Virus record (IMG/VR): IMGVR_UViG_2529293142_000021
Coordinates: 1-41,055 of that record
Length of the DNA stretch: 41,055 nucleotides
Strand: one strand, 5' to 3'
Source of the DNA: a virus
Taxonomy: Duplodnaviria; Heunggongvirae; Uroviricota; Caudoviricetes
Shown piece after piece: positions 1 through 41,055 of the stretch. Numbering within the stretch: position 1 is the first letter of the stretch; every line of letters starts with the position of its first letter. The notes beneath the pieces are model-generated. The model did not search any database. It was not told where the DNA came from and saw only the letters and a list, made by a program, of their open reading frames with translations. The translations under genes were made by a program, and so were the position numbers.

Positions 1-696
1 ATGAAAATTCGAAAATACCTCCCGATCTGCATTGCGCTGGTTCTCACTGGATGCAAAGTTGAACTCACCACGATTGTTAATATGGACGATGTCCTATCCA
101 GAGAACATAAGGAAGTCACCGCCGATCTTAATTTTGAGGTGGCAGCATGCAATGATTATGAAGACTCGCGGAAAGAGTCACAAAGCCTGACGCAGGTTAA
201 AGAACAGATCCCCGGCATATTTGACGGGGCCAAATATGTCGAGTGCTACAATAAAAAATTAAATTCCTACGCACATTTTCGCGTCCCGGTTGATGTAGGG
301 GCTATTTATGAAAATATGGTACTGGCTAACCCAAATGCGGATATTTTCGTGACTTCGAAAATAGATGATGGGAATATCGCTGTGTTGGCTCTTTCCGATA
401 AAGTGAGAGCAAAATTAGATAAGGCAAAGAAATCTGCAGCGACAGATTTTGATTTTGATATAAGCGTAACAATTATTCATCCTAGCAAACCAATTAAATT
501 TGTCACACAGGGTATTTTTGTTACTAATAGCCGTGAAGTGAAAACACCAATTGATTCAGGCTCTCTGGATTGGAATACTCCTACAGATATGACGTTTACG
601 TTATCTGATGTTGGAAGGGCGTCACTTTTCAAAAACGGGGTGCATGAAATATTGATGACAGAAGCGCGAGCAATAGATCGTATTAAATTGAAGTAA
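1..696 (+). CDS. putative lipoprotein, prophage cargo next to int
   Basis: 231-aa ORF starting at window position 1 (true start could lie upstream). N-terminus MKIRKYLPICIALVLTGC is a signal peptide plus lipobox. Visibly AT-rich compared with neighbouring phage genes. Occupies the slot between prophage end and int. Confidence 0.6.
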   Translation: MKIRKYLPICIALVLTGCKVELTTIVNMDDVLSREHKEVTADLNFEVAACNDYEDSRKESQSLTQVKEQIPGIFDGAKYVECYNKKLNSYAHFRVPVDVGAIYENMVLANPNADIFVTSKIDDGNIAVLALSDKVRAKLDKAKKSAATDFDFDISVTIIHPSKPIKFVTQGIFVTNSREVKTPIDSGSLDWNTPTDMTFTLSDVGRASLFKNGVHEILMTEARAIDRIKLK

Positions 697-706
697 TAAG
701 TTAGCT

Positions 707-738
707 GTTAGCCAAACATGTCGACCTGTTTGGCTAAC
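707..738. terminator. perfect 12-bp inverted repeat between convergent genes
   Basis: GTTAGCCAAACA tgtcgacc TGTTTGGCTAAC between the lipoprotein stop (696) and the int stop (740); no strong T-run, so it could instead be a protein-binding site. Confidence 0.4.
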
Positions 739-739
739 T

Positions 740-1867
740 TTAAACTGATACTTTAATCCAGTCCTTTCCGCGATCATCGTGGTATCGGTCCGTTTGCCTT
801 TGCGATTTGTGCCCCAGCAATTCTTTAGTATCAATACCCTGATCGCGGTAGAGTCGTTCTGCTAGTGATCTTTGTTCATGAAATGTGGCTGGAGTGCCGT
901 CGCCCCAGTCAAGTGCAGCCTGGTCGCGCGCCTTGCTAAAATTCATCGTTAGCGTGTTAGCCTTCACCTGTGCCCCGCGTTCCGCTTGCGAAGTTGCGCG
1001 AAAAAAATGCACGAGGTAAGGGCTGACGGCATAATCACGGCAGCGGGCGACAACTTCGCGCAAACTCCAATTGATTGCATTACAACGGAGCGCCAGTGGG
1101 ATTGCGACCTTACTCCCTGTTTTTTCCTGCACTACATGCAGATGGTCATCCCAAATATCAGTAAATTTCATTCTTGATATATCGCCTAATCGCTGACCTG
1201 TCACGACAGCAAGTAGCATGGCGTTGCCGAGGTATTTGTGAGTGGCGTCGGCAATATCAAAAATCTTCTGCCATTCTTCCAGGTTCAGGCGTTGCCGGGT
1301 AATTCTGCGCCGAGGCTGTTTAGTTGCCAGTGCAGGGTTGTGCCCTGGCGGAACCTCGCCAGCGTGTTGAGCCTCTTTGAAAACGTCAATGAGCACAGAG
1401 CGGATAACCTGCGCCATTCTGGGCTGGCCCGCAGAAAGATATTGGTCCAGAATCTGCGCTATGTCCCGAACCGTGACATCTGTTATTAACCTCATGCCAG
1501 CGGCCTCACGTAATAGATTCACCGGCTTAAGTTTTTGTTTGTGCGTATTGACCTTAATATCATCGATCTTTAAACGCTCGTCTTGTATTTTCCAGTATCG
1601 GTCCAGCCAGGTGTTAACAGTAATAGCGCCGCCTTTGCTGGTGGAAATGAGGTCTGTAATCGCCTGGACTTGCCTGGCGTGCTGTTCAGCGATCCGCCTG
1701 TTCGCCTCAATTGCGATTTCCGTAGCGACCGTTTCATCAGTGCCGAGTGCATGAAATTTGCCGGTAATCGGGTGCTTGTATCGCCAATAAATTTTTTTAG
1801 ATTTCCGGCTATACAGAGGGTACAGGTTAGGGATTTTTACGTTGTTTTTACGTGGTCTGGCAGCCAT
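740..1867 (-). CDS. int: tyrosine recombinase, phage integrase
   Basis: 375-aa ORF; C-terminal LLGHKS...TDRY tyrosine-recombinase signature; overlaps the xis-like gene as in lambda; same length as I recall for e14 IntE. Confidence 0.9.
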   Translation of the reverse strand: MAARPRKNNVKIPNLYPLYSRKSKKIYWRYKHPITGKFHALGTDETVATEIAIEANRRIAEQHARQVQAITDLISTSKGGAITVNTWLDRYWKIQDERLKIDDIKVNTHKQKLKPVNLLREAAGMRLITDVTVRDIAQILDQYLSAGQPRMAQVIRSVLIDVFKEAQHAGEVPPGHNPALATKQPRRRITRQRLNLEEWQKIFDIADATHKYLGNAMLLAVVTGQRLGDISRMKFTDIWDDHLHVVQEKTGSKVAIPLALRCNAINWSLREVVARCRDYAVSPYLVHFFRATSQAERGAQVKANTLTMNFSKARDQAALDWGDGTPATFHEQRSLAERLYRDQGIDTKELLGHKSQRQTDRYHDDRGKDWIKVSV

Positions 1868-2093
1868 CGTTTAAAATCCTCTGTAACATTATCGGGTCTG
1901 ATTTTCTAATCACTGGCTGGGCTATGCTGCCAGTAATTTCGGCATCCTCCCTAACTCTCCAATATTTCCCCTCTTTTCTGGCTGGTGGATTAAACATGCT
2001 TTGCTTTGCGTACCGGCGCAACGTGTCCAGGCTTGGGGGATTGCTCCGGTACTTGTCTGCACGCCATTCCTCAAGAGTTAACATTTGGATCAT
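1848..2093 (-). CDS. xis: excisionase, lambda Xis-like
   Basis: MLTLEEWRADKYRSNPPSLDTLRRYAKQSMFNPPARKEGKYWRV parallels lambda Xis as I recall it (MYLTLQEWNARQRRPRSLETVRRW...). Start chosen at an internal Met; the ORF extends to 2117. Confidence 0.75.
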   Translation of the reverse strand: MIQMLTLEEWRADKYRSNPPSLDTLRRYAKQSMFNPPARKEGKYWRVREDAEITGSIAQPVIRKSDPIMLQRILNDGCQTT

Positions 2094-2134
2094 GGTTTTT
2101 TGCTCCAGACCGCCCACGAACGGGCGGGACGTTA

Positions 2135-2365
2135 TTATTGCTGATACTGTTTTAACAGAGCTTCTACGCTCCCCACGATACTGCTAACCAGTTCATCGCG
2201 ATCCCGCGCCAGTGTGTCGCGCTCTCGCTCCAGTCGTTTGCAGCGTTCTACCAGAGCTACGGCAGTTACAGGTAATAAATTAATATCAGTCACGCTGCCG
2301 TGCATTATTACAGCCAGGCGATTGAGCATGAGCCGATCCTCGCTTTCTGTTTCCAGAATTACCAT
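2135..2365 (-). CDS. hypothetical early-left protein
   Basis: 76-aa ORF co-oriented with int/xis; no motif recognised. Confidence 0.45.
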   Translation of the reverse strand: MVILETESEDRLMLNRLAVIMHGSVTDINLLPVTAVALVERCKRLERERDTLARDRDELVSSIVGSVEALLKQYQQ

Positions 2366-2384
2366 TCACTATTCCTCGTTTAAA

Positions 2385-2600
2385 TTAACGCTCTATAAAC
2401 CGCCCGTTTAATACTCCAATTGTCCAGACAAATCGAATAAACGGAATTCCGAGCGGTTTTATTTTCTCGTAATGTTTAGCTAATATTGGGCGGCTAACGT
2501 CATCAAATTTGGGTTTTGGTTCCCGCCTGACTGCCGCTTTTAATTCCTCGTTACATTGACGCGCTACAGCTCGTAACGCGTTTTCCTGATCCTGAGTCAT
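2385..2600 (-). CDS. hypothetical early-left protein
   Basis: 71-aa ORF in the early-left operon; no motif recognised. Confidence 0.4.
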   Translation of the reverse strand: MTQDQENALRAVARQCNEELKAAVRREPKPKFDDVSRPILAKHYEKIKPLGIPFIRFVWTIGVLNGRFIER

Positions 2601-2689
2601 TAGTCATTACACGGATAGTAATAATAGTCAGGGTCGCAATCGATGCATATTTTAGACTGACCGTAATAAAGCGCAAAAACCATTTTTTT

Positions 2690-3415
2690 TCAGCGCGATT
2701 TAATTAAATTGGTACTTACAATGTGCTGAACATGTCTTTCGTCAATTTTGGCGCTATAAACTTCATACACCTGGTGACCATCAATTGTTTCACCCTCCAG
2801 AGCGCGCATGCTGATATTGTTATCGAGGCGATATTGACTGCGCAGGCCGTGAATTCGTGATTCAGGATCTGGCGATTTATCAAAATATAAGCTTTTATAG
2901 TCATGGCTTAACATTGAATATTCGCTGTCAATCAGTCGTATGTCTGGGCGTTCCCAGCCATTCTCTGCCGCCTGTTCTACGTTAGCATCAATAAAGGCGT
3001 CTAAAAATTCGCTTAATTTAATAACCGGTGGTAACAGCGATTCGTCCATGACTTCTTTAAGCATTTTCTCGGCCTTGACTATCATTGAATCAGCAACACC
3101 GCTTCCGGCGAACGTTTCGCGCAGGCGTTGTGTGATCATGTCGTTGTATCGCCCCAGGTCGATGACATTTTCCATATTGCCTGGCAGGGCTGCGCGGAAC
3201 GCCTCTTTAGTGGATTTTGAAAAATCACTGTAATTAGAGAAAACATCATTAACGATACCGTTAACGCACGATTCGATTTTGGAGTCGATGATTTGCAGCA
3301 TTTTTGGGCTAGTTGAAAACGCAGCAATACGCCCCGCTAATACCTCGCCAATACTCTGACGTGCTAAAATATTAATATCGGCATCATTCAGTTGGTTTTT
3401 ATTTTGTTCGTCCAT
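2690..3415 (-). CDS. hypothetical protein, early-left accessory
   Basis: 241-aa ORF, somewhat AT-rich, between the xis region and the immunity region; no recognisable catalytic motif. Confidence 0.6.
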   Translation of the reverse strand: MDEQNKNQLNDADINILARQSIGEVLAGRIAAFSTSPKMLQIIDSKIESCVNGIVNDVFSNYSDFSKSTKEAFRAALPGNMENVIDLGRYNDMITQRLRETFAGSGVADSMIVKAEKMLKEVMDESLLPPVIKLSEFLDAFIDANVEQAAENGWERPDIRLIDSEYSMLSHDYKSLYFDKSPDPESRIHGLRSQYRLDNNISMRALEGETIDGHQVYEVYSAKIDERHVQHIVSTNLIKSR

Positions 3416-3491
3416 TTAAATTGCTCCTGATTAAATTTAGGTTGCAGAAATCCCCGCCAACGAGTGGCGTAATAATTCGCAGTGTTGCTGA

Positions 3492-3752
3492 TTACTGAAT
3501 TTGTGGTTTGCCGCGCTCGTTTAAAAACACATCAACGATGCAGTTAGATACCCGTTTTTGTTCAAACGGGCGGAGTAAATACAGATTGCCGCCGGTATTT
3601 GCTGACGCGCGCCAGGTCATGCCGTTGTGGCGTAACAGTGTGCCAGGTGCAACGGTGCTGCTGTGCTCCTGTTTTGTGCCGTAGTTACCAATCATAAGAC
3701 CCCCAAAAATTTTTGCCCTTAAGCCGGGCCGCTGAACGTTTTCCCGTCGCAC
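3492..3752 (-). CDS. hypothetical protein, first gene of leftward early operon
   Basis: 86-aa ORF; true start may be the internal MIGNYGTK Met. Lies downstream of an operator-like region at 3775-3802. Confidence 0.4.
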   Translation of the reverse strand: MRRENVQRPGLRAKIFGGLMIGNYGTKQEHSSTVAPGTLLRHNGMTWRASANTGGNLYLLRPFEQKRVSNCIVDVFLNERGKPQIQ

Positions 3753-3774
3753 CGGTGTGCTTCGATGTATACAG

Positions 3775-3802
3775 TGTCAGTTATTGACTGACTTGTGTCA
3801 AT
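3775..3802. promoter_or_regulatory. operator-like cluster (PL-like), TGTCAG/TGACA half-sites
   Basis: TGTCAG ttat TGACTGAC ttg TGTCAA shares half-site motifs with the palindrome upstream of the cro-like gene (4730-4742). Confidence 0.35.
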
Positions 3803-3916
3803 CGCGGGCTTACATATTTTTGCTGGCATTCCTGCTGGTGGAGCATAAGCGCATAAAATCTAAACGTTTTTACGCCATTATTTTTTTGCTGGAGGGGCTT
3901 TTTAGGTGTGCTGAGA

Positions 3917-4270
3917 TTATTTGTCGCGACGTTTAATAGACGTCTGATACTGCTGCTCGAGCTGGTGGAGTGCTGCTATAGCCTCAGAATAGGGGAGCTG
4001 ACGGAACGCGCGGAGTAACCGGATCTCATCGTCAGTGAGAGTGGTTAGATCTGGTGATTCTGTGCCGTAATCCAGCCAGGCTGGGGAGACGATGAGGTAT
4101 TCCGCCAGGGCGGACAATTTATCACTTCGCGGACGCGCGGTGCCGAGGGTGTACCGCCGCGCCATCTCATACGTAACAGAACAGACGGCGCTTAACTCTT
4201 TAACGGTTACGCGCCTTTTCTGCATTTCGGCAGTGAGCCGTTCAGCGAACGCGGCATATTTAGCGGGCAT
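3917..4270 (-). CDS. HTH regulator, CI-like paralog
   Basis: 117-aa protein with N-terminal HTH-like segment (VTVKELSAVCSVTYEMARRY) and a C-terminal region resembling that of the adjacent repressor (LRAFRQLP vs VYRALPP). Confidence 0.55.
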   Translation of the reverse strand: MPAKYAAFAERLTAEMQKRRVTVKELSAVCSVTYEMARRYTLGTARPRSDKLSALAEYLIVSPAWLDYGTESPDLTTLTDDEIRLLRAFRQLPYSEAIAALHQLEQQYQTSIKRRDK

Positions 4271-4276
4271 AAATTG

Positions 4277-4660
4277 TTATTTCTGGCGGGTCACTGGATC
4301 AACATTGTTAGCGTAATAATCGCGTAATGCCTCCAGCCTCATTTGAAACGCTGCGAGCATGTTGCGCTGCTCGATCGGGGGTAATGCTCTGTATACGTCA
4401 ACGAGCGCCCGTTCATCCTCGCTGAGAGCGCCCGCAGTTTTCTCGTCTTTCCCCGTGAGTAGCCAGTCCAGAGAAACATTGGCGGCGGCTGCGATTTTGG
4501 CGGCAGCCGCCTTACTGATAGTGCCTCGTTTGTGCCAGCCGTAAACCGACGACCGACTAACGTCGGCAATCCTGCCCATGTCGGCATCATTCCAGTGATT
4601 GCGCGTCGCTATCTCGTAAAGCCGCGCAGATAGCGGGGTGTCGTACGTTGTTTTTTTCAT
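4277..4660 (-). CDS. phage repressor, CI-like HTH protein
   Basis: 127-aa ORF transcribed divergently from the cro-like gene; HTH-like segment MGRIADVSRSSVYGWHKRG; position equivalent to cI. Confidence 0.65.
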   Translation of the reverse strand: MKKTTYDTPLSARLYEIATRNHWNDADMGRIADVSRSSVYGWHKRGTISKAAAAKIAAAANVSLDWLLTGKDEKTAGALSEDERALVDVYRALPPIEQRNMLAAFQMRLEALRDYYANNVDPVTRQK

Positions 4661-4767
4661 ACGGGCAATTATACGGCTTTACCTGATAGAAACAATTTAT
4701 ATTCCTGTTGACACGCTGTAAGGTTGTAGCTGACAATGTCAGTCATGGATTTACAAGGGGAACGATC
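4661..4767. promoter_or_regulatory. divergent promoter/operator region of the immunity switch
   Basis: Intergenic between divergent repressor and cro-like genes. TTGACA at 4708-4713; perfect 13-bp palindrome CTGACAATGTCAG at 4730-4742; AAGGGG Shine-Dalgarno before the ATG at 4768. Confidence 0.55.
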
Positions 4768-5181
4768 ATGACGGGTTTAGATAGAGCTATAAAAATTATC
4801 GGCAACCAGTGCCGCCTGGCTCTGGCGCTAAACGTGAGCGCCATGTCGGTAAACGACTGGGTGCATAAATACAAGGGCCGCGTTCCATCAGGGCGGGTCC
4901 AGGGAATTTTCCAAATTACCGGCGTTACTCCGCACGAGCTGCGCCCGGATTTGTACCCGAATCCAACGGACGGCCTGACCAGCTCGGCAGAGGCAGCACC
5001 GGTACGTCAGGGGGTGAGTGAGCAGGTGGGCGAATCAGTGCGCGAGTGTGCCGAGGCTCATTGCGCAGTGCTCACAAACGCGCCACCCGAGATTCAGGAG
5101 CGCGAGGCCCTCCAGGCAATAGCAGCGCTGGTCCCGTTTGTGCCTGGTCACCGGGTGTTAATCCTGCCGCGTGAGCAATAA
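4768..5181 (+). CDS. Cro-like HTH regulator with C-terminal extension
   Basis: Start taken at MTGLDRAIKIIGNQCRLALALNVSAMSVNDWV, which has a good RBS; the ORF track starts earlier at 4708. First rightward gene of the switch. Confidence 0.6.
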   Translation: MTGLDRAIKIIGNQCRLALALNVSAMSVNDWVHKYKGRVPSGRVQGIFQITGVTPHELRPDLYPNPTDGLTSSAEAAPVRQGVSEQVGESVRECAEAHCAVLTNAPPEIQEREALQAIAALVPFVPGHRVLILPREQ

Positions 5182-5193
5182 GCGGAGTATCGC

Positions 5194-6120
5194 ATGAGCG
5201 TGAAATTATCCGCGTGGGTTTGGGACGGTTGCGCGGCGGCGGGCATCAAAGGCAACAAGCTGCTGATCATGCTGCGCCTGGCTGATTACGCGAGCGACGA
5301 GGGGATCGCCTATCCGAGCGTGGCAACGATTGCACGGCAACTGGGAGCGGGCCGCAGCACCGTGATCGGGTTAATCAATGAACTGGTGCGCGACGGCTGG
5401 CTAACAAAACGAGAGCGCCGTCAGGGTCAACGCAGCACCAGTAATCTCTATACGCTGAATGTTTCGCGGTTGCGCAGAGCCGCCGCCGAGGCATACGCCG
5501 GGGGTCCAGATTCTGGACGTCCAGAAACTGAACCGCCAGAAACTGAACGTCCAGAAAACCCCAAAAAACCCGGTTCTGAGGGTCCAGAATCTGGACACGA
5601 TCCGTCAGTAAATTCAAAACAAGATCCGTCAGTAGAAAAACCTATTAGTCCGGACGCTACGCAACCGGACGCCGAACGGGGTGATGCAGATGAACTTTTA
5701 AACGGTCACCCGGAGGCTGTGATTTTCAGTGCGAAAAAGCGCCAGTGGGGGAGCCGTGAGGACCTGACCTGTGCGGAATGGATTTGGGGGAAAGTCGTGA
5801 GGCTGTACGAGCGGGCCGCTGAGTCAGACGGCGAGGTTGTACGACCGAGGGAGCCGAACTGGGCGGCCTGGGCAAACGAGGTGCGGCTGATGTGCAACCA
5901 AGACGGCAGGACGCATCGCCAGATCTGCGAGTTGTTCGAACGGGCAAACCGCGATCCGTTCTGGTGCAAAAACATTCTGTCACCGGGAAAGCTCCGCGAA
6001 AAATGGGATGACCTGTCGCTAAAACTCGCCGCGTACAGCGTGCCGCGCGAGGACCAGAATTTTAGAGCGAGCTACGACGACGTGGATTACAGCAAAGTGC
6101 CTGACGGGTTCAGGGTGTAG
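5194..6120 (+). CDS. replication initiation protein, O-like
   Basis: 308-aa ORF directly after cro-like gene; N-terminal HTH-like segment (YPSVATIARQLGAGRSTVIGLINEL); contains an internal cluster of short DNA repeats as expected for an origin inside an O-type gene. Confidence 0.65.
   Translation: MSVKLSAWVWDGCAAAGIKGNKLLIMLRLADYASDEGIAYPSVATIARQLGAGRSTVIGLINELVRDGWLTKRERRQGQRSTSNLYTLNVSRLRRAAAEAYAGGPDSGRPETEPPETERPENPKKPGSEGPESGHDPSVNSKQDPSVEKPISPDATQPDAERGDADELLNGHPEAVIFSAKKRQWGSREDLTCAEWIWGKVVRLYERAAESDGEVVRPREPNWAAWANEVRLMCNQDGRTHRQICELFERANRDPFWCKNILSPGKLREKWDDLSLKLAAYSVPREDQNFRASYDDVDYSKVPDGFRV
5500..5640. repeat. iteron-like repeat cluster, candidate origin
   Basis: GTCCAGAAACTGAAC repeated in tandem (about 5519-5559), TCCAGA(T/A)TCTGGA palindromes at about 5504-5518 and 5581-5596, GATCCGTCAGTA twice (about 5599-5634). 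Encodes the PETEPPETERPE low-complexity segment. Confidence 0.5.
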
Positions 6121-6162
6121 CACGCCAATCAATTGATTCAAATATATAAACGAGGTGAATTT

Positions 6163-6873
6163 ATGGAAACTGTACTTGATGCGCTATCAGCGATGGGCAA
6201 GGCGAGCTATCGCGAAATCGCAGCCCGCCTGGTGATTGAACCGGTAGAAGCGTTAAACATGCTGCGCGACCAACGGGAACAGGGCAAATGCGATTTTGAG
6301 GACGGCGGCTGGTTTGTCTGCGGCGGAGCTAAATCAGTGCCACGGCCCCGCACTAAAAACCCCCGCGGCGAGGATTTGCCGCCAGTCGATCCAGTGGCGG
6401 TGGCGGCGCTGTTGCGCAGCAAGGGGCCGATGACCGCAACTGAACTGGCTGTTGCGTTCGACCGTGATCCACGCGGAATGCCTGGTTGTTTGCAGGGGCT
6501 GGCGCTGCGGGGTGTGGTCGAAAAGCTCGGGCAGGGCCGCCGCGTTACCTGGTCTGTGCCGGGTTACGTACCCGCGGAACCGCAAACAGAGCCGCAGGAA
6601 ACAGCACCAGCAGTGCCAGCAACAACAGAAACCGCAGTACCGGAGGTCGCGCAGGCAGAAGCCACCCCGGCACCAGAAAAAACGGTAGCGGAGCTGGTGG
6701 ACACTATCCCGACGTTCGTCGGTCGCCCGGATGACCTGCTGATCCCCACTGTGCGTAGTATCTCTAACGAAATACGACGAACTAAATCAAAACTCGCTGC
6801 GCTCGAAAATCTGCGCGATTCAGTGCGCACAATTCGACGCTATCAGCATATTGCCCGGGAGATTTCACAATGA
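6163..6873 (+). CDS. hypothetical replication-module protein
   Basis: Start at METVLDAL; two winged-helix-like segments (ASYREIAARL, MTATELAVAF) and a Pro/Glu/Thr-rich linker. No Walker motif. Confidence 0.5.
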   Translation: METVLDALSAMGKASYREIAARLVIEPVEALNMLRDQREQGKCDFEDGGWFVCGGAKSVPRPRTKNPRGEDLPPVDPVAVAALLRSKGPMTATELAVAFDRDPRGMPGCLQGLALRGVVEKLGQGRRVTWSVPGYVPAEPQTEPQETAPAVPATTETAVPEVAQAEATPAPEKTVAELVDTIPTFVGRPDDLLIPTVRSISNEIRRTKSKLAALENLRDSVRTIRRYQHIAREISQ

Positions 6874-7091
6874 GCGCCGCGAATTTACCCGCCTGCCCGG
6901 AGTGCGGAAACAGACCTGAATACGCATTCAAAATTGACTACCAGGGCTGGCACCGTGGCGGGCTGAAATGCCCCTACGACCACCACCGCGTATCACTCGA
7001 CAGCCCGGCGGGTACGCGCAAAAACGCAGAGGAAAGGCTGGCCCCACAGTGGTGTGAGCTGGTCGCAAAAATACAGGGAGAGACAGAATGA
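6870..7091 (+). CDS. small Cys-rich zinc-ribbon protein
   Basis: 73 aa with CPECG...CPYDHH...WC; start overlaps the previous stop. Confidence 0.4.
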   Translation: MSAANLPACPECGNRPEYAFKIDYQGWHRGGLKCPYDHHRVSLDSPAGTRKNAEERLAPQWCELVAKIQGETE

Positions 7092-8407
7092 GCGACGCAG
7101 CGATGATCATTGCGCCAACAGATATTCGCGAGATGGTGCGTGAGGTAGAGACGGCTTATTACCGGTATCTCGAAGAATTCCGCATCCCGGACGATCACAA
7201 AATCGTTGTGAATTTCTCCGCAGGAAAAGACAGCACTACAACAGCGACCATTGCGCATCACCTGTTCGGCGACCGTGTTAAAAATGTTATGGCGGATACT
7301 GATAACGAGCATGAATTAACTGTCGATTTTGCTCGTAATGTCCATCATCAAATCGGTTGTAAACCTGTTCAAATTGTTAAGCGCATTTACACCGAGGCGG
7401 AGTTTGAGCGCCGTCGCCAGTCTCTCAAAGACCGCTGGCCTAAACGCCAGGCAATTAGAATGGGGGCATATCGAGGTGTAATCATGCCATCGTTGGCGCG
7501 GGCAGATACCAAATTTGGTCAGGCATGGTTACGCACCGCTGAGCGCTGGGGGATTGAGTTTGAGACACCTCTGGAGGCCGCTATTTCAGTGATGCATCCG
7601 AGCGGAAACAGCTTCCTGGATGCTGCGTTATTGCATGGCAAATTTCCAATGCTGAGAGACCGTTTTTGTACTGACGAACTGAAAATTCAGATCGCTTTTG
7701 ACGCTGCGATAAAACCACTTTTGGATGATGGAGAGGTCGTCGTTCAGTGGTCTGGCGTTCGCGCAGATGAGTCTGACAAGCGCGCCGGTTATTCGAGATT
7801 TGCGCGTGACGAGCGTGATCCAGATTTCCTCTATAACTTCCTGCCTATTCATAAATGGACAGCGGCAGATGTTTTTGCGTTGCATAAATATTTCGGTATT
7901 AAACCAAATCCTCTGTACGTGCAGGGTGCGTCCCGTGTCGGTTGCATGAACTGCGTGTTGAGCACCAAAGAGGAAATTTCTGAGACGGCTGCACGCTGGC
8001 CTGAGCATATCGAAAAACACCATGCATGGGAGAAGAAAGTACGCCTGGCATCACGCTGGGTGCATTGGATGAGTGTCGGAACGGAAAGTCAGGCATGGAT
8101 GCGGTCACAGTTGGGATTTCGCATCGAAGCCTGGATGGGAGAGGATGAATTTACCGGAGAGGAAATTATGCGGAGCAGGAAATATCCAATAAACCTCGGT
8201 ACGGATATCAAACTATACGGCTTAGAGCCAGACATTCAGCGCATTGAGTGGTCAGGATTCTACGGGCCGCGCGGGAATATGGGTGCGCCGTCAGCGATTG
8301 ATGTTGTTGAGTGGGCGAAAACCGGGCGCGGCGGAAAGGTTTATGATCTGGTGAAGGCCAGCATGAACACTGCCGTGTGCTCTTCACGTTACGGATTATG
8401 CGAATAG
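7088..8407 (+). CDS. PAPS reductase-like PP-loop protein
   Basis: 439-aa ORF with PP-loop motif FSAGKDS near the N-terminus, as in the PAPS reductase / DndC-like family. Confidence 0.75.
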   Translation: MSDAAMIIAPTDIREMVREVETAYYRYLEEFRIPDDHKIVVNFSAGKDSTTTATIAHHLFGDRVKNVMADTDNEHELTVDFARNVHHQIGCKPVQIVKRIYTEAEFERRRQSLKDRWPKRQAIRMGAYRGVIMPSLARADTKFGQAWLRTAERWGIEFETPLEAAISVMHPSGNSFLDAALLHGKFPMLRDRFCTDELKIQIAFDAAIKPLLDDGEVVVQWSGVRADESDKRAGYSRFARDERDPDFLYNFLPIHKWTAADVFALHKYFGIKPNPLYVQGASRVGCMNCVLSTKEEISETAARWPEHIEKHHAWEKKVRLASRWVHWMSVGTESQAWMRSQLGFRIEAWMGEDEFTGEEIMRSRKYPINLGTDIKLYGLEPDIQRIEWSGFYGPRGNMGAPSAIDVVEWAKTGRGGKVYDLVKASMNTAVCSSRYGLCE

Positions 8408-8430
8408 GAACATATTCAGGAAGTGGAATA

Positions 8431-8781
8431 ATGAGTAAATATACGTATTTAAAAGATTTAAGCCAGGCATATAAAAACGAAAATCAGGCAAAGAAGGACC
8501 GCTGCCGCAGCAATTATAAAAACATGCCAGAGCAACGCTGGCAGGAGGTGAGGGCTGCGCATAACCGCCGCGTACAGCGTCAGCGCCGACGCTCGGTTGG
8601 CAAATCAAATAAATTCGGGGTGCGCCGTCTTGTTTTTGGCCTGGTTTGCTATCTGATGGAATTTGAACGGATGCCAAGTTTTATTCGCTCAAATAAAAAC
8701 CCGGAGCCAATTAAAATCACATATCAAATTGATGATATTAAATCCGAAACAGCATTAAATAACAGGGAATGTATATTATGA
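8431..8781 (+). CDS. hypothetical protein
   Basis: Start at MSKYTYLK with RBS AGGAAGTGG upstream; basic, AT-rich. Confidence 0.4.
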   Translation: MSKYTYLKDLSQAYKNENQAKKDRCRSNYKNMPEQRWQEVRAAHNRRVQRQRRRSVGKSNKFGVRRLVFGLVCYLMEFERMPSFIRSNKNPEPIKITYQIDDIKSETALNNRECIL

Positions 8782-9179
8782 ATAAATATCAAAAATTACG
8801 CTCGGCGGCAGAAGAGGAAATTATGTGCCGCCAGGCCAGCGACACGTCAGACAACTGGCAGGATTTAGCAACGCCAGAAGCGGTGATTGCGCTGGTGGAT
8901 GATCTGGCAGCAACGAAACGCCGCGTAACAGTCCTGGCGGGCATGAACTCCGCATCAGTTAGATACGGCATAAAAGTGGCTAATTCTCGCGATAAATTGC
9001 GCAACCGGATATCAGAACTTGAGGCGAGCCATAGAAAGCTTCGCGACGTGCTGGCGACCATTCACAATACAATCCGAATGGATGGCGGCTATACCCCACT
9101 GGCAGCAATTCTCAATGCCGCTAAACGCGCACATGAAGAGTCAGCCATCGCCGCTGGCGTAGCTGTGGAGGGTGAGTAA
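8778..9179 (+). CDS. hypothetical protein, nin-region
   Basis: Start at MNKYQKLR; predicted helical; no catalytic motif. Confidence 0.45.
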   Translation: MNKYQKLRSAAEEEIMCRQASDTSDNWQDLATPEAVIALVDDLAATKRRVTVLAGMNSASVRYGIKVANSRDKLRNRISELEASHRKLRDVLATIHNTIRMDGGYTPLAAILNAAKRAHEESAIAAGVAVEGE

Positions 9180-9182
9180 TAC

Positions 9183-9404
9183 ATGGGGTTACTGGATTAT
9201 TATTTATTCATAACAAATAAAATCGGCTCGTGTCCTAACTGTGGGAGTTCAATATTACTCGTTGAGGAAATATATAGTCATTCAAACAATCCGCGCCGTG
9301 GTTCTCCAGTTTATTGTCCTGAGTGTGATATGTCCGGCAAAATTGGCAAGGATCTCGATTTAAATAACGCGCCATATTCATATGTGAAATGGTATGGTGC
9401 TTAA
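9183..9404 (+). CDS. small zinc-ribbon protein
   Basis: SCPNCGSS...YCPECD two-CxxC pattern. Confidence 0.4.
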   Translation: MGLLDYYLFITNKIGSCPNCGSSILLVEEIYSHSNNPRRGSPVYCPECDMSGKIGKDLDLNNAPYSYVKWYGA

Positions 9405-9413
9405 AGGTGGCAT

Positions 9414-10001
9414 ATGAATATTTTAAATAAAGAGTGGTTGCAAACCACAATTGCGGGCATTGAGGCGTTACGCGATGAAATGCCGTTCGGCCTCAATGAA
9501 GATGAAAGTAATACGCTAATTGCGTTAAAAATGGCACTCGCCTCGCTGGAAGCAAAACCAATAGGCGCTTTCCACATTACAGAGCAGCAAGTTGACGGCA
9601 CAAGTGACTACGTCAAGGATGGGGAATGGCCTATTTATAATGGGGTTATTGAAGTCTACGCCGCCCCGCCAGCGCCGGTAGTGCCAGTTATCACGTTTGA
9701 ACAGGCGATATTGGAATCCAGGCGGCTAACCCCTGCTGAAGCGTATGAGAAGGCGTGGAACGCCTGCCGCGCAGCCACGCTTCAGGGTAAATCCGAACAA
9801 CCACAAAACGCACAACAAAATATTCCAGAAAATATTCCTGGTGGCAACTCTCCGGTAACTCCGGACGATTGGATCACCGCTGTAAATAGACTATTAGATA
9901 GTGACGGCAGTCGCGGCTGCTATCACGCCATTGAGCTGGCAGAGGCCCGCGCTGAACTGGAGCGCCTGATTGCAGAGACAGCGCCACATCAGGACAATTG
10001 A
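9414..10001 (+). CDS. hypothetical protein
   Basis: 195-aa ORF; no motif recognised. Confidence 0.5.
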   Translation: MNILNKEWLQTTIAGIEALRDEMPFGLNEDESNTLIALKMALASLEAKPIGAFHITEQQVDGTSDYVKDGEWPIYNGVIEVYAAPPAPVVPVITFEQAILESRRLTPAEAYEKAWNACRAATLQGKSEQPQNAQQNIPENIPGGNSPVTPDDWITAVNRLLDSDGSRGCYHAIELAEARAELERLIAETAPHQDN

Positions 10002-10265
10002 CAATAATCACCCACCGGGGCTATATTCACCGAACGCCAGCAAAATCTGGCGTCGGGATTGGTCTCCCGGATATCTACTCAACGCATACCGCGTTAAGCG
10101 GTTTTTTATGCGTAAAGCACGGCTACACCCGCGAGTTATGGTGGGCTGTGTGAGGGCTTCTTAGGAAGCGCCGGGTTTGAGTAGCCGGTAAGACCAACCT
10201 TGCACAGTTCACCACCAGTCGATTGGTCTCGACGGTGGTGATGGTTAACCCACCGAGGTGACGCT

Positions 10266-10847
10266 ATGACTACTCAAATCACTATTTCTGATATCGCCAT
10301 TCATCAGGATAACGACGGACGTTATTCTATTAATGACCTGCACAAAGCATCCGGCGCTGAACATCGCCACCTGCCTAACTACTGGCTGGAATTGCAGCAA
10401 ACCAAAGAGTTAATCGAAGAGATCTTAAATACCGGAATTCCGGTAATTACTCCACCAGTGGTAAGCAGAAAGGGCCGTAACGGCGGCACCTACGTCTGCA
10501 AAGAACTGGTTTACGCCTACGCAATGTGGATCAGCGCTGCGTTCTCTCTCCGTGTAATCCGTGCCTACGATGCGCTGGTGGCGGAAAACAGCCAAAATAA
10601 CGCAATTACCGCCATCCCCACCAGCCCACACAGCTACTCGATCGTTACCTCATTTTGCGACGGCGAGCCGATTTACAGTCGTGTTATTCAACCTGGCGAA
10701 ATTTTGATTCATCGCGATGACCATATCGAACTGATGGCCCGCGCAGGCTACATGACGATCCACTGCAATGAGCTGGAAAAAATGGGCGCACCTGAGCTGG
10801 CGCGCCGCATCGAGGCAACGCGCAGAATGATGGATATCTGGGCGTAA
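10266..10847 (+). CDS. KilA-N domain protein, possible antirepressor
   Basis: N-terminal YSINDLHKASG...LPNYWLEL...GTYVCKELVYAYAMWIS pattern typical of the KilA-N DNA-binding domain. Confidence 0.65.
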   Translation: MTTQITISDIAIHQDNDGRYSINDLHKASGAEHRHLPNYWLELQQTKELIEEILNTGIPVITPPVVSRKGRNGGTYVCKELVYAYAMWISAAFSLRVIRAYDALVAENSQNNAITAIPTSPHSYSIVTSFCDGEPIYSRVIQPGEILIHRDDHIELMARAGYMTIHCNELEKMGAPELARRIEATRRMMDIWA

Positions 10848-10934
10848 TACCGCCCGGATAGTGTTTCAAAGTTATAACAAACCTCGAATAATTATTAATG
10901 CAAATATATTTTGCGTTAACTATTCGAGGTAGCT

Positions 10935-11579
10935 ATGAAAGACTTATACAATGATGAGTGGTCCGCCGGGTTTATCGCCCGGGTTGACCTGCTGCGCGAG
11001 CTGGACAATCAGTCAATCACACAGCCTCTCTACAGAGAGCGCGCCGACATGATTTTTACTGAAATGACGGCGCGATTCACTGCACGACTGCGGGAAACGT
11101 TGGGTGATATTGATGATCCGGGCGTCACCCTGGACGACGCAATCCGCTATTACGTGAACGGCGAACGCGGCGACCCGCTGTTAGATTACCTGTCCTCCCG
11201 CACTCGCCCATTTTGTGACGCGATGCACATTTCCAGCGATGCCTACGGAATTGCGGCATATTGCTGCGCGTTCATGATGTGGAAGGGTGATCTGAGGGTG
11301 GCATATGCGTTTTTCTCTCTGTTAATGCGCCCCCTGGTATCTGCGTATCGATACCGAATCGACGCGCAGCGCCGTGGCTCGGCTGGTGGACACCCGCACC
11401 ACCGGCTGCGCCCGGAGGCGCTGGAGCTGGCGGCGGAATATTTCACAGAAAATCCGAGGGCAACAAATGCGGACGCCGCAAAGCATATTTTAAATGTATT
11501 AAATGTTAAATATTCCGACCCTCCTCATGCTATATCGGTTGCGCGGTGGTTAAAAACCATTTACGGAGATAATAAATAA
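10935..11579 (+). CDS. hypothetical protein
   Basis: 214-aa ORF with RBS-like GAGG before the ATG. Confidence 0.5.
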   Translation: MKDLYNDEWSAGFIARVDLLRELDNQSITQPLYRERADMIFTEMTARFTARLRETLGDIDDPGVTLDDAIRYYVNGERGDPLLDYLSSRTRPFCDAMHISSDAYGIAAYCCAFMMWKGDLRVAYAFFSLLMRPLVSAYRYRIDAQRRGSAGGHPHHRLRPEALELAAEYFTENPRATNADAAKHILNVLNVKYSDPPHAISVARWLKTIYGDNK

Positions 11580-11584
11580 CGAAA

Positions 11585-11621
11585 CACAACCAGCTTATGT
11601 ACTACACAAGCTGGTTGTGTA
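11585..11621 (+). terminator. hairpin with 13-bp stem
   Basis: ACACAACCAGCTT atgtactacac AAGCTGGTTGTGT followed by tatatttgt. Confidence 0.4.
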
Positions 11622-11720
11622 TATTTGTCGCGTGAATATATTAGAGCATTATTTCCCCAGATTAATTATTTGAGACAGCAATGCCATAAAATGATACTGT
11701 ATATTTGTACAGTATCTTGT

Positions 11721-11909
11721 ATGACGGGGGATAACGTGAACGAACGCGAATTATTAGATATTGTCCGGCCTGACGGGCGTTATGAGCTGATTAGCCAGGG
11801 CGGTAAATTTATTGTGAGGCCGTTACGCGCTGACGAAATTATTATTTCCCCCGAATCACACAGAGAGTGCAAAAAACGTTTCAGTAATACGCAAACTGAA
11901 TTACAATAA
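11721..11909 (+). CDS. small hypothetical protein
   Basis: Internal start MTGDNVNERELLD of the 11625 ORF. Confidence 0.3.
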   Translation: MTGDNVNERELLDIVRPDGRYELISQGGKFIVRPLRADEIIISPESHRECKKRFSNTQTELQ

Positions 11910-12009
11910 CCCCCTCGGCTGAACACCGACCCGTCGCGCCAAATTGAGGAAATCAAAATGGCGCACAATATCTGCATTAAAGCGTCGCTGACTGCCCCGG
12001 GGGTATTCA

Positions 12010-12300
12010 GTGACTAAATTCGATCGTATCTGGCTGAGCCGCGTTGCGTCGCTCGGCTGTATTGTCTGTAAAAATCTTGGCTACGGCGAAAGCCCGGCGG
12101 AGATTCACCACGTTCGCACCGGTCAGGGCACTGCCCAGCGTGCAGGCCACCAGCAAACAATCCCCCTGTGCTGTCAGCACCACCGTGTTGGTGGTTACGG
12201 CGTAGCAATTCACTCAGGCAAAAAGACCTGGGAGAAAAAATACGGTCAGGAAATTGATCTGCTGAATCAGACGTTAACCGCGCTGGGGGAAAACGTCTGA
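12010..12300 (+). CDS. Cys/His-rich putative nuclease, nin-region
   Basis: GTG start; CIVC...HH...CCQHH metal-binding pattern; directly upstream of RusA. The Ref/HNH-like assignment is from memory. Confidence 0.45.
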   Translation: MTKFDRIWLSRVASLGCIVCKNLGYGESPAEIHHVRTGQGTAQRAGHQQTIPLCCQHHRVGGYGVAIHSGKKTWEKKYGQEIDLLNQTLTALGENV

Positions 12301-12659
12301 TGGCAAAATATTCAATCACCCCACTGGGTAAACCCCGCATGACCCGTGCTGACAAATGGAAACAGCGCCCGCCGGTGCTGCGTTACCGCGTGTTTTGTGA
12401 TGAGGTCCGCTTAAGCGGCATTACGCTGCCCGAGAACGGCGCACACGTTGTATTTGTTATGCCTATGCCAGCGAGCTGGAGCCAGAAAAAACGCGCCAGC
12501 ATGAACGGTGCGGCCCACCAGCAAAAACCGGATATTGATAACCTCACTAAATCGCTGTTAGACGCCCTGTTTGATGACGATTCTCATATTTGGGATGTCC
12601 GGGCGTCGAAAATATGGGGCTATGAGGGCGCGATCGTGGTGCAGGAAGGTGCGGCATGA
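12300..12659 (+). CDS. rusA: Holliday junction resolvase RusA-like
   Basis: 119 aa; acidic motif PDIDNLTKSLLDALFDD characteristic of RusA family; typical position upstream of Q. Confidence 0.8.
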   Translation: MAKYSITPLGKPRMTRADKWKQRPPVLRYRVFCDEVRLSGITLPENGAHVVFVMPMPASWSQKKRASMNGAAHQQKPDIDNLTKSLLDALFDDDSHIWDVRASKIWGYEGAIVVQEGAA

Positions 12660-14563
12660 AATACGGTTCCGTTTGCAGCGGTATTGAGGCCGCGAGTGTG
12701 GCGTGGGAGTCCCTCGGCTGGCAGCCTGCATGGTTCGCAGAGATTGAGCCGTTCCCCGCCGCTGTGCTGGCGCATCACTGGCCGCAGGTCAAAAACCTTG
12801 GCGATATGACGAAAATCGCCGCCGGTGTCCTCGCTGATCAAATCGAGGCACCAGACGTGCTGGTGGGCGGCACTCCCTGCCAGGCATTCAGCGTTGCCGG
12901 ATTGCGCAATGGACTGGCCGACGAACGCGGACAATTGACCCTTTCTTACGTGGAATTAGCAAATGCAATCGATGACAAGCGCCGCCAGCGCGGTGAACGG
13001 GAATCAATCATCGTCTGGGAAAATGTCCCCGGCGTGCTCAACAGCAAAGACAACGCGTTCGGATGTTTTCTGGCTGGGCTTGCCGGAGAAAGCAGTGCGT
13101 TGCAGCCACCAGGGGGAAAATGGACGCTCGCAGGTTGTGTGCGTGGACCCGCGCGAAATATTGCCTGGCGAGTGCTCGACGCTCAATTTTTCGGAGTGGC
13201 ACAACGACGCCGCCGTGTGTTCGTTATCGCAAGTGCTAGAGACGATATCGATCCCGCAAAAATACTTTTTGAGTCCGACGGCGTGCGCCGGGATACTCCG
13301 CCGCGCAGAGAGTCGCAAACGGCAGTTGCCGCTCTTACTGCGCACGGCGTTGGAGCGTGTGGCGCAGACGACAACCAGGCGCAGGCAGGACATCTAATCC
13401 CTGAGATCAGCGCATATCGCATGACCGCATTCGGCGAGTATGCTGATGATGAAACTGCATCGACAGTTAAAGCGAGAGATTACAAAGATGCGACCGATCT
13501 GGCAGTTATGACGGTCCATGGCACACAGGATCCAGACGTTAACATCGAATTAGCGCACACGCTGGGGCGGAATAATGGGCAGGAAAATGCCTGCATAGCA
13601 TTCAGCTATAAAGATCACGGCCAAGATGCAGGATATGAAATAGCGCCTACTTTGCGGGCGGGGAATTGCGATACAGGGCGGGGTAACAGCGGGCAACCGC
13701 CAGCGGTCGCCAAGGCAATGCTCGTACGCCGTCTCACTCCGCGTGAGTGTGAGCGCCTCCAGGGATTCCCGGACGACCACACAAAAATACCCTGGCGCAA
13801 CAAACTGACTGAGGACTGTCCGGACGGGGCGCGATACAAAGCGATCGGCAATAGCATGGCAGTGCCGGTGATGCGCTGGATCGGCGAGCAAATTAAACGA
13901 GCAACAGCAACGCAGGAAATTATCTGTAATCCCTACGTCGCGGCGGTTGATAAATTACGCGCGCAGAATGAACACTATTTGCGCGAAGTTGGCGATCAGT
14001 GGCGCACTCCTGATCTGCTGTTTTGGGGTATTAATGCAATATTTGGCCCACTGGTCCTCGATCTGTTTACTGACGGCGATAATTCAAAATGTCCGAATTA
14101 CTACACGGCCGAACAAAACGCGCTAACGCAAGACTGGTCCGCGCGACTCGCGGATCTGGGCGGCGCTGCGTTCGCTAATCCGCCGTACAGTCGATCGCAG
14201 TATCACGACGGACAGGCGATCACCGGCATGGCCCACATCATGAGCCACGCCCGCTCAATGCGTGACGCTGGTGGGCGTTTTGTTTTCCTGCTGAAAGCCG
14301 CGCCATCGGAAACCTGGTGGCCGGAGGACGCGGATCACGTAACGTTTATTCGCGGTCGTGTCGGTTTTGATTTGCCAGCCTGGTTTAATCCTGCTGATGA
14401 AAAACAGGCACCCTCCAGCGCAAATTTTGCGGCGGCAATTGTTGTGCTGGATAAAAACTGGCGCGGGGGCCGGTTCGGATATATCCACCGCACAGAGCTG
14501 GAAGCGAAAGGCCGCGCCGCCCTGGCGCTGGCACGGTATGCAGTCAATGAGGCCATATTTTGA
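12656..14563 (+). CDS. fused C5-cytosine and N6-adenine DNA methyltransferase
   Basis: N-terminal half has C5-MTase motifs: GSVCSGIEAAS (I), GGTPCQAFSVAG (IV), ENVPG (VI), QRRRRVF (VIII), GNSMAVPV (X). C-terminal half has a phage Dam-like region with the NPPY catalytic motif (FANPPYSRS). No cognate endonuclease nearby. Confidence 0.85.
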   Translation: MKYGSVCSGIEAASVAWESLGWQPAWFAEIEPFPAAVLAHHWPQVKNLGDMTKIAAGVLADQIEAPDVLVGGTPCQAFSVAGLRNGLADERGQLTLSYVELANAIDDKRRQRGERESIIVWENVPGVLNSKDNAFGCFLAGLAGESSALQPPGGKWTLAGCVRGPARNIAWRVLDAQFFGVAQRRRRVFVIASARDDIDPAKILFESDGVRRDTPPRRESQTAVAALTAHGVGACGADDNQAQAGHLIPEISAYRMTAFGEYADDETASTVKARDYKDATDLAVMTVHGTQDPDVNIELAHTLGRNNGQENACIAFSYKDHGQDAGYEIAPTLRAGNCDTGRGNSGQPPAVAKAMLVRRLTPRECERLQGFPDDHTKIPWRNKLTEDCPDGARYKAIGNSMAVPVMRWIGEQIKRATATQEIICNPYVAAVDKLRAQNEHYLREVGDQWRTPDLLFWGINAIFGPLVLDLFTDGDNSKCPNYYTAEQNALTQDWSARLADLGGAAFANPPYSRSQYHDGQAITGMAHIMSHARSMRDAGGRFVFLLKAAPSETWWPEDADHVTFIRGRVGFDLPAWFNPADEKQAPSSANFAAAIVVLDKNWRGGRFGYIHRTELEAKGRAALALARYAVNEAIF

Positions 14564-15240
14564 AATTAGAATCACTCCCAAAATTTTACGCACCGAAATC
14601 GCCAAATCTCGGCGCAACAGCGCCCGCCACCGGCGGCGACCGCATGACGATTACTGACGTAATGACGGCTCAGGGGTTCGTTCAGTCAAAAACGCCGCTG
14701 GGGTTCGCGTTATTTCTCGCGAAAGCAGGCATTCAGACGCCTGAGCCAGCGATTGAACTGCTGGCAAAAATCGCGTGGGAACTGGCACCGGCGTGCCGCG
14801 CTGTTAACGTGCTGCCAGGCAACCAGCGCGCTGCCGTGTGTGACGTGCTGGCAACGATGGCCTACCAGGACTACTCCCGCAGCGCCGCCAGCGTGCGCCC
14901 GTGTGACTGCTGCGCGGGTGACGGGTTTATAACTGCTGAGGTGTTTACAATGAAAATGGCAGGCGTGGTACATCGGCAGGTACGAGAGATTGAGCGCATA
15001 TTGTGCGCTAATTGTAAGGGGAAGCGAGTAATTAGCAATTCGTGCCGTTGCCACGGTAAGGGGAGGGTGTTGGATGCCTCTGGCGAGGTCCTTTTGTGGA
15101 AAGAGTGCGACCGATGTAGGGGGCGAGGATACTCTCGTTTGAAATTTTCCGCCGTACTGGTTGCGTTGCAGCGGGTGTGGCCGGAGCTAAAAAAACCACT
15201 GCTTACAATGAAGTGCAGCCATTTTTTGAAATACTGGTGA
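14560..15240 (+). CDS. late antiterminator Q-like
   Basis: Cys-rich C-terminus (CANCKGK...CRCHGKG...CDRCRGRG), last gene before the late promoter/lysis region. ORF track start is TTG at 14560; real start may be the ATG at 14644. Confidence 0.65.
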   Translation: MKLESLPKFYAPKSPNLGATAPATGGDRMTITDVMTAQGFVQSKTPLGFALFLAKAGIQTPEPAIELLAKIAWELAPACRAVNVLPGNQRAAVCDVLATMAYQDYSRSAASVRPCDCCAGDGFITAEVFTMKMAGVVHRQVREIERILCANCKGKRVISNSCRCHGKGRVLDASGEVLLWKECDRCRGRGYSRLKFSAVLVALQRVWPELKKPLLTMKCSHFLKYW

Positions 15241-15395
15241 CGCATTGCCACAGAGAAGAGGCTGCAGCCGAACAGCAATTACAGGTGGTTACGCGCTGAT
15301 TATTGCTAAAAAAAGGTGCTAAAAATTACATTGTTGCTATTCATGGAAAAATAGGATAAATTTCCTCCAACGATAGGCGTTGTATGTTCGTTCCT

Positions 15396-15450
15396 CTAAG
15401 CCCCGCCACATGGGGCTTAGTCAAAAAACACCTCTTTTTTGGTTCTTTTT
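15396..15450 (+). terminator. rho-independent terminator downstream of Q
   Basis: CTAAGCCCCGCCACATGGGGCTTAG hairpin followed by two T-runs. Confidence 0.5.
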
Positions 15451-15463
15451 ATCGTATTTTCCC

Positions 15464-15505
15464 GTGACAAGATCATGTTTACTGTTAAAATCATTCAACA
15501 TGATT
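15464..15505 (+). promoter_or_regulatory. candidate sigma70 promoter with operator palindrome for the cassette
   Basis: GTGACA (15464-15469), 16-bp spacer, TAAAAT (15486-15491); palindrome AATCAT tcaac ATGATT overlaps the -10 region. Confidence 0.35.
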
Positions 15506-15566
15506 CAGTGATGTGAATCTTTTTAAAAAAATAAAAAGCATAAATTTCAAAGAGTAAGCTCAAAAA

Positions 15567-16331
15567 ATGCAGGGTCAACCCAAGACTAAACACCAAGAGT
15601 TGGTCGAGACGCTATCATTATATATAAACTCGCGAACCCCGTTAGAGGAGCCTCTTTTGGGTGAGCTCTTACGCGAGATTAATAAGCAGTCCGTTGCCTC
15701 TCGTGCATATCTGATGGCTTTGTGGATGGAGGCTCAGAACAGGCATGATGAGACAGTGGCATGGTATCTAGAGGCGATAGCTACTTCTGGTGAGCACGCT
15801 TCTGTTGTTGCAGGTAACTATCTGAGTTACCTGAGTTGCTCAGCGCATAATCTTTTTCACAGAACAGAATTATTTCGATTGGTAGATATATATTGTACTA
15901 AGCGGATAAGAAGAATGGCCAGGAATGCAGCATTTTGCATGGGAAATGACCGGCTTGTTAACCGATTCACTGTGATGATGAAGGCTTTACTCGATGGCCA
16001 AGAACGTGAAGAAATCGAGCGTGAGGGGGCAAAAATGGTGGAAGCTATTGTCACTTTTAAAGAAGCCACTAAGCTAACTTCATCTGAAATCCAGAAGCTG
16101 TGTGATTCAGCTGAGCAAATTGCAAATAGCCATGGCGTGAATTGTGCGGGTGTTGAGTATTTTCTTAGCGGTGGATACGACAACGCCATAATTCTGTTTG
16201 CAGATACTAGCGACTCTAGCACTCTTACCACCATGAACATGGAACTCATAGGCTTGCTTGCTGATGATCCCTATATAGACCGTCCATTTACTTCATGGTT
16301 TAAGAGTTCTGATATGAAGGATCGGGTGTAA
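15567..16331 (+). CDS. hypothetical protein, gene A of the Q-holin cassette
   Basis: 254-aa ORF, AT-rich relative to flanks; stop overlaps the start of the next ORF (TAATG); no Walker A or other catalytic motif recognised. Confidence 0.65.
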   Translation: MQGQPKTKHQELVETLSLYINSRTPLEEPLLGELLREINKQSVASRAYLMALWMEAQNRHDETVAWYLEAIATSGEHASVVAGNYLSYLSCSAHNLFHRTELFRLVDIYCTKRIRRMARNAAFCMGNDRLVNRFTVMMKALLDGQEREEIEREGAKMVEAIVTFKEATKLTSSEIQKLCDSAEQIANSHGVNCAGVEYFLSGGYDNAIILFADTSDSSTLTTMNMELIGLLADDPYIDRPFTSWFKSSDMKDRV

Positions 16332-16732
16332 TGAGTGTATCAGGTCAAGATTTCATTAATTTTGCAGAGAAGTGTCTCGAATTTAATGATGAGATAGGTT
16401 TCAGGAATGTGGTAGGACGCTCCTATTATGGTGTTTACCATGAAATCTGTAGCAAACTTGAGCATTGTTATGTGCTGACTTCTCATGAAGGTGTTCGCAA
16501 TTACCTTATGAGTTCTACGCAGTGTAAAAAAGAGCCGTTTGATAAAGCCGGACTCAGAAGAATTGGTGCATTTCTTCATAGTCTTCATGTGCAGAGAAAG
16601 TGGGCTGATTACACTCTTGAACGCGAATTAGTTAAAGCTGATGCGGAATCCGCACTCAATACCGCAAAACAAGTCATGGCTGAAATCAAGGCCTTACACG
16701 AGGCGGTTTACCCTCCTCAACCTGCTGCGTAA
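16331..16732 (+). CDS. HEPN-like protein, gene B of the Q-holin cassette
   Basis: 133-aa ORF translationally coupled to gene A; contains RNVVGRSYYGVYHEI, RRIGAFLH (R-x5-H) and RKWADY, reminiscent of HEPN RNase domains. Confidence 0.55.
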   Translation: MSVSGQDFINFAEKCLEFNDEIGFRNVVGRSYYGVYHEICSKLEHCYVLTSHEGVRNYLMSSTQCKKEPFDKAGLRRIGAFLHSLHVQRKWADYTLERELVKADAESALNTAKQVMAEIKALHEAVYPPQPAA

Positions 16733-16751
16733 CTCACGAAATCCGACATGG

Positions 16752-16778
16752 AAACCCGCCTCCGAGCGGGTTTTTTTG
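16752..16778 (+). terminator. rho-independent terminator after the cassette
   Basis: AAACCCGC tccgag GCGGGTTT followed by TTTTTTT. Confidence 0.6.
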
Positions 16779-16868
16779 TGCTTTTTTCCGTAAATCTCAT
16801 TGCTAACACCACGGTTGGTGTTAATTCCTCGTAGTGAGATTTGCAGAAAAACAGGTGTTACCGCGTTT

Positions 16869-16891
16869 CCCCGTATTCCCCGGGGTTTTTT
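16869..16891 (+). terminator. GC hairpin plus T-run upstream of holin
   Basis: CCCCG tattc CCCGGGG followed by TTTTTT; preceded by nested inverted repeats at 16792-16842. Confidence 0.4.
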
Positions 16892-16936
16892 ATTCAATCT
16901 GCCACCGCTGGTGGTATCCATTTATTCGAGTCGCAT

Positions 16937-17308
16937 ATGCCGCACACGTCGAGCTGGTGGGGATTAATGCTGGAATTGTATCGGCAACATAAAACAGTCC
17001 TCGATATTTTATTGCTCGTTATTTTAGGTGTTATTGTCAGGGTATTTTATTGGGGTGGGCGTTTTCGTGAGTGCTGCGGTGATATATTGATCGGCACCAC
17101 TATTATGGTTTTTGCCGCTGCCAGATTGCCGAATATTACGATCCCCGTGCCAGGTGATGCCCCGCTGATATTCAGCCACAATGAAATAGCGTTTGTTGTT
17201 GGGATAATGGGTTATAAAGGGCTGAAGGAAATTATTTTTTGGGTGTTAAAAACCAGATTCAACATTGATTTGCGCGAGCGTATTGCGCAACGTAAAAACA
17301 GTAAATAA
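16937..17308 (+). CDS. holin
   Basis: Start at MPHTSSWWGLMLELY; hydrophobic segments with a charged C-terminal tail; immediately upstream of the endolysin. Confidence 0.65.
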   Translation: MPHTSSWWGLMLELYRQHKTVLDILLLVILGVIVRVFYWGGRFRECCGDILIGTTIMVFAAARLPNITIPVPGDAPLIFSHNEIAFVVGIMGYKGLKEIIFWVLKTRFNIDLRERIAQRKNSK

Positions 17309-17324
17309 TTTTTGGTGAAAAAGC

Positions 17325-17810
17325 ATGAGTGAGCCAGCCTGGGTTATTGAGGCCCGAAAATATATTGGTGAACGGGAATTAAAAGGCCCGAAACATAATT
17401 CGTTAATTTTGCAAATGTGGCGCGATATTAAACGCGGCGGAATTAAAGACGATGAAACGCCGTGGTGTGCGGCATTCGTCGGTGCCGTGTTGGAGCGTTG
17501 CGGAATTAAATCAACTCGGTTTGAGTCGGCTGGCTCATACCTCGGCTGGGGTGAACAGCTATTAAAACCGGCGTTCGGGTGCGTTGTTGTATTTAAACGC
17601 GACAGCGGCGGGCATGTCGGGTTTGTTGTCGGGCAAAATAGCGCGGGTGATTTGCTAGTGCTGGGCGGCAATCAGTCTGATGCGGTGAATATCAAAGCGT
17701 TCCCGCGCTCGCGGGTGTCTGGCTATCGCTGGCCCGCAGGCGTCCAGGATATTCCTGATTTTAATTTGCCCGAGCAGGTGAATATTAGTTTTTCAATTAG
17801 TGAGGCGTGA
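17325..17810 (+). CDS. endolysin, Cys-His peptidase type
   Basis: 161 aa; conserved Cys (ETPWCAAFVGAV) and downstream His (GGHVGFVVG) consistent with a CHAP/NlpC-P60-like hydrolase; lysis-cassette position. Confidence 0.7.
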   Translation: MSEPAWVIEARKYIGERELKGPKHNSLILQMWRDIKRGGIKDDETPWCAAFVGAVLERCGIKSTRFESAGSYLGWGEQLLKPAFGCVVVFKRDSGGHVGFVVGQNSAGDLLVLGGNQSDAVNIKAFPRSRVSGYRWPAGVQDIPDFNLPEQVNISFSISEA

Positions 17811-18001
17811 CGATGAAAAGATTATTAATTCTGGCGGTAATGCTGCTGGCTGGTTGTACGCACACAACGTATACAGAGGCTAAACGCGCGGACGGAACGA
17901 CGGTGAAACATATTGCTATCGCGCCGGGAACGAAAATTACCACAGCGAGCGGCGGGTGTATTGATTCGACGGGCGCGGCGGCTGAGTGTCCAATTAAATA
18001 G
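17807..18001 (+). CDS. lysis-associated lipoprotein, o-spanin-like
   Basis: 64 aa; signal peptide plus lipobox LLAGC; start overlaps the endolysin stop. Confidence 0.5.
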   Translation: MTMKRLLILAVMLLAGCTHTTYTEAKRADGTTVKHIAIAPGTKITTASGGCIDSTGAAAECPIK

Positions 18002-18306
18002 ACACTACAGAGCGTCACGCGCTGGCGCTCGATAGTGTTTATTATCAGTGACGGACCGCTGGTTTTATTTAACGAGGTGCAGTGGTGCAAAAACAAATTA
18101 TTGGTGACGCGGGCGTGTAAATAGGCGTGATTAATTAATTTTGCATATGGATTATTGCAAGGTACTCCCTAGCCTCAGAAACACCGGGAGGCAGCAGACG
18201 CGCAAAAAACGCCGCGTTTTTTGCATTTTATCGGCATCATCATCATGCGGTTAACATATTGAAATATTTGCTAAAAAAATATTTCAGATGTCGAAATGGT
18301 TAAATA

Positions 18307-18825
18307 TTGTTCACCATCATGGATCAGGAACTCAAAAATTCACGGCTCAATATTAATCAGATTGCCAGCCTGACTGATTTGCACCGGCAAACAGTTGCCG
18401 CGCGGTTAAGCGGGGTGCCGCTGGCACCCGGCAGTAATCCGAAATTAAAACTATATTCCGTCGTTGATATTCTGACGACGCTATTAACCCGCACTACCGA
18501 CCCCGCAAAAATTAACGTTGATGAACTGCTACCCACGGATCGCAAAGCCTGGTTTCAGTCCGAGCGCGAACGGCTTAAATTCGAGATCGAAACAGCGACA
18601 TTAATACCCGCCAGCGACGTTACGCGAGAGTTTGCGACGATGGCAAAAGCGGTGGTCCAGGTTCTCGAAACACTGCCTGATATTTTGGAACGTGATTGCG
18701 GGTTGCAGCCAGCGGCGGTGGCGCGAGTACAAACAATTATTGACGACCTGCGCGATCAGATTGCGCAGCGCGTTGAGCAGGCGGAAACAGAAACAGAGCA
18801 GGAGGACGCGCCGCAGGAGGATTAA
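18307..18825 (+). CDS. terminase small subunit, Nu1-like
   Basis: N-terminal HTH-like segment and acidic C-terminus; immediately upstream of the large terminase; the ~300-bp non-coding stretch before it is the likely cos region. Confidence 0.6.
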   Translation: MFTIMDQELKNSRLNINQIASLTDLHRQTVAARLSGVPLAPGSNPKLKLYSVVDILTTLLTRTTDPAKINVDELLPTDRKAWFQSERERLKFEIETATLIPASDVTREFATMAKAVVQVLETLPDILERDCGLQPAAVARVQTIIDDLRDQIAQRVEQAETETEQEDAPQED

Positions 18826-20902
18826 TGCAGCAACAGGCAACGGCGCGAGGGGCGCGAAAAAATATAGCAGCAATGATCCGCGCGCCGCGCAGGATGCCGG
18901 TTTCTGAGGCGGTCGCAAAATATATGCGCGTACCAATGGGCGCGGGCAACTCCGTGCCGTGGGATCCGCTGGTGGCACCCTACGTTATTGAGCCAATGAA
19001 TTGCCTCACGTCGCGTGAATACGACGCCGTTGTTTTTGTCGGTCCGGCTCGAACGGGTAAAACAATTGGCCTGATTGACGGCTGGATTGTCTACAACGTG
19101 GTGTGTGATCCGTCGGATATGCTGATTATTCAGATGACTGAGGAAAAAGCGCGCGAGCACTCTAAAAAACGCCTAGCGCGTACATTCCGTGCCAGCCCGG
19201 AAGTTGCGTCGCGGCTGAGTCCAAACCGCAACGATAACAACGTTTATGACCGTACATTCCTGGCGGGCAATTATTTAAAAATTGGCTGGCCGTCAATCAA
19301 TATCATGTCGTCGTCGGATTTTAAATGCGCCGCGCTGACTGATTACGACCGAATGCCGGAGAATATCGACGGTGAGGGTGACGGGTTTACGCTGACGTCA
19401 AAACGAACGACCACCTTTATGTCCAGCGGCATGACGTTGGTTGAGAGTTCGCCGGGCCGCGATATTACCGACGTGAAATACCGCAAAAATTCACCGCACG
19501 AGGCACCGCCCTGCACGGGTATTTTATCCCTGTTTAACCGTGGTGATCGGCGTTGTTGGTACTGGCAGTGTCCGCACTGCCGCGAATATTTTCGCCCCGT
19601 TGGCGACACCGTTACCGGGTATCAGGATATCGCAGATCCGGTGCTCGCCAGCGAGGCTGCATACGTTGAATGCCCGCACTGCCAGGGCAAAATAACCCCC
19701 GATCAGAAACGCGAACTAAACGCTGGCGGCGCATGGCTGCGCGACGGAGAAACTATCGATGCAGACGGCAATCGGGGTGGAGAGCCGCGCCGCTCGCGCA
19801 TCGCGTCATTCTGGATGGAAGGGCCGGCGGCGGCATATCAGACGCTGACACAGCTCGTTTATAAACGTCTCACCGCTGAGCAGGAATACGAATTAACTGG
19901 CAGCGAGGAAACGTTAAAAGCGGTTATTAACACCGACTGGGGCCAGCCGTATTTGCCGCGCGCGGCGTCAGAGCAACGCCGCAGCGAGGAATTAATGTCC
20001 CGCGCCGAGGACTACGGCGATCGGGTTGTACCGCCTGAGGTTCGTTTTTTGCTGGCGTCAGTCGATGTGCAGGCGGGGAAAAAACGCCGTTTTGTTGCGC
20101 AGGTTGTTGGCTACGGGCAGCACGGCGAGCGCTGGTTAATCGACCGTTTTAATATTGAATATTCGCTGCGCTGCGACGAAAACGGCGAGGCGCGTCGCGT
20201 TGATCCTGGCGGCTATCCAGAGGACTGGGATCTGCTAATAGATGAGGTGCTGGAAAAATCCTATCAGCTACAGTCCGACCCGGTGCGCCGGATGCCGATT
20301 TTATGTCTGGCGGTTGATAGTGGCGGCGAGGACGGCGTCACGGATAACGCGTATAAGTTCTGGCGTCGTTGCCGCCGCGACGGCTACGGGAAGCGCGTGT
20401 ATTTAATCAAGGGCGACAGCACGACACGCGCGAAATTAATAACTAAATCGTTTCCTGATAACACGAACCGCAGCGACCGCAAAGCTGGGCGCGTGGTGAC
20501 GTACCGATCTACTTGCTGCAAACCGACAGACTCAAAGACGCAATCCACAACAATCTAAAACGAGACACTCCCGGCCCTGGTTTTATTCATTTTCCCGCCT
20601 GGATCGGTGAGTGGTTTTACGACGAACTGTTATATGAAACGCGTGGATCTGACGGTAAATGGCGCAAGCCAGGCCACGGCGCTAATGAGGCGTTGGACCT
20701 GTTTTGCTATTGCCACACGCTGGCAATATTGCGCGGCTATGAGCGCGTAAAAGACTGGAGTAAGCCGCCAGCCTGGGCGGTCCCGCAGGCAGCGAATATT
20801 CAAATCGCTGCGCAACCGGCGGCACCGCCAGAGCCTGATTTAAAAACTACAGAAACAACGGGAAAGCCGTTTACGCCAGCCAGCGTGAGCGGCTTTTTTT
20901 AA
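18825..20902 (+). CDS. terminase large subunit, lambda gpA family, apparent frameshift
   Basis: Walker A GPARTGKT; Cys-rich CPHC...CPHC region; the C-terminal conserved part (NEALDL...) continues in another frame from about 20460-20520, so the gene is split into 18825-20558 and 20513-20902. Confidence 0.8.
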
Positions 20903-20911
20903 TGGGGTTTT

Positions 20912-21124
20912 ATGGAAATTTCGGAAATTAAATCCGCTCGCGATCGTGCGTTCGCCGCGTATCAGGATGCGCTGGAGGCGCAGAGCCTCGGCATGAAGGG
21001 GCGAACCCTGACGCGACAAAATATCAGCGCGCTGCGCTCAGAGTTTGAGTATTGGGATAAGCGCCTGTCTACCGCGACGCGCGGCGGCGGCCGTCAATTT
21101 TCTCTTGTCAGATTCAGGGAATAA
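20912..21124 (+). CDS. head-tail joining protein, gpW-like
   Basis: 70-aa ORF between terminase and portal, as lambda W. Confidence 0.5.
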   Translation: MEISEIKSARDRAFAAYQDALEAQSLGMKGRTLTRQNISALRSEFEYWDKRLSTATRGGGRQFSLVRFRE

Positions 21125-21126
21125 CA

Positions 21127-22665
21127 ATGGGTATTTTCAGCAGATTAACCACCGCGATCGCCCCCGTTACGTCGTTAAAACGAGCGCGGGCGCGCATTCA
21201 ACTGGACGCCATCAGGGCGTATGAGGCGGCTAAACCGTCACGTACACGAGCGACGAAACGCGAAACGCGCAGCGCAGACAATGCGGTTTTTGCCGCTGGT
21301 GTATCTCTGAGAGAGCAGGCGCGCTGGCTGGATGAAAACCACGACCTGGCGATCGGTGTGCTGGATAAACTGGAGGAACGCATTGTTGGCCCTCACGGCA
21401 TTCAGATTGAGCCGCAGCCGCTGACGCTGGCCGGAGACGTGCACGAGGATTTTGCAGCGCTGCTGGCGTCACGGTTCGCTAAATGGGCTGAAAACCCGGA
21501 CGTAACAGGAATGTTTACGCTGGCTGAGGCTGAGCGAATTTTACTGCGTTCGGCGTTGCGCGACGGCGAGGTGTTTATTCAGTTGCTGCGCGGTGCTGTC
21601 CCGGATCTGAAATACGACACGCCGGAACAATTCGCGCTCGAGCTACTCGAGGCCGATTTTGTGCCTATGTGGCCGTCTGGTGCCGACGGTTCAAACCGGA
21701 TTATTCAGGGTATTACGGTAAATCGCTGGGGCTGTCCTGTGGGTTACTGTGTTTATAAAAATCACCCTGGTGCAGGGTTCTCGACAGATACGCGCCAGAT
21801 CCCCGCAGAAAATATGCTGCACCTGGCTGTCCGTAAACGCCTGCACCAGGTGCGCGGCGTGTCGTTATTTCACGGCGTCATGTCGCGCCTGGGAGATTTG
21901 AAATCATATGAGGACGCCGAGCGCGTCGCGGCCCGCGTATCAGCAATGCTGGGTTTTTATATCAAACGTGGTGACGCGTCGGTGTACGGCGATGACGCCG
22001 ACTGGACGTCGCCAGATAACAGCTATCGGGATTTTGAGATGGCCCCCGGCATGATTTATGACCGGCTGGCACCGGGCGAGGAACTGCAAATGTTGAGCAG
22101 CGATCGCCCGAATCCTAATTTGATGGATTTTCGCAACGGGCAATTGCGTGCGCTGGCTGCTGGCGTGAGAACCGGTTATTCGTCAATTGCTCGCGACTAC
22201 AATGGCACCTACTCCGCGCAGCGCCAGGAATTGATTGAGGCGGGAGACGGTTACGCAGTAATGCAAAACTGGTTTATCTCCCGCGTAGTCCGCCCTGTAT
22301 ACCGGGAATGGCTGAAAATGTTTTTGTTATCCGGCGTCGAAGTGCCAGCTGACGTGGATCCGGAATCGCTGTTTGATGCCGTCTACATGGGGCCGGTTCT
22401 CCCCTGGATTGACCCGCAAAAAGAGAGCGAGGCATGGAAAGCTCAGATCCGTGGCGGAGCAGCTACGGAGGCCGAGTGGATACGAGCGCGCGGGCGGTCC
22501 CCACTGGCGGTCAAACTGCAACGCCGCCGCGAAATTAAATTTAATAAAACCGCTGGTCTGGTATTCGACACAGATCCGGCAAACGATAACGGGAGTCAGA
22601 GTAATGACGCAAAAAATGACGCTGGCACCGCGAGCCAGCGCCCCGGCGAGAACCGGGGCGGGTGA
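21127..22665 (+). CDS. portal protein, lambda gpB family
   Basis: 512-aa ORF after terminase and W-like gene; size and position fit a lambda-family portal. Confidence 0.8.
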   Translation: MGIFSRLTTAIAPVTSLKRARARIQLDAIRAYEAAKPSRTRATKRETRSADNAVFAAGVSLREQARWLDENHDLAIGVLDKLEERIVGPHGIQIEPQPLTLAGDVHEDFAALLASRFAKWAENPDVTGMFTLAEAERILLRSALRDGEVFIQLLRGAVPDLKYDTPEQFALELLEADFVPMWPSGADGSNRIIQGITVNRWGCPVGYCVYKNHPGAGFSTDTRQIPAENMLHLAVRKRLHQVRGVSLFHGVMSRLGDLKSYEDAERVAARVSAMLGFYIKRGDASVYGDDADWTSPDNSYRDFEMAPGMIYDRLAPGEELQMLSSDRPNPNLMDFRNGQLRALAAGVRTGYSSIARDYNGTYSAQRQELIEAGDGYAVMQNWFISRVVRPVYREWLKMFLLSGVEVPADVDPESLFDAVYMGPVLPWIDPQKESEAWKAQIRGGAATEAEWIRARGRSPLAVKLQRRREIKFNKTAGLVFDTDPANDNGSQSNDAKNDAGTASQRPGENRGG

Positions 22666-24685
22666 CGGCTGGTACGAGGTACGCGCGGCGGCCAACGGCG
22701 CACCGGCGGAAATCCTGATTTTTGAAGAGATCGGCGCGTGGGGTATTTCCGCGCGGCGACTCATTAATGATATTGCCGACGCTGATTTATTCAGCGCACC
22801 GGCGGTGGATATTCGTATTCACTCACCGGGCGGCAGCGTGCTGGACGGGTTCGCGATTTTTAACACACTGCGCCGCCTCACTGGCGTTGTGAATATTTAT
22901 ATCGACGGCCTGGCGGCCTCGATGGCGAGCGTGATCGCAATGTTGCCCGGCGCACAGGTGCACATCCCGGAAAATGCCTGGGTAATGATTCACAACCCGT
23001 GGGGCGGTGCGTGGGGCGATGCAGCCGAACTGCGCGAATACGCCGATCTGCTTGAGCGGCACGAAAAAAATATAGTTAACGCATATGTTAACAAAACAGG
23101 CATTGATGCGGAGGAGGTTAAAACGCTCATGTCTGCCGAAACCTGGCTAACCGGCGCGGAAGCGGTGGAAAAAAGGTTTGCTGATGTACTGGTGCCGGAG
23201 GTTGAAATGGCCGCCTGCATTAACGATAACGTAACAAAGGAGTTTTCACACATGCCGCAGGCAGCACAGAAATTTTTCAAACCGCGCGCAACTGGCACGC
23301 AACCACAACCGCAACCGGCGGCCCCGCAGCCTTCGCCACAGGCAACGCAACAACCGGCAGCGGCTCAACCAGCGGCACCGCAGCCAGCTGCGCAGGACGC
23401 TGCCGCGATTGCCACGCAGGCACTCGAAATGATGGCGGCGCGCGAAACCGCGCGTAAAGCGGCGGTATCGGCTGTTTTTACTAATTTTCCGGCGTTCGCA
23501 ACCCTGCAAAACACCTGCCTGACCGATACCACCTGCACTGATGCAGTGGCGCGTCAGCGCCTGCTGGATGCCCTCGCGCAGGGGGCTGCCCCCGCTGGTG
23601 GAGCGCATATTTACGCGGGTAACGGCAATCTGGTGGGGGATTCAATCAAAAACGTGATTATGTCCCGCGCTGGTTATGAGGAGCGCGAGGGGAGCAATAA
23701 CTACAGCGGCATGACGCTGGCAGAGCTGGCGCGCGCCTCGCTGGCCGATCGCGGTATCGGTATTTCCGGTGCAGGGCGAATGGAAATGATCGGGATGGCG
23801 TTTACTCATTCATCCAGCGATTTCGGCAATATTCTCATGGACGTTGCGCATAAATCGGCGTTGGCCGGTTGGGATGAGGCGGAAGAAACTTTTGATGTCT
23901 GGACCCGAAAAGGCGAACTGACCGACTTTAAAACCGCCAATCGCGTTGGCCTCGACTCGTTCCCGGCGCTGCGCGAGGTTCGCCCTGGTGCCGAGTACAA
24001 ATACGTTACGCTGGGTGATAGCGGCGCAACCATCGCGCTGGCAACCTATGGCGAGCTATTCAGCATTGACCGCCAGGCAATCATTAACGACGACCTGTCT
24101 ATGTTGACGCGTATCCCGCACGCAATGGGGACGGCGGCAAAGGCCACGATCGGCGATCTGGTTTACGCGTTGCTGTCCAGTAATCCGAAATTTGGGGATA
24201 AACCGTTATTCCATACCGATCACGGAAACTTCATTGACTCGCCGTTATCAGCAGCAGCGCTGGCAACGGGCCGCTCAATGATGAAAAAACAGAAAAACGG
24301 CAAACGGCATCTCAATATTCGCCCGGCGTTTTTGCTCGTATCAACCGCAAACGAGTCACTCGCGGATCAGATCATCAACTCCACGAGTGTTCCTGGCGCT
24401 GATAATAACTCTGGCATTTCGAACCCAGTACGCGGCATGGCGCAGATTGTTGCTGATCCGCGCATTGACGACGCGGGCGAGAAAAACTGGTATCTGGCAG
24501 CGGCACAGGGGCGCGACACGATCGAGGTTGCGTATCTCGACGGGAACGACGCGCCGGTTATTGAATCGACCAGCGGCTTTACTGTTGACGGCGTGACAAT
24601 GAAAGTGCGCATCGATGCGGGCGTATCCCCGATGGACTATCGCGGACTGCTGAAATCAACCGGCGACGGTCGCGAGGGCGAATAA
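22604..24685 (+). CDS. prohead protease (ClpP/S49-like) fused to major capsid protein
   Basis: Start taken at MTQKMTLAP (ORF track starts at 22373 inside the portal gene). N-terminal protease-like region, Pro/Gln/Ala-rich linker (PQPQPAAPQPSPQ...), C-terminal ~370-aa capsid-like domain; no separate capsid gene follows. Confidence 0.7.
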   Translation: MTQKMTLAPRASAPARTGAGDGWYEVRAAANGAPAEILIFEEIGAWGISARRLINDIADADLFSAPAVDIRIHSPGGSVLDGFAIFNTLRRLTGVVNIYIDGLAASMASVIAMLPGAQVHIPENAWVMIHNPWGGAWGDAAELREYADLLERHEKNIVNAYVNKTGIDAEEVKTLMSAETWLTGAEAVEKRFADVLVPEVEMAACINDNVTKEFSHMPQAAQKFFKPRATGTQPQPQPAAPQPSPQATQQPAAAQPAAPQPAAQDAAAIATQALEMMAARETARKAAVSAVFTNFPAFATLQNTCLTDTTCTDAVARQRLLDALAQGAAPAGGAHIYAGNGNLVGDSIKNVIMSRAGYEEREGSNNYSGMTLAELARASLADRGIGISGAGRMEMIGMAFTHSSSDFGNILMDVAHKSALAGWDEAEETFDVWTRKGELTDFKTANRVGLDSFPALREVRPGAEYKYVTLGDSGATIALATYGELFSIDRQAIINDDLSMLTRIPHAMGTAAKATIGDLVYALLSSNPKFGDKPLFHTDHGNFIDSPLSAAALATGRSMMKKQKNGKRHLNIRPAFLLVSTANESLADQIINSTSVPGADNNSGISNPVRGMAQIVADPRIDDAGEKNWYLAAAQGRDTIEVAYLDGNDAPVIESTSGFTVDGVTMKVRIDAGVSPMDYRGLLKSTGDGREGE

Positions 24686-24724
24686 TTTTATTCGCGTAAT
24701 TCGAAATAAATAACAGGTGAAATA

Positions 24725-25051
24725 ATGGCAAAAAATTATATTGAGGATGGCAAAACCCTCGACTGGACAAATACCGGCGCGAACGCGGTAAATAGTGGTG
24801 ACGCGGTTGGCGTGGGGGCGGTTGTGGGTATTGCGCACGATAATATCGCCGCCAGCGCAACGGGTGTGCTGCACATGTCCGGGGTGTTTGAATTGCCAAA
24901 AACCTCCACGGATTCTTGGGCGCAGGGTGTGAAATTATATTTAGCGTCAGGGAAATTAACCACCACATCGAGCAGTAACCCCCTCGTTGGTGTTGCGTGG
25001 GCTGCCGCTGCCGCAGGTAGCGCAACAGCAGTCGTGCGCCTGGGTGGCTAA
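24725..25051 (+). CDS. hypothetical head-associated protein
   Basis: 108 aa, Gly/Ala-rich; follows the capsid gene. Confidence 0.5.
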   Translation: MAKNYIEDGKTLDWTNTGANAVNSGDAVGVGAVVGIAHDNIAASATGVLHMSGVFELPKTSTDSWAQGVKLYLASGKLTTTSSSNPLVGVAWAAAAAGSATAVVRLGG

Positions 25052-25401
25052 TGAGTTCATTTAATGAACTGATGCGCCGCGCTGATAAAACACTGGTCGA
25101 AACGTTTAATGTTGATAATGGGGTTACGTTATTTCCGGATACTCCGCAGGAAATAACCGTGCAGGGTGTATATGACGCCCCTTTTTTTGGGGTTGATATT
25201 GCTGGTGGGCGTATATCCAGTAGCGATTCGTGCATTACCCTGCATGATTACGATTGCGTTAATTTGAAAAAACGCGACACCATTAAAATTATCGGTAAAT
25301 TATGGACTATCCGGGAAATGCAACCAGATGGCACTGGATTGACTGATATTTATTTAGACCCTAAAACAACCAGTGAAAATAGCGTTTATTCGAAATATTA
25401 G
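25051..25401 (+). CDS. hypothetical head/tail-joining protein
   Basis: 116-aa ORF; stop overlaps the previous gene; position only. Confidence 0.5.
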   Translation: MSSFNELMRRADKTLVETFNVDNGVTLFPDTPQEITVQGVYDAPFFGVDIAGGRISSSDSCITLHDYDCVNLKKRDTIKIIGKLWTIREMQPDGTGLTDIYLDPKTTSENSVYSKY

Positions 25402-25434
25402 CGGGCTTGCCCGCTTTTTTTTGAGATAAATAAA

Positions 25435-25833
25435 ATGGCAAATCCACGCAGTAACGCGCAAATGTTTGACATAGACATGAGCGCATTAACAGGGTTGCGC
25501 GATGCCGTGGAGGCAACAGAGCATCAGATGATTATGGCGTATAACCGCGCCCTGAATCGCACAGCTAAACACATGCACCGTGTTTCAGTCAGTATGATTA
25601 TTGATGCCCTCGGCTTAAAAAGCAGAAAAGTCGCTAATAAACGCACACAGCAATTTATTAAACGCCGCGATTATTCAAAAGAGGGCGCGGGGGACCTTAG
25701 TTCTGTTAAATTATGGTATGGTCTGGATGATTTTAGAATACATAATTTACGTGGGACAATGCGCCAGCCGAGAACCGGGAAACAGGAACGAGATCCGGAA
25801 ACCGGGCAATTCTTGAAAAAAAGAAAACAGTAG
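25435..25833 (+). CDS. hypothetical virion protein
   Basis: 132 aa; ends just after an A7 run (25816-25822). The downstream frame is open across this run, so this and the next ORF may be one gene. Confidence 0.45.
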   Translation: MANPRSNAQMFDIDMSALTGLRDAVEATEHQMIMAYNRALNRTAKHMHRVSVSMIIDALGLKSRKVANKRTQQFIKRRDYSKEGAGDLSSVKLWYGLDDFRIHNLRGTMRQPRTGKQERDPETGQFLKKRKQ

Positions 25834-25874
25834 CGGGAGCGTCGTTTACGCCTAAATCATCCTCACTATCCGCT

Positions 25875-26117
25875 ATGGGATGGCCTGATTCATTTGTTGC
25901 GACCCGTTTTGGATATCGCAGTATATGGAAACAGGTAAACGGTGGCCGCAATATTGAGGAAATGAGGATTCCGGTGCATGAGGCGCTGGAGGATGCTATT
26001 GATGATTATATATATCAAAATATTGGTCCTGTATTTATGGCATATTATGAACAGGATTTGCGCGGACGCGTCGCTGGTAGCGTCCATGTCAACGCCAAAA
26101 CAGGTAAACGGCTATGA
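25875..26117 (+). CDS. hypothetical virion protein, possibly C-terminal part of the previous gene
   Basis: 80-aa ORF with no evident RBS; its frame is open upstream to 25746. Confidence 0.35.
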   Translation: MGWPDSFVATRFGYRSIWKQVNGGRNIEEMRIPVHEALEDAIDDYIYQNIGPVFMAYYEQDLRGRVAGSVHVNAKTGKRL

Positions 26118-26662
26118 GCGGAAAAATTAGCGGTATGGACGCGCTGGACGAATATACAAATAATGTTCACGCCGCGTTAATGCAAATCCCATTTATTAAA
26201 ACGGTAGGGATATACCCCGAGATACCGGACGGATTCATAACACCTGCAATTTTTTTCGAGGTTGAGAGCTGGTCGGCATCAAATGATGTAATCGCGGGAT
26301 CCGCGATGACGGTCGAATTAACCTGTAATTTATATCTGGTGCGTGAATATGCAGCGGACTTATACAGTCAAAAAGCGCGCAATGCCGCATTATTTGTGTC
26401 GGGCTGGATTAACGATCGTATATTTGGCCCCATGACGCGCCCCGCCGTATTTACTGACGCGCAGGAGGGGGACTGGCAAAAATCGGGTAAATCGGTGGCA
26501 TCGCATTCTGTCTGGTGCGTTTCATTTAAACAAAATGTTGGCGTAGGTGCCGATCCGTTCGATTACCCGTCAGACGGAATATTAAAGCAAGTATTCGTAG
26601 GGTTTGCGCCGGAAATAGGCGCTGAACACGAGAGTGATTATTATGGCCCAATCGGACGATGA
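26114..26662 (+). CDS. hypothetical tail-associated protein
   Basis: 182-aa ORF immediately upstream of the baseplate genes. Confidence 0.5.
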   Translation: MSGKISGMDALDEYTNNVHAALMQIPFIKTVGIYPEIPDGFITPAIFFEVESWSASNDVIAGSAMTVELTCNLYLVREYAADLYSQKARNAALFVSGWINDRIFGPMTRPAVFTDAQEGDWQKSGKSVASHSVWCVSFKQNVGVGADPFDYPSDGILKQVFVGFAPEIGAEHESDYYGPIGR

Positions 26663-27551
26663 CAGCGAATATACAACGGCGGAGAACGCCCGCAGGCAGC
26701 GTGACGCGATAAAACGCGGCACAATAGCTGAGGTGAAAATGTCCCCACCGCGCTGCCGTGTGTCGTTTGGCGGCGAGCATAAATCAGGCTGGCTACAGTG
26801 GTTCACTCACGCAACGTCAGAGCGCGTGGACTGGAGCGCCCCGTCGGTTGGCGACCCCGTTACTGTTATCTCAGAGAGCGGAGACACGCGCAACGGCGTG
26901 GCAATGCTGGGGCTGCACATTGACAATAAACCGCCGCCCAGTTCCGACCCGCACGACCACGTAACGGCATATTGCGACGGTGCAACGCTAACCTATAACA
27001 CGGAAAATCACACGCTAACCTGGCAGGGCGTACCCGACGGAATTGTAAAAATTCTCGGCGAGTCCAAAATAGAAATTTTGGGCCGCGCAGACGTCACGGT
27101 AACTAGCGAAAACGTGGTTAATATCCACGGTGGAAAATTAATTAACGCTGACGCAGAGGTTATAAACGTCACCGCTACGGACACGATTAACGCACACGCG
27201 GATCTGGTTAACGTTATTGCTACCAGCTCAGTGAGTGTCACTGCTGCAAATAGAATATCGCTGACAGCACAAACAATCAGCGCCTGGGCACCCGGAGGGA
27301 TTACCCTGGCGGGGCCAACGCATATCACCGAAACGCTGGTTGTTGATAAACTGGCGACATTCCGCAATGATGTTTCTGTTACGGGCGATAATGGCGGCAC
27401 GGGTAATATAACAACACGCGGCAGTGTGCTGGCAGGGCAAGAAGTTCAGGATCGTCAGGGCACAATAACTGAGGTTCGCACAACATATAACGGACACACG
27501 CACACATGCCCGGACGGCGAAACAGATAACCCCAATCAACCAATGGCGTAA
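26643..27551 (+). CDS. baseplate hub/spike protein, gpV-like
   Basis: Start at MAQSDDD; repetitive beta-helix-like segments and C-terminal GHTHTCPDGET as in P2 V / Mu gp45-type spikes. Confidence 0.75.
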   Translation: MAQSDDDSEYTTAENARRQRDAIKRGTIAEVKMSPPRCRVSFGGEHKSGWLQWFTHATSERVDWSAPSVGDPVTVISESGDTRNGVAMLGLHIDNKPPPSSDPHDHVTAYCDGATLTYNTENHTLTWQGVPDGIVKILGESKIEILGRADVTVTSENVVNIHGGKLINADAEVINVTATDTINAHADLVNVIATSSVSVTAANRISLTAQTISAWAPGGITLAGPTHITETLVVDKLATFRNDVSVTGDNGGTGNITTRGSVLAGQEVQDRQGTITEVRTTYNGHTHTCPDGETDNPNQPMA

Positions 27552-27558
27552 ATAAATT

Positions 27559-27900
27559 ATGCAGGGCATGAACCGTAGCGACGGAAAGTCGCTGGCGGGG
27601 ACCGATCATATCTGTCAATCAATAGTAGATATTTTAACAACGCCGTTCGGAACCCGCGTTATGCTGCCGGAATATGGCAGCAACATATTTGACCTAATAG
27701 ATAACCCGTCAGATCCGTCGCTAGCTATGCGCATTATTATGGCTACGGCTGGAGCGCTCGCAAAATGGGAACCGCGCATTCAGGTAGATAGCGTAAATGT
27801 GGCTGCAATTGATATTGGAAAAATAACAATATCAATTATTGCGACGGACGTCGAAACCCGAAATCGACTGGAATTTAAAAATATGGAGTTGATATATTGA
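27559..27900 (+). CDS. baseplate wedge protein, gpW/gp25-like
   Basis: 113 aa, size and position typical of P2 gpW. Confidence 0.75.
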   Translation: MQGMNRSDGKSLAGTDHICQSIVDILTTPFGTRVMLPEYGSNIFDLIDNPSDPSLAMRIIMATAGALAKWEPRIQVDSVNVAAIDIGKITISIIATDVETRNRLEFKNMELIY

Positions 27901-28817
27901 TAACATCAACTGTTCAAAACTCGATAGTAAAAACTATCGACATGAGTTTGCTACCCCCTCCCGATTTCGTTATAACCCCGCTATTTTCCGACGTGAAATC
28001 AGAATTATTAGCGGAATTACAGCAATTATATCCAGTATTTAACGCGCTGTTAGAGTCCGATCCGGCAGTAAAATTGCTGGAAATAGTCGCGTACTGGCGA
28101 ATAATAGTTACTGCGCGCGTCAATCAGGGTATGTTAGCCGTGTTGCTGGCGTTCGCTAAAAATAGCGATCTGGACCAGTTGGGCGCAAATTTCGATTGTG
28201 AGCGGCTGTTAATTACTCCGGCGAACCCCGACGCAATCCCGCCCGTTGAGGCTGTTTACGAGAGCGACGACGAATACCGGCACCGGATCCAGTTGTCGTG
28301 GTACGCGCGGAACACCGCAGGCAGCACTAACGCGTATAATTATTTCGCGCTATCCAGTGATCCGGACGTATTATCCGCGCAGGCGTATGGGCCGCCGGTT
28401 ACTCAGCCCGGTTACGTTGATGTTTACGTGTTATCGCGCACCGGCGACGGTGTGCCGCCGCAATCACTATTAAACACCGTCAATTCCGCACTATCACCGG
28501 ACGACGTACGCCCGCTAACTGATTTTGTGACCGTCAAACCAGCGGCAAACCTGAATTATCAAATCGAGGCTATTATTGTTGCCGGGCTGGGGCCGGATCA
28601 AAACGTGTTATTAAACGGCGCTCAGGCTGATTTAGAAACCTACGTTAAACAGCAACATAAAATAGGGGCGACGGCAGCATTATCCGGTATTTATGACTCG
28701 ATTCACCGCGACGGCACGGAACGAGTAATATTAACGTCACCCGCCGCCGACGTGATTGCAGGCGTGGGACAGGCTCCCTACTGCACTGGTATTAAACTCA
28801 GCGTGCAAATGGGGTGA
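27897..28817 (+). CDS. baseplate protein J-like
   Basis: 306-aa ORF following the W-like gene; e14 carries a homologous J-like remnant (jayE). Confidence 0.8.
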   Translation: MITSTVQNSIVKTIDMSLLPPPDFVITPLFSDVKSELLAELQQLYPVFNALLESDPAVKLLEIVAYWRIIVTARVNQGMLAVLLAFAKNSDLDQLGANFDCERLLITPANPDAIPPVEAVYESDDEYRHRIQLSWYARNTAGSTNAYNYFALSSDPDVLSAQAYGPPVTQPGYVDVYVLSRTGDGVPPQSLLNTVNSALSPDDVRPLTDFVTVKPAANLNYQIEAIIVAGLGPDQNVLLNGAQADLETYVKQQHKIGATAALSGIYDSIHRDGTERVILTSPAADVIAGVGQAPYCTGIKLSVQMG

Positions 28818-29446
28818 ATGTGACGAGTCAAAGCATATTACCCCCGAACGCAAACGCCGCAGAGCGGGCTTTAGAGGCGGTATTATCACACGCCGGAGAT
28901 TTACCCGCAGATATTCGCATTATCAAAAACCCTGATTTATGCCCGGTTGATTTATTACCCTGGCTGGCGTGGGAATACGCGGTCACGTACTGGAATCCGG
29001 ACTGGAGCGAACAACAAAAACGCGAAATTATTAAAGCCGCCGCCTGGCAAAACAAACACCGGGGTACGCGTGGTGCCGTAGAACGAGCGTTATTAACGGT
29101 AGGATTTGAGAGCAAAATGCGGGAGTGGTTTGAAGCCACCCCGAAAGATGATCCGTACACGTTCGCAATCAAAATATATTTGCTAAAAGGCATGGGGTTA
29201 GACCTTGACTTATTCAATACCTTTATTGCTCAAATATTCGATGCGAAAAACTGCCGCTCCCTACTTAAAGAAATTAATTTCGAAACGGGCGTTGATGGTG
29301 AGTTTTTTATAGCTGGTGCACCTTATGCAAAAATAGGCGTAAATATACCGGCAGACGGCGATGGCGGTGTAAAAATTAACGGCGGCCTATATATATCAGG
29401 CTCACCAATTGTTAGTTTAAATGTGGAGATAGGGCCAAATGGCTGA
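28814..29446 (+). CDS. tail protein I-like
   Basis: GTG start; conserved LLPWLAWEYAV motif typical of P2 gpI-family proteins. Confidence 0.7.
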   Translation: MNVTSQSILPPNANAAERALEAVLSHAGDLPADIRIIKNPDLCPVDLLPWLAWEYAVTYWNPDWSEQQKREIIKAAAWQNKHRGTRGAVERALLTVGFESKMREWFEATPKDDPYTFAIKIYLLKGMGLDLDLFNTFIAQIFDAKNCRSLLKEINFETGVDGEFFIAGAPYAKIGVNIPADGDGGVKINGGLYISGSPIVSLNVEIGPNG

Positions 29447-30562
29447 AAATAAAATTTACGCTGTGTTAACTGACCGTGGCGCGCAGTTAGAAGCCGCCGC
29501 GCTGGCGTCAGGCGTTCCAGTGGTGCTGAACAAATTTGTTATCGGCGACGCGAACGGAAACGATGACGTAACACCGGATCCGGCGCGTACTGCATTAGTT
29601 CACGAGACGTATCGCGGGGATATTAAATCCGCAGAAAATAGCGGTAACCAGGTTATTTTTACGCTATACGTACCACCGGAAACTGGCGGTTATACTATCC
29701 GTGAGGTGGGAATATTAACCGATAAAGGCGAACTGTACTCAGTTGCACGTTCACCGGATATTTTAAAACCTACGGACAGTAACGGCGCACTGATTTCAAT
29801 CACGTATAAATACACCCTCGCGGTGTCCAGCACATCTACAGTTAATGTTGTGGTATACGACAACTACGTAACTCCCGAGGTAGCTGACAAAAAATATTTG
29901 CAGATAAGCAAAAATTTATCTGAAATTGCCGCTAATGGTGGTTCTGCTCAGCAGGCTGCGCGGAAAAATATTGGTATAGATGGGGACGTTGCATATAGAG
30001 ATAAGGGTAATACATTTACAACTCAAAACACCTTTAAAGACGACGTTTTTTTTGAAGACATTTTGATTTCTAAAAAACAAATAAACATAAATAAACCAGA
30101 TACCAACTTAACATTATTTTCACTTGCGGGCTGGTCAGATGTGAACGGTGATTATTTAGAAGTGTCGACGCGGGGGAAAATAATCAAAACGTTTTTTATA
30201 GATTACGCGGGGTTCACTATGATGGTCTGGTGTTACTGTGCGGCGGGCAGACGTATAAATATTGGAATGAGGGAAATCTTAAACCGGTTAAAACGATTAA
30301 CGGGAAGTCGCCAGATGCTAACGGGAACGTCGCAATAACCGTAAGCAGCTCGGGGATACAGAACGTTCAACTTGGCGCAGAGGTTGCCCACACACCGGCG
30401 GGTAATGAGGTTACGTGGGACTTTAAATGTCCGACCGGCTGTGTTCTTACTGGGATATATGTTCAGGAAACCGGCGACAGCTCAGCTGATAATATCGGCG
30501 GTGTTTATTATAAACCGATCCAAAAATACATTAATAATGTATGGACTACGATTTCCGGATGA
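29439..30562 (+). CDS. tail fiber protein, apparent frameshift
   Basis: N-terminal conserved tail-fiber region (MAENKIYAVLTDRGAQLEAA...); receptor-binding C-terminus (KTINGKSPDANGNVAIT...) continues in another frame from about 30172-30180 (G5/A4 run); split into 29439-30338 and 30230-30562. Confidence 0.7.
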
Positions 30563-30565
30563 GTT

Positions 30566-31143
30566 ATGCAAAATTTAAAATCATTTAAGCTTGTAAAACC
30601 TAAAACGAAATTACTTAAACTTAGCGAGTCTGACGGACAAAATATTTTATATCTTCAGTCCGAAGACGGCATGGATTGGTATGAATGCCAGTCACTGTAT
30701 CGCGATGACACAGTAAAAATAATGTACGACAAAGAAAACATTATTCGATCAGTTGTTGATCGCCCGGTCCCGGAGCGAGGAAATACCTATTCTGTGAGCA
30801 TGTTTTTCCCGATTGATATGAGTGTTGCGGAGGTTGAGTTGAGCACCTATCCTGCTGAGCTAACTCTCGACGGATCGTGGAAATTTGTTGACGGTGATGT
30901 ATATCAAGATGAGCAAATTGTAAATGAGCGTATTTACAAAGAAAACTCCAAAAAATTAATGAATTAGTCCGAGAGGCTCAGTCAGCAATTCTAAATTTAC
31001 AAACAGCCATAGAGATTGATATGTCATCAGATGGTGATGAGGAAAAGCTAATAGAATGGCGACGCTACCTGTGCGAGCTGAATAAAATAACAGCCACGGA
31101 TCTAAGTCAGTCCCCACTTAACACTCCTTTACGACCAGCATAA
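30566..31143 (+). CDS. tail fiber assembly chaperone, apparent frameshift
   Basis: ORF 30566-30967 ends just after an A6 run (30950-30955); the conserved Tfa-like C-terminus (...KLIEWRRYLCELNKI...) continues in another frame to the stop at 31141-31143. Confidence 0.6.
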
Positions 31144-31155
31144 ATAGGGTACCTA

Positions 31156-32667
31156 ATGAGCACTAATTTTTTACACGGTATTCGCACACTCGAATACGAC
31201 GACGGCACAAAAGAGATCAACACGGTCGATATTTCAGTTATCGGGATTGTTGGTACTGCACCGGATTCTGCCGGGGCAGCAGACGCGGAATTAATAACCG
31301 GGAGCGAGATTCTAAAAAACCGAGTTAAATTTACTGCAACAAATCAGGGTGCGCGCGGTAATTCATGGAGCGTGGAAATTATCGCGAGCGAGACAGAGGG
31401 TGGAAATTCACTGTGGCGGGATATGCCCGACGGCAGTCGGAGATTAACTATATATGTTTCTGCACCCTCTGGACTACACAGCTACACACCGGACGAAATT
31501 GTTCAGAACGTCACGATCCCAAACCCTCCCTCTGATCAGATATTTTTAACTGTCACCGCGGTGGACACAGGGTCGACCGCAGGAGCTGTGACTGCCTCAC
31601 CGTTGCAATATTTAAGCGGCGGCAGTGATGAGGCATACCCAATTAATACCCCCGCACTGATTGCTGGAAGTCCAAAAAAAGCCGCTTTATTAGGTGAACG
31701 CGGCACGTTGCCGAAAGATATTGCCGATATTTTCAATCAGGACAACGCCTTGCTTGTTGTTGTGCGAGTAAAAGATGACAAAGACGCAACAAAACAACAG
31801 CAAAATATTATCGACGGTGTCAAACAACTGGAAAAATCGAAACAGTTAACAGGAGTCACGCCGCGTATTATTATTGCACCAGATTTTAGCGCGATTGATA
31901 CAGTTGCTGCCCAGGTTGAGGCGACGGCAACTAAATTGCGTGGCGTGGGCTATATCGACTCACCGACAGCCGCAACGGCGGAGGATGTAGTGAGACGCCG
32001 CCAGAGCTATGGCGCTCGCGTTGAAATCCTGCGACCGCGCATTTTCACTACCAGCGATATAACCGGCGCATCGCGCGCATATTCGGCGACGGCAGCTGGG
32101 TTACGTGCGCGTATTGATAACGACGGTAAACACGGTTTCTGGTGGAGTAAATCAAATCAAAACATTTACGGCGTAACTGGCGTCGAACAGATTGATGATT
32201 TTATTATCGGCGAAACCAATTGCACGGCTAATCTGTTAAACGCCGAACAGGTCAGCACAATTATTCGTTACGACGGGTTCAGACACTGGGGTAACTATCT
32301 GTGCAGCCTGGATCCGCAGTGGTCGTTTGAATGCGTTCGTCGAACAGCTGACGTAATTGAGGATTCGATCGCCATCGCAATGATGAATGATTTCATCGAC
32401 CGTCCGATCGATGTTCATCTCGGCGGGGACATCATCGAAACAATTAATGCGTATATTCGCAAACTATACGAAATGGGCGCTATTAACGGTGGTCGAGCGT
32501 GGCTTGATAGTGAGCTGAATACGAAAGAAAGTTTCGCCGCCGGGAAAATTTATATTAACGTTGAATTTGCACCCAAATCACCCGCACAAACCATCACGAT
32601 TACGTACCGTATTAATAACGATTACACCGTCGATGAATTTTCTTCATTGCTGAAACAGGCCGCATAA
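31156..32667 (+). CDS. contractile tail sheath protein
   Basis: 503-aa ORF immediately upstream of the tube gene, P2 FI-like. Confidence 0.8.
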   Translation: MSTNFLHGIRTLEYDDGTKEINTVDISVIGIVGTAPDSAGAADAELITGSEILKNRVKFTATNQGARGNSWSVEIIASETEGGNSLWRDMPDGSRRLTIYVSAPSGLHSYTPDEIVQNVTIPNPPSDQIFLTVTAVDTGSTAGAVTASPLQYLSGGSDEAYPINTPALIAGSPKKAALLGERGTLPKDIADIFNQDNALLVVVRVKDDKDATKQQQNIIDGVKQLEKSKQLTGVTPRIIIAPDFSAIDTVAAQVEATATKLRGVGYIDSPTAATAEDVVRRRQSYGARVEILRPRIFTTSDITGASRAYSATAAGLRARIDNDGKHGFWWSKSNQNIYGVTGVEQIDDFIIGETNCTANLLNAEQVSTIIRYDGFRHWGNYLCSLDPQWSFECVRRTADVIEDSIAIAMMNDFIDRPIDVHLGGDIIETINAYIRKLYEMGAINGGRAWLDSELNTKESFAAGKIYINVEFAPKSPAQTITITYRINNDYTVDEFSSLLKQAA

Positions 32668-32681
32668 CATAGGGGTTAAAT

Positions 32682-33194
32682 ATGTCCAGAGGTAGCGTTT
32701 ATCGCGCGTTTACACTGTGGGTACAGGGTGAGCGTATTTGCAATTGCACCGAATATACCCCGGTTGATATGAAATTAATTGAGGATGATTTTAAAACCGG
32801 TGCGATGGATCAGGGCATTACACTCGACGGCGGCATGGAAAAAATGGCCGCTAGTTTTAAAGTCACCGGGTCAGATACTGATGTTATGGCTTATTTTGGG
32901 ATTATCCCCGGTGCAAAAACTCGTTTCGAAATTCGCGCCGCATATACTGATAACTACGGCATTAGTTTTGAACGCATTGATATATACGAAGGGTTGATTA
33001 CTGCAATTACCGATGACGCGATGGGGACTGACTCAAAAGCCGCAGTCGGTAGCACTGTTAATATCGCCCCGAGTTATTATAAGCGCACTCAAAATAGTAA
33101 ATTAATTTATGAATTGCATCCAGCAAAACTGAAACGCGTTATTAATGGCGTTGATGTTCTTGCGGGTGTTGCAAGTATTCTCCACGTATATTAA
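32682..33194 (+). CDS. tail tube protein
   Basis: 170-aa ORF following the sheath gene. Confidence 0.75.
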   Translation: MSRGSVYRAFTLWVQGERICNCTEYTPVDMKLIEDDFKTGAMDQGITLDGGMEKMAASFKVTGSDTDVMAYFGIIPGAKTRFEIRAAYTDNYGISFERIDIYEGLITAITDDAMGTDSKAAVGSTVNIAPSYYKRTQNSKLIYELHPAKLKRVINGVDVLAGVASILHVY

Positions 33195-33207
33195 TCAGGA
33201 AATAAAA

Positions 33208-33492
33208 ATGGAATCATTATTAGACAGCATGACGGTAACATTATCGCGTCCGTTCGAAATTAACGGCGTAACCGTTGAAACAATCACAGTGCGCGAGCCT
33301 AAGCTCCGCGATCGCATCTTGTTTAGCAAAGATAAGGGCGATGCAGAGGAAAAAACTGCGCGTATGCTGGCACGGCTGGCTAATCTTAACATTGAGGATA
33401 TTTACTCCCTTCCTTCCTGTGATTATATGAAAATGGAGGAAGCATTTAACGAACTGGTAAAGATCCCGACCGACCGGAAGCAGATATTATAA
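33208..33492 (+). CDS. tail assembly chaperone, gpE-like
   Basis: Start at MESLLDS with AGGA RBS; small gene between tube and tape-measure genes. Confidence 0.5.
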   Translation: MESLLDSMTVTLSRPFEINGVTVETITVREPKLRDRILFSKDKGDAEEKTARMLARLANLNIEDIYSLPSCDYMKMEEAFNELVKIPTDRKQIL

Positions 33493-33597
33493 TCCTGCTC
33501 CCGTATATAGCTAAAAAGCTGGCTATTCCTCCCGATACGCAACTAAATATGCCGTATCGGGTTTTTAATTTCTACGTAACAGAGCTAATGAAAAAAG

Positions 33598-35225
33598 ATG
33601 GCTGCTACACAGGAATTTAAAACAAAAGTTGTATTTGGGGGCCGCATAGACCCCTCTTTTAAGCGCAGCGCCGACGAACTGGACGGCGCTATAAAGCAGA
33701 CGGGTAACACCGTTTCAACGTTAACACGTAAACAGGAGAAATTAAAAGACCAGATCAAAAAAACCGAGCTTGCGGGCAAAAGTACTAAAAGTCTGGTTCA
33801 CGAATATCAAAAAGTCGGGCGTGAAATTAATATCGTTACGAAAGATCTTGAGCAATTAAATAAACAGTTAGCAAAAAAACAGCGAATTGAAAACATTGGC
33901 AGCAAAATAAAGGGCGCTGCGAAATGGGGCGGTAGAGCTGCGCTCGGCACCGCAAAAGCCGTCGGCAGCGGCGTTAAATGGGGCGCGCTTGGCGGGATTG
34001 GGCTAATTGGTGCCGCCGGAGCTGGTGCCGCCGCAATGAATGCTGAAACCGCCGAAAAATTAGGGCTGGCCCGGTCCTACGGTGTAGGAATCGAAAAATA
34101 TGCGGCGTGGGATAACGTCGGTAAAATGGCTGGCCTCAACGGTGAAAACGTTGGTGATTTATCCGAGGAATTAACAAATAAATTGGGTGAGGTCGGCAAC
34201 GAAAAAAACCTTAACCCGATGCTGTTCCAGATCGGTCTTACCAAAAAAAGGATGCAGAGCTGGGATCGGGAAAAACAATTTAACGAGGTAATGAGTCGTC
34301 TTTCGAAAATGAAAGACGAAAAACAGGCCGCAAGTCTCGCCGACCAATTAATGGGCGGTGAGGCAAATAAAATAATGACGTATATGAGGATTACTGGCAA
34401 AACATGGGAGCAGACCATGGAAGACGCCAAAAAATCCAATTTATTAACGCAGGAGGGCGCGGAGGGAGCCGCCCGCGCGCATTTCTCATTAACTAATTTA
34501 TGGGGTTCTATTTCCTCGGGATTTGCCGACACGCTCGGGAAAATTGGTGGGAAACTGGCCCCGACATTTGACTCGATGCGCGAGGGATTTACATCATGGT
34601 TTAAAGACAATCAAGGGACTATTGTTAATACTGTAAAAGAGTGGGTGAAACCGGAGAACATGAAAAAGCTGTGGGATGGCATAGTTAATTTCGGCGAGGG
34701 CTGCGTAAAATTCGGTAAAATAATATGGGTGGTGGTAAAAAAATTAGAGTGGTTAATTCCGGACGAAAAGACCGAAGAAGAAGAAAAAGTATATAAAGAA
34801 GAATACGCAAAAGCGTATCAAGAATTCATGGACTCGGGCGGAAAATATTCACCGAACGCTGGCCTGGCTGCTGATAATGTTGCACAAGCTAAAGCAAAAG
34901 AAGCCGTCGATAATATGCGTCATCCGGAGCGTAAAAAAATGCCGAGGCGATCATGTCGCTGGCTAATCCATTTGTTGAGGCACAAAAAGCGGCGGCGGCC
35001 CCTGATTCACTGCAAAATGCAACTATAAATATGGATGCGCTAAAACAAGCCGTGGCGCAACCAGCGCCGCAACAAAATAATAAAATTGAGGTTAATATTA
35101 TGGCGGCTGGTGACCCTCAATCTATCCAGGCGGCGGCGGCGTCAGGGGTATTAGACGGAATAAGACAGGCCGCGCCATCTGGCGGTCGCGGATCAATGAT
35201 GGACAGACCAGTGGCGGCGGGGTAA
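33598..35225 (+). CDS. tail tape measure protein, apparent frameshift
   Basis: Coiled-coil N-terminus and Gly/Ala-rich segments typical of tape measure proteins; reading frame changes at an A7 run (34933-34939); split into 33598-35028 and 34953-35225. Confidence 0.7.
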
Positions 35226-35229
35226 ATAA

Positions 35230-35640
35230 ATGAACGACGCACAGGATATAATGCTCGGCCTGGGTGATTTTATTTTTGCTATATCAACAGTCGCCTACAA
35301 TAAATTACAGCGTAGTGATTCATGGCGCTGGGCTGAACAAACCAGATTCAGGAAAAATGACGCGTTGCAAATGACGGGCCGCCCGAACCCAACAATCACT
35401 ATAGACGGTAAAATAAATGCCTTATTTTTAGACGGTTGCGGGATTGGGTTATTATCAGATTTGCGCGCCCTGGGTAATGAGGGCAACCCCCAGCAGCTGG
35501 TGCTGGGGACTGGTAAAGTCATGGGCTATTGGGTTATTAAAGACCTGAATGAAACGCAAAATAGTTTCTTTATGGGCGGCACCCCAAAAACGCAGGATTT
35601 TACGTTAACCCTGCAATATTATGGCGCTTCATTAGACTGA
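35230..35640 (+). CDS. tail protein U-like
   Basis: 136-aa ORF after the tape measure gene, as P2 U. Confidence 0.7.
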   Translation: MNDAQDIMLGLGDFIFAISTVAYNKLQRSDSWRWAEQTRFRKNDALQMTGRPNPTITIDGKINALFLDGCGIGLLSDLRALGNEGNPQQLVLGTGKVMGYWVIKDLNETQNSFFMGGTPKTQDFTLTLQYYGASLD

Positions 35641-35861
35641 ATATCTTTTGGCTTTTTATCGCCGAAAGCGGCCCATAATATTAATATAATCCACATCAGG
35701 AATATCCAGCCAAAAAGAACATTTAATATTACTACCATGGTGCAGCTTTTATGCCCTCTCATTAACGCAATGATTAGCGGAATAACATATAAAATAATGG
35801 ACGCCAATGGGTTAGCCATGAGCCAGATATACAGGGCTACAATCCATGTGAAAATTTCCAT
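35619..35861 (-). CDS. small inner-membrane protein, Imm-like
   Basis: 80 aa from MEIFTWIVALYIWLMANPLASIILYVIPLIIALMRGHKSCTMVVILNVLFGWIFLMWIILILWAAFGDKK; two predicted TM helices; AT-rich; antisense to all surrounding tail genes. The resemblance to T4 Imm-type proteins is from memory. Confidence 0.5.
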   Translation of the reverse strand: MEIFTWIVALYIWLMANPLASIILYVIPLIIALMRGHKSCTMVVILNVLFGWIFLMWIILILWAAFGDKKPKDIQSNEAP

Positions 35862-35879
35862 ACTTGGAACCTCATTATT

Positions 35880-36095
35880 ATGACAATCACATATACGACG
35901 CGAGACGGAGATCGGCTCGATCAAATATGCCTCGCGGTTTACGGGCGAACCCGCGTTACTACAGAGACTGTTTTATATCAGGTTTCAAACTACGGCGTAA
36001 CAGATATGTGCGCTGTGTTCCCTGCCGGGCAGATCATCACATTGCCGGAAATAGAGCCTGAACCGATTAAAAAAGAAACTCAATTATGGGACTGA
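35880..36095 (+). CDS. tail protein X-like
   Basis: 71-aa ORF directly upstream of the gpD-like gene. Confidence 0.55.
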   Translation: MTITYTTRDGDRLDQICLAVYGRTRVTTETVLYQVSNYGVTDMCAVFPAGQIITLPEIEPEPIKKETQLWD

Positions 36096-36098
36096 TGA

Positions 36099-37142
36099 AT
36101 GGGTGATTACACTAACACTGGCGTTGAGGCGTGGAAGCCTAATTTTTACATAGCTGCGGATGATGTAAATATTACAGAAAAAATCAGAAAAGGGCTTATT
36201 AATATCACCCTTACCGACTACGGCGGATCGAGTAAACAAACCGACGAAATACGCGTCGCTATCGTATCAGAAACGCTGAAAATCCCCGCGCGCGGCGTAA
36301 AAATAACGCTGGGGCTGGGGTTCGGTAATCAGATTATTGATAAAGGCGTTTACGTCGTTGATGGTGCCAGCAGTGGTGGCGAACCGCGCGTTGTTGATTT
36401 CACCGCAAAAGCCGCCCCCATGAACGCTGCAAAAGGCGCGAAAACGGTACAGAGCAAAAAAACGCGGTCCTGGATTGATCAAACCGTGGGCGATATTGTC
36501 GCAAAAATTGCGAGCGACAACGGTCTGAATCCACGCGTTTCAACCCGGTTTGCAGATACAAAAATCGAGCATATCGACCAGATCGGCGAGTCTGATATGC
36601 ATTTTATGTCACGCCTGGCAACCCGGTTTGATGCGGTCAGTAAGCCCGCTGGCGGATACTGGATATTTTTACCGCGCGGTAAAGGTGAATCAGTCAGCGG
36701 CGCACCGCTGCAACACTATACGTTAAAACGCGCTGGTAACTCGAGCTGGGGTTACTCAAGAAACGGGCAGAGCGGTGACAGCGGCGGCGGCGGTGAAAAC
36801 CCCGAACCCACATATCTGATTAAATATCACGACACGGCGACCGGGCAGATCAAAGAACTGCGGACCGGCAGCGGCGGCGATCCGGTTATCGAGTGGCCCG
36901 CGGTCGAGCCGTCGCTCGACGCAGCAAAAGAAGCGGCACCAGGGCTGAAAGGCGGTGCCGCTAAAAAAGAATTTTCAATGACATACTCATGCCCGGCAAC
37001 GCTGGATTTAATCGCGCTGACGGCGGAATGCAAGGTAACGACAGAGGGTTTTGGCAGCGAGGAAGATCGGGAGTGGACGATTAACACGCTATCCCTGACG
37101 CTGGCTGAGAACGGTTTTTCTGTTCGTATATCTATGGAGTGA
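36099..37142 (+). CDS. tail protein D-like
   Basis: 347-aa ORF with Gly-rich loop, at the end of the tail operon. Confidence 0.75.
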   Translation: MGDYTNTGVEAWKPNFYIAADDVNITEKIRKGLINITLTDYGGSSKQTDEIRVAIVSETLKIPARGVKITLGLGFGNQIIDKGVYVVDGASSGGEPRVVDFTAKAAPMNAAKGAKTVQSKKTRSWIDQTVGDIVAKIASDNGLNPRVSTRFADTKIEHIDQIGESDMHFMSRLATRFDAVSKPAGGYWIFLPRGKGESVSGAPLQHYTLKRAGNSSWGYSRNGQSGDSGGGGENPEPTYLIKYHDTATGQIKELRTGSGGDPVIEWPAVEPSLDAAKEAAPGLKGGAAKKEFSMTYSCPATLDLIALTAECKVTTEGFGSEEDREWTINTLSLTLAENGFSVRISME

Positions 37143-38977
37143 TCGCAGTGGCAAAAATATCAGGGGTGTACGCAAACGGACTCGGCGAGCCGGTGCCGGG
37201 TATCAATTTAGTGTTAACGGCTCGCGCAACCAGTTCCGGCGTGATAATGACAACGACGGCAGCGCAGCAAACTGGCGCGGGCGGTGAGTACTGTTTTGAA
37301 CTCCAGCCGGGTGTTTACGTAGTCACCGCCAGTGGTGCGTATCTCGGCGTGATTACCGTTAACCCGGATAGCGTCGACGGCACGTTAAACGCGTATTTGA
37401 CAAATTTCAGCGCGGACGAAATGACGCCAGCGGCGCTGGCGGAGGTTCAGGAGCTCGTTGCCACAGCACAAGCCGCCGCCAGTGTTGCCAGCGGTGCCGC
37501 AACGGAAGCCAGGCAGAATGCCGCCGCCGCTGCTGCTGCTGCGCAGATTTCGACGGCAGCGGCAGGTAGCGCCCGATTTGAGAATTTTGACGAAATTATA
37601 AATATTAATACAACAGCAATGCTGGAGCTGGAAAAGCCGGAGGTGTTAGATCCGGATATTACTATAACTATCACAGAGACGATTAATTATGACTACGTTG
37701 GTCCGGTAAACGGATTTTGCGACGTTGCCAGCCCGCTTGAATATAAAATTCAAATGTACGCCTACACAACAGGCGAATATTTTAACGGCGAAACAAATTT
37801 AACGGCAGACGGTAAGTTTTATTTTAAGCGATCATGGGCCGGTGCAAAACAATTCAGGTTGGTGCGCATAGCAGATAGTAAATGGATCACTACGCTGGAA
37901 TATCCATTGTGTATTAGAAGCTACTGGATGCCCGATGATGCCGATCCTGCGGTCGTCAAAACAATGAAAGATCGTTGCTATACATATGATCAAGCGGTCG
38001 CCGCCATGGCATTAATGGTCCAGCAGCATGACGCGGTGGAACGCTACGTCGCCGGGTTATGCGCGCTGGTAGAAGACGCTGGCGGGGTTAAATTTTACGT
38101 TAACAGGCTATCAGCTCAATCGCACCGAGCTTATTACAGGATGGGTAACGTGGCCTGGGTTTTATATGCTCTCGCATTCTATCTGCATAAATTCCCCACT
38201 GGTGACCAGGTTGCTACTGTTCGTGAGAAAATAGCGGCTGGATGCACTTGGGTTGATACGTTCAGAGTTATCACCCCCGGAGATCCGCGCGAGGGGCTAT
38301 ATATGGGGGGGAGTGGTAAATTTTACGACGGCGGCACCGTTTTTGATCCGGACTATATAGCAACGTGGTGCGCACTTGAGCATAACGTTGATATTTATTT
38401 TCTGTTCGAACTACTGGGCAGAATATCGGGATTCGAGAGTTACAAAAGCAAGGCGGCAGATCTGGCCGCCGATATTATTGAAAAATTCTGGATTGAGAGC
38501 GAAGGGCGTTTTCGCCAAGGGGTGCACGAAGACGCCCCGGACAACGTTGCTGCGTTAGATCAATCGAGTTGGGGCGGGATTTTTGCTGCACACGTTGATC
38601 CTGACAAGGCCGTGAGGTGCAGGAAATACATGGAAAGATTTAGATACGGCACACAGGAATGCGCTGGATATACGCCATATGATCTTGACCAGGGGTATTC
38701 CACACAAAAACGCGGCGTGTGGTGCGAGGGGGTGGGTGGTGTCGCGCTATTTGAGCGCCTGCTCGGTAATGAGGAACGCGCAATTGAATTGATAGCAGGA
38801 ATGACCCCACTCAGAAACAAATACGGGTATCGCGATTCATGCATGGATCCAACATACGACACGCTGCCAAATTGGCCCTCAACGACAAACACCGGCTGGA
38901 TGATTTTATGTTGTCAGCCCAGTGGTTTTTGGAACGTAAACGCCCCAAAACTAAGCATTGGGATCGTGAGATATTGA
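37139..38977 (+). CDS. tail fiber or tailspike with possible enzymatic C-terminal domain
   Basis: 612 aa; N-terminal about 100 aa resembles prophage tail-fibre N-terminal domains, then Ala-rich coiled segment, then a Trp/Tyr-rich helical C-terminal domain of about 400 aa. Confidence 0.55.
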   Translation: MIAVAKISGVYANGLGEPVPGINLVLTARATSSGVIMTTTAAQQTGAGGEYCFELQPGVYVVTASGAYLGVITVNPDSVDGTLNAYLTNFSADEMTPAALAEVQELVATAQAAASVASGAATEARQNAAAAAAAAQISTAAAGSARFENFDEIININTTAMLELEKPEVLDPDITITITETINYDYVGPVNGFCDVASPLEYKIQMYAYTTGEYFNGETNLTADGKFYFKRSWAGAKQFRLVRIADSKWITTLEYPLCIRSYWMPDDADPAVVKTMKDRCYTYDQAVAAMALMVQQHDAVERYVAGLCALVEDAGGVKFYVNRLSAQSHRAYYRMGNVAWVLYALAFYLHKFPTGDQVATVREKIAAGCTWVDTFRVITPGDPREGLYMGGSGKFYDGGTVFDPDYIATWCALEHNVDIYFLFELLGRISGFESYKSKAADLAADIIEKFWIESEGRFRQGVHEDAPDNVAALDQSSWGGIFAAHVDPDKAVRCRKYMERFRYGTQECAGYTPYDLDQGYSTQKRGVWCEGVGGVALFERLLGNEERAIELIAGMTPLRNKYGYRDSCMDPTYDTLPNWPSTTNTGWMILCCQPSGFWNVNAPKLSIGIVRY

Positions 38978-39040
38978 GGCAAATTGTCGGGAGTTTTTCC
39001 CCATTTATTCCCCAATAATTCCCCGTACAAAAACAGGCAT

Positions 39041-39067
39041 AAAAAAACCAGCCGTAACAGGCTGGTT
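39041..39067 (-). terminator. rho-independent terminator, minus strand
   Basis: Minus-strand ACCAGCC tgttac GGCTGGT followed by TTTTTTT, directly 3' of the tRNA-like fragment. Confidence 0.5.
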
Positions 39068-39080
39068 CTTAAGGTGTTTT

Positions 39081-39133
39081 TGGTCGGCACGAGAGGATTT
39101 GAACCTCCGACCCCCGACACCCCATGACGGTGC
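39081..39133 (-). other. tRNA 3'-half fragment (anticodon arm CAU, T-arm, acceptor 3' strand, CCA)
   Basis: Minus strand reads GCACC GTCATGG GGTGT ... GGAGG TTCAAAT CCTCT CGTGCCG A CCA. No complementary 5' acceptor strand or D-arm upstream, so not a complete tRNA. Confidence 0.4.
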
Positions 39134-39300
39134 GGGGCGTTCGGTGTTTGCATTTTGCAATTTTGCGAAAATGTAAATTAATTGTATTAATGCGTCATTA
39201 TCTGCAGATTTATAAGCCTGCCCCGATGAAAAAGCGGTTATCAAAACTCAAAAAGAGTTATCGCAAAACAAGCACTTGCAAACCATCTCAAATGATGTGA

Positions 39301-39332
39301 TTTATTAAAATATTTCCTGATATTTTAATAAA
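39301..39332. repeat. perfect 13-bp inverted repeat near the prophage-chromosome junction
   Basis: TTTATTAAAATAT ttcctg ATATTTTAATAAA, about 35 bp before the icd-homologous junction. Confidence 0.4.
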
Positions 39333-39364
39333 TATCAGTTAGTTGAAATTAAACCATCAAACTA

Positions 39365-39529
39365 CTGTTACGCCATATGGGCTGGACTGAAGCCGCAGAC
39401 CTGATTGTTAAAGGTATGGAAGGCGCAATCAATGCGAAGACCGTAACCTATGACTTCGAGCGTCTGATGGAAGGCGCTAAACTGCTGAAATGTTCAGAAT
39501 TTGGTGATGCGATCATCAAGAACATGTAA
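39365..39529 (+). pseudogene. icd: 3'-terminal fragment of isocitrate dehydrogenase gene (icdC-like)
   Basis: Translates to [53 protein letters not shown], which is the Icd C-terminus; no upstream icd sequence. Typical of e14-type integration at icd. Confidence 0.85.
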
Positions 39530-39552
39530 TCACTACATGTGTTTAATATTGC

Positions 39553-39584
39553 AACGGGCGTATAACACGCCCGTTGTTTTATTT
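39553..39584 (+). terminator. rho-independent terminator after the icd fragment
   Basis: AACGGGCG tataaca CGCCCGTT followed by a T-run. Confidence 0.6.
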
Positions 39585-39631
39585 ATGTAGGTATTATTAA
39601 TAGCATATCGAGCATATTTATATAAAACCCT

Positions 39632-39955
39632 TTACTTGAGCCCATATGGGCATATTTTTATAATGCAACTATTATGCAAACATTTATTTGTTATTTTTCT
39701 TTCTCCTGGAGGACACTCTTGACTGCTTTTGAGTAGACTCCATAAATCCTTGTTGAATGGTGCGATGTTATAAATAGTAATAGGATATTCTTTATCTTTA
39801 AGGATAATTCCAGATTTAACCGGTGTAAATATACTGCCAGGAGGGAGAAATATAGTAGATTGATACCAGATGATCATTTTCATATTACCCCATATGGCTG
39901 AAAAAGATATGCCGCATGAAGGTTGAATTATCGTGTCAATTACTATCCACTTCAT
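39632..39955 (-). CDS. iraM: IraM-like anti-adaptor protein
   Basis: 107-aa [21 protein letters not shown]...; matches my recollection of K-12 IraM, which lies just beyond icdC; low GC. Confidence 0.5.
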
Positions 39956-40412
39956 TTGTTATGTCTTATCCCACGGTATTTAATATAGTTCATTTGGATG
40001 TTCATTTCTTTATTTTGCATATGAGTATATTACCCCTTCAAAAAATAAATTAATTAAAACGATTGCTTATATAAAACAAAATTTAAAGCAAGGAATCTCA
40101 ATGGATGTTAAACAAAATGAGATTTAGTGAAAACAATAAATTATTCACTTCGTTTTAGATTTGTTTAGCTATAATGTTATACATTCAAATGACTGAACAT
40201 CCTGTAATTAAAACATAGCCTTTATGCTACTTTGTGCCAATTTGCTAAACATTATGGTTGCCTTTTTATATAACGATAATAATGAATATAAGCATGACAT
40301 GAGAATAAGGTTTCAATTTTTGAGTTATATAGGAAAGGTTTAACCTGTTCCTGGCTAAAATACATATAACTGGATGATGACTAAACCAAAACACATGTGC
40401 GTTAAGTATTGA

Positions 40413-40445
40413 AACGGGCGTATGGCACACCCGTTGTTTTTATAA
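40413..40445 (+). terminator. second copy of the icd-type terminator segment
   Basis: ACATGTGCGTTAAGTATTGAAACGGGCGTATGGCACACCCGTTGTTTTT is homologous to 39530-39584. Confidence 0.4.
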
Positions 40446-40650
40446 ATATATTAACCGTTATAAAATAACGTATAGAAAGTCAAGTGATCACATTTCAAAT
40501 ATCAATTTGATAGTATTGGCATGGTGATTATTTATGGGTAGCAATAAAAGGACAGTATTTATCATCCATAGGGATAGTCTCTGTACTTTTATTCCCATTA
40601 TGCTAATGCCTTACTGAATTATGAAGCATTTCTTAAGCATCCAACTTTAG

Positions 40651-41055
40651 CTAGATTAATGGTTTATTATTTTCTACATCTTCAATATATAAAAGCGTAT
40701 TATCAATGGCGTAGTAACTGCGTTTGTTATGATTAACATCAGTAACCCACCGGAAAACGCCCGCGCCTGCTAGTGTTGAACAGTATTCCCGAAATGTAGA
40801 TTTTCCGCAAATATGAAGCAATGCGGCCTCTTTTATTTTAGCAGGGTTCTTGGTCGTACTAACTTTTAACAGGTTCCTGGTTCCTCTTAATAACAAAACC
40901 GTGTCATCGTGAGTAATAATTCTGATGTTATCCGTAGCCAGATAATAAATGTAATGTGCAATACGGTGATGTTTTAATTCTGAATAAAACCAGGAGAAGT
41001 TTTGCTCTTTTCTCACTTGCTCAAACATCTTTTGAAAAACAACGACCTGATCCAT
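40651..41055 (-). CDS. ycgX: YcgX-like hypothetical protein
   Basis: 134-aa ORF whose start codon sits exactly at the window end; AT-rich; position after the iraM-like gene matches the K-12 order icdC-iraM-ycgX as I recall it. Confidence 0.45.
   Translation of the reverse strand: MDQVVVFQKMFEQVRKEQNFSWFYSELKHHRIAHYIYYLATDNIRIITHDDTVLLLRGTRNLLKVSTTKNPAKIKEAALLHICGKSTFREYCSTLAGAGVFRWVTDVNHNKRSYYAIDNTLLYIEDVENNKPLI

Follow-up and report, generated by a model that had tools for sequence, protein, structure and literature searches.

The 41,055-nucleotide stretch of viral DNA analysed here (hereafter the window) contains the on/off (immunity) switch of a Rac/Qin-like lambdoid Escherichia coli prophage integrated beside icd. 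Two repressor-type genes, here termed A and B, stand in tandem in this switch, and their sequences point, with somewhat better than even probability, to a division of roles in which A encodes the repressor of the switch and B is orphan cargo providing heteroimmunity.

Organization of the immunity region

Gene A (4277..4660, minus strand) encodes a 127-aa DicA/PaaR2-like short repressor, and gene B (3917..4270, minus strand) encodes a 117-aa second HTH repressor-type protein; in the structural models each protein ends in a two-helix module. An earlier note on this DNA had described two adjacent leftward HTH genes at 3917-4270 and 4277-4660, and Pfam searches recovered an HTH domain in both, with B matching HTH_3 at 24.6 bits (cutoff 23) and A matching Phage_CI_repr (PF07022) at 36.8 bits, above the gathering cutoff of 22. 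Neither protein matched Peptidase_S24 in Pfam, which sets them apart from the cleavable lambda CI/LexA-like class. B is co-directional with A and starts 6 nt past its stop codon. The cro-like gene reported to diverge from both genes is present at 4768..5181 (plus strand), where it opens the rightward early operon and encodes a 137-aa protein of the YdaS type (Pfam YdaS_toxin, E=3.6e-13; more weakly P22_Cro, E=0.002; PHROG 35, transcriptional repressor). The leftward early operon opens with a gene for a Kil/KilR-like FtsZ inhibitor (3492..3695, minus strand; PHROG 294 Kil, E=5.5e-20; NCBIfam FtsZ inhibitor, E=1e-15). A and cro diverge across 107 bp containing repeated operators, as in a lambdoid CI/Cro switch. 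The earlier designation of this segment as an immunity region is supported, and A and B are homologous HTH repressor-type proteins with a common C-terminal module.

A DNA search with positions 3400-5300 gave no match in the phage collection, and the same query returned only CRISPR spacer matches from complete E. coli genomes; neither search yielded an annotated prophage of near-identical sequence. PADLOC, applied to A and B, recognised no known defence system, with nothing for A and weak RmrA matches to the HTH region for B. Elsewhere, the window holds a perfect LexA box before a 62-aa ORF (11721-11909) and an isrK/C4-Ant module with an Ant-like ORF at 10266-10847.

Early promoters and their operators

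A scan of positions 3400-5000 found a single sigma-70-like match, the PR-like promoter (4708..4737, plus strand), which agrees at 10/12 positions and comprises a -35 element TTGACA (4708-4713), an 18-nt spacer and a -10 element GACAAT (4732-4737). The PL-like and PRM-like promoters were assigned by reading the sequence. The PL-like promoter (3773..3801, minus strand; -35 TTGACA at 3796-3801, 17-nt spacer, -10 GACACT at 3773-3778) lines up with the PL promoters of relatives in the same register and lies directly upstream of a conserved leader, which varies too little for covariation to be judged. The PRM-like promoter (4661..4673, minus strand) has its -10 element TATAAT at 4668-4673, only 7 nt before the ATG of A (4658-4660), which implies a leaderless A-B transcript.

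As read from the sequence, the operator unit is a 19-bp site, TGTCAG-N7-CTGACA, that occurs in abutting pairs at PL and PR. At PR, OR-a (4717..4735; TGTAAG-GTTGTAG-CTGACA, one mismatch) spans the spacer and the -10 element, and OR-b (4737..4755; TGTCAG-TCATGGA-TTTACA, two mismatches) spans the start region. At PL, OL-a (3775..3793; TGTCAG-TTATTGA-CTGACT, one mismatch) likewise spans the spacer and the -10 element, and the left half of OL-b (3796..3814; TGTCAA-TCGCGGG-CTTACA, two mismatches) is the PL -35 element itself. This pair (3775-3814) has the layout of an OL/PL region, covering parts of all three elements of the promoter ahead of kil (-35, spacer and -10), and is conserved in relatives. 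Although the pattern was derived post hoc, after the sequence had been viewed, relatives confirm it independently with exact copies at the corresponding positions: the P0015 phage carries TGTTAG-N7-CTAACA at the position homologous to OR-a, and the Salmonella relatives (L012-L015) carry TGTCAG-GTAATAA-CTGACA at the OL-a position. With up to two mismatches allowed, the window contains five matches against 0.74 expected, a count reached by none of 100 shuffles, and four of the five form the two abutting pairs precisely at both early promoters. In addition, the half-sites shift with the divergence of the A family, reading TGTCAG, TGTTAG and TGTTCA in three lineages. A putative weak third site (4670..4688; TATACG-GCTTTAC-CTGATA), read from the sequence and overlapping the PRM-like -10 element, has four mismatches in the window and three in the E. 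coli relative L001, which is below statistical significance; it may count as a third operator by its likeness to OR3 only.

The site pairs support the earlier proposal of one operator type at both early promoters, and the related left-hand sites that accompanied it are present: TGTCAG occupies 3775-3780, and more GTCA/TGAC motifs follow as far as 3801. The perfect palindrome noted at 4730-4742, the 13-bp CTGACAATGTCAG, is also exact. As the operator unit, however, it was rejected: a search allowing up to two mismatches gave one other, unrelated match, and the palindrome is the junction of the two abutting operators OR-a and OR-b. Perfect 6-1-6 palindromes number 18 in the window against approximately 10 expected and are not remarkable alone.

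Gene A as the probable resident repressor

The A-family profile matches the N-terminal domain of the phage 186 CI structure 2fjr (E=7.9e-7), and the AlphaFold2 model of A (mean pLDDT 81.8) consists of a five-helix HTH, a linker and two C-terminal helices, with no peptidase domain. In prophages of E. coli, Salmonella and Enterobacter, homologs at 57-92% identity to A stand opposite a YdaS-type cro with no second repressor, and hundreds of prophages in E. coli and Salmonella have an A homolog as their only repressor. OR and OL are both retained in the Salmonella relatives L012-L015, alongside an A that is 92% identical, and their B is a pseudogene in which the ATG has become ATA and a deletion of approximately 200 nt has removed the HTH; in L012, B carries an additional 20-nt deletion.

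Since these relatives retain A and both operator sets despite the loss of B, the shared sites are assigned to A, and the 19-bp sites are predicted to pair with A alone. We infer that A is the immunity repressor of this prophage and controls both early promoters. The same loss suggests that B is dispensable for the switch and, indirectly, that it is unnecessary for the carrier's own lysogeny. The earlier view that the repressor or repressors of this region control both early promoters is thus favoured for A, whose type of site is found at both, and is not supported for B, because Salmonella keeps A and the operators without B and sites of the B type are absent from the window.

Gene B belongs to a separate repressor family

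B is a member of the 'VTYEMARRYTLGTAKPR' repressor family and keeps all 21 family-invariant alignment residues. The HTH that is invariant across the aligned family is retained, and the recognition helix of B in the window, VTYEMARRYTLGTARPR, conforms to the family motif V[TS]YEMARRYTLGTAKPR. The AlphaFold2 model (mean pLDDT 81.9) has the same architecture as that of A. Between A and B, BLASTP aligned 33 aa at 36% identity (E=7e-4), and profile-profile comparison of the two families gave 98.7% probability (E=1.6e-16) at 19% identity; the similarity of the C-terminal segments seen in the earlier note is thereby confirmed. These comparisons make A and B distant homologs from two separate repressor families, each normally the sole repressor of its own immunity type, and speak against B having arisen by duplication of A. 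The notion of a duplicated repressor, with both copies of a recent tandem duplication binding TGTCAG half-sites at PL and PR, is suggested by HTH proteins of similar size lying head to tail with a C-terminal motif in common, but it is highly improbable given that identity is not high (19% in the profile alignment, with BLASTP covering only 33 residues), that the recognition helices differ, and that the two proteins fall in separate families with their own operators.

The 120 B-family loci span Enterobacterales, Pasteurellaceae, Acinetobacter and beta-proteobacteria. In their usual state, relatives of B are the sole or primary repressor opposite their own cro, with flanking TCTAC-N5-GTAGA operators. 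A divergent gene lies directly upstream in 118 of the 120 other loci, and a site of at least 13 bits lies just upstream in 117/119 B-family loci, as scored with a matrix trained on only three other loci (training sites 15-23 bits). One example of a B-type OR is found in L004 at 4920-4975 (TACTACAAAAAGTAGAA...).

In the window, B has no divergent cro-like partner; A sits 6 nt upstream in the same direction. The best B-type score was 10.3 bits, against a mean maximum of 11.8 bits in random sequences of the same size, and it falls outside the regulatory regions; this absence covers the 41-kb window, and the prophage may run past its right end. Searches of the window for CTAC-N5-GTAG and with the position weight matrix gave nothing above chance. 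With neither a cro partner nor cognate operators in the window, B is best read as an orphan repressor.

A PDB sequence search with the B-family profile gave no match. Foldseek with the B model returned nothing at E=0.001 (best 0.015); the nearest neighbours were generic 434 Cro/P22 c2 HTH domains and SinR/phi106-type short repressors, and the C-terminal module had no specific match. Two candidates were rejected. B is not RacR, whose operator sequence is TTAGGC-N3-GCCTAA (PMC9638921), and the A-type and B-type genes of L027 (Phlomobacter) are not a tandem pair, as they form two complete adjacent cro/repressor modules.

Proposed function of gene B

In the proposed mechanism, A would be transcribed from the PRM-like promoter, probably as a leaderless message, and A dimers would bind the abutting 19-bp operator pairs. 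By occupying the -35, spacer and -10 regions, A would shut off transcription of the kil operon from the PL-like promoter and of cro and the replication operon from the PR-like promoter, thereby maintaining lysogeny. Induction would presumably proceed through an antirepressor and not through cleavage; inactivation of A/B-type repressors by antirepressors is expected by analogy with Gifsy. B, in the cargo slot of the lysogenic operon, would be co-transcribed with A and translationally coupled 6 nt behind it, a dependence indicated by the lack of a visible Shine-Dalgarno sequence before B. Its role is most likely in trans, because it is an intact repressor without matching operators in this prophage: on superinfection by B-type phages (TCTAC-N5-GTAGA), B would repress their early promoters, and the lysogen would thereby gain a second immunity specificity. 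B therefore probably guards the host cell against phages of another group. Any benefit would be conditional or weak, since B has decayed in Salmonella despite the presence of B-type phages there. No L008-like B-type prophages were found at the DNA level in 5,426 complete E. coli genomes, suggesting that the targets of B may be uncommon in E. coli.

A second possibility is that B is a partner or modulator of A, and that hetero-oligomers of the two adjust cooperativity, looping or antirepressor sensitivity at A-type operators, which is the reading nearest to the 'repressor plus paralogous regulator' of the earlier note. The homology of the C-terminal modules, the identical predicted architectures and the placement of both genes 6 nt apart in one operon are in its favour, as are the full-length structural neighbours, which include C-terminally controlled short repressors (SinR/SinI, and the phi106 repressor with AimX). 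However, the Salmonella relatives have A alone with unchanged operators, a second gene is absent from hundreds of A-family prophages, and no part of B differs more from both families than its last helix. A pure protein-binding modulator would moreover have no need of an invariant recognition helix for other DNA, and we consider such a role quite unlikely.

The state of the B reading frame bears on a third explanation, namely that B has no function, was left behind when two immunity modules recombined long ago and is intact in E. coli only for lack of time. The linker of B is shorter than in the family's primary repressors and its final helix has diverged from theirs, which could reduce dimerisation or cooperativity, and the N-terminus of B has been replaced at the junction with A. 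These features would suit a relic, as would the lack of a promoter, Shine-Dalgarno sequence and operators of its own and the deleted pseudogenes of Salmonella. Set against this, the frame is open with 21/21 family-invariant residues kept, the fold is confidently predicted, and B differs from its counterpart in the E. coli relative L001 by three synonymous changes and one nonsynonymous change, although four substitutions in total are too few to prove selection. Identity between B and the known primary repressors of its family is only approximately 50%, indicating that B is old, yet it is intact in 24 contigs, and the stacked layout arose independently in the viable phage mEp237. A relic is judged unlikely; if B were nevertheless inert, only a relic in decay would set the locus apart from other Rac/Qin-type immunity regions.

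Should B work as heteroimmunity cargo, repressor genes could themselves be defence cargo, and host immunity would be widened by the repressor of a second phage. The range of temperate phages blocked by this one cargo gene could be very wide, because the unusually conserved pairing of V[TS]YEMARRYTLGTAKPR with TCTAC-N5-GTAGA is common to phages from Enterobacterales, Pasteurellaceae, Acinetobacter and beta-proteobacteria. Conservation of one repressor-operator pair thus extends over several families of Proteobacteria. No cost in regulatory cross-talk would arise, as the prophage has no matching operators. We tentatively propose, at a little below even probability, that a heterologous, operator-less repressor placed behind the resident one is a recurrent and so far undescribed route to second immunity in enterobacterial lambdoid prophages. 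Independent cases of stacking number at least two, A and B here and gp39 and gp38 of mEp237, with SEN34 as a possible third. If B works as proposed, it would represent a cheap, sequence-predictable class of prophage-encoded defence and would help to explain mosaic immunity regions, and annotation should then keep "extra HTH genes" beside cI-like genes separate from the resident switch. In addition, the 19-bp sites of 6-7-6 form, with half-sites that covary with the protein, provide an operator code that can be tested for DicA-like short repressors, a widespread group.

Comparison with known systems

Like prophage CP-933P of E. coli O157:H7 (PMC8630535), the resident switch combines a short non-cleavable HTH repressor, a leaderless PRM-like arrangement and a divergent YdaS-type Cro with operators of one kind at PR/PRM and again at a remote PL, and it carries extra genes of the lysogenic operon between the repressor gene and PL. 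In CP-933P, the leaderless layout of paaR2 and the logic of the cargo slot have been shown experimentally (PMC8630535). The cargo there is the paaA2-parE2 toxin-antitoxin pair, whereas here it is a second repressor-type protein; CP-933P has YdaT, in place of which the present region has a cro-like protein with a C-terminal extension; and four 18-bp repeats contrast with the abutting 19-bp pairs described above. DicA of Qin and the Gifsy repressors (PMC10448788, PMC3121763) share with A and B their size class, the lack of an Ala-Gly cleavage site and the C-terminal helical module, but they are described as single genes. Against the DicA profile NCBIfam NF007257, B scored 36.2 bits and A 32.7 bits, below the curated cutoff of 101, so that neither is a member, although each aligns over approximately 110 of the 135 positions, consistent with a DicA-like architecture. 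In lambda, protective lysogenic cargo likewise lies between cI and PL in cI-rexA-rexB, with a leaderless PRM transcript and comparable OL/OR logic, and B occupies the position of rexAB, as paaA2-parE2 does in CP-933P. Lambda CI differs in having an S24 autocleavage domain and three 17-bp operators per side, and phage exclusion by Rex relies on abortive infection instead of repression.

For a second repressor in the same position, a literature search found no functional description of lambdoid tandem or second repressors or of the pairs in coliphage mEp237 (gp39/gp38) and Salmonella phage SEN34 (gp43/gp42), which also have tandem DicA-like HTH genes in the cI position. In mEp237, OR and OL carry gp39-type operators. 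Its complete genome lacks operators of the gp38 type, although these are present in 74/77 phages in which a gp38-like protein is the sole repressor. For SEN34 gp42, the scan of relatives gave near-identical copies only and hence no contrast between sole and tandem states. These pairs are 45-55% identical, compared with 19% for A and B. The closest functional precedent comes from mycobacteriophage Mcgavigan, in which an acquired Bxb1-like repressor is unneeded for lysogeny and confers heterotypic superinfection immunity (PMC12700041). As in Mcgavigan, the prophage described here carries, besides its own repressor, a homolog of the repressors of another immunity group. However, Mcgavigan is an unrelated actinobacteriophage with a different host, and its additional repressor lies in a separately acquired operon, whereas a gap of 6 nt separates B from the resident repressor gene in front of it, and the corresponding role of B is a predicted one.

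Organization and distribution of the prophage

The stretch at 3775-4767, interpreted in an earlier note as an immunity region with two tandem CI-like HTH paralogs and shared operator half-sites, is a real immunity region, largely ordinary for Rac/Qin-type prophages; its unusual element is an orphan second repressor. The coordinates in that note for the genes, the palindrome, and the related sites all hold. The window corresponds to a Rac/Qin-type lambdoid prophage, carrying an integrase gene (740-1867, minus strand) and an excisionase-like gene at its left end, a Kil/KilR-like gene (3492-3695, minus strand), two HTH genes, B (3917-4270, minus strand) and A (4277-4660, minus strand), and, divergent from these, a YdaS-type cro-like gene (4768-5181, plus strand) and an O-like replication gene (5194-6120, plus strand). 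HTH domains were found in both A and B, as the note had proposed.

Near-identical copies of the element adjoin icd in E. coli assemblies. DNA-level searches of 50,697 phage records and of 5,426 complete E. coli genomes gave no long match to the window. Spacers that match kil (97% identity at 3540-3576) and the 5' portion of A (100% identity at 4609-4643) are present in the CRISPR arrays of 36 complete E. coli genomes, indicating that E. coli has already met this phage family, though the prophage itself is in no complete genome of the collection. A DUF7424 lipoprotein-like gene (1-696), which in the E. coli copies separates the integrase gene from host icd, may be prophage cargo adjacent to the attachment site. 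Within the O-like gene, the near-identical perfect palindromes TCCAGATTCTGGA and TCCAGAATCTGGA (5505-5517 and 5583-5595) are probably origin iterons, by analogy with lambda.

Proposed operators of repressor A

The palindrome at 4730-4742 is present and perfect, but it is not the operator unit. Perfect 6-1-6 palindromes occur 18 times in the window against about 10 expected and are thus not rare by themselves, and comparison with relatives identified the unit as a 19-bp inverted repeat, TGTCAG-N7-CTGACA. With at most two mismatches, this pattern has five matches in the window against 0.74 expected (1.5 in a composition-based estimate), a number reached in none of 100 shuffles. Two abutting pairs account for four of the five. 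The first (3775-3793 and 3796-3814) covers the -35, spacer, and -10 of a PL-like promoter that points leftward and lies upstream of kil; the second (4717-4735 and 4737-4755) covers a PR-like promoter from its spacer through the -10 to the start region, and this promoter is the only sigma-70 match in the region in a promoter scan. The 4730-4742 palindrome is the junction of the latter pair, where a single base separates the right half of one site from the left half of the next. A weak third site over the -10 of the PRM-like promoter of A is only suggestive. TATAAT stands 7 nt before the ATG of A, implying a leaderless mRNA, as demonstrated for the analogous paaR2 (PMC8630535).

About 40 distinct loci of different immunity types (L004-L023 and many of L024-L144) share the conserved leader of the PL transcript (3696-3766, minus strand; ATCGAAGCAC-loop-GTGCGACAGGTAAACGTTC...CCCGGCGATAAGGG). 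The stem of its first hairpin is invariant and the loop variable, and the second hairpin shows two compensatory changes, a covariation too weak to decide; the leader may be a nutL-like or other RNA element.

The A family (Pfam Phage_CI_repr) is large, and in many prophages of E. coli, Salmonella, and Enterobacter a member 57-92% identical to A is the only repressor, facing a YdaS-type cro. Four Salmonella loci (L012-L015) retain A (92% identical) with an identical core OR and OL pair, including a perfect TGTCAGGTAATAACTGACA at the PL position, whereas their B is a remnant with an ATA start codon and a deletion of about 200 nt that removes the whole HTH (L012 has lost a further 20 nt). The TGTCAG operators therefore appear to go with A, and B seems dispensable for the switch; among the sequence comparisons, this is the decisive one for which protein goes with the operators. 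Operators common to both early promoters are real, but they are 19-bp sites that appear to go with A, not B. Exactly at the PR position, a phage with a repressor 67% identical to A carries a perfect TGTTAG-N7-CTAACA, and a third A-family lineage has TGTTCAC-N5-GAGAACA, indicating that the half-site changes along with the A-family protein.

Gene B is an orphan, probably a repressor of a different specificity

The similar C-terminal segments described for A and B are real (BLASTP, E=7e-4, 33 residues), but B is not the duplicate of A that had been suggested. Profile-profile comparison of the two families (98.7% probability, E=1.6e-16), spanning the HTH and the C-terminal module, gives 19% identity, which is distant homology rather than a copy; a recent duplication, contradicted by these sequence comparisons, is highly improbable. 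Both proteins share a predicted architecture (AlphaFold2, mean pLDDT about 82) of five HTH helices, a disordered linker, and two C-terminal helices, and each aligns over most of the DicA profile but scores far below its curated cutoff.

The hallmark of the B family is an invariant recognition region, V[TS]YEMARRYTLGTAKPR. The first relatives compared (L004-L011) have the B homolog as their only repressor, positioned upstream of kilR and facing a YdaS-type cro. Their OR and OL contain repeated TCTAC-N5-GTAGA sites, which overlap the promoters and are again paired, at spacings of 21-22 bp. Scans of viral contigs and of one genome per species yielded 120 further B-family loci in Enterobacterales, Pasteurellaceae, Acinetobacter, and beta-proteobacteria; a divergent gene lies directly upstream of the B homolog in 118 of these, and a matrix trained on three separate loci places a site scoring 13 bits or more immediately upstream in 117 of 119. 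A-type and B-type genes occur together in only one locus, as two complete adjacent modules. Across phages of these same groups (L024-L144), the recognition helix and its TCTAC-N5-GTAGA sites, three at OR and two at OL, are almost unchanged, a stability unusual for an immunity specificity.

In the window, the best B-type site scores 10.3 bits, against 15-23 for the training sites and a mean maximum of 11.8 in random sequence of the same size, and the simple operator pattern is at chance level. B starts 6 nt after the stop codon of A. With an intact HTH of known specificity but no cro partner, operators, or promoter of its own, B is therefore an orphan.

That B is an inert relic is unlikely: its reading frame is uninterrupted in the 24 contigs read, it retains every family-invariant residue, its fold is confidently predicted by AlphaFold2, and it differs from a diverged E. 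coli copy by three synonymous changes and one nonsynonymous change, a small count whose synonymous excess is suggestive of a living gene. The relic reading draws on the total of four substitutions, too few to prove selection, the decay of B in the Salmonella lineage, a linker about 25 residues shorter than in primary repressors, a last helix diverged from theirs, and the lack of a Shine-Dalgarno sequence. B could also act as a hetero-oligomeric modulator of A, consistent with their common C-terminal module and with SinR/SinI-like structural neighbours; however, B is lost in relatives and keeps a conserved recognition helix of foreign type, making this role quite improbable.

Proposed mechanism and parallels in other phages

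A, bound to the paired operators at PL and PR, would maintain lysogeny. A lacks a cleavage domain. Induction is therefore expected via an antirepressor, in the manner of DicA/Rem and the Gifsy repressors; the window holds two candidates that might act in this way. The first is a 62-aa ORF (11721-11909; phrog_34610, without assigned function) located 6 nt downstream of a perfect LexA box TACTGTATATTTGTACAGTA (11695-11714), itself preceded by a terminator-like hairpin; this ORF may encode a small antirepressor of the Gifsy type, under SOS control, that acts on the non-cleavable repressor. The second comprises above-threshold Rfam matches to the Hfq-binding RNA isrK (10034-10108) and the C4 antisense RNA (10134-10219), followed by an ORF (10266-10847) with Ant/anti-repressor PHROG matches, and looks like an antirepressor module resembling P1 immI or Gifsy-1 IsrK.

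In other lambdoids, protective cargo such as rexAB or paaA2-parE2 (PMC8630535) lies between the repressor gene and PL, the position that B takes here. As the most economical function, we infer that B would repress in trans incoming phages whose primary repressor belongs to the B family, providing the lysogen with a second immunity specificity. The role of the orphan repressor is directly testable. With incomplete literature coverage, we found no published description of repressor stacking in enterobacterial lambdoid phages.

Two sequenced lambdoids, the viable coliphage mEp237 (L227, 32154-33033) and Salmonella phage SEN34 (L146, 2471-3283), have a tandem pair of DicA-like genes at the cI position. 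In mEp237, OR and PL contain perfect GTAAA-N7-TTTAC, the operator type of the first gene. In 77 of 80 viral contigs, the locus holds no repressor of the superfamily other than a relative of the second gene (72-74% identical, with the same recognition helix), and TAAACA-N3-TGTTTA sites lie upstream in 74 of these 77; no such site with zero or one mismatch occurs in the complete mEp237 genome. The second tandem repressor of mEp237 thus has no cognate operator anywhere in its genome, a pattern like that of B in the window. In mycobacteriophage Mcgavigan, an acquired Bxb1-like repressor is dispensable for lysogeny and confers heterotypic immunity (PMC12700041).

Follow-up and report, generated by a model that had tools for sequence, protein, structure and literature searches.

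The 41-kb stretch of DNA considered here (41,055 nucleotides, hereafter the window) is, by its gene order, a lambdoid prophage, and it raises the question of what a cluster of short palindromic repeats is doing inside the coding sequence of a phage replication initiator. The presence of the exact initiator protein on 105 E. coli contigs identifies E. coli as the host. The features that frame the question are the following:

740-1867, minus strand: integrase
3917-4660, minus strand: two cI-like HTH genes
4708..4737, plus strand: pR-like sigma-70 promoter TTGACA-18-GACAAT, a consensus match only (consensus scan, 10/12 positions)
5194..6120, plus strand: O-like replication initiator gene, 308 aa (PHROG 391, Pfam HTH_36), containing the probable origin
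5194..5484, plus strand: coding region for the N-terminal winged-helix DNA-binding domain, aa 1-97 (Pfam HTH_36), the presumed iteron reader
5710..6021, plus strand: coding region for aa 173-276, the C-terminal domain, a homolog of that of lambda O (BLASTP)

The promoter lies between the divergent cI-like genes and a YdaS/Cro-like gene, and would drive the cro-like and initiator genes, with its transcript reading through the candidate origin. Following the initiator gene come a DUF1627 gene, an ORF of 73 aa and a PAPS-reductase-like gene, and the further gene order comprises RusA, a large methyltransferase, Q, the lysis genes and the terminase. A PHROG search of the early genes up to Q recovered no P, DnaC-like or DnaB-like gene. 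The DUF1627 neighbor is kept in a close E. coli relative, and a literature search returned no functional account of this family.

The initiator gene product matches the PHROG 391 family ('replication initiation O-like') over its full length (E = 1.4e-95, protein residues 1-307 aligned to profile positions 1-297 of 298), in agreement with the preliminary description, which had placed the repeats inside an O-like ORF. Its two ends have distinct affinities. The N-terminal region contains a winged helix of the Pfam HTH_36 family (aa 17-70, E = 5e-12), with weaker Pfam matches to DnaD_N and MarR-type domains; a PDB sequence search likewise found weak similarity to the MarR-type protein YetL and to DnaD, and no informative solved relative. 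At E <= 0.01, HTH_36 and other HTH families were the only families detected, the lambda O N-terminal family (Pfam Phage_rep_O) being absent, and BLASTP gave no alignment of this region with lambda O. The C-terminal region (aa 173-276) is 46% identical over 104 aa to aa 179-270 of lambda O, in the part that interacts with P (BLASTP, E = 2e-26), and tblastn recovers matches to it in lambda, 434, 933W, H-19B and phi80, the C-terminus of phi80 gene 15 being 37% identical to that of the window initiator. In a near-identity search of the phage collection the sole match was partial and 75% identical, in one Klebsiella phage, and the set of complete E. coli genomes contained no copy of the initiator gene.

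The preliminary description had reported tandem repeats at 5500-5640, including two TCCAGA(T/A)TCTGGA palindromes and a duplicated element, that translate to a low-complexity linker. Each of these is borne out: the tandem repeats comprise four 15-bp units, far above chance; the two palindromes are found at 5504-5518 and 5582-5596; the duplicated element is GATCCGTCAGTA; and the repeats encode a low-complexity, disordered-looking linker, GPDSGRPETEPPETERPENPKKPGSEGPESGHDPSVNSKQDPSVEKP. The individual elements, which carry no strand, are:

5504..5518: iteron 1, GTCCAGATTCTGGAC, a perfect 7-1-7 palindrome
5519..5533: iteron 2, GTCCAGAAACTGAAC, one mismatch to the consensus
5534..5548: iteron 3, CGCCAGAAACTGAAC, three mismatches to the consensus
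5549..5563: iteron 4, GTCCAGAAAACCCCA, degenerate, with a left half-site alone, and merging into an A6 tract at 5563-5568
5582..5596: iteron 5, GTCCAGAATCTGGAC, a perfect palindrome standing alone, its start 33 bp beyond that of iteron 4
5597..5645: AT-rich block with two GATCCGTCAGTA repeats, by inference the DNA-unwinding region

Iterons 1-4 form a head-to-tail array of 15-bp units (5504-5563) and are separated from iteron 5 by 18 bp in all, including the A6 tract. Tandem Repeats Finder describes this array with a period of 15, 3.6 copies and a score of 73, and a repeat search gives start-to-start spacings of 15, 15, 15 and 33. Iterons 1 and 5 are reverse complements of each other, each with 7-bp arms around one central base. 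Allowing up to three mismatches, the window contains 11 strand-matches to the consensus GTCCAGAWWCTGGAC, where chance predicts 1.43; none of 100 shuffles reaches 11, and seven of these matches fall within 5504-5596. There is no second cluster of the repeat in the window, the isolated sites being at 1445 (two mismatches) and 18655 (three mismatches). The array occupies nucleotides 311-403 of the 927-nucleotide gene, between the regions coding for HTH_36 and for the lambda-O-like domain. Owing to the abutting arrangement, the half-sites switch orientation every 7-8 bp, and unit junctions such as TCTGGAC/GTCCAGA are also palindromic; the stand-alone iteron 5 argues for GTCCAGA-W-TCTGGAC as the dimer site.

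Immediately beyond iteron 5, the AT-rich block coincides with the GC minimum of the gene (0.40 at 5600-5659, compared with about 0.6-0.67 in the flanking coding sequence). Its two copies of GATCCGTCAGTA, at 5599-5610 and 5623-5634, are 24 bp apart, and with at most one mismatch this element has three matches against 0.13 expected. The synonymous sites of the block (GAT, TCA, GTA, TCA, GAT) are 100% fixed in 76 distinct relatives. The GATCCGTCAG pair that it contains is highly conserved and does not co-vary with the initiator type, and this constancy across initiator types makes the specificity-determining residues unlikely readers of it. Clustering of GATC as a sequestration signal was considered and rejected: GATC has 167 matches window-wide, or about one site per 490 bp, and given this frequency the GATCCGTCAGTA pair constitutes no local enrichment. 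What is notable about the GATC pair is solely its conservation across relatives. No DnaA box lies beside the array, the single match to TTWTNCACA in the window (4.1 expected) being at 15853.

Examination of related loci reveals that this arrangement is a conserved one, with an identical order of elements at the corresponding point of the gene in about 110 relatives from Enterobacterales prophages. A genome scan with one genome per species yielded 80 Enterobacterales loci, in about 75 of which an array with a 15-bp period starts at gene nucleotides 295-320. The common layout, namely the array, an A-run, GGTTTTGACCC, the isolated unit and GATCCGTCAGTAAAtTCAAaacaaGATCCATCAG, is also seen in five phage records. 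In the relatives, as in the window, the tandem array closes with a degenerate unit and then an A-run, and the 33-bp offset and the isolated unit are kept. More than 110 loci were examined, from Escherichia, Shigella, Klebsiella, Pantoea, Providencia, Proteus, Yersinia and others, and the recognized units per locus range from 2 to 10 across the genome-scan and phage loci. The comparison of repeat number across relatives that had been proposed as a check shows whole 15-bp units varying among near-identical genes. E. coli proteins 96-100% identical to that of the window have 308, 313 or 318 aa and differ in length solely by an additional ERPES (+5 aa) or ERPESERPES (+10 aa) in the array, which at the DNA level corresponds to one or two additional GTCCAGAATCTGAAC units; in the 318-aa allele the DNA is nearly identical to that of the window apart from two added GTCCAGAATCTGAAC units. 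No close relative was found to be without repeats.

The same comparisons point to a modular evolution of the initiator gene. In 66 genes the N-terminus, array and GATC block precede a lambda-O-like C-terminus, and in 67 a C-terminus of an unrelated type. For instance, the locus L014 combines an N-terminus 88% identical to that of the window with a different C-terminus, while phiP27 L17 is followed downstream by DnaC-like and DnaB-like genes. Judged from these gene comparisons, the N-terminal domain, the array and the AT-rich block are inherited as one cassette. This agrees with the classical rule for lambdoid phages, under which specificity is carried by a single cassette of DNA-binding domain and origin.

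Further support for a relationship between the repeats and the protein that encloses them comes from their co-variation. The inner core of the unit, (T/C)CAGA-W-TCTG(A/G), is common to the whole family, and the outer two bases vary. The window belongs to a sub-family with GT flanks, GT(C/T)CAGA...TCTG(G/A)AC, that further includes loci of Klebsiella spallanzanii, Entomohabitans, Trabulsiella and Tatumella along with 48 IMG/VR contigs; in the main family the flanks are CG or CA, the CG-type unit of PhiR49_1 being CGTCAAAATCTGACG. All 39 of 39 GT-type arrays pair with a recognition helix of the form G-A-G-R-S-T-V-I and a wing G(Q/A)R (G-A-G-R-S-T-V-I and G-Q-R in the window initiator), and all 75 of 75 CG/CA-type arrays pair with x-S-T-(V/I)-R and the wing GNR. 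A third small group with CTC flanks (loci L036 and L073) has S-T-I-R-G. Of the GT-type loci, the 48 from IMG/VR were retrieved with a GT-type repeat query, the protein motif being outside that query; since the GT group is one clade, the co-variation may reflect a single co-change. The E. coli, Klebsiella and Yersinia phages of PHROG 391, namely PhiR49_1, vB_EcoS-733R5, Kp4874-4, YeP2 and phiP27 (L17), possess members of the same protein family with 54-57% identity to the window initiator, either over the full length or in the N-terminus only. They share the array position and layout of the window and are likewise without an annotated P. However, their units, (C)GTCAAAATCTGAC(G), encode S-K-S-D repeats, as against the P-E-T-E repeats encoded by GTCCAGAWWCTGGAC in the window, and the recognition helix and wing have changed in step with the units; in phiP27 and YeP2 the C-terminal domains also differ from that of the window. 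On these sequence patterns, the N-terminal domain of the cognate initiator is the presumed reader of the repeats.

To compare this locus with a known origin, lambda imm434 was analyzed with the same repeat-finding tools. The lambda gene, of 900 nucleotides, has four iterons at nucleotides 349-435, spaced by 20, 24 and 23 bp, and an AT-rich tract comes after them. Both loci thus have the origin, established or candidate, midway along the initiator gene, within the part that codes for the linker, and the position of the array together with the minimum-GC stretch directly downstream indicates that the overall design is the same as in lambda. Both have several direct repeats with internal dyad symmetry and an AT-rich stretch on the promoter-distal side (PMC7466680), although this stretch is less extreme in the window, and the C-terminal domains of the two initiators are homologous, as described above. 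A further likeness, shared with the Stx phages, is the variation of iteron number between close relatives, with the addition of residues to the protein: lambda has 4 iterons and Stx phages 6, with +13 aa, and the extra iterons have been shown to be bound by O and to be needed for plasmid replication (PMC7466680).

There are also differences from lambda. The DNA-binding domain of the window initiator is an HTH_36 domain with no detectable similarity to the N-terminal domain of lambda O. The window units are 15 bp long and abutting (about 1.4 helical turns), whereas those of lambda are 18-20 bp long and spaced at 20-24 bp, suggesting a complex with a geometry unlike that of the lambda O-some. 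Moreover, the fifth unit of the window is set apart by 33 bp, the AT-rich part contains a conserved pair of GATC-containing 12-mers, and next to the initiator gene there is a DUF1627 gene in place of P. The HTH_36 N-terminus and the lack of a P-like gene indicate that the locus is lambda-like in logic and not a lambda O/P replicon. The earlier proposal that these are the iterons of a lambdoid origin within the O gene is supported computationally with this qualification.

Beyond lambda, phi80 gene 15, P22 gene 18 and phages 21 and 82 follow the same modular rule, in which an N-terminal domain and its cognate repeats form a cassette, but differ from the window in both the repeat sequence and the DNA-binding domain; the origins of P22, 21 and 82 enter this comparison as general background. 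Iteron plasmid origins of the pSC101, R6K, RK2 and P1 type also place initiator-binding repeats beside an AT-rich unwinding region and employ a winged-helix initiator. The plasmid iterons are usually 17-22 bp long, asymmetric and outside the rep gene, with DnaA boxes nearby, whereas the units of the window are palindromic and intragenic, with no DnaA box near. Two other candidate relationships were discarded. The palindrome TCGTCAGAGAATTCTGGCGAATCC, to the right of the AT-rich region of lambda, was rejected by local alignment as a vestigial iteron of this family, as the family consensus scores 19 against lambda O compared with 18.5 +/- 2.3 for codon-shuffled sequences (43% of which reach it) and its best alignment is not at the TCGTCAGAGAATTCTGGCGAATCC site. 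The Eru-type Stx replication region was dropped from the comparison, as its published account (PMC8044961) contains no fitting description of DUF1627, PAPS or the origin.

In light of the initiator being an O homolog, the lambda-like position and low GC content of the locus, the constraint on its DNA (see below), the co-variation and the unit-wise change in copy number, we propose that the vegetative replication origin of this lambdoid E. coli prophage most likely lies at 5504-5645, within the linker-coding part of its own initiator gene. By analogy with ori-lambda, from which we infer the steps of binding, unwinding, helicase recruitment and origin firing, dimers of the initiator N-terminal winged-helix domain would bind the dyad-symmetric units GT(C/T)CAGAWWCTG(G/A)AC, that is, the four abutting units and the isolated perfect unit 33 bp further on. 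The resulting nucleoprotein complex might distort the DNA by bending or stressing it, upon which the adjacent AT-rich block with its two GATCCGTCAGTA repeats would melt, and the lambda-O-like C-terminal domain would then bring in the replicative helicase, with transcription from the pR-like promoter presumably passing through the site. The early genes up to Q offer no P-, DnaC- or DnaB-like product to act as the partner that the lambda model requires for loading the helicase. Our literature searches, which had partial coverage, returned no description of this origin type or its repeats, the repeat sequences matching only unrelated primers.

It could be argued that the units bind the initiator without being the origin, and serve instead as an autoregulatory roadblock, a handcuffing array or a means of O titration, with replication starting elsewhere. 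Dyads and co-variation alone do not show initiation, the helicase loader is absent, and in plasmids iterons do act in copy control. Nevertheless, the window has the complete ori-lambda layout, with the array, a constrained AT-rich stretch and their location in the linker of an O homolog; it has no other cluster of the repeat; and the N-terminus, array and AT-rich block are inherited jointly as a cassette. We therefore consider binding without origin function unlikely.

The homology break between the C-terminal types falls just past the block, which raises the alternative that the array is chiefly a recombination hotspot, or a boundary for the exchange of N- and C-terminal initiator modules between phages. 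Such exchange is compatible with the origin, since the N-terminal domain and ori constitute one specificity module in lambdoid phages, but a role confined to recombination leaves the dyad symmetry and the helix co-variation unexplained, and it is likewise improbable.

Very unlikely as well is the proposal that the repeats are simply the coding sequence of a slippage-prone, acidic Pro/Ser/Glu-rich linker with no role in cis. The linker they encode is indeed disordered-looking, the copy number shifts in-frame by 5 aa, and one reading frame is used family-wide, so that selection on the peptide is not fully separable from selection on the DNA. Analysis of codon choice nonetheless points to the DNA. 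When synonymous codons were redrawn 20,000 times according to the codon usage of the window, with the linker peptide fixed, 0.08% of the trials produced two perfect 7-1-7 palindromes and 2% attained the observed lag-15 identity. Proline is encoded by CCA in 5/5 repeat cores, compared with 0/10 prolines elsewhere in the gene. Of 288 S-x-S-x units, defined at the protein level in 78 distinct loci, 93% have TCA for the first serine (11% in the N-terminal domain of the same genes) and 85% have TCT for the second (9% in the N-terminal domain), while lysine is AAA in 150/150 cases (60% in the N-terminal domain); this position-specific choice of codons builds the dyad G-TCA-AAA-TCT-GAC, and it is kept across genes that share no more than 53-65% identity in the N-terminal domain. 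Among codons with a conserved amino acid, major-codon use within a 114-nt block surrounding the first GATC is 0.90 as opposed to 0.52 in the N-terminal domain, and the codons that are 100% fixed include GAT, TCA, GTA, TCA, GAT, TCT, GAA and TTT. Iteron 5 is the most conserved unit of the family. Furthermore, the dyad persists where the peptide changes from the PETE to the SKSD type, and the flanks of the repeats co-vary with the recognition helix. Slippage could yield direct repeats, but on this evidence it could not account for dyad symmetry or for synonymous conservation at saturated divergence. Thus, as read from codon choice, selection acts on the repeat DNA beyond the needs of the protein.

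Least probable of all is a constraint at the RNA level, in which hairpins formed by the palindromes in the early-right transcript would control the translation of the initiator mRNA, its stability or its termination. In favor of this, the fold of the single strand is more stable than those of shuffled sequences (-21.9 kcal/mol, z = -2.9), and the minus strand has a terminator-like site at 5581-5559. Such a z-score is modest, however, and is a trivial consequence of the palindromes; no Rfam family matches the region, and hairpins of this kind predict neither the co-variation with DNA-binding residues nor the conserved AT-rich GATC block.

Returning to the origin that we favor, the departures from lambda lend themselves to a joint interpretation in three parts, which we offer as a tentative and rather doubtful extension. 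First, the replicon might be P-independent, either because the initiator could recruit the host helicase without a phage loader or because the product of the DUF1627 neighbor might be a new kind of loader. Second, the GATCCGTCAGTAAAtTCAAaacaaGATCC element, being unchanged when the specificity of the initiator changes, could be a separate control module that gates unwinding and is read by a host factor (Dam methylation/SeqA) or by a conserved part of O. Third, the abutting 15-bp palindromes would serve as the nucleus of a continuous filament of initiator, a structure different from the lambda O-some.

The principle involved is a textbook one, the family is already labeled O-like in PHROGs and in several phage records, and the picture of lambdoid origin organization is unchanged. 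What these observations provide is the location of the probable origin for a widespread group of Enterobacterales prophage replicons, the initiators of which are usually annotated merely as 'helix-turn-helix domain-containing protein'. They also provide a testable specificity code, in which GT-type flanks go with R-S-T-V-I/GQR and CG-type flanks with S-T-V-R/GNR. These could be of use in annotation, in the construction of compatible phage-derived vectors and in interpreting defense systems that sense phage origins, such as Lamassu, which has been reported to be enriched at the iterons of lambda (bioRxiv 10.1101/2025.04.02.646746). Of wider interest for the biology of this group are the loading of the helicase without a P-like protein and the invariant GATC element.

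Spacers in the type I-E CRISPR arrays of E. coli, which adjoin iap, are identical to the prophage over 32 nt at four protospacers:

5381-5412, + strand: protospacer in the initiator gene, 32-nt spacer identity
5462-5493, + strand: protospacer in the initiator gene, 32-nt spacer identity
6006-6037, + strand: protospacer in the initiator gene, 32-nt spacer identity
7603-7634, - strand: protospacer, 32-nt spacer identity

Among the loci compared, L086 and L087 are the entries for spacer-bearing E. coli CRISPR arrays. Strain MDR_56 carries two neighbouring spacers matching the initiator gene directly 5' of the iterons, and a third that matches the PAPS-reductase-like gene. The spacer against 6006-6037 is found in a different E. 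coli strain. ATG, a working PAM for type I-E, lies directly 5' of all three initiator-gene protospacers. Spacer-type matches to the window are present in 542 of the 5426 complete E. coli genomes, and the initiator gene is absent from this genome set.

No P-like, DnaC-like or DnaB-like gene was found beside the lambda-O-like C-terminal domain of the initiator (6133-8407, and the early region up to 15240). The neighbours of the initiator gene, together with a longer ORF further downstream, are:

6163-6870: DUF1627 protein gene, initiator neighbour
within 6133-8407: 73-aa ORF, initiator neighbour
7088-8407: PAPS-reductase-like protein gene, initiator neighbour
12656-14563: 635-aa ORF, after RusA

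The DUF1627 gene also adjoins the 318-aa initiator allele in L137/L138. Residues 1-420 of the 635-aa ORF match a DNA methyltransferase and its C-terminal part (aa 425-629) matches a PHROG labelled PAPS reductase; thus, the window contains two PAPS-reductase-like regions.

The element GATCCGTCAGTAAAtTCAAaacaaGATCC(A/G)TCAG, located in 5597-5645, retains its synonymous sites across the family (same block, L001-L135) and is the same with initiators of the GT-type and the CG-type, the two classes named for the outer flank bases of their iterons. Its second GATC is replaced by GAAC in some loci. This element may be read by a host factor, by Dam/SeqA or by the initiator itself through a conserved part. 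An iteron near-copy with 2 mismatches, GTCCAGAATCTGCGC, occurs at 1445-1459 within the integrase gene; given that approximately 1.4 such near-matches are expected by chance in the window, it is probably a chance match.

In the relative L019 (Tatumella saanichensis) the linker contains a longer compound repeat (gene nt about 300-480), constituted from duplicated ~60-bp blocks with several units per block and with no simple 15-bp array. The matches in L080, L084 (E. coli) and L078 cover the first 82-95 initiator residues in other contexts, the one in E. coli being a 455-aa ORF. The repeat array is absent from these three loci, in which the N-terminal domain of the initiator may be present as a fusion or as a decayed copy.

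The regulatory genes and RNAs of the prophage include:

3917-4660, - strand: two HTH repressor-like genes side by side (117 aa, HTH_3; 127 aa, Phage_CI_repr)
10034-10108: isrK (Rfam, 66.9 bits)
10134-10219: C4 antisense RNA (Rfam, 71.3 bits)
10266-10847: anti-repressor/regulator-like gene

The repressor-like pair is divergent from the early-right operon, and a Pfam scan recovered no peptidase S24 match in either gene. The TTG start listed for the YdaS/Cro-like ORF (4708-5181) overlaps the -35 hexamer of a promoter-like site at 4708-4737; therefore, the true start is probably a downstream ATG, with the product then beginning near MTGLDRAIK. The isrK and C4 antisense RNAs lie directly 5' of the anti-repressor/regulator-like gene, and this set, in a lambdoid prophage, resembles the C4-ant immunity module of the P1/P7 type.

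Follow-up and report, generated by a model that had tools for sequence, protein, structure and literature searches.

A predicted C5-cytosine/N6-adenine DNA methyltransferase fusion in the nin region of a lambdoid prophage

The window, i.e., the whole analyzed stretch of 41,055 nt (IMG/VR record IMGVR_UViG_2529293142_000021), carries a gene whose product is predicted to combine a C5-cytosine and an N6-adenine DNA methyltransferase (MTase) in one polypeptide (Table 1). The open reading frame starts with ATG, comprises 1,908 nt without any internal stop and encodes 635 aa. All genes of the region are organized in one direction, in the order KilA-N ... Ref-like nuclease, RusA, MTase, Q, lysis genes, and λ-type terminase, and the MTase gene sits in the nin region (early-right operon) of a lambdoid prophage. 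Its AGGAAGG ribosome-binding site is located 7 nt 5' of the ATG, whereby the ATG shares bases with the rusA stop codon (ATGA) and the MTase stop codon shares bases with the start of Q. The MTase is translationally coupled between these two genes. The frameshift at the end of Q corresponds to a homopolymer of A7 versus A8. It had been claimed in an earlier note on this DNA that no restriction endonuclease is encoded nearby. Pfam, PHROGs, and PADLOC searches with all ORFs flanking the MTase and most of the larger ORFs of the window identified no restriction or defence-effector family, whereby novel, unmodelled nucleases are outside the reach of such a model-based scan. The only nuclease-like neighbors are the Ref-like HNH nuclease and RusA. 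PADLOC “MTase_II” models matched the MTase itself, and no restriction enzyme was found that would pair with it to a type II restriction–modification (R-M) system. The claim therefore holds for the scanned ORFs of the 41-kb prophage, among which the MTase is an orphan without a cognate nuclease.

Pfam and NCBIfam searches recovered the two domains that the earlier note had read from the motif order, with the C5 motifs in the N-terminal part and a Dam-like module with NPPY in the C-terminal part of a single ORF. PF00145 aligned to residues 1–415 over its entire length (profile positions 1–324 of 324; E = 2.8e-42, 145.7 bits, cut-off 22), and TIGR00675 (dcm) scored 134.1 bits (cut-off 100.65). 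The motifs I, IV, VI, VIII, IX, and X are kept in this order, with a variable target-recognition domain (TRD) between VIII and IX, and C75, E122, and R184/R185/R187 are invariant in 31 homologues of 63–73% identity. Residues 1–415 are predicted to be a complete C5-cytosine MTase of a family that comprises 5,799 representatives (50% identity) at E<=1e-30. In the C-terminal part, the PF05869 “Dam” profile (positions 4–167 of 169) aligned to residues 441–620 (E = 1.1e-40, 139.6 bits, cut-off 28.1), and the equivalog model TIGR01712 (phage_N6A_met) scored 180.4 bits (cut-off 97.05). N508, P509, P510, and Y511 are likewise invariant in the 31 homologues, and residues 425–635 are predicted to be a phage N6-adenine MTase.

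Table 1. Features of the MTase gene and its surroundings (positions in the window; res, residues of the MTase).
Feature	Position	Strand	Basis
σ70-like site upstream of MTase	9998-10027	+	11/12 match
Terminator-like hairpins upstream of MTase	10088-10102, 11584-11620		
Ref-like RecA-dependent HNH nuclease, not a restriction enzyme	12010..12300	+	PF16786 E=3.6e-13; no PADLOC match
RusA Holliday-junction resolvase, upstream neighbor	12300..12659	+	PF05866 E=1.2e-14; phrog_140
RBS AGGAAGG and ATGA start/stop overlap with rusA	12643..12659	+	sequence read
Whole MTase gene, predicted 635-aa C5-cytosine/N6-adenine fusion	12656..14563	+	PF00145 + PF05869, TIGR00675 + TIGR01712
C5 catalytic core, N-terminal part, res 1-190	12656..13225	+	M.HhaI profile alignment
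C5 motif I GSVCSGIEAAS, res 4-14	12665-12697	+	aligned to M.HhaI
C5 motif IV GGTPCQAFS, res 71-79	12866-12892	+	PCQ; Cys75 codon within 12875-12883
C5 motif VI WENVPG (ENV), res 121-126	13016-13033	+	aligned to M.HhaI
C5 motif VIII QRRRRVFV, res 183-190	13202-13225	+	aligned to M.HhaI
C5 variable/target-recognition region, res 191-356, architecture N-B-C-D-E	13226..13723	+	length-variable in 120 homologues
Cassette B, res 223-248, AVAALTAHGVGACGADDNQAQAGHLI	13322..13399	+	independently present/absent; core HMM -0.1 bits, not significant
Cassette C, res 253-284, Dcm-like core TVKARDYKDATDLAV (res 270-284)	13412..13507	+	Dcm match E=0.028
Cassette D, res 288-316, core AHTLGRNNGQEN	13517..13603	+	marginal core-HMM match, 2.5-5.0 bits
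Cassette E, res 317-352, family canonical core APTLRAGN	13604..13711	+	core HMM 14.6-17.6 bits
Protospacer with AAG PAM (13712-13714)	13712..13746 (protospacer 13715-13746)	+	E. coli type I-E spacer
C5 motif IX VRRLTPRECERLQGFPD, res 357-373	13724-13774	+	aligned to M.HhaI, M.HaeIII
C5 motif X GNSMAVPVMRWIG, res 398-410	13847-13885	+	aligned to M.HhaI, M.HaeIII
Fusion junction, res 414-427, KRATATQEIICNPY	13895..13936	+	1720a-02 Dam alignment; ends of C5 relatives
Predicted N6-adenine MTase module, res 425-635	13928..14560	+	PF05869 / TIGR01712
AdoMet-site-like VLDLFTDGDN, res 467-476	14054-14083	+	sequence
Catalytic NPPY, res 508-511 (FANPPYSR, res 506-513)	14177-14188	+	sequence; family motif
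Antiterminator Q, downstream neighbor, C-terminus frameshifted in the window	14560..15240	+	PF03589 E=2.3e-25; phrog_127

At the junction the end of the C5 domain passes directly into the Dam N-terminus with essentially zero linker and without an internal Met. Stand-alone C5 relatives stop at a median of ~6 aa past motif X, residue 425 of the MTase pairs with residue 3 of the stand-alone phage 1720a-02 Dam in the alignment, and codon 422 is ATT. The fusion would have originated by end-to-end joining of a C5 MTase of the P1 Dmt type (residues 1 to ~421) and a complete PF05869 MTase of the stand-alone type (residues ~422–635). The 1720a-02 protein (AGR48376, 217 aa) shows 64% identity to the adenine half, and stand-alone proteins of E. 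coli (P0273/P0275, 213 aa) show >90% identity to residues ~439–635. Such stand-alone Dam genes of lambdoid coliphages occupy the same locus as the MTase gene, just 5' of rusA and Q, but have no C5 domain. The fusion retains the entire stand-alone Dam including its N-terminal helix, whereby the sequences diverge over ~17 residues at the start (MTNEYCQNLVRQRAGGN versus ICNPYVAAVDKLRAQNE), which marks where recombination or fusion took place.

The same combination of an N-terminal C5 and a C-terminal N6-adenine MTase in one polypeptide is present in Dmt of phage P1 (754 aa), which is likewise a phage-encoded orphan under repressor control (C1). Its C5 half is homologous to that of the window MTase (52% identity over residues 1–421, E = 2e-153, including cassette C, see below), but in Dmt 21 aa are inserted between motifs VI and VIII, and the set of cassettes differs. 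In contrast, the adenine module of Dmt is of the D12 class (PF02086, residues 493–725) instead of PF05869, and no significant alignment was obtained between the two C-terminal halves. Since the adenine halves lack significant similarity, the two fusions arose independently. Furthermore, P1 uses pac packaging that needs GATC methylation (PMC12707154), whereas the prophage of the window has a λ-type terminase. Thus, the window MTase is predicted to resemble Dmt in its working, yet is not a full-length orthologue. The annotation of Dmt describes a bifunctional MTase that acts on the adenine of GATC and putatively on cytosine C5, whereby the C5 activity is given only as “perhaps.” In the literature searched, which did not cover key older papers, we found neither a characterized PF00145–PF05869 fusion nor anything on the specificity of the Dmt C5 domain. 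As an architecture, the PF00145–PF05869 fusion is already known and not unusual; it was identified in at least 120 protein clusters, most of which come from enterobacteria rich in prophages, and also in isolated phages, namely as CobraSix COBRASIX_41 and Providencia PSTRCR_117lys.

In order to characterize the C5 target-recognition region, we compared 120 homologues. They vary in length solely in the interval between motifs VIII and IX (100–283 aa), both flanks being constant. The interval is a mosaic of cassettes of ~30–45 aa in ~50 different architectures, whereby cassettes A, B, E, and F are each present or absent independently and cassettes C, E, and F each adjoin motif IX in some homologue (cassette C in P0120). 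In this very large C5 family, the recognition region changes over evolution by the gain, loss, and swapping of cassettes. A recognition-core HMM was built on the 42 residues that precede motif IX in each of 107 diverse representatives. While none of the shuffled sequences reached 10 bits, 222 extra core matches of >=10 bits were found family-wide upstream of the terminal core, compared with 0 in 20 shuffles. The number of cores ranges from 0 to 4 among diverse representatives, with a median spacing of 44 aa. The B-C-D-E region of the window MTase contains two or three “T-L/V” recognition cores, i.e., a canonical one in cassette E, a marginal one in D, and a Dcm-like one in C, where the Dcm core TLSARYYKDGAEILI gave the best local match (E = 0.028) between the two variable regions.

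It is conceivable, although we tend to doubt it, that the C5 half is multispecific, with B-C-D-E as tandem independent TRDs that share one catalytic core; specificities would then be newly combined whenever cassettes are shuffled among prophages. This reading refines rather than strictly rivals the anti-restriction role proposed below. The confinement of the length variation to the VIII–IX interval, the cassette mosaic, the tandem cores across the family and the cores in C, D, and E argue for it, as does the comparison with E. coli Dcm (CCWGG), which has the same C5 fold and motifs but only one core within a variable region of 118 aa; furthermore, Dcm is chromosomal, paired with Vsr, and has no adenine module. 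Tandem TRDs are the defining trait of the multispecific enzymes M.SPRI, M.Phi3TI, M.Rho11sI, M.H2I, and M.SPBetaI/MtbP from the Bacillus phages SPR, φ3T, ρ11s, H2, and SPβ (PMC8936443; PMC12707154). These are orphan C5 MTases of temperate phages like the window MTase, with an anti-restriction role described for them (PMC12707154; PMC8936443), and they share with it an enlarged VIII–IX region with several “T-L/V” cores ~31–47 aa apart in modular units. However, they have no adenine module, their TRD regions show no detectable sequence relationship to that of the window MTase, and the Gram-negative family is only a candidate for multispecificity. Several results speak against tandem TRDs. No significant similarity between cassettes was detected in an hhalign internal-repeat test (best probability <5%), cassettes B and C give no significant score on the core HMM, and the variable region of 166 aa is merely ~1.4–1.6x that of monospecific enzymes. 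AlphaFold2 (31-sequence alignment, mean pLDDT 55) was uninformative, since at a pLDDT of ~25–30 across residues 208–380 the TRD fold is unreadable. In one comparison, the recognition-core patterns were picked post hoc. The core HMM scored the two TRDs of the positive control M.SPBetaI at only 4.6 and 0.3 bits and is thus too insensitive for cassettes B, C, and D, so that neither its negatives nor its weak positives can be interpreted here.

In the same tentative sense, the Gram-negative phage C5 group might represent a large undescribed multispecific family, with tandem TRD cassettes that are swapped combinatorially between prophages. If so, one polypeptide together with its Dam module would guard phage DNA against several unrelated R-M systems, and the multispecific principle of the Bacillus phages would reach enterobacterial phages, P1 Dmt included. 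Cassettes that act as independent TRDs would also explain how temperate enterobacterial phages match diverse R-M repertoires and would constitute a natural library for engineering m5C specificity. As to the C5 target itself, a transfer of the CCWGG specificity from Dcm was rejected because the similarity is too short (E = 0.028), and ARM81ld p31 (“relaxed” m5C) is related only remotely, as a C5 enzyme.

The Dam proteins of phages T1 and HP1 belong to the same PF05869/TIGR01712 phage Dam family as the adenine half. So does M.EcoVT2Dam of the Stx phage VT2-Sakai, which shares the NPPY motif, has a nin location as well (between ninB and ninE), and is regarded as a Dam homologue for GATC (PMC6602927; PMC7556043). 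However, at merely 35% identity over 66 aa it is too distant for a transfer of the GATC specificity, and the window module belongs to a longer subfamily (~210 aa) with an extra N-terminal helix and a C-terminal extension. By family analogy GATC is the best guess for the adenine target, with about an even chance of being correct. The observed/expected ratios of restriction sites in the window (GATC 1.09, CCWGG 0.87, GGCC 0.60, CTGCAG 0.23) are not diagnostic of the targets. What a phage would gain from a GATC-specific module is not obvious, because GATC is not depleted and E. coli has its own Dam. M.EcoGII and Hia5 were discarded as models for a non-specific adenine activity, for which the window gave no evidence. 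M.EcoGII belongs to the β class (PMC7544214) and is related to neither half, whereas Hia5 is described as having DPPY and forming part of a distinct subfamily that had been uncharacterized before, with no link to PF05869 in its paper (PMC3299994). ΦLM21 p027 (GANTC), considered for a transfer of specificity, shows no significant similarity.

Overall, it is likely that the MTase acts as a single-polypeptide orphan with two predicted active sites that methylates phage DNA during lytic growth and thereby evades host restriction. In a lambdoid lysogen, the early-right/nin block is kept silent by repressor and terminators. The nin position of the MTase, coupled between rusA and Q, therefore leads us to expect expression in the lytic cycle and not an imprinting of the lysogen. 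Transcription would occur only on prophage induction or during infection, whereupon the replicating phage DNA would be methylated AdoMet-dependently at cytosine C5 within the motif(s) read by the B-C-D-E region and at adenine N6 within a short motif. Since the replicating DNA would be methylated, progeny genomes would reach the next host pre-protected against methylation-sensitive R-M systems. Phage orphan MTases are described as protecting exported DNA while being expressed only on exit, a “Trojan Horse defence” (PMC12707154). The anti-restriction role assigned by the earlier note is thus supported, by analogy, by the phage context, the orphan state, and this established role of phage orphans (PMC12707154), and the MTase would be an ordinary, under-annotated case of a known phage counter-defence. 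The dual specificity against several R-M systems that the note also proposed stays conjectural, as the sequence does not reveal either target motif. Points against the anti-restriction reading are the exposure of m5C-marked DNA to McrBC-type restriction (PMC2614495), the lack of an obvious benefit from a GATC-specific module, and the promoter-like site upstream (see below).

It might also be that the MTase has a role internal to the phage cycle, such as setting the time of replication or late transcription, avoiding mismatch repair, or controlling packaging, but we regard this as rather unlikely. In Dam- hosts, P1 cannot package its DNA without Dmt (PMC12707154), genes for phage MTases are common in replication modules, which has been taken as a hint of regulatory roles (PMC5537653), and the window MTase lies among recombination and replication accessory genes. 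However, the terminase of the prophage is of the λ GpA type (cos) and not of the P1 pac type, and a regulatory role would leave the extreme cassette turnover in the recognition region unexplained, a pattern that is typical of arms-race diversification. In addition, stand-alone and fused forms swap at the same locus, which suggests an accessory function.

Imprinting of the lysogen methylome, which the earlier note had proposed in addition to anti-restriction, is probably wrong, and we consider it improbable that the MTase is expressed in the lysogen as an epigenetic moron that imprints or regulates the host methylome. A strong σ70-like site (11/12) is located upstream on the same strand and may allow some lysogenic read-through, and some phage MTases do reshape host methylomes when active, such as M.EcoGIII on Stx phages (PMC6602927). 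However, terminator-like hairpins stand between this site and the MTase, and the gene is embedded in the early-right/nin operon by overlapping stop and start codons instead of occupying a moron position (after Q or at the prophage end). For comparable orphan MTases of prophages, silence in the lysogen has been reported (PMC4659465; PMC5778455; PMC12707154). The promiscuous DNA modifiers M.EcoGII and Mu Mom are prophage-borne orphans that are likewise silent in the lysogen and protect exported DNA (PMC5778455; PMC12707154). Moreover, m5C marks expose DNA to McrBC-type restriction (PMC2614495), so that chromosome-wide m5C would trigger killing. In the preferred anti-restriction reading, the MTase is probably silent in the lysogen, which would also spare it such m5C-dependent killing.

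That only one half is active and the other is a decayed domain kept for DNA binding or targeting appears very improbable. The C5 activity of P1 Dmt was, according to its annotation, never firmly demonstrated, but in the window MTase the catalytic motifs of both halves are all intact and invariant in the homologues, and both halves score well above the curated family cut-offs. Finally, it is hardly credible that the fusion is an artefact, either of a sequencing error joining two genes or of two translation products, since, although some NCBI assemblies annotate solely a 214-aa product from codon 422 and a homopolymer has shifted the frame at least once elsewhere in the window (in Q), the DNA underlying the 214-aa calls is stop-free and 100% identical to the window across 1,908 nt, the 635-aa product occurs in >90 contigs, the C5/Dam fusion is kept at 54–70% identity in at least 120 clusters, and no internal Met lies close to the junction. 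The earlier note had itself named a stop or frameshift between the halves as the two-gene alternative; the frame is unbroken, and the same 1,908-nt ORF is present in independent assemblies, two of which, L005 and L006, match the window at 99.96% identity over 14.3 kb with an unchanged 635-aa product, while a third (L014) is 100% identical across the whole ORF.

An NCBI protein (P0001) is 100% identical to the MTase, yet identical DNA is publicly named just “phage N-6-adenine-methyltransferase.” The 214-aa call, starting at the ATT codon 422, was read in at least 18 contigs. A disruption of the C5 half in the genomes where only the 214-aa Dam is annotated was refuted, as their DNA is identical and intact, and the call is an annotation artefact. 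Because this annotation hides the C5 half, a candidate m5C activity of these E. coli strains would escape methylome studies that are guided by annotation.

The E. coli prophage lineage that bears the MTase is rare. A DNA search yielded no full-length match in 50,697 phage records or 5,426 complete E. coli genomes; it returned two short patches of 77–80% identity in phages and a CRISPR spacer in E. coli. The 32-mer protospacer has no match in IMG/VR. The spacer is identical to the MTase gene at 32/32 positions and is carried by 38 complete E. coli genomes in their cas2e-proximal array. This exact match shows that E. coli populations have encountered the otherwise rare phage lineage. The protospacer encodes the peptide AMLVRRLTPRE of motif IX.

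The methyltransferase (MTase) gene of the window is a single ORF that encodes both a C5-cytosine and an N6-adenine MTase domain. It is located exactly where the earlier note had placed it and comprises 635 codons without an internal stop; it starts with an ATG, and an AGGAAGG ribosome-binding site is located 7 nt 5' of the start. At both ends the coding sequence overlaps its neighbors, the ATG with the upstream stop codon (ATGA) and the MTase stop with the downstream start codon. Pfam assigned residues 1–415 to PF00145 (C5-cytosine MTase; all 324 profile positions, E=2.8e-42) and residues 441–620 to PF05869 (“Dam”, phage N6-adenine MTase; E=1.1e-40), and the protein scored above the NCBIfam cut-offs for TIGR00675 (134 bits, cut-off 100.65) and TIGR01712 (180 bits, cut-off 97). 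Motifs were assigned with a profile from 31 homologues, which was aligned motif by motif to M.HhaI. The adenine half contains VLDLFTDGDN and the catalytic NPPY (residues 508–511); no sequence-similar solved structure was found for it. Thus, the ordered C5 motifs of the N-terminal half and the Dam-like C-terminal module, which had been noticed from the sequence alone, were borne out by the domain searches and, for the former, by the M.HhaI alignment. The catalytic residues of both halves are invariant in the 31 homologues at an overall identity of just 63–73%. Two independent assemblies (L005 and L006) are 99.96% identical to the window across 14.3 kb and encode the same protein, in a third assembly (L014) all 1,908 nt of the ORF are 100% identical, and >90 contigs on record carry the 635-aa product or near-identical variants. 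The ORF did not arise by misassembly, and a stop or frameshift that would split the two halves is absent.

Features of the MTase gene product and of the surrounding prophage (window positions)
Feature	Position	Strand	Remarks
MTase ORF	12656–14563	+	635 codons, ATG start
C5 motif I			GSVCSGIEAAS (M.HhaI alignment)
C5 motif IV			GGTPCQAFS, Cys75 (M.HhaI alignment)
C5 motif VI			WENVPG (M.HhaI alignment)
C5 motif VIII			QRRRRVFV (M.HhaI alignment)
C5 motif IX			VRRLTPRECERLQGFPD (M.HhaI alignment)
C5 motif X			GNSMAVPVMRWIG (M.HhaI alignment)
Integrase	740–1867	-	Left end
Early genes after integrase			Repressor-like HTH genes, O-like replication initiator, PAPS-reductase-like gene
Terminator-like hairpin	10088–10102		Upstream of MTase
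KilA-N protein			nin-type block
Terminator-like hairpin	11584–11620		Upstream of MTase; 17-bp perfect stem, between 10935–11579 and 11625–11909
Ref-like RecA-dependent HNH nuclease	12010–12300		nin-type block
RusA	12300–12659		nin-type block, directly 5' of MTase
Antiterminator Q	14560–15240		nin-type block, directly 3' of MTase
Extended -10 promoter-like site	15464–15491		5' of two-gene moron cassette
Moron-position gene 1	15567–16331		254 aa, phrog_17809
Moron-position gene 2	16331–16732		133 aa, phrog_5176
Strong terminator-like hairpin	16750–16775		3' of two-gene moron cassette
Late genes			Lysis genes, λ GpA-type terminase, portal, ClpP-capsid, contractile-tail module

In the public records, identical DNA carries one of two annotations: a 635-aa “phage N-6-adenine-methyltransferase”, or a shorter call of 214 aa, which begins at the ATT codon of Ile422 and leaves the 1.26-kb C5 half without annotation. 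The shorter call was read in at least 18 contigs and is on record for 33 (e.g., L014 2738–4645, which corresponds to window 12656–14563). It is an annotation artefact, and the ORF beneath it is intact. In the full-length calls, too, the name covers the adenine half only. An identical protein has already been deposited, e.g., EPE4767392.1. In the neighboring Q gene, an A7 run at 15189–15195 reads A8 in two independent assemblies, which match the window at 99.96% identity otherwise. Through the A7 frameshift, the 246-aa Q loses its final 38 residues (TTAYNEV...VVTR) and gains 18 out-of-frame residues (end PLLTMKCSHFLKYW), which results in 226 aa, and the displaced frame persists as an ORF at 15177–15299. 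A7 reflects a sequencing error, or else the prophage is defective in Q.

A 32-nt CRISPR spacer (positions 1502–1533 of sequence L001) matches window 13715–13746 exactly (32/32). It is carried by 38 of 5,426 complete E. coli genomes in a type I-E array adjoining cas2e/iap, where it is approximately the fifth of ~13 spacers from the cas2e-proximal end. The consensus AAG PAM is located at 13712–13714, directly 5' of the protospacer, and its G coincides with the terminal base of the repeat, which is expected in type I-E acquisition. The protospacer encodes motif IX (AMLVRRLTPRE). No contig with the spacer 32-mer was found in IMG/VR.

The window represents a prophage, in which the genes from KilA-N through Q are organized in one shared direction, several of them overlapping. 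This arrangement is that of the λ nin region, which in lambdoid phages is silent in lysogens and reached by antitermination read-through after induction. A near-consensus σ70 promoter-like site (TTGACA-18-TATATT, 11/12) is located at 9998–10027, with a terminator-like hairpin ~60 nt further and the KilA-N gene just downstream; the 9998–10102 site and the 11584–11620 hairpin could constitute a small RNA or an antitermination site together with nin-type terminators. Among the scanned window ORFs, neither a restriction endonuclease nor a defense effector was matched by Pfam, PHROGs, or PADLOC, and the sole PADLOC match was the MTase itself. The label “orphan” is therefore justified, as is the previous statement that no restriction endonuclease is nearby, with the usual caveat of unmodelled nucleases. 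The window is a mosaic of a lambdoid early/nin region, a λ GpA-type terminase, portal, and ClpP-capsid, as well as a myovirus-type contractile baseplate, sheath, and fibre module, and its GC content falls to 32–37% at the right end (39–41 kb). Only short patches of the 5,426 complete E. coli genomes match the window, and thus the prophage lineage is rare.

The MTase combines two complete AdoMet-dependent active sites in one polypeptide, no nuclease partner was found, and the gene occupies an early-right operon position. We propose that the gene would be expressed upon induction or infection and that its product would methylate replicating phage DNA at cytosine C5 and adenine N6, whereby the progeny DNA would be protected against methylation-sensitive R-M systems of the next host. 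Phage orphan MTases have been described as a “Trojan horse” protection that is expressed on exit only (PMC12707154), and prophage MTases were reported to be silent in lysogens (PMC4659465; PMC5778455). Since the proposed role agrees with these reports, the anti-restriction function suggested in the earlier note is reasonable, whereas the imprinting of the lysogen methylome, suggested along with it, is less likely given the operon position and the reported silence of prophage MTases. An m5C-methylated host is exposed to McrBC-mediated killing (PMC2614495); silence in the lysogen would also spare the host such killing.

The closest studied relative, Dmt of P1 (754 aa), has the same domain order as the window MTase, and the C5 halves share 52% identity (residues 1–421, E=2e-153). 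However, the adenine half of Dmt belongs to the D12 class (PF02086) and has no sequence relation to PF05869 of the window, and therefore the two fusions are independent solutions with the same logic. According to the P1 record, Dmt methylates GATC adenines “and perhaps” C5 cytosines, and a C1 operator is located at the Dmt promoter. In Dam- hosts, P1 depends on the Dam activity of Dmt for pac cleavage (PMC12707154). M.EcoVT2Dam, a PF05869 member that has been characterized experimentally, is also located in a nin region. Judged from the family, the chances that the window enzyme would target GATC are about even; this specificity is a guess only, because M.EcoVT2Dam matches the adenine half with 35% identity over 66 residues only. 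ΦLM21 p027 and ARM81ld p31 were rejected as specificity models, being unrelated or merely remote by sequence comparison. The window also encodes a stand-alone PAPS-reductase-like protein (7088–8407; PF01507, phrog_424), and in Chi-like Salmonella/Klebsiella phages (H77, H81, and H83) the Dam subfamily of the C-terminal half occurs joined to a PAPS-reductase domain (phrog_33262; residues 425–629 of the MTase, E=7e-95). The link between this type of Dam module and a PP-loop enzyme is a recurring one.

The homologues are 574–757 aa long, and in the alignment all length differences fall between C5 motifs VIII and IX. In the 120 sequences with both motifs located, the N-terminal flank measures 183–186 aa in nearly all and the C-terminal flank 281–283 aa in 107, and the variable region spans 100 to 283 aa. 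It consists of cassettes A, A2, B, C or C', D, E, and F (~30–45 aa) in ~50 combinations, whereby B-C-D-E is restricted to the window's own cluster and Providencia phage PSTRCR_117lys has A-C alone. In the window protein, cassettes B, C, D, and E span residues 223–248, 253–284, 288–316, and 317–352, respectively. Each cassette contains a “small-small-T-L/V-x-A/K/R” core, which in M.HhaI- and Dcm-type enzymes is the signature of their single recognition loop. Comparison of the cassette alignments with each other by hhalign yielded no significant similarity. For a core HMM (consensus ...aGTLTAGGG..GGG...), the 42 residues that precede motif IX were taken from 107 diverse representatives. In 219 proteins it gave 222 extra matches (≥10 bits) at positions further upstream, and in 20 shuffles it gave none. 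The representatives have 0–4 cores at a median spacing of 44 aa, with more cores in longer regions. In the window protein, cassette E scored 14.6–17.6 bits and cassette D 2.5–5.0 bits, compared to 4.6 and 0.3 bits for the two target-recognition domains of the positive control M.SPBetaI (bispecific, phage SPβ); the scores of cassettes B and C were not significant with this insensitive HMM. Since the control scores low, the HMM lacks the sensitivity to confirm or dismiss cassettes. When the complete variable region of E. coli Dcm was compared with that of the window protein, the best local match placed the Dcm core on cassette C (E=0.028). AlphaFold2 gave a pLDDT of ~25–30 for residues 208–380. 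The sequence comparisons argue for real tandem, positionally interchangeable recognition units in this C5 family, and the window protein plausibly contains two (C and E) or three. That its C5 half is multispecific in the sense of the Bacillus phage enzymes (PMC8936443; PMC12707154) appears possible rather than probable. The cassette mosaic may mark a large unrecognized group of C5 MTases that are multispecific and encoded by phages of Gram-negative bacteria.

A search of 5.8 billion proteins revealed PF00145+PF05869 in all of the 120 best clusters (54–70% identity), of which the majority are from Morganella and others from Salmonella, Enterobacter, Pantoea, E. coli, and one Providencia phage. 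The isolated Enterobacter phage CobraSix carries the fusion as a single 637-aa gene. The fusion is abundant, and the fused C5/adenine layout has been known since P1. Within the C5 family, which comprises 5,799 50%-identity representatives at E≤1e-30, the Dam module occurs in just 8 of the 150 best representatives, so that the fused form is a minority state of the whole family. A stand-alone Dam (217 aa, 64% identical) occupies this same locus, 5' of rusA and Q, in the Stx-type phage 1720a-02, and stand-alone 213-aa E. coli Dam proteins are >90% identical from residue ~439 on, with an N-terminus of their own. In Aeromonas phages the C5 and Dam halves are separate genes with a pyrophosphohydrolase gene in between. 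Residue 425 of the fusion aligns with residue 3 of the stand-alone Dam, and stand-alone C5 relatives end at a median of ~6 residues past motif X; therefore, the fusion is end-to-end and essentially linker-free. There is no Met near the junction.

Between Q and the lysis genes, a classical moron position, there is a two-gene cassette (15464–16775). Neither product has a Pfam or PADLOC match, and the product of 16331–16732 contains an R-x6-H (RSYYGVYH) HEPN-like motif; the pair could be a toxin-antitoxin or abortive-infection system. Palindromes were counted in the whole window against a maximal-order Markov expectation. GATC (observed/expected 1.09) and CCWGG (0.87) are not depleted, and the ratios for GCATGC, GAGCTC, and GGCC are 0.29, 0.35, and 0.60, respectively. 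The ratio for CTGCAG is 0.23 (3 vs. 13.3), an avoidance reminiscent of M.EcoGIII, the PstI-type system found in Stx phages (PMC6602927).

Follow-up and report, generated by a model that had tools for sequence, protein, structure and literature searches.

What is the role of a two-gene, AT-rich cassette that separates the late-gene activator Q from the lysis genes in an Escherichia coli prophage, and does it belong to the phage or travel on its own? The window analyzed here is the whole 41,055-nt stretch of IMG/VR record IMGVR_UViG_2529293142_000021. In it, a 1.3-kb module is arranged in the order promoter, gene A, gene B, and terminator, and the features of the locus are as follows.

15396–15420, plus strand: upstream hairpin with a 10-bp stem (CUAAGCCCCG/UGGGGCUUAG); dG −19.6 kcal/mol, z −4.2
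15464–15491, plus strand: module promoter, with −35 GTGACA (15464–15469), a 16-nt spacer, and the extended −10 TGtTAAAAT (15483–15491)
15489–15519, plus strand: two overlapping operator-like palindromes, at or just 3′ of the −10, by direct reading
15567–16331, plus strand: gene A, 254 aa, ATG start
16331–16732, plus strand: gene B, 133 aa, ATG start; predicted AF0298-like HEPN-T domain protein
16750–16785, plus strand: intrinsic terminator, GGAAACCCGCCUCCGAGCGGGUUUUU followed by a T-run, matched by the terminator scanner; dG −17.2, z −2.4

The two open reading frames reported in the sequence-only reading were verified at their coordinates, and the stop codon of gene A and the start codon of gene B share one base (TAATG). 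The Shine-Dalgarno sequence, as read from the DNA, is weak for gene A and good for gene B, and a fused Dcm-Dam methyltransferase sits just upstream of the cassette. The GC content is 0.444 in gene A, 0.420 in gene B, and 0.426 in the whole module, while it is 0.555 in Q, 0.567 in the methyltransferase, 0.44 in the holin-like ORF, 0.512 in the endolysin, and 0.50 on average in the prophage. A drop of about 10 points relative to both flanks had been estimated by eye; it holds against Q and the methyltransferase, below which the cassette lies by 11–14 points, but not against the holin-like ORF.

A sigma70-like promoter had been proposed ahead of gene A, and the comparison of related loci strengthens the proposal. 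The site GTGACA-16 nt-TAAAAT with its TG extension scores 10/12, and GTGACA-16 nt-TA[G/A]AAT plus TGn is kept in all five alignable Enterobacterales loci, which lie in three different slots, with a spacer of varying sequence. The palindrome AATCAT-n5-ATGATT, said to overlap the −10, is indeed present at 15489–15505; it is perfect in two of the five alignable loci and partial in the others. A second palindrome, GATTCA-n6-TGAATC (15502–15519), is perfect in two of the five and keeps 5/6 positions in a third. A lone 6-bp palindrome in AT-rich DNA is within chance, and the one that overlaps the −10 draws weight only from its partial conservation in relatives. No recognizable DNA-binding domain was found in the gene A or gene B protein, which leaves no obvious candidate for a protein that would bind the operator-like palindromes. 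A structured 5′ leader RNA was rejected because the leader folds no better than its shuffles (z −0.5).

The cassette had also been described as bracketed by terminator hairpins, and half of this description stands. The downstream terminator is canonical: all related loci carry a hairpin and T-run 20–40 nt past the gene B stop, the stem sequences differ yet still pair, and in the Enterobacterales copies the stem changes compensate each other. As for the upstream hairpin (15396–15420), its T-run begins about 17 nt past the stem rather than adjacent to it, and therefore the scanner called no terminator there. Moreover, cross-slot homology begins only at about 15459, which leaves this hairpin outside the DNA that travels with the cassette, and other loci carry non-homologous hairpins at the same position. 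The upstream hairpin is probably the late-leader or post-PR′ terminator (tR′-like) of the phage itself, or an insulator, and not part of the mobile unit.

A moron, in the sense of Juhala and Hendrix, is an autonomous transcription unit that lies between genes adjacent in related phages and whose composition is unlike that of its neighbors. The cassette has its own promoter and terminator, occurs in several slots, and has a GC content of 0.43 compared with 0.555 for Q. Copies in the Q-lysis, nin, and tail slots have all retained the −35, the extended −10, and the terminator, and a divergent version in a baseplate slot likewise comes with a promoter-like site and a canonical terminator. At least six different genomic slots, including a chromosomal one, were found to hold the A-B pair, and the earlier suggestion of an autonomous moron in the Q-to-lysis slot is thereby borne out by the same promoter-A-B-terminator unit in five other slots of other genomes. 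Because the Enterobacterales copies have kept the promoter hexamers, and also a terminator whose stem changes compensate each other, the cassette is a true mobile moron. Megablast of the cassette DNA against phages returned nothing.

The two genes also stay together. In 9/9 lineages examined the pair is intact, even where amino acid identity falls to about 20% for A and 30% for B, and gene A lies 5′ of gene B with a 1–4 nt overlap in all nine, remote pairs included. The pairing appears obligate, with the remote members of the gene B family represented by six that were sampled by hand out of 1,084 clusters. The module is part of a widespread, uncharacterized family.

The contexts in which the pair is found bear on whether it serves any purpose beyond its own maintenance. 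Gene B might encode the toxin and gene A the labile antitoxin of a selfish addiction or stabilization system without an anti-phage role, the loss of which kills or arrests the cell and which hitch-hikes in phage accessory slots and chromosomes. Such a system would share its anatomy with the abortive-infection model favored below; it would also agree with the copies that three metagenome scaffolds carry inside a chromosomal cluster of metabolic genes, and with a rare and patchy occurrence, as three variants are present in 0, 0, and 2 of 5,426 complete E. coli genomes. However, most of the contexts seen are prophage moron slots beside other defense-type cargo, which includes HicAB, methyltransferases, and an M78 peptidase pair, and simple addiction would not need the sensor-like TPR domain with a variable surface that gene A seems to provide. 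Pure addiction is accordingly judged improbable. The one chromosomal, non-phage context argues in addition against a role specific to the phage cycle.

As a separate observation, type I-E CRISPR spacers in 146 E. coli genomes match the cassette perfectly. The three arrays represented below were picked because they match the cassette, and spacer enrichment is not claimed.

15673–15705, minus strand: protospacer in gene A, 100% match to a type I-E spacer in the ygcE-queE array of E. coli AB66; PAM ATG
15918–15949, plus strand: protospacer in gene A, 100% match to a type I-E spacer in the ygcE-queE array of, e.g., E. coli 13KWH46; PAM ATG
16350–16381, plus strand: protospacer in gene B, 100% match to a type I-E spacer in the iap-cas2 array of, e.g., E. 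coli FDAARGOS_497; PAM AAG

The gene B protein had been regarded as HEPN-like, and predicted structure, family profile, and Pfam matches in relatives now agree on this. Its AF2 model (pLDDT 87.9) has five helices and shows the four-helix up-down fold of HEPN domains. The best Foldseek matches are almost all HEPN proteins; 2hsb ranks first (AF0298; TM 0.67/0.70, prob 1.0), and 2q00, 1ylm, Csm6, HepT, and sacsin-HEPN come next. Gene B by itself has no match to Pfam HEPN family PF05168, which is matched by 37 of 66 relatives (best 5.2e-7), and the profile of its family, which comprises 1,084 representative clusters, matches PDB 9xbd at 3.7e-14 and 2hsb at 2e-8. By this profile homology, gene B belongs with the AF0298-like HEPN-T proteins (PF05168 clade, UPF0332); one source labels a homolog "UPF0332 family". 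A PHROGs search of A and B hit only families of unknown function, with phrog_5176 matching gene B at 2.2e-35, and the literature search on 9xbd and the protein accessions retrieved nothing relevant.

Across 66 gene B sequences of 22–59% identity, E21, R25, Y32, Y33, R89, D93, and Y94 are invariant, and R30, H37, and H52 each reach at least 98% conservation. Of the motifs pointed out earlier as reminiscent of HEPN RNases, RNVVGRSYYGVYHEI and RKWADY hold invariant residues, whereas RRIGAFLH does not: R76, R77, and H83 all vary among relatives, and the R-x5-H was therefore rejected as the catalytic motif. The canonical Rx4-6H motif of HEPN proteins is absent, since the motif position reads R89-K-W-A-D93-Y94, with Asp in 66/66 sequences where His is expected. 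In AF0298-like HEPN-T proteins the Arg is kept, the His is often Asp, and helix 2 bears an acidic residue; these proteins, like AbiV, lack the motif His and draw another conserved His from an insert between helices 2 and 3 (Anantharaman et al., 2013, PMC3710099). Gene B fits this description, as R89, D93, and E21 are conserved at 100% and H52 at 98%, E21 begins helix 21–42, and H52 lies in a short helix (52–60) between helices 21–42 and 72–94. Judged from this alignment, the real signature of gene B appears to be that of a His-less AF0298-type HEPN-T protein, R89-x3-D93-Y94 together with H52 and E21.

Structures of the AF0298-like HEPN-T subclass have been available since 2006, and in the literature searched no activity was found to be assigned to the subclass or shown for its members. 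By analogy with AbiV and from the structural argument made in 2013, we infer that this His-less subclass may have RNase activity. The missing His equally invites a different reading, in which the HEPN domain of gene B binds RNA or a ligand but is not catalytic, and gene B forms with gene A a nonlethal regulatory or ribosome-associated complex by which the lysogen's translation or RNA processing is modulated. [quoted passage not shown] We consider this unlikely, however, because gene B sequences that have diverged widely still share seven invariant polar or aromatic residues, including the Arg and Glu of the proposed R/H/E alternative active-site set, because AbiV is configured alike and has reportedly proved active as an RNase (PMC13064643), and because life as a mobile moron is typical of conflict systems.

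The gene A protein combines a helical, TPR-like N-terminal half (residues about 8–139), two long helices (144–188), and a small alpha/beta C-terminal domain (193–247) that ends in a conserved PFTSWF motif and resembles the ribosome-maturation factors RimP and RbfA as well as the KH domain of EngA. It has no conserved residues of catalytic type, and its most variable part (residues 21–80) lies in the TPR half; for these two reasons, gene A looks like a binder. No nucleotidyltransferase match was found for gene A in Pfam or NCBIfam, no G[SG]...DxD signature is visible in its alignment by inspection, and the possibility of a cryptic MNT was rejected on the basis of its fold. Gene A gave only chance-level matches to PADLOC-DB v2.0.0 (E 0.003 or worse over about 50 residues), and tblastn against 50,697 phage records gave nothing.

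The properties of gene A also bear on which partner acts on the cell. The roles could be reversed, so that gene A would act as effector or toxin and gene B, the small HEPN protein, as its antitoxin or regulator. MNT-HEPN pairs were first, wrongly, predicted in that way (PMC3710099), and gene B, with the better ribosome-binding site, may be made in excess. A reversal has little chance of being right, though, given that gene A lacks an enzyme-like fold and conserved catalytic residues, that in most type II dyads the antitoxin gene comes first, and that HEPN is the toxic partner in every characterized system compared.

The reading preferred here, to which we give about an even chance, is that A-B is a toxin-antitoxin-like abortive-infection or superinfection-exclusion system acting for the lysogen, in which gene B would be an RNase and gene A its protein restraint and sensor. 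Gene B is proposed to dimerize and to act as a metal-independent RNase with an alternative active site formed by R89, H52, and E21, with D93 and Y94 adjoining. Gene A, which would be translated first and translationally coupled to gene B, occupies the 5′ "antitoxin" position of MNT, but is a presumably non-enzymatic TPR plus RimP/RbfA-like protein that may bind gene B and keep it inactive. The variable TPR surface could then sense an infection cue, upon which gene B would be released or allowed onto RNA, with toxicity and a defense phenotype as the putative outcome. The module's own promoter would allow expression in the lysogen, and during induction, Q-modified late transcription from upstream is expected to read through the module. 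Several findings count against this model: gene B lacks the canonical His of Rx4-6H, neither protein significantly matches a PADLOC model, the operator-like palindromes have no evident binding partner in A or B, and the weak Shine-Dalgarno of gene A as compared with the good one of gene B is not the usual arrangement for an antitoxin made in excess.

Transcription from Q could instead point to an anti-defense function, in which gene B, as a HEPN-like decoy or inhibitor, neutralizes together with gene A the RNA-targeting or HEPN-based immunity of the host, e.g., through dead heterodimers. The position downstream of Q implies a boost in lytic growth, the nearby upstream Dcm-Dam methyltransferase gene is of an anti-restriction kind, and gene B has no canonical His. 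We hold such a function to be very unlikely, as the cassette's own conserved sigma70 promoter and terminator imply expression in the lysogen, a non-phage chromosomal context exists, and invariant active-site-like residues are unexpected in a decoy.

If the abortive-infection reading is carried further, A-B might found a large undescribed HEPN class in which control of an AF0298-type His-less HEPN-T RNase falls to a stoichiometric TPR protein instead of to MNT AMPylation or RNA. The RimP/RbfA-like domain would dock on the 30S subunit or rRNA, and infection sensing by the TPR half would lead to ribosome-directed RNA cleavage, an AbiV-like outcome reached via a different regulator. This joint reading is speculative and, taken as a whole, rather doubtful.

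HEPN RNases are recurrent effectors of bacterial immunity, as in Cas13, Csm6, HepT, AbiV, HepS, and Tha. The present results indicate that a branch of AF0298-like HEPN-T proteins, with at least several hundred clusters at 50% identity, appears obligately paired with a previously unannotated TPR/RimP-like protein, and that the pair travels through phage accessory slots as a promoter-to-terminator cassette. Should the pair prove to be a defense or toxin-antitoxin system, it would represent a new regulatory logic for HEPN toxins, in which a protein sensor and restraint replaces MNT, and many prophage genes now listed as "hypothetical" in E. coli, Salmonella, Klebsiella, Enterobacter, and beyond would gain a function.

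The earlier statement that the pair matches no named toxin-antitoxin or defense system still applies after searches of PADLOC, Pfam, NCBIfam, and the literature; searches of A and B themselves against the three databases gave nothing significant, and gene B had 0 matches to PADLOC-DB v2.0.0, a library that models known defense proteins. The closest parallel in layout is HEPN-MNT (HepT/MntA, type VII), also a two-gene dyad with the HEPN gene placed 3′ and overlapping its partner (by 1–4 nt in A-B), in which the 5′ gene is the antitoxin (PMC3710099). The HEPN proteins of both are small and stand-alone, belong to the nucleotidyltransferase-associated clade, and have a conserved Tyr beside the Arg motif (the invariant Y94 in gene B); the nearest solved relatives of gene B, AF0298/2hsb and 9xbd, are members of the PF05168 HEPN-T clade. 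Unlike HEPN-MNT, gene B has Asp at the position of the motif His, and no MNT is adjacent to it, gene A being a TPR-like repeat plus RimP/RbfA-like alpha/beta protein; as gene A is not a nucleotidyltransferase, neutralization by AMPylation is not expected.

AbiV, reported as the active rRNA-degrading RNase of an abortive-infection system (PMC13064643), resembles gene B in lacking the motif His and having an alternative conserved His from the helix 2–3 insert (PMC3710099). It differs in its length of 201 aa and its RNA antitoxin, whereas the A-B module has a protein partner and no tandem repeats; the lack of any PADLOC match for gene B also sets the two apart. A type III toxin-antitoxin with an AbiV/ToxIN-like RNA antitoxin was rejected, since no tandem repeats were found in 15200–16900 and no Rfam family in the cassette.

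HepS of Gifsy-1 and Tha of Staphylococcus aureus prophages are prophage-encoded HEPN abortive-infection proteins made in the lysogen, where proteins of an incoming phage set them off (PMC13043305, PMC11087260); they offer a precedent for the abortive-infection reading. Like gene B, they are HEPN proteins encoded by temperate-phage accessory genes, but they are single-protein systems with a canonical Rx4H and no partner gene, unrelated to A-B in sequence and architecture. DS-28 of DefensePredictor, which has been validated, is likewise a two-gene E. coli defense system, in which a partner of about 250 aa accompanies a small HEPN protein; its gene order is reversed, its 163-aa HEPN protein has a canonical RNSVAH, and its sequences are unrelated by inspection. 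None of the sequences tested in the DefensePredictor paper contains signature peptides of A or B, and identity with DS-28, HepS, or Tha was rejected because published sequences, lengths, motifs, and architecture differ. The LA2681 and AbiU2 families of HEPN proteins are encoded in operons beside TPR- or Sel1-repeat proteins (Anantharaman et al., 2013, Table 1, PMC3710099) and, compared by description, share with A-B the pairing of a HEPN protein with an alpha-solenoid repeat protein; they keep the His of Rx4-6H, whereas the profile of gene B points to HEPN-T/AF0298 instead.

The cassette between the Q antiterminator gene and the lysis genes is a real and well-delimited feature of the window. 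Its two ORFs share a single base within TAATG, and both the coordinates and the lengths assigned to them in the sequence-only reading were confirmed.

Features of the cassette and the DNA upstream of it
12656–14563: fused Dcm+Dam methyltransferase gene, upstream of the cassette and directly 5′ of Q
14560–15240: Q antiterminator gene, PF03589-type, upstream of the cassette
15396–15420, plus strand: upstream hairpin, strong fold (dG −19.6, z −4.2)
15464–15491, plus strand: sigma70-type site, GTGACA-16 nt-TAAAAT with a TG extension, score 10/12
15489–15505: palindrome 1, AATCAT-n5-ATGATT, overlapping the −10
15502–15519: palindrome 2, GATTCA-n6-TGAATC, after palindrome 1
15567–16331, plus strand: gene A, ORF of 254 aa
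16331–16732, plus strand: gene B, ORF of 133 aa
16750–16785, plus strand: cassette terminator, canonical

The Shine-Dalgarno sequence of gene B (AAGGA) lies within the 3′ end of gene A, and the two genes are therefore predicted to be translationally coupled. The sigma70-like promoter with a palindrome over its −10 was recovered as proposed. As to the terminators said to flank the cassette, the downstream one is canonical, but the upstream hairpin received no terminator call from the scanner, its T-run being about 17 nt away. Because DNA 5′ of 15459 aligns only among loci with the same Q type, each with its own hairpin, the upstream hairpin is read as the phage's own, and we infer that it is a late-leader terminator or insulator. 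The lower GC content claimed relative to both flanks holds against Q (0.555 versus 0.444 for gene A and 0.420 for gene B; the methyltransferase gene is at 0.567), but since the holin-like ORF is at 0.44, the contrast is confined to the Q side.

Several repeats were observed in and around the cassette. The 3′ end of gene B (16700–16712, GAGGCGGTTTACC) could pair with the terminator's 5′ arm (16750–16762), the two being 85% complementary; such an alternative pairing could couple termination to gene B translation, or the match could be due to chance. A 16-nt direct repeat with two copies (88% identical), which may be fortuitous, occurs first in the presumed PR′ region (15349–15364, AAATAGGATAAATTTC) and again in the cassette leader (15533–15548, AAAAAGCATAAATTTC). 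In the interval that separates the cassette terminator from the holin-like ORF, a 17-nt inverted repeat (16783–16851, 88% complementary, arms 35 nt apart) encloses a smaller hairpin; together with a further terminator-like hairpin at 16869–16885, it may belong to the late-operon leader.

Gene B, recognized as HEPN-like in the sequence-only reading, is assigned by predicted fold, family and profile to the AF0298-like HEPN-T subclass of HEPN proteins. On its own it matched nothing in the curated libraries searched (Pfam, NCBIfam, and PADLOC). AlphaFold modelled it with confidence (pLDDT 87.9), and the structure comparison proposed earlier returned HEPN folds as the closest PDB entries in Foldseek, led by AF0298/2hsb (TM 0.67–0.70, prob 1.0) and followed by SsR10, YutE, Csm6, HepT, and sacsin-HEPN. 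An exhaustive profile search placed similar small proteins in a family of 1,084 representative clusters; 37 of 66 sampled relatives matched PF05168 (Pfam HEPN), and the family profile matched PDB 9xbd at 3.7e-14 and AF0298 at 2e-8. Across 66 sequences (22–59% identity), E21, R25, Y32, Y33, R89, D93, and Y94 are invariant, and R30, H37, and H52 are kept in 98%. In the model, E21 starts helix 21–42, H52 sits in a short helix (52–60), and R89-x3-D93-Y94 ends helix 72–94. The R-x5-H of RRIGAFLH, first taken as the catalytic motif, is not conserved among relatives, and the other two motifs picked out in gene B contain invariant residues. In the AF0298-like HEPN-T/AbiV type, the His of Rx4-6H is missing and often replaced by Asp while the Arg is retained, helix 2 carries an acidic residue, and a second conserved His, supplied by the helix 2–3 insert, could form an alternative active site (PMC3710099). 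AbiV has been reported as an active RNase degrading rRNA (PMC13064643), and thus a His-less HEPN variant can be catalytic.

The gene A family comprises 46 clusters at 90% identity, all from Enterobacterales and annotated throughout as 'hypothetical' or 'TPR repeat protein'. Its model (pLDDT 81.7) consists of helical repeats (8–139), two long helices, and a beta-beta-alpha-beta domain (193–247); conservation is lowest at residues 21–80 and highest at 81–140 and 161–200. No nucleotidyltransferase fold was found in the model, nor a conserved catalytic-type residue set in the family. We give roughly even chances to the cassette being a toxin-antitoxin-like abortive-infection moron, in which gene B would be a toxic RNase bound and restrained by gene A, whose variable TPR surface would sense the trigger. 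The module's own promoter would provide expression in the lysogen, and Q-driven read-through would raise it upon induction. Alternatively, the toxin and antitoxin roles could be swapped, or the two proteins could form a non-catalytic regulatory or ribosome-associated complex.

The A-B pairing appears obligate in the lineages examined and old, and the unit appears mobile. Gene A lies immediately 5′ of gene B with a 1–4 nt overlap in all of these lineages. As expected of the proposed moron, the unit of promoter, A, B, and terminator recurs in other slots, and a comparison across relatives placed it in differing genomic contexts beyond the Q to lysis junction.

Slots occupied by the A-B unit
Junction of Q and the lysis genes (three different Q families): window and related loci L007, L011, L013, L018
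nin region, 5′ of Q: further E. coli prophages
Tail genes, between the tape-measure gene and the distal ones: Raoultella
Among the clustered baseplate genes of a myovirus: E. coli, Citrobacter, Salmonella
immI/tailspike region of P22-like type: contigs L032 and L033, from metagenomes
Chromosome, in a serine-cycle gene cluster: three metagenome scaffolds (L029 4258–5402, L030, L031)

Homology between slots begins at about 15459. All five alignable loci (5/5) have GTGACA-16 nt-TA[G/A]AAT with TGn, with a variable spacer sequence, and a hairpin with a T-run closes each related locus, the stems differing in sequence with pairing retained. The divergent baseplate version lies amid the genes of a tail operon and likewise comes with a promoter-like site and a terminator of canonical form; its proteins share 27–30% (A) and 36% (B) identity with those of the window, and its B matches the window B family with an hhalign probability of 99.8%. 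Remote gene B relatives (~30% identity) have remote gene A relatives (~20%) directly ahead (hhalign probabilities 94–98%, local hmmsearch E-values 5e-18 to 5e-5), at loci of 28% to 53% GC. The context on the three scaffolds is non-phage: a remote A-B dyad is flanked by class-V aminotransferase and 2-hydroxyacid dehydrogenase genes, in a cluster with malyl-CoA lyase, malate thiokinase-like ligase, Mpt_N, and glycerate kinase that looks like the serine-cycle cluster of a methylotroph. A pure addiction module is a rival to the abortive-infection reading.

At its right end the window is ~100% identical to E. coli icd/ymgK/iraM/ycgX, and therefore the host is E. coli, with the prophage at icd. Just within the prophage end, adjoining the icd junction, 56 nt (39079–39134) are 100% identical to a portion of an E. 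coli tRNA-Pro gene. The gene 5′ of Q is one 635-aa ORF combining a C-5 cytosine methyltransferase (PF00145, 2.8e-42) with a Dam-type N6-adenine methyltransferase (PF05869, 1.1e-40) and probably has an anti-restriction role; the A-B module itself might instead be an anti-defence module. After the cassette come a holin-like ORF and the gene for a CHAP endolysin. Rfam models place isrK (10034–10108, 66.9 bits) beside a C4 antisense RNA (10134–10219, 71.3 bits), a P1/P7-type antisense immunity element adjoining DNA that matches the P22AR antirepressor C-terminal domain.

Neither the whole prophage nor the cassette was found among 5,426 complete RefSeq E. coli genomes. An anti-cassette CRISPR spacer occurs in 146 of 5,426 complete genomes, and the prophage in 0 of those. 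The spacers are E. coli type I-E, from iap-cas2 and ygcE-queE arrays. In three arrays picked for matching the cassette, 9 of 29 spacers match the window, eight of the nine perfectly and all with an AAG or ATG PAM. Matches lie at 701–732, 2729–2760, 4609–4643, 6143–6174, 10266–10297, 13714–13750, and 14195–14226 and, within the cassette, at 15673–15705, 15918–15949, and 16350–16381; every one is below 16.4 kb, in the early half, a distribution from arrays picked for cassette matches that does not fairly sample the structural half.

Known here through sequence and models, the A-B dyad is a plausible candidate system, widespread and cheap to test. The pair had been left without a named match, and comparison with known systems bears this out. 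HepS (a solo protein with R100-H105), Tha (one 301-aa protein with RNSIMH), DefensePredictor DS-28 (unrelated in sequence, with its genes in the opposite order and a canonical His), and type III systems (tandem repeats are absent here) were ruled out. No signature peptides of A or B occurred among the tested sequences of the DefensePredictor study, and no mention of the protein accessions was found in searchable literature. The 2013 census (PMC3710099) lists other HEPN families, LA2681 and AbiU2, whose operons also encode TPR or Sel1 proteins; these families keep the His, unlike gene B. HEPN-MNT pairs share with the dyad a 3′ HEPN gene, an overlapping partner, and, next to the motif, a conserved Tyr, but their defining partner is a minimal nucleotidyltransferase (MNT), in place of which the dyad has a TPR/RimP-like protein. 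The dyad is not categorically new; what sets it apart from known HEPN dyads is its non-MNT protein partner.

What the first reader, a model, noticed from the sequence alone, without database searches (positions are those of the whole stretch)
18825..20902. Large terminase interrupted by a 1-base frameshift; first of four such frameshifts in virion genes
Seen: the terminase reading frame ends at 20558 but its conserved C-terminal region (NEALDL...) is in a frame shifted by one base, with the switch between about 20460 and 20520. Three further structural genes show the same kind of one-base shift. Inference: either recent inactivation of the prophage or sequencing/assembly indel errors; the clustering at homopolymers in the other three favours the latter but the sequence alone cannot decide.
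Basis: partly seen in the sequence, partly recalled or inferred. Interest (0 to 1): 0.5.

Follow-up and report, generated by a model that had tools for sequence, protein, structure and literature searches.

The report
Dead terminase gene in decaying prophage
The phage DNA-packaging gene is truly broken by a one-base deletion shared by about a hundred related E. coli assemblies, so this is an ordinary decaying prophage, while several other "frameshifts" in this window are probably 454 homopolymer sequencing errors.

Summary
A lambda gpA-type large terminase (18825-20902) is split by a one-base deletion between 20488 and 20489. The closest intact relative (98% aa, 692 aa) reads GCT GGT GCG where the window reads GCT GG- GCG. 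This is not a sequencing error: the site is not a homopolymer, and the identical 577-aa truncated product occurs on about 100 contigs from independent E. coli assemblies.

The tail-fibre shift (30172-30180) is also lineage-wide and real. The tail-fibre-assembly shift (A6, 30950-30955) is probably an artefact, because two other assemblies of the same strain have A7. The tape-measure shift (A7, 34933-34939) is real in three other isolates but probably an artefact here.

The window is near-identical to E. coli STEC strain 031/H.I.8 (AFDY), which was sequenced by 454 Titanium. It under- of 5 homopolymers of 8 nt or more.

Selection analysis fits a recent inactivation followed by decay. The terL branch dN/dS is about 0.025, while within-lineage dN/dS is about 0.75, with nonsense mutations and strain-private indels.

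Verdict: an ordinary defective prophage at the icd/e14 site plus assembly noise. Low novelty.

The parts
18307..18825 (+). Small terminase subunit (DUF1441 / phrog_141), intact, immediately upstream of terL
   Evidence: Pfam DUF1441 E=1.7e-46; phrog_141 'terminase small subunit' E=3.8e-65
18825..20558 (+). terL 5' reading frame: 554 native codons (ATPase domain plus the first ~2/3 of the nuclease domain), then 23 out-of-frame codons and a stop
   Evidence: Pfam GpA_ATPase 1.8e-70 and GpA_nuclease profile positions 1-200 of 294; tblastn homology ends at aa 554
20487..20489 (+). Site of the 1-nt deletion. The third base of a Gly codon is missing (GGT in the sister phage, GGC in the Salmonella outgroup). 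Not a homopolymer
   Evidence: Single gap in the 2079-nt alignment; outgroup sequence; identical in L003-L007 and L018
20489..20902 (+). terL 3' part (137 codons plus stop) in the -1 frame: the rest of the nuclease domain with the conserved NEALD motif, and the C-terminal tail
   Evidence: Pfam GpA_nuclease positions 208-294; inserting one base gives a 692-aa protein 98% identical to P0001
29439..30562 (+). P2-H-like tail fibre gene split into a 299-aa ORF and a 110-aa ORF by a 1-nt loss in a G run (G5A4 at 30172-30180). Real and lineage-wide
   Evidence: Intact relative L020 has G7A3; the 299-aa product is on 87+ contigs; no locus differs at this site
30566..31143 (+). Tail fibre assembly gene (Caudo_TAP) split at A6 (30950-30955). 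Probably an artefact in this window
   Evidence: A7 and a 192-aa product in L008-L011, L018, L023-29 and L031; A6 only in the window and in the subclade carrying 31944T
33598..35225 (+). Tape-measure-position gene (phrog_3654) split at A7 (34933-34939). A8 and 542 aa in most strains; ambiguous in this window
   Evidence: homopolymer audit
25435..26117 (+). Tail completion/Neck1 gene (phrog_27) split at A7 (25816-25822).
   Evidence: A8 and 227 aa in all 16 other loci that cover it; phrog_27
14560..15299 (+). Q-type antiterminator with its C-terminus shifted at A7 (15189-15195). The locus comparison covered this site only in the window and four other assemblies, all of which have A8
   Evidence: A8 and 246 aa in L003, L004, L005 and L007
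39332..41055 (.). E. coli chromosome to the right of the prophage: icd 3' remnant, ymgL, iraM, ycgX. This is the e14 attachment region
   Evidence: 99.5-99.9% megablast matches in E. coli complete genomes, starting at window ~39332

Best explanation
The window holds most of an E. coli prophage integrated at the icd (e14) site. It has a gpA-type terminase, a lambda-family portal, a ClpP-capsid fusion head module and a P2-like contractile tail. Its large-terminase gene lost one nucleotide, the third base of Gly555, in a recent ancestor. The product is therefore 554 native residues plus 23 junk residues. It lacks the last ~30% of the nuclease domain and the C-terminal tail, which in lambda gpA docks on the portal, so the element cannot cut or package its DNA (inferred from lambda genetics). 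A second real lesion, a 1-nt loss in a G run, splits the tail fibre gene. Both lesions are fixed in a clonal E. coli lineage. In that lineage the prophage is inherited vertically and is now drifting, picking up nonsense mutations, private indels and an elevated dN/dS. On top of this real decay, this assembly under-calls long homopolymers. It is essentially identical to 454-sequenced strain 031/H.I.8 (AFDY). The under-calling most likely explains the tail-fibre-assembly frameshift, probably the tape-measure frameshift, and four further run shortenings. Shown: the lesion, its reproducibility, its polarity and the selection contrast. Inferred: loss of packaging function and the artefact status of individual runs.
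For: Nature of the lesion:
- There is one gap in 2079 nt against the intact sister gene. The repaired protein is 692 aa, the same length as P0001-P0003, at 98% and 92% identity.
- The lost base was T or C, not part of a run.

Reproducibility:
- The exact 577-aa product is on 34 contigs. A 572-aa derivative is on 63 more. Both come from NCBI, ENA and Logan assemblies of different runs.
- All six loci that cover the site agree at the DNA level.
- No intact allele was found above 98% identity.

Selection:
- The terL branch leading to the window has 49 synonymous and 4 nonsynonymous changes (dN/dS ~0.025). This includes 11:2 in the severed 3' part read in its shifted frame.
- Within the lineage there are 13 synonymous and 32 nonsynonymous SNPs, two of them nonsense (dN/dS ~0.75). 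Fisher p=3e-11.

Function:
- Lambda Aam42, which removes only the last 5 residues of gpA, abolishes prohead binding and gives a very low virus yield (PMC4856287).

Artefact layer:
- Window runs are one base shorter for 0 of 36 reference runs of 6 nt, 1 of 16 of 7 nt, 3 of 4 of 8 nt and 1 of 1 of 9 nt.
- The window equals AFDY02000004.1 over 13.4 kb except at the A6/A7 run.
- The window equals a Logan assembly of SRR057628 except at three homopolymers.
- AFDY was sequenced on 454 Titanium and assembled with Celera (PMC3491183).
Against: No reads were inspected, and the sequencing platforms of the comparison assemblies were not verified. Within-clone dN/dS is often elevated even for functional genes, because weakly deleterious mutations have not yet been purged, so 0.75 does not prove neutrality. 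Loss of function is inferred from lambda genetics and was not tested for this enzyme. The A7 tape-measure allele is real in at least three other isolates, so it could be real here too. That the window derives from strain 031/H.I.8 is inferred from near-identity and is not stated anywhere.
Confidence: 0.87

Rival explanations
1. The terminase frameshift is a sequencing or assembly indel error in this window, and the gene is intact in the cell.
For: The same assembly clearly carries homopolymer indel errors, and the source strain was sequenced on 454.
Against: The site is GG[T/C]G, not a homopolymer. The identical truncated protein is on ~100 contigs from independent samples and assemblers. Those assemblies resolve A8 and T9 runs that the window under-calls, yet agree with the window at 20488.
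Confidence: 0.02
2. The shift is decoded, by programmed -1 ribosomal frameshifting or by a functional two-piece terminase, so the phage is still packaging-competent.
For: The 3' part shows 11 synonymous and 2 nonsynonymous changes on the window branch in its own frame. One within-lineage SNP there is synonymous (20699).
Against: All ~120 best homologues are single ORFs of 691-707 aa, apart from one shorter 673-aa hit, and the only other split one is a variant of the same allele. The sister gene differs by exactly one extra base. There is no X XXY YYZ heptamer in the 20460-20558 overlap. The only start codon in the downstream frame, the TTG at 20513, lies after the conserved ARGDVPIY stretch, so a separately translated 3' piece would lack those residues. 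The 11:2 ratio is explained by the deletion being very recent. Lineage members carry further terL damage, a 15-bp deletion and an N-terminally truncated form.
Confidence: 0.03
3. The element is being domesticated, for example as an R-type tailocin or a source of superinfection immunity or other morons. Loss of the terminase would then be tolerated or favoured while tail and cargo genes are kept.
For: In most strains the sheath, tube, baseplate and tape-measure genes are intact. An Imm_superinfect gene sits in the tail cluster, and a second, intact tail fibre gene lies at 37139-38977.
Against: Head genes are as well preserved as tail genes, which fits recency rather than selective retention. 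The P2-type fibre is frameshifted in all members. Tail genes carry private frameshifts and nonsense mutations in various strains: sheath in L029, second fibre in L027, tail-fibre assembly in L012-14, L023 and L030. Polymorphism dN/dS is ~0.75.
Confidence: 0.05

Closest known systems
Bacteriophage lambda gpA (large terminase, Pfam GpA_ATPase + GpA_nuclease) and its Aam42 C-terminal truncation mutant
   Same: Same two-domain family. Same gene order: TerS, TerL, small head-tail adaptor, lambda-family portal. A C-terminal truncation is expected to abolish packaging, as in Aam42 (PMC4856287).
   Different: Here the truncation removes 138 residues rather than 5, including part of the nuclease domain. 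It arose by a natural 1-nt deletion in a prophage. Sequence relatedness to lambda gpA itself was assessed only through the Pfam family.
Intact sister prophage terminase P0001 (E. coli, 692 aa; loci L015/L016) and Salmonella P0002/P0003
   Same: 98% and 92% amino-acid identity over the full length once one base is restored. Same flanking head genes.
   Different: They carry the extra base (GGT or GGC) and encode a continuous 692-aa protein. L015/L016 have a different early region and a different tail fibre.
Citrobacter phage Chris1, Hafnia phage yong2, Escherichia phage mEp460
   Same: These are the closest deposited phages for TerL, at 79%, 76% and 76% aa identity. Chris1 and yong2 also share a contractile-tail sheath, at 46% and 45%, so they have the same head/tail module combination.
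   Different: They are functional, isolated phages with intact terL. There is no DNA-level similarity detectable by megablast.
Cryptic prophage e14 of E. coli K-12 (icd-integrated defective prophage)
   Same: Same chromosomal attachment region: icd remnant, ymgL, iraM, ycgX to the right. Both are defective, vertically inherited prophages (the status of e14 is from general knowledge).
   Different: e14 is a ~15-kb remnant lacking most virion genes. This element is still near full length with only point lesions, so it is at a much earlier stage of decay. Sequence similarity to e14 was not tested.
454 pyrosequencing homopolymer-length errors
   Same: The window shows strictly length-dependent one-base shortening of A/T runs of 7-9 nt relative to other assemblies. 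The matching strain was sequenced on 454 Titanium.
   Different: This does not explain the terminase lesion (not a run) or the tail-fibre lesion (shared by all assemblies).

Membership tests
Lambda gpA-type large terminase | N-terminal GpA_ATPase domain | tested here: met
   PF05876 E=1.8e-70, residues 41-304, full profile
Lambda gpA-type large terminase | C-terminal GpA_nuclease domain in the same polypeptide | tested here: not met
   Profile positions 1-200 are in ORF 18825-20558 and positions 208-294 are in the -1 frame ORF 20513-20902. The domain is complete only after one base is restored. The locus is therefore a pseudogene of this family, not a functional member.
Lambda gpA-type large terminase | Gene neighbourhood: small terminase upstream; head-tail adaptor and lambda-family portal downstream | tested here: met
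   DUF1441/phrog_141, phrog_118, PF05136
Prophage pseudogene (real inactivating mutation) | A discrete lesion relative to a closely related intact gene | tested here: met
   One gap in 2079 nt against L015/L016
Prophage pseudogene (real inactivating mutation) | The lesion is reproduced in independent assemblies | tested here: met
   34 + 63 contigs from NCBI, ENA and Logan; 6 of 6 covering loci are identical at the site
Prophage pseudogene (real inactivating mutation) | Relaxed selection after the lesion | tested here: met
   Within-lineage 32 nonsynonymous to 13 synonymous, 2 nonsense, private indels; 4 to 49 before the lesion; p=3e-11. Caveat: within-clone dN/dS is inflated in general.
Prophage pseudogene (real inactivating mutation) | No packaging or particle production | not testable with these tools
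   Needs induction and plaque or particle assays
Programmed ribosomal frameshift (recoding) site | The frame change is conserved among homologues | tested here: not met
   Homologues are continuous ORFs of 691-707 aa, apart from one 673-aa hit
Programmed ribosomal frameshift (recoding) site | A slippery X XXY YYZ heptamer in the overlap | tested here: not met
   None in 20460-20558
Homopolymer sequencing artefact (flow chemistry) | The indel lies in a run of 6 or more identical bases | tested here: not met
   For the terminase, the context is GG[T/C]GCG. The feature is met for 30950, 34933, 25816, 15189, 25415 and 10102.
Homopolymer sequencing artefact (flow chemistry) | The error rate rises with run length and always shortens the run | tested here: met
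   0/36 (6 nt), 1/16 (7 nt), 3/4 (8 nt), 1/1 (9 nt), every time one base shorter in the window
Homopolymer sequencing artefact (flow chemistry) | The indel is absent from independent assemblies of the same or sister strains | tested here: inconclusive
   Met for 10102, 15189, 25415 (except L004) and 25816. Met for 30950 against the same-strain assemblies L009 and L018. Mixed for 34933: A7 also occurs in L008, L010 and L011, but on a conflicting SNP background at 38547. Not met for the terminase or the tail fibre.

The most novel reading that the evidence does not exclude
The A/T/G runs inside the tail genes may act as hypermutable contingency tracts. The genes involved are the tape measure (A8), tail-fibre assembly (A7), tail fibre (G6-7) and tail completion (A8). 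The same one-base slips recur independently in different strains: A6 in the tail-fibre assembly gene in the 31944T subclade, and A7 in the tape measure on two different 38547 backgrounds. That recurrence could switch tail production on and off, or be partly rescued by transcriptional slippage, in an element kept as a tailocin-like structure after the terminase was lost.
Probability: 0.04. Interest if true: 0.5.

Novelty: already known. Interest (0 to 1): 0.15.

Why it matters
The main value is for annotation and quality control. The prophage should be called defective on the strength of two real lesions, in the terminase and the tail fibre. At least four to six other indels in this window should be treated as 454 homopolymer under-calls, not biology. 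Otherwise the assembly overstates pseudogenisation, with six split genes against two real ones. The terL deletion is a clean, non-homoplasic marker for one E. coli lineage. The element is also a tidy example of the earliest stage of prophage decay, with a before/after contrast in selection. None of this would surprise a phage or genome specialist.

Tried and rejected
- Megablast of terL against deposited phages gave no hit. Against 5,426 complete E. coli genomes it found only two CRISPR-spacer matches and no homologous prophage.
- A PDB sequence search with the repaired TerL found no solved relative, so I did not pursue structure mapping of the lost segment.
- I ran exact-pattern scans for either allele (with or without the missing base) on this haplotype. 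IMG/VR, the GTDB species representatives and JGI metagenomes all gave zero matches. No intact ancestor on this haplotype was found.
- I considered programmed frameshifting and rejected it: there is no heptamer and the shift is not conserved.
- I considered that the tape-measure A7 allele is inherited from the clade of L008, L010 and L011. Support is weak, because the window carries 38547T while L008 and L010 carry C, and A8 strains occur on both backgrounds. This is a four-gamete conflict.
- The exact 226-aa Q product of the window is not in the protein collection. This is uninformative, because gene callers choose other start codons.

Full report
**1. What is at 18825-20902**

The ORF at 18825-20558 (577 aa) matches Pfam GpA_ATPase (E=1.8e-70). 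It also matches positions 1-200 of the 294-position GpA_nuclease profile. The ORF at 20513-20902, one base out of frame, matches positions 208-294 of the same profile. A small terminase (DUF1441/phrog_141) lies upstream. A head-tail adaptor, a lambda-family portal and a ClpP-capsid fusion lie downstream. tblastn against deposited phages gives 72-79% identity to intact terminases in the hits listed, including Citrobacter phage Chris1, mEp460 and Hafnia phage yong2. In every case the match stops at residue 554, which is window 20486.

**2. The exact lesion**

A database search with a conceptually repaired protein found an intact 692-aa E. coli protein at 98% identity (P0001). It also found Salmonella proteins at 92% identity (P0002, P0003), and all three read ...SDRK(A/S)GARGDVP....

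- The DNA of P0001 (L015/L016) is 96.5% identical to the window across the head genes.
- Within terL it differs by 117 substitutions and exactly one gap: GCT GGT GCG CGT against GCT GG- GCG CGT in the window.
- The Salmonella outgroup has GGC at that codon.
- The missing base was therefore T or C, between window 20488 and 20489, and it was not part of a homopolymer.
- The resulting product keeps 554 native residues, adds 23 out-of-frame residues and stops at 20558.
- The 137 remaining native codons (20489-20902) hold the conserved NEALD motif and the C-terminus.

**3. Real mutation or error?**

The exact 577-aa product is recorded on 34 contigs. A 572-aa derivative, with an extra in-frame 5-residue deletion and the same out-of-frame tail, is on 63 more. 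Both come from NCBI, ENA and Logan assemblies of unrelated runs. No source gives the product a name; one possible reason, which I did not check, is that annotation pipelines treat the locus as a pseudogene.

I fetched 22 loci of this prophage lineage. They are 99.91-99.99% identical to the window. All six that cover terL agree with the window at 20488. No full-length allele closer than 98% exists in the protein collection. A sequencing error at this site is therefore excluded for practical purposes.

**4. The other frameshifts, site by site**

- **Tail fibre, 30172-30180.** The window has G5A4, while an intact relative (L020) has G7A3. Every lineage locus has the window's version, and the 299-aa product is on 87+ contigs. 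This lesion is real and lineage-wide even though it lies in a run.
- **Tail-fibre assembly gene, 30950-30955.**
  - A6 occurs in the window and in a coherent subclade that also carries 31944T (L012-14, L030).
  - A7, giving an intact 192-aa protein, occurs in all other loci that cover the site.
  - The window lacks 31944T.
  - The two other assemblies of what is evidently the same strain (L009 = AFDY02000004.1 and L018 = Logan SRR057628) both have A7.
  - This frameshift is therefore probably an artefact here.
- **Tape measure, 34933-34939.**
  - A8, giving 542 aa, is indexed in 175 blocks and is seen in 13 fetched loci.
  - A7 occurs in the window, L009 and L018, which are the same strain. 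It also occurs in L008, L010 and L011.
  - L008 and L010 resolve other A8 and T9 runs correctly, so A7 is real in them.
  - However, they carry 38547C while the window carries 38547T, and A8 strains occur on both backgrounds.
  - The window's A7 is therefore either an independent slip or an artefact.
  - A7 at 25816-25822 splits a 227-aa tail-completion/Neck1 gene (phrog_27).
  - A7 at 15189-15195 shifts the C-terminus of the Q antiterminator.
  - T8 at 25415-25422 and T6 at 10102-10107 are intergenic.
  - At each of these four sites the window's run is one base shorter than in nearly all other assemblies that cover the site. The exceptions are the same-strain assembly L018, the homopolymer-error-prone fragment L019, and L004 at 25415-25422.

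**5. Why this assembly is suspect**

I audited homopolymer lengths against the other assemblies.

| Reference run length | Runs checked | One base shorter in the window |
|---|---|---|
| 6 nt | 36 | 0 |
| 7 nt | 16 | 1 |
| 8 nt | 4 | 3 |
| 9 nt | 1 | 1 |

- The window is identical to AFDY02000004.1 over 13.4 kb except at the A6/A7 run.
- It is identical to the Logan assembly of SRR057628 over 20.4 kb except at three homopolymers.
- It shares a private SNP (15875T) with the Logan assembly.
- AFDY is E. coli STEC strain 031/H.I.8. It was sequenced on 454 Titanium FLX and assembled with Celera (PMC3491183).
- Length-dependent under-calling is the expected error mode of that chemistry (general knowledge).

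**6. Host and element**

The right end of the window (39332-41055) is 99.5-99.9% identical to the E. coli region holding the icd remnant, ymgL, iraM and ycgX. This is the attachment region of cryptic prophage e14. A lambda-type integrase lies at 740-1867 on the minus strand. The tail module is P2-like, with baseplate V/W/J/I, fibre, sheath, tube, chaperone, gpU, gpX and gpD. The nearest isolated phages with the same head/tail combination are Chris1 and yong2, at 45-46% sheath identity.

**7. Timing and selection**

I polarised terL substitutions using the sister gene (L015) and the outgroup (L021).

- The branch leading to the window has 49 synonymous and 4 nonsynonymous changes (dN/dS ~0.025).
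- This includes 11 synonymous and 2 nonsynonymous in the severed 3' part when read in its own frame.
- The gene was therefore under strong constraint until shortly before the present.
- Among the 22 lineage loci, SNPs are 13 synonymous and 32 nonsynonymous (dN/dS ~0.75).
- These include W-to-stop in the decoration gene (24999, L026) and in the second fibre (38490, L027).
- There are also private indels: 29613 in L004, 26250 in L026, 31674 in L029, 36422 in L031, and the 15-bp terL deletion.
- The contrast is significant (Fisher p=3e-11).
- One caveat applies: very recent clonal polymorphism is always enriched for nonsynonymous changes.

**8. Mechanistic consequence (inferred)**

In lambda, TerL carries the translocation ATPase in its N-terminal domain and the endonuclease in its C-terminal domain, and its extreme C-terminus contacts the portal. 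The Aam42 mutant, which lacks only the last 5 residues, cannot bind proheads and gives a very low virus yield (PMC4856287). Losing 138 residues, including about 30% of the nuclease domain, should abolish both cos cleavage and prohead docking. With the fibre gene also broken, the prophage cannot make infectious particles. It can only be inherited vertically, which fits its fixed chromosomal position and the near-identical host flank.

**9. Rivals**

- Sequencing error at terL: rejected (section 3).
- Programmed frameshifting or a functional split enzyme: homologues are continuous ORFs. There is no slippery heptamer in the 20460-20558 overlap. Lineage members accumulate further terL damage.
- Domestication as a tailocin or cargo carrier: not excluded but unsupported. 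Head genes are as intact as tail genes, the P2-type fibre is broken in all members, and tail genes carry private knock-outs.

**10. Verdict**

It is an ordinary, recently inactivated prophage in an E. coli STEC-associated lineage. Much of the apparent cluster of frameshifts in this window is 454 homopolymer noise layered on two real lesions. Novelty is low. The practical lesson concerns annotation and assembly quality.

Noticed in passing
window 58-91, 700-733 and ~18998-19034: CRISPR arrays of E. coli complete genomes carry spacers that match this prophage. There are 100% 34-nt matches to 58-91 or 700-733 in 329 genomes, and a 97.4% match inside terL in 2 genomes. None of the 5,426 complete genomes carries the terL gene itself; only terL and window 1-2700 were searched.
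   Followed up: no
A7 instead of A8 splits a 227-aa tail-completion/Neck1 gene (phrog_27). It is seen only in the window, the same-strain Logan assembly and one error-prone fragment, so it is probably a 454 under-call.
   Followed up: yes
window 15189-15195 (gene 14560-15299): A7 instead of A8 shifts the C-terminal ~36 residues of the Q-type antiterminator (246 aa in other assemblies). Probably an artefact as well.
   Followed up: partly
window 33208-33600: The tail assembly chaperone ORF (Phage_TAC_7, 33208-33492) has an open -1 frame extension running to the tape-measure start. This is the one place in the module where a programmed E/E'-type frameshift is expected. No canonical X XXY YYZ heptamer lies in the overlap.
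   Followed up: partly
window 35619-35861 (- strand) and 37139-38977: A minus-strand Imm_superinfect-family gene is embedded in the tail cluster, which looks like a moron. A second, intact tail-fibre gene with a phage_tail_N domain follows gpD, so the element encodes two fibre systems.
   Followed up: no
window 39332-39530: The prophage/chromosome junction lies at the icd 3' remnant, the attachment region used by cryptic prophage e14 in K-12. The left end of the prophage lies outside the window.
   Followed up: partly
P0122 (terL, 63 contigs); L026 at window 24999; L027 at window 38490; L029 at 31674; L004 at 29613: Other strains of the lineage carry additional private lesions. These are a 15-bp in-frame deletion in terL, nonsense mutations in the decoration gene and the second fibre, and 1-nt deletions in the sheath and the fibre. 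This is evidence of ongoing decay.
   Followed up: partly
window 12656-14563 versus L015 3425-4066: The window carries a 635-aa DNA methylase fusion (C5 DNA_methylase + Dam). The intact sister prophage has only a 213-aa Dam at the same position, and its early region differs (86-92% identity, mosaic).
   Followed up: no
window 7088-8407: A 439-aa PAPS-reductase-domain protein is encoded in the early region. Its function in this phage was not examined.
   Followed up: no

Follow-up and report, generated by a model that had tools for sequence, protein, structure and literature searches.

Programmed frameshifts are known in phage tail operons, including those of the tail assembly chaperones of lambda (G/GT) and P2 (E/E'). 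The accuracy of both pyrosequencing and ion-semiconductor sequencing drops as homopolymers grow in length (PMC5822529). In Type 1 necks the gene order is Ad1-Hc1-Ne1-Tc1 (PMC4362835), and a role in productive DNA delivery has been described for tail-completion proteins (PMC11099176). Functional data, on tail-head joining and on infectivity, have been published only for gpZ of lambda, gpS of P2 and gp16.1 of SPP1 (PMC4362835; PMC11099176).

The window considered here, by which we mean the whole stretch of 41,055 nt of viral DNA that was analysed, contains two small neighbouring ORFs, ORF1 and ORF2, with a run of seven A residues near the end of the former (Table 1). An initial annotation had raised the possibility that the two are one gene, and this is supported by their matches to PHROG 27, by a protein alignment that continues across the junction and by identity of the joined product with a common prophage protein. 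We describe the evidence for a single neck gene and weigh the possible origins of the run of seven.

The prophage and its gene order

The prophage is of the E. coli myovirus type and is integrated at the 3' end of icd. Its host flank reads mnmA-nudJ-rluE-icd (positions 1-1867 of the window; 1-2900 of the related loci L019-L022), and the 215 nt at 39366-39580 are a diverged duplicate of the icd 3' end, with 24 substitutions and a few small indels; e14 and phage 21 are known to carry such a duplicate too. Lambda-type packaging and head genes (a DUF1441 small terminase, a GpA large terminase, the portal, a ClpP-scaffold-capsid fusion, a decoration protein and an FII-like Hc1) are combined with a P2-type contractile tail, the genes of which comprise V, W, J, I, fibre, sheath, tube, U, X and D. 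In Logan assemblies of several samples the icd-prophage region is found on contigs of 52.6-55.5 kb.

The recorded ORFs and the reconstructed gene

The coordinates of the two ORFs, the position of the A7 run and the extent of the second open frame, as given in the initial annotation, all held on recomputation. The run stands in the context TTCTTG-AAAAAAA-GAAAACAGTAG, and the TAG stop of ORF1 sits 8 nt past it. Relative to ORF1, ORF2 lies in the -1 (+2) frame, which is free of stops back to position 25746; at its other end, ORF2 shares the ATGA at 26114-26117 with the next gene, its stop overlapping that gene's start. No Shine-Dalgarno-like sequence was seen on direct reading of the sequence upstream of the ATG at 25875 (CATCCTCACTATCCGCT), which bears out the earlier remark that ORF2 has no evident ribosome-binding site. 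This ATG is an internal Met codon, and ORF1 holds authentic codons only up to the A-run, its final residues, RKQ*, being out of frame. Between the A-run and the second ATG lie 17 codons at 25823-25873, outside both called ORFs, that translate as KTVAGASFTPKSSSLSA. With a run of eight A residues (A8) the reconstructed gene is 684 nt long, as against 683 nt in the recorded window.

Both ORFs match the same 199-position profile, PHROG 27 ('tail completion or Neck1 protein'), in adjacent and non-overlapping parts (E 2.3e-19 for ORF1 and 2e-07 for ORF2; Table 1). When the two are fused through A8, residues 3-221 match profile positions 3-198 in one stretch with 110 bits (E 2.1e-31), a score that exceeds the summed scores of the two halves. 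A database search with the fusion, the check that the initial annotation had proposed, gave 30 homologues, every one of them a single protein, and no homologue was found in the form of two separate genes. Twenty-eight of the homologues are 206-227 aa long; the remaining two are shorter, at 180 and 191 aa, and align with no more than 80-84% of the query. The family alignment is unbroken across the junction (consensus RDPxTGxFLKTKKGARGATFxPKG), and the translation of the inter-ORF codons aligns with the family-conserved motif K-G-A-R-G-A-T-F-x-P-K-G. Of the 19 invariant alignment columns, two (F138 and P140) fall in this inter-ORF stretch. Because the inter-ORF codons fit a conserved motif and the ORFs match adjacent parts of one profile, the arrangement is not due to chance. 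In Escherichia phage vB_EcoM-569R10, a 64%-identical gene in the same gene order is annotated as one CDS of 226 aa.

Residue for residue, the A8 fusion (227 aa) has the sequence of P0033, a protein common in E. coli prophages and listed in 199 index blocks of the contig collection; the split products WP_001382000.1 (132 aa) and WP_000539821.1 (80 aa) are confined to 3 contigs, and the intact allele is the usual one. On the evidence of profile and alignment, ORF1 and ORF2 are the two halves of one predicted neck (tail-completion) gene. Megablast of the region against the phage collection gave no match, and megablast of the gene against 5,426 complete E. coli genomes gave no gene copy, only CRISPR spacers; since the gene is absent from these genomes, close relatives were taken from the protein-indexed contig collection. 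A scan of genome contigs yielded a single locus, in E. whittamii.

Table 1. Positions of the features discussed in the text (nt, numbered along the window; A5, T6 and so on denote run lengths; the reference is GCA_012710875.1)
Feature	Position	Strand	Details
ORF1 (132 aa as called), N-terminal part of the gene	25435-25833	+	ATG to TAG; PHROG 27 positions 3-110
A7 homopolymer, site of the one-base shortfall	25816-25822	+	A8 in 14/14 near-identical loci; reference A8
Inter-ORF stretch, truly coding, in frame 0 of the window	25823-25874	+	Encodes KTVAGASFTPKSSSLSA, from translation and alignment
ORF2 (80 aa as called), C-terminal part of the gene	25875-26117	+	PHROG 27 positions 122-198
Reconstructed single gene, predicted 227-aa Neck1 (Ne1)/tail-completion protein	25435-26117	+	PHROG 27; identity with P0033; single domain in AF2 model
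Terminator-like hairpin AGCGGGCTTGCCCGCT with T8 tail	25400-25422	+	Between head-closure and neck genes; from scan
Intergenic run	3817-3821	+	T5, reference T6
T-run	10102-10107	+	T6, reference T7
Run in antiterminator-family ORF	15189-15195	+	A7, reference A8; ORF of 226 aa, 246 aa in relatives
T tail of the hairpin	25415-25422	+	T8, reference T9; gap at 25414 against L009-L018
Run in tail-fibre assembly gene	30950-30955	+	A6, reference A7; truncated to 133 aa from 192 aa
Run in ORF at tape-measure position	34933-34939	+	A7, reference A8; 542 aa reduced to 476 aa
Shortfalls in L006	25414; 25815; 25182; 27047		T9 to T8; A8 to A7; T7 to T6; A5 to A4
Protospacers in the neck gene	25438-25470; 25490-25522; 26004-26036		

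Predicted identity and structure of the neck protein

The gene product would belong to the Ne1/tail-completion class, together with lambda gpZ, P2 gpS, SPP1 gp16.1 and the HK97 gp10 family, a placement drawn from sequence and gene position. Its match covers most of the length of PHROG 27, as expected of a member of that family, and the gene lies directly after Hc1 (PHROG 82 at 25051-25401, E 6e-23), which is the position described for Ne1 in Type 1 necks (PMC4362835); its 227 aa also fall inside the range of 56-231 aa reported for Ne1 proteins. The full order is head decoration, Hc1, the neck gene, a gene of phrog_1072 (unknown function) and then the baseplate genes. The Pfam profile of lambda gpZ itself, PF06763 (Minor_tail_Z), matches residues 31-195 at profile positions 17-166 of 190 with 20.8-21.0 bits (E 3e-4), which does not reach the gathering threshold of 23.9 bits, and an E value of 0.01 or below was obtained in only one of 19 family members. 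This indicates a predicted relation to Minor_tail_Z that is distant at best and not membership of the Pfam family.

An AF2 model of the fusion (pLDDT 79.7, pTM 0.68) forms a single domain, with long N- and C-terminal helices and a beta-sheet to which both halves contribute strands. Searched against BFVD, the model aligns over its full length with single viral proteins of 188 aa (E 1.4e-07), and the weaker matches are to proteins named HK97 gp10 family and type I neck protein, a minor tail protein also being among the matches; no convincing match was found among solved structures. If it acts as gp16.1, gpZ and gpS do, the protein would take part in completing the tail at its head-proximal end, so that the tail can join the head and DNA can be delivered productively.

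Homopolymer length in the window and in other assemblies

The comparison with GCA_012710875.1 (loci L021 and L012) covers 36,122 reference bases, corresponding to positions 1-36115 of the window. There were no substitutions in the 36,122 bases and seven single-base gaps, and in all seven the window is the shorter and the gap falls in an A or T run (Table 1). Arranged by true run length, the window is short at the one 9-mer, at three of five 8-mers, two of 20 7-mers, one of 39 6-mers and none of 26,251 runs of five or less (Fisher p = 2.6e-14 for runs of at least eight against shorter runs). Four of the seven shortfalls break genes, namely the antiterminator-family gene, the neck gene, the tail-fibre assembly gene and the gene at the tape-measure position. 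The other three, among them the T tail of the terminator-like hairpin, fall in stretches without a substantial ORF, so that the pattern follows run length and shows no sign of selection.

In 14 loci from other samples (L001-L004 and L009-L018), which share 99.9-100% identity with the window over 15-21 kb, the neck gene reads TTCTTG-A8-G without exception. A7 at this position was found in the window and in two further loci, L005 and L006. The former, from the Logan assembly of run SRR057628, shows no substitutions against the window over 20.4 kb, and the two are apparently the same strain; they differ in length at three other homopolymers (15533, 23064 and 30949), with L005 having the intact A7 at 30949 and the window the intact A7 at 23064. 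Homopolymer length is therefore unstable between assemblies of apparently one strain. The latter, from DRR275265, is the only other sample with A7 and shows four homopolymer shortfalls against the A8 loci in 2.9 kb (Table 1), which marks it too as error-prone data. No paper mentioning the run or the protein accessions came up in a literature search.

Origin of the shortened run

Our favoured reading is that the missing base is a homopolymer undercall of flow-based sequencing, of the pyrosequencing or ion-semiconductor type, which the pattern of shortfalls makes very probable. In the intact gene the A8 tract would be read as AAA AAA AAG, part of a KKKK motif; its entry as A7 in the assembly would shift the frame and lead gene callers to output hypothetical proteins of 132 and 80 aa. 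The shortfall would thus have arisen in sequencing or assembly, and the organism itself most probably has no such 'frameshift'. We favour this reading because the shortfalls are directional, dependent on run length and blind to coding status and come with zero substitutions, and a directional, length-dependent pattern of this kind is hard to obtain from real mutation. The changes have the marks of flow-chemistry undercalls, being of single bases, confined to homopolymers, more frequent with run length and free of substitutions, and they resemble those of 454 pyrosequencing and Ion Torrent in the steepness of the length dependence and in the disagreement at other runs between assemblies of apparently the same strain. 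They differ in that all seven are undercalls, whereas the literature describes over- and undercalls alike. Were A7 real, a replication-slippage deletion in A8 would have inactivated the Ne1 gene, either in a decaying cryptic prophage or as a phase-variable-like off state. Homopolymers are natural hot spots of slippage, long A-runs being the most mutable sites in real DNA, and A7 is present in two assemblies probably of one strain and in one further sample; moreover, other virion-gene frameshifts are shared by lineage (the tail-fibre split in L001-L004 and the sheath splits in L014 and L018), and the tail-fibre split looks genuine, real decay occurring in this prophage family. A real A7 would nevertheless require seven independent -1 slippages, with no substitution in the 36 kb compared with GCA_012710875.1, all of them deletions, their frequency following run length and three of them outside substantial ORFs. 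The differences between L005 and the window at three homopolymers, again with zero substitutions, would be unexpected of fixed mutations if the two are one strain, and the remaining sample with A7 is visibly noisy. We consider a genuine inactivating deletion unlikely.

It is also conceivable that the frameshift is decoded, whether through programmed -1 frameshifting on the ribosome or through transcriptional slippage on the A-run, to give products of 132 and 227 aa in a set ratio on the model of the tail assembly chaperones. The sequence A7 followed by AGA, an Arg codon that E. coli uses rarely, is intrinsically slippery, and the full protein would be regained by a -1 shift; as in lambda G/GT and P2 E/E', a slippery A-rich tract lies in a tail/neck operon with a second frame open across it. 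Unlike in those systems, the frameshift is conserved in no relative and is without a stimulatory structure. One uninterrupted ORF is present in all 14 near-identical loci and in every diverged homologue, and the tract is broken up in frame in two relatives (AAA ACC AAA AAA in L007; AAA ACA AAA AAA in L008). The 0-frame heptamer, G AAA AAA as read directly, is not of the canonical form X XXY YYZ, and folding of the 78 nt downstream (25823-25900) gave no stimulatory RNA structure (MFE -15.7 kcal/mol, z-score +0.50), 141 of 200 shuffles folding at least as well. Use of recoding is not known in this gene family. Programmed frameshifting was rejected on the absence of conservation and of RNA structure, and we regard it as very improbable. 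There is likewise only a very slight probability that A7 is genuine and leaky, a little full-length neck protein being made through -1 slippage of tRNA-Lys on the A-run, with the ribosome paused at the rare AGA codon, or through stuttering of RNA polymerase; if this were true, the prophage would be otherwise intact and the homopolymer would switch virion infectivity in a leaky or reversible way. The A AAA AAG heptamer of the A8 allele was also considered as a deliberate -1 site giving a truncated product of about 141 aa, and found no support: it is missing in L007, which has C AAA AAA, and the tract is different in L008.

Consequences for annotation

If the short run is an undercall, as we favour, the 'hypothetical proteins' WP_001382000.1 and WP_000539821.1 would be fragments of one known protein, and at least three other genes of the window would be broken likewise (antiterminator-family, tail-fibre assembly and tape-measure position). 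Since these genes would be broken by undercalls, claims of a defective prophage or of recoding would rest on assembly errors. With the seven runs corrected, the prophage appears intact and is identical to one that many E. coli isolates carry; the useful outcome is a corrected annotation of the neck gene together with a warning on six other runs in the window.

Further variation in the prophage

A GC-rich hairpin followed by a T-run (25400-25422) lies inside what should be one late operon, at the point where the head genes give way to those of the neck and tail, and resembles an intrinsic terminator. Its T8 tail is T9 in relatives, which makes it a second probable undercall, 400 nt upstream of the A7 run.

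CRISPR spacers in 13 complete E. coli genomes match three protospacers inside the neck gene (Table 1), over 33 nt with 100% identity in 12 genomes and over 36 nt with 97% identity in one; in NZ_CP054353.1 the spacer array lies between ygcE and queE. When the PAM is taken to end on the first matched base, ATG precedes all three protospacers, and this fits the AWG PAM of the E. coli type I-E system.

At 22490-22492, GG is found in place of GGG in two independent assemblies (L002 at about 4147 and L004 at about 4178), joining the portal and ClpP-scaffold-capsid genes into one ORF of 1,187 aa; in the window and most relatives a 512-aa portal ORF overlaps, by about 50-60 nt and in another frame, a protease-capsid ORF of 689-695 aa. 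At 23299, within the ORF at 22373-24685, L001-L004 carry one additional 6-nt CAACCA unit, an in-frame polymorphism in repeat number that falls in the proline/glutamine-rich linker joining the ClpP-protease and capsid parts of the fusion protein.

The same four samples lack one base at 29613, in the tail-fibre gene (29439-30338), which encodes 299 aa and is cut short in them (92 aa called), followed in L004 by a 210-aa ORF; because four different samples share the loss, this frameshift looks genuine and lineage-specific. In the sheath gene (31156-32667), a run of A7 at 31674-31680 is A6 in L014 and L018, splitting the gene into 178 aa and 319 or 305 aa, so that other assemblies of the prophage carry their own homopolymer frameshifts at different runs.

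Follow-up and report, generated by a model that had tools for sequence, protein, structure and literature searches.

The window, the whole stretch of 41,055 nt analysed here (IMG/VR record IMGVR_UViG_2529293142_000021), has a lambdoid gene order: int-xis, repressor, a gene for an O-like protein, RusA, Q, lysis, terminase, head and tail, with regulation of the lambdoid CI/Cro/Q type. The integration module (740–2117, minus strand) comprises a lambda-type integrase (740–1867, minus strand; Pfam Arm-DNA-bind_1 and Phage_integrase) and an excisionase (1848–2117, minus strand; Pfam Exc), which are 79% and 67% identical to e14 IntE and XisE, respectively. As the preliminary description had stated, the locus is that of e14. 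To the left of the element lies icd, and to its right come an icdC-like remnant, iraM and ycgX. On the left, sibling contigs have icd ~240 bp past the DUF7424 gene that adjoins int. On the right, the prophage ends at attR, the displaced 3′ end of icd (icdC equivalent; 39365–39530, plus strand), a segment that carries an icd annotation in records of phage 21 and lambdoid phages. The host genes iraM (39632–39955, minus strand) and ycgX (40651–41055, minus strand) follow in turn beyond the prophage end. In blastn comparisons, the right flank is 95% identical to K-12 icdC/iraM/ycgX, 85% identical to icd, and 99.5–99.9% identical to other E. coli genomes, the last of which points to E. coli as the host of the sibling assemblies.

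Adjoining the icd attR is a fossil attP (39081–39134, minus strand), the 3′ 54 nt of the tRNA-Pro(GGG) gene proL. It is identical both to positions 24–77 of K-12 proL and to the sequence that lies immediately upstream of int in phage Flotzy; ARAGORN detected no whole tRNA at this position. The fossil belongs to another integration system, and its place beside the icd attR suggests that the present int module replaced an earlier one. Read by eye, a hairpin and T-run precede the fossil at ~39041–39080.

The Q antiterminator (14560–15240, plus strand; Pfam Antiterm, 2.3e-25) has a shortened C-terminus in the window, where an A8 run has contracted to A7 (15189–15195), giving 226 aa as compared with 246 aa in siblings, which carry A8. 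The late region downstream (18307–38977) is a single tightly packed block with intergenic gaps of at most 39 bp, save at E′ and at a single gene embedded on the minus strand, and we infer that one Q-antiterminated transcript spans it.

Packaging and head genes

All gene types named in the preliminary description are present in the order given there, with Pfam matches far above chance. The range assigned to them, 26643–38977, begins with V, ends with the last fibre gene and covers only the tail; the terminase, W, portal and head genes lie outside it, at 18307–25401. Unless stated otherwise, the late genes are on the plus strand.

The proposal of lambda-like packaging and head genes is borne out for the large terminase (A), the W-like protein, the portal (B) and the FII-like protein, but not for the protease, scaffold and capsid, which are not lambda C/Nu3/D/E. 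Nor is the small terminase Nu1-like: the gene (18307–18825) is of the DUF1441 type (PF07278, 1.7e-46; phrog_141, 3.8e-65), with no Pfam Nu1-family match and no tblastn match to lambda, and its product is 70% identical to that of Citrobacter phage Chris1. The large terminase of the lambda gpA family (TerL; 18825–20902; GpA_ATPase, 1.8e-70; PF05876/PF20454) is 23% identical to lambda A and 76–79% identical to the proteins of Chris1 and Hafnia phage yong2; it is split into ORFs 18825–20558 and 20513–20902, with GpA_nuclease divided between both. The next ORF (20912–21124) encodes a gpW-like head–tail adaptor that matches phrog_118 (3.5e-12) and no Pfam family, and its positional equivalent in yong2 is annotated W. 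The lambda-family portal (21127–22665; PF05136, 3.9e-90) is 58–60% identical to those of yong2 and Chris1, 51–52% identical to those of the lambdoid siphophages mEp460, cdtI and Stx2 phages, and 22% identical to lambda B. It is followed by a fused ClpP-type prohead protease/scaffold/major capsid protein (22604–24685; CLP_protease, 3.4e-26; Phage_capsid_4, 2.7e-53; phrog_133, 1.4e-255) with a probable ATG at 22604, called as 693 aa in siblings and 56–57% identical to its Chris1 and yong2 counterparts. A cement/decoration protein (24725–25051; Phage_cement_2, 2.8e-27; phrog_122) and an FII-like head-closure protein (25051–25401; Phage_attach, 5.2e-12; phrog_82), the last head gene, complete the set.

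The head/tail joint

On sequence comparison, the joint between the head and tail modules falls between the FII-like and Neck1 genes, at ~25401–25435. Amino-acid identity to GF43-type Escherichia prophages leaps here from 34% (FII-like) to 66% (next gene), GC is ~0.55–0.58 in the head versus 0.40–0.52 in the tail, and a terminator-like hairpin with T8 lies at the joint (25400–25422). The GF43 type comprises NZ_CP172127 at zinT (GF43, L002), E. whittamii (L007), IMG/VR loci among L008–L022, and partial records such as vB_EcoM-720R5; the head type was read in those contigs with upstream sequence recovered, namely GF43, E. whittamii and the IMG/VR loci. That the same tail (V ~90%) sits behind a canonical lambda head in these Escherichia contigs shows the boundary to be a recombination joint.

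The hairpin, the shift in GC and the different closest relatives of the two modules could also mark two adjoining elements, one a lambdoid prophage and the other either a tailocin cluster or what remains of a P2-like prophage. We regard this as highly improbable, since the FII-like and Neck1 genes are only 33 bp apart, the window contains no second integrase, the joint has no whole tRNA or att duplication, and P2 head (Q, P, O, N, M, L), replication and regulatory genes are absent from the window. Moreover, many viral contigs have the same contiguous arrangement, as do the complete genomes of the isolated phages Chris1 and yong2. As judged from its gene families, the late region is instead a chimera of two assembly pathways, in which lambda-family packaging, portal and connector genes are joined to a P2-order contractile tail.

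Tail genes

The tail module opens with a tail completion/Neck1 protein (25435–26117), represented in the window by two ORFs that match phrog_27 positions 3–110 and 122–198; the split, a contraction of A8 to A7 at 25816–25822, is found in the window only, and GF43 and all siblings have one ORF of 226–227 aa. A phrog_1072 protein (26114–26662) follows. The baseplate genes encode the V spike (26643–27551; Phage_base_V, 6.8e-12), W/gp25 (27559–27900; GPW_gp25, 2.9e-17), J (27897–28817; Baseplate_J, 2.4e-23) and I (28814–29446; Tail_P2_I, 6e-39), which are 34%, 42%, 42% and 32% identical to P2 V, W, J and I, respectively, and as a block 73–91% identical to the GF43 prophage. They are followed by a P2 H-type tail-collar fibre (29439–30562; Phage_tail_fib, 1.7e-30) and a tail fibre assembly protein (P2 G/Tfa; 30566–31143; weak match to Caudo_TAP), the latter 95% identical, over two frames, to the 192-aa GF43 Tfa.

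The tail sheath (31156–32667; Phage_sheath_1/1C, 2e-14) is 35% identical to P2 FI and 45–46% identical to its Chris1 and yong2 homologues. The tail tube (32682–33194; Phage_tube, 6.2e-19) precedes the tail assembly chaperone E (33208–33492; Phage_TAC_7, 2.8e-18), and a −1 frame (E′) is open at 33450–33620 and overlaps the start of the tape measure gene, in the layout of P2 E/E′/T. This layout is consistent with a translational E/E′ frameshift; no canonical slippery heptamer was found. The tape measure protein (33598–35225; phrog_3654, 1.8e-199) is 76% and 61% identical, in two frames, to the GF43 protein. The module continues with a gpU-like protein (35230–35640; PF06995, GpU, 3.4e-32; 37% identical to P2 U), tail protein X (35880–36095; PF05489, 1.1e-14; 40% identical to P2 X) and a gpD-like baseplate hub (36099–37142; PF05954, GPD, 1.1e-09; 33% identical to P2 D).

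Embedded between U and X on the minus strand is a superinfection-immunity family gene (35619–35861; PF14373, 1.6e-11), which has its own terminator-like hairpin (35615–35591) and which every sibling has as a called gene of 80 aa. The last gene, after D, encodes a second fibre with a lambda-Stf-type N-terminal domain (37148–38977; phage_tail_N, 3.3e-23; phrog_13714, 1.3e-208), which shows 31% identity to the N-terminus of lambda Stf across 20% of its length and 77% identity to a GF43 homologue that likewise follows D; downstream of this fibre gene, the window has no chaperone gene. This fibre and the minus-strand immunity gene are absent from the preliminary description, although both lie inside its range. 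The tail described there as P2/Mu-like is P2-type in V, W, J, I, H, G, FI, FII, E, T, U, X and D (32–42% identical to P2), whereas matches to Mu are limited to the fibre C-terminus and Tfa.

These genes predict a contractile-tailed particle. In the proposed assembly pathway, the DUF1441 small and gpA-family large terminase subunits would package DNA into a prohead built on the lambda-family portal by the self-processing ClpP-protease/scaffold/capsid fusion; the cement protein would stabilise the prohead, and the gpW-like and FII-like connectors would close the head. The P2-type tail hub would consist of D, U and X with the V spike, the wedge of W, J and I, and the tail fibre of H, with G as its chaperone. 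The tape measure would act with the E/E′ chaperones, followed by the tube, sheath and neck proteins.

Frameshifted virion genes

Five virion genes are frameshifted as read: TerL, Neck1, H fibre, Tfa and tape measure. The TerL lesion is a 1-nt deletion at ~20487, outside any homopolymer, that changes the frame relative to Chris1, yong2 and IMG/VR contig L023, in which an intact 694-aa homologue is present. The H-fibre lesion is a 1-nt deletion in a G/A run (~30172–30181), located by nucleotide alignment to four homologues, and the GF43 homologue is one 374-aa ORF. Both lesions are identical in all six sibling copies covering these sites, from >160 index blocks holding these proteins; seven more sibling loci cover the right part only. 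In contrast, the tape measure gene is split in the window only, by contraction of A8 to A7 at 34933–34939 (542 aa in most siblings), and Tfa is frameshifted in the window at a poly-A run (30950–30955) that is A6, A7 or A8 depending on the copy.

The prophage would be fully functional if all of these frameshifts were sequencing or assembly artefacts. The remaining element is intact and tightly packed, and relative to all or most siblings the window shows five specific 1-nt contractions of A/T runs of 7–9 nt (15188, 25414, 25815, 30949 and 34932) with almost no specific substitutions, a pattern typical of homopolymer undercalls. The breaks in Neck1, Tfa, tape measure and Q indeed look like homopolymer sequencing errors. 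As an account of every lesion, however, this reading is unlikely: the TerL deletion lies outside a homopolymer, the TerL and H-fibre deletions recur in all the independent assemblies examined, among them the Logan assemblies of public runs SRR12852216 and SRR18965778, and the homologues in Chris1, yong2, L023 and GF43 are in frame. Judged by this comparison, the TerL and H-fibre frameshifts are real and fixed in the lineage. Since every near-identical copy covering the sites (99.87–99.98% nucleotide identity) carries the 1-nt deletions in the TerL nuclease domain and the H fibre, the lineage is probably defective and the element probably a non-infectious, recently inactivated (cryptic) prophage. 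An intact copy of exactly this prophage could exist somewhere.

Relation to e14

The preliminary description took the element for an almost complete representative of the lineage that gave rise to e14, in which case the A-, B- and J-like remnants of K-12 e14 would have decayed from genes such as those in the window. The two elements share insertion site and orientation, related Int and Xis, an O-like replication protein whose first 82 residues match the oweE portion of e14 YmfN at 56% identity, and a lambdoid organisation with a contractile-tail baseplate J-family gene. The virion genes, however, belong to different families. Specifically, the e14 A-like remnant is TerL_ATPase/TerL_nuclease (PF03354/PF20441) rather than gpA (PF05876/PF20454), and its B-like remnant BeeE is an HK97-type portal (PF04860) rather than a lambda-family portal (PF05136). 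The e14 baseplate remnants are of the Mu gp47/gp48 type: YmfQ is Mu gp48 and not P2 I, as opposed to the Tail_P2_I protein of the window.

In tblastn searches of the window with all e14 virion, immunity and replication proteins, nothing was found at E<=0.01 except the O-like N-terminus, and the best virion or immunity match was at E=0.018, yet the e14 virion remnants are 92–99% identical to phage SfV. Conversely, the window virion genes have no SfV or e14 matches, and whole-element blastn against e14 aligns only int-xis and the host flanks. The fossil proL attP further marks the integration module as an exchangeable piece. For the virion module, this lack of any relation to e14 refutes the proposal by the yardstick that the preliminary description itself had set, and descent of e14 from this lineage is very unlikely. 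Rather, gene content places the virion module outside e14/SfV descent and indicates that the e14-like part is the icd-specific int-xis module only, the sole module clearly common to both elements.

Published work groups the e14 morphogenesis genes with SfV/SfI (PMC3636060). These phages resemble the window in being lambdoid with contractile tails, but in e14 and SfV the TerL, portal, protease and capsid are HK97-type and the tail is Mu-type (sheath to gp45–48), with no detectable similarity to the virion genes of the window.

Comparison with known chimeric phages

Taken as a whole, the window very probably represents nearly the entire length of a lambdoid prophage of ~40 kb, inserted in the E. 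coli icd gene at its 3′ end, a lambda/P2 chimera whose virion is not e14-derived, whose int has been swapped and which is defective. In genome order, gpA-family TerL, lambda-family portal and W-like and FII-like connectors it resembles lambda, although its lambda matches are limited to A, B and the Stf N-terminus; it lacks a Nu1-family TerS and C/Nu3/D/E, and its predicted tail is contractile as opposed to the Z-U-V-G-T-H-M-L-K-I-J type. Its P2 matches are confined to the tail genes, which share families and order with P2 itself, a member of the Peduoviridae (V-W-J-I-H-G / FI-FII-E(E′)-T-U-D; ten proteins 32–42% identical). The window departs from P2 in the place of X, which sits between U and D instead of following L, in the length of the sheath (503 aa against 396 aa) and in having no gaps between tail operons able to hold Ogr-type promoters.

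The lambda-head/P2-tail chimera is a type already known from isolated phages, Escherichia prophages and published WO/XfP cases. Among isolated phages, the lambdoid temperate Chris1 (ON041214) and yong2 (MZ516527) combine head and tail of the window's kind within one 39–45 kb genome, with the same head set (DUF1441-type TerS, gpA TerL, W, lambda-family portal, fused ClpP-capsid, cement and FII-like) and a P2-type contractile tail with U-X-D (30–79% identity over all virion genes). They differ in tail order (V-FI-FII-E-T-U-X-D-W-J-I-H-G versus V-W-J-I-H-G-FI-FII-E-T-U-X-D in the window), in lacking an Stf-type second fibre after D, in integration sites and cargo, and in having intact TerL and fibre genes. 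L023 has the head, tail and gene order of the window. GF43-type prophages share the tail module from Neck1 on (61–99% identity), with its gene order and with an Stf-type fibre following D, but occupy another insertion site and have a canonical lambda head (A, W, B, S49 protease C, D, E, FI), with TerL and portal 23–28% identical to those of the window. More distantly, Wolbachia phage WO and Xylella XfP1/XfP2 combine lambda-like terminase, portal and minor capsid genes with a P2-like baseplate and tail (PMC3235987). WO records are among the sheath and portal matches of the window (sheath 39% over 64% of length), but these phages differ in their distant hosts, low identity and unrelated gene content outside the virion modules.

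The late region joins lambda-family packaging genes to a P2-type tail

The preliminary description read the late region as a lambda-like packaging and head module joined to a P2/Mu-like contractile tail, and the mosaic reading is right: lambda-family packaging and portal genes are joined to a P2-type tail, and the gene types listed are all present in the order given, with strong family matches. The interval assigned to the module, 26643–38977, runs from V to the last fibre only; since it starts at V, it leaves out the packaging and head genes that the claim also covers. These are a small terminase (18307–18825, DUF1441/phrog_141), a large terminase (TerL) of the gpA family (18825–20902, PF05876/PF20454), a W-like adaptor (20912–21124), a lambda-family portal (21127–22665, PF05136), a fused ClpP-protease/capsid protein (22604–24685), a cement protein (24725–25051, Phage_cement_2) and an FII-like head closure protein (25051–25401). 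The designation lambda-like holds for the terminase, portal and connectors and fails for the protease and capsid, which are not lambda C/Nu3/D/E. Specifically, the S49 protease C/Nu3 scaffold, decoration protein D, capsid protein E and FI of a Lambdavirus-type head are replaced by the ClpP–capsid fusion and Phage_cement_2, and the window head genes have no match to lambda C, D, E or FI. The small terminase, proposed to be Nu1-like, has no match to a Nu1 family and none to lambda. Lambdoid siphophages (mEp460, cdtI and Stx2 phages) have portals with 51–52% identity to that of the window. Within the TerL gene, a 15-bp in-frame indel (19718–19732) is present in the window and in siblings L032 and L033, near-identical prophage copies in other assemblies, and absent in siblings L029, L030, L031 and L034.

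The head is followed by Neck1 (25435–26117), a phrog_1072 protein (26114–26662), V (26643–27551), W (27559–27900), J (27897–28817), I (28814–29446), an H-type fibre (29439–30562), Tfa (30566–31143), sheath (31156–32667), tube (32682–33194), the E chaperone (33208–33492), tape measure (33598–35225), U (35230–35640), X (35880–36095), D (36099–37142) and, directly after gpD, a second fibre whose N-terminal domain is of lambda-Stf type (37148–38977); the P2-type V, W, J, I, sheath, tube, E, tape measure, U, X and D are thus contiguous with the head. In a gene-by-gene tblastn table against P2, Mu and lambda, matches to P2 are confined to V, W, J, I, the N-terminal part of H, G, FI, U, X and D, at 32–42% amino-acid identity, and those to lambda are confined to A (23% identity), B (22%) and the N-terminal domain of Stf (31%, covering 20% of its length). 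The tail is accordingly P2-like as described, and its Mu-like part is rejected, the Mu matches in the window being limited to the fibre tip and Tfa. With respect to the Peduoviridae, P2-type tail genes are present and the P2 capsid and packaging genes Q, P, O, N, M and L are not, tblastn with the window ORFs finding tail genes only; P2 Q, P and N, used as queries over related loci in a database without the window, gave no match.

In this element, the two tail operons of P2 are set end to end, V-W-J-I-H-G first and FI-FII-E-T-U-D second; X is located between U and D. The spacing of late genes is ≤39 bp, except for a 105-bp E′-coding stretch and a 239-bp gap with a minus-strand gene. As in P2 E/E′/T, the −1 frame after E is open (33450–33620) and overlaps the start of the tape measure; no canonical slippery heptamer (X_XXY_YYZ) for E/E′ was found on reading codons. 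The gene in the 239-bp U–X gap belongs to a superinfection-immunity family (35619–35861, minus strand, PF14373), has its own terminator-like hairpin (35615–35591) and is conserved in all siblings. Promoter-like sites are not enriched in the late region (27, versus 28.8 in shuffled sequence), and internal P2-style late promoters therefore cannot be claimed. From this, and from the absence of any P2 regulatory or head gene, we infer that the late region is under lambdoid control, as a single transcript driven by Q, unlike the Ogr-dependent operons of P2.

The element shares its integration module, and not its virion, with e14

The window contains nearly a whole lambdoid prophage with host flank on the right. 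The 3′ remnant of icd (about 39365–39530, on the attR side) is followed by iraM (39632–39955, minus strand) and ycgX (40651–41055, minus strand), in the order of K-12 icdC-iraM-ycgX, and this flank is 99.5–99.9% identical to many E. coli chromosomes. At the left end of the window, between icd and the lambda-type integrase gene (740–1867, minus strand, with the excisionase next), lies a gene for a DUF7424 protein (1–696), at the cargo position occupied in e14 by ymfD, ymfE and lit. In the siblings, icd lies ~240 bp beyond the DUF7424 gene, and before icd are rluE, nudJ, mnmA, hflD and purB. The icd and flank genes in the siblings and the window therefore place the element exactly at the e14 site, with a length of ~40 kb.

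The early genes are lambdoid, with a CI-like repressor, a Cro/YdaS-like protein, an O-like protein, a PAPS-reductase-like protein, KilA-N, RusA, a C5-methylase/Dam fusion, Q and lysis genes, and the layout is lambdoid as well, with int-xis, repressor, replication, RusA, Q and lysis before the terminase. The methylase fusion is one 635-aa ORF (12656–14563) with C5-cytosine methyltransferase and Dam-type N6-adenine methyltransferase parts, the latter being 65% identical in amino acids to the SfV dam region. The PAPS-reductase-domain protein (439 aa, 7088–8407) is encoded downstream of a DUF1627 protein. For a small ORF at 3492–3695 (minus strand), the equivalent in sibling contigs is labelled KilR family (PF27398); the 86-aa window ORF there had no match in a local Pfam scan.

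The preliminary description took the element for a near full-length member of the lineage from which e14 derives, with the A-like, B-like and J-like remnants of K-12 e14 as kin. Those remnants, annotated aaaE, beeE and jayE, belong to other families. Specifically, YmfN/aaaE is a TerL_ATPase/TerL_nuclease protein (PF03354/PF20441), BeeE is an HK97-type portal (PF04860) and YmfQ is Mu gp48. The kin of e14 is SfV, at 92–99% amino-acid identity (terminase 96%, gp47-like 97%, gp48-like 98%, repressor YmfK 99.6%), in agreement with the literature (PMC3636060). In place of the HK97-type TerL and portal of e14/SfV, the window has the gpA and lambda-portal families, and the e14 or SfV TerL and portal have no tblastn match in it. 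In place of the Mu-type tail and baseplate proteins (gp47/JayE, gp48/YmfQ), it has Tail_P2_I, and for the immunity region YmfK/YmfT/YmfL tblastn gave nothing better than E = 0.018.

Among e14 proteins, Int, Xis and the first 82 residues of the O-like protein match the window (79%, 67% and 56%, respectively), and tblastn with the virion and immunity proteins found none at E ≤ 0.01. Whole-element blastn against e14 aligns int-xis (69% nucleotide identity) and the flanks only, so that the alignment proposed as a check recovers, by blastn and tblastn together, int-xis, the O-like N-terminus and host flanks. The window does have an icd-specific integrase and an insertion in the 3′ end of icd, with icd on the left and the icdC remnant on the right. 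Because the matches are limited to Int, Xis, the O-like N-terminus and the flanks, what is shared is the icd-specific integration module, not a virion lineage; outside that module the descent from e14 is refuted. An icd site and an e14-like integrase in common do not make the element a full-length e14, and an attractive but wrong link is thereby corrected.

The interval from the last tail gene to the icd attR contains an exact copy of the 3′ 54 nt of tRNA-Pro(GGG) proL (39081–39134, minus strand). It is preceded by a hairpin and T-run, read by eye at about 39041–39080, ~100 bp after the last fibre gene, and it shows homology to the attP region of Escherichia phage Flotzy, which lies immediately upstream of int. 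An Rfam scan of the attR region gave sub-threshold matches only. The proL stretch is a fossil attP left by an ancestor that integrated at proL, and now lies ~230 bp from the icd attR. Its presence implies that the integration module was exchanged in the past. Such modules are exchanged independently of virion modules, and the fossil records one such event here, a modest side point.

Two lesions are fixed in the lineage

As read, TerL, Neck1, H fibre, Tfa and tape measure, five virion genes in all, are frameshifted with respect to homologues that are intact, and Q is shortened too. Exact-protein look-ups revealed 13 loci with the same prophage at 99.87–99.98% nucleotide identity. The 1-nt deletion in TerL (at about 20487, outside any homopolymer) and that in the H fibre (30172–30181) are each identical in six of the six copies covering the site, and are therefore real and fixed in the lineage. 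In the 97-nt two-frame overlap of TerL, no slippery site for −1 rescue was seen on reading codons.

The remaining frameshifts coincide with 1-nt contractions of A/T runs, at 15188 (15189–15195), truncating Q; at 25815 (25816–25822), splitting Neck1; at 30949 (30950–30955), splitting Tfa and also seen in two siblings; and at 34932 (34933–34939), splitting the tape measure. A fifth, at 25414 (25415–25422), is intergenic. The Tfa run itself differs in length among copies (A6, A7 or A8). The five contractions are missing from all or most siblings and private substitutions in the window are almost nil, which suggests that homopolymers are undercalled in the window assembly. For annotation, the comparison tells two real inactivating lesions apart from homopolymer artefacts.

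Reading the genes as they stand, we infer a recently inactivated prophage lineage, unable to package DNA and without its primary fibre, and we predict that with the TerL and H-fibre lesions no complete infectious particle would be formed. The fixed lesions hit TerL, for DNA packaging, and the P2 H-type fibre, and in the siblings all other tail genes are intact, including the second fibre with its lambda-Stf-type N-terminal anchor after gpD. A lineage moving from phage to producer of a tail-only, tailocin-like particle could be imagined from this pattern, which consists only of broken versus intact genes across about 13 near-identical copies; we regard it as very improbable. If true, an E. coli clone would keep a P2-type baseplate with an Stf-type fibre as its weapon, to kill competitors and not to infect.

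The prophage has no near-full copy among 5,426 complete RefSeq E. coli genomes (megablast with both window halves). The best match is the prophage of E. coli GF43, covering 46% of the late region at 80.5%, and the early region gave short pieces only. An index of draft assemblies and public sequencing runs lists the portal in 172 blocks, and a V-protein scan of genome contigs found one locus, in E. whittamii.

Comparison with chimeric phages and prophages

The element is an ordinary, probably defective member of a known chimeric class. Chris1 (a Citrobacter phage) and yong2 (a Hafnia phage), both isolated temperate phages, carry this head and this tail within one genome; this arrangement, together with the gene spacing, led us to reject two independent elements in tandem. 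Identity to the two phages is 76–79% for TerL and 58–60% for the portal, so that the gpA-family terminase and lambda-family portal together span 58–79%; it is 56–57% for the ClpP–capsid protein, 45–46% for the sheath and 29–51% for the remaining tail genes. Unlike in the window, their FI...D block is placed between V and W. An IMG/VR contig (L023) has head, tail and order all as in the window, with an intact TerL of 694 aa.

In Escherichia this tail is common, identity being about 90% for V and about 89% for J, and it is usually joined to another head, that of canonical lambda (A, W, B, S49 protease, D, E, FI), as in the prophages of E. coli GF43 (at zinT) and E. whittamii and in those of the IMG/VR loci L008–L022 with recovered upstream sequence. 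Identity to these prophages rises from 34% at the FII-like gene to 66% at Neck1, which places the recombination joint at about 25401–25435. A GC-rich hairpin with a T8 run behind it (T9 in siblings) lies at 25400–25422, exactly on the head/tail joint between the FII-like gene and Neck1; it may act as an internal terminator with read-through under Q, or be a landmark of recombination. The Stf-type fibre (37148–38977) has the same position in GF43-type Escherichia prophages and is absent from Chris1 and yong2; a P2-type tail with an additional Stf-type fibre gene is a modest side point. In GF43, a 139-aa ORF follows the Stf-type fibre gene and has no counterpart in the window.

Literature searches on yong2, Chris1 and vB_EcoM-720R5 gave no open-access account of virion architecture or morphology, and papers on temperate coliphages and on Salmonella phages do not deal with this chimera. 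Lambda/P2 chimeras have been published for Wolbachia WO and Xylella XfP1/XfP2 (PMC3235987). Given the isolated phages and these chimeras, the architecture is of a known kind and the element is a new member. Its general significance is therefore modest, and it illustrates cleanly how modules are exchanged at the FII/Neck1 head–tail joint, with one P2-type tail and two lambda-family head sets in Escherichia.
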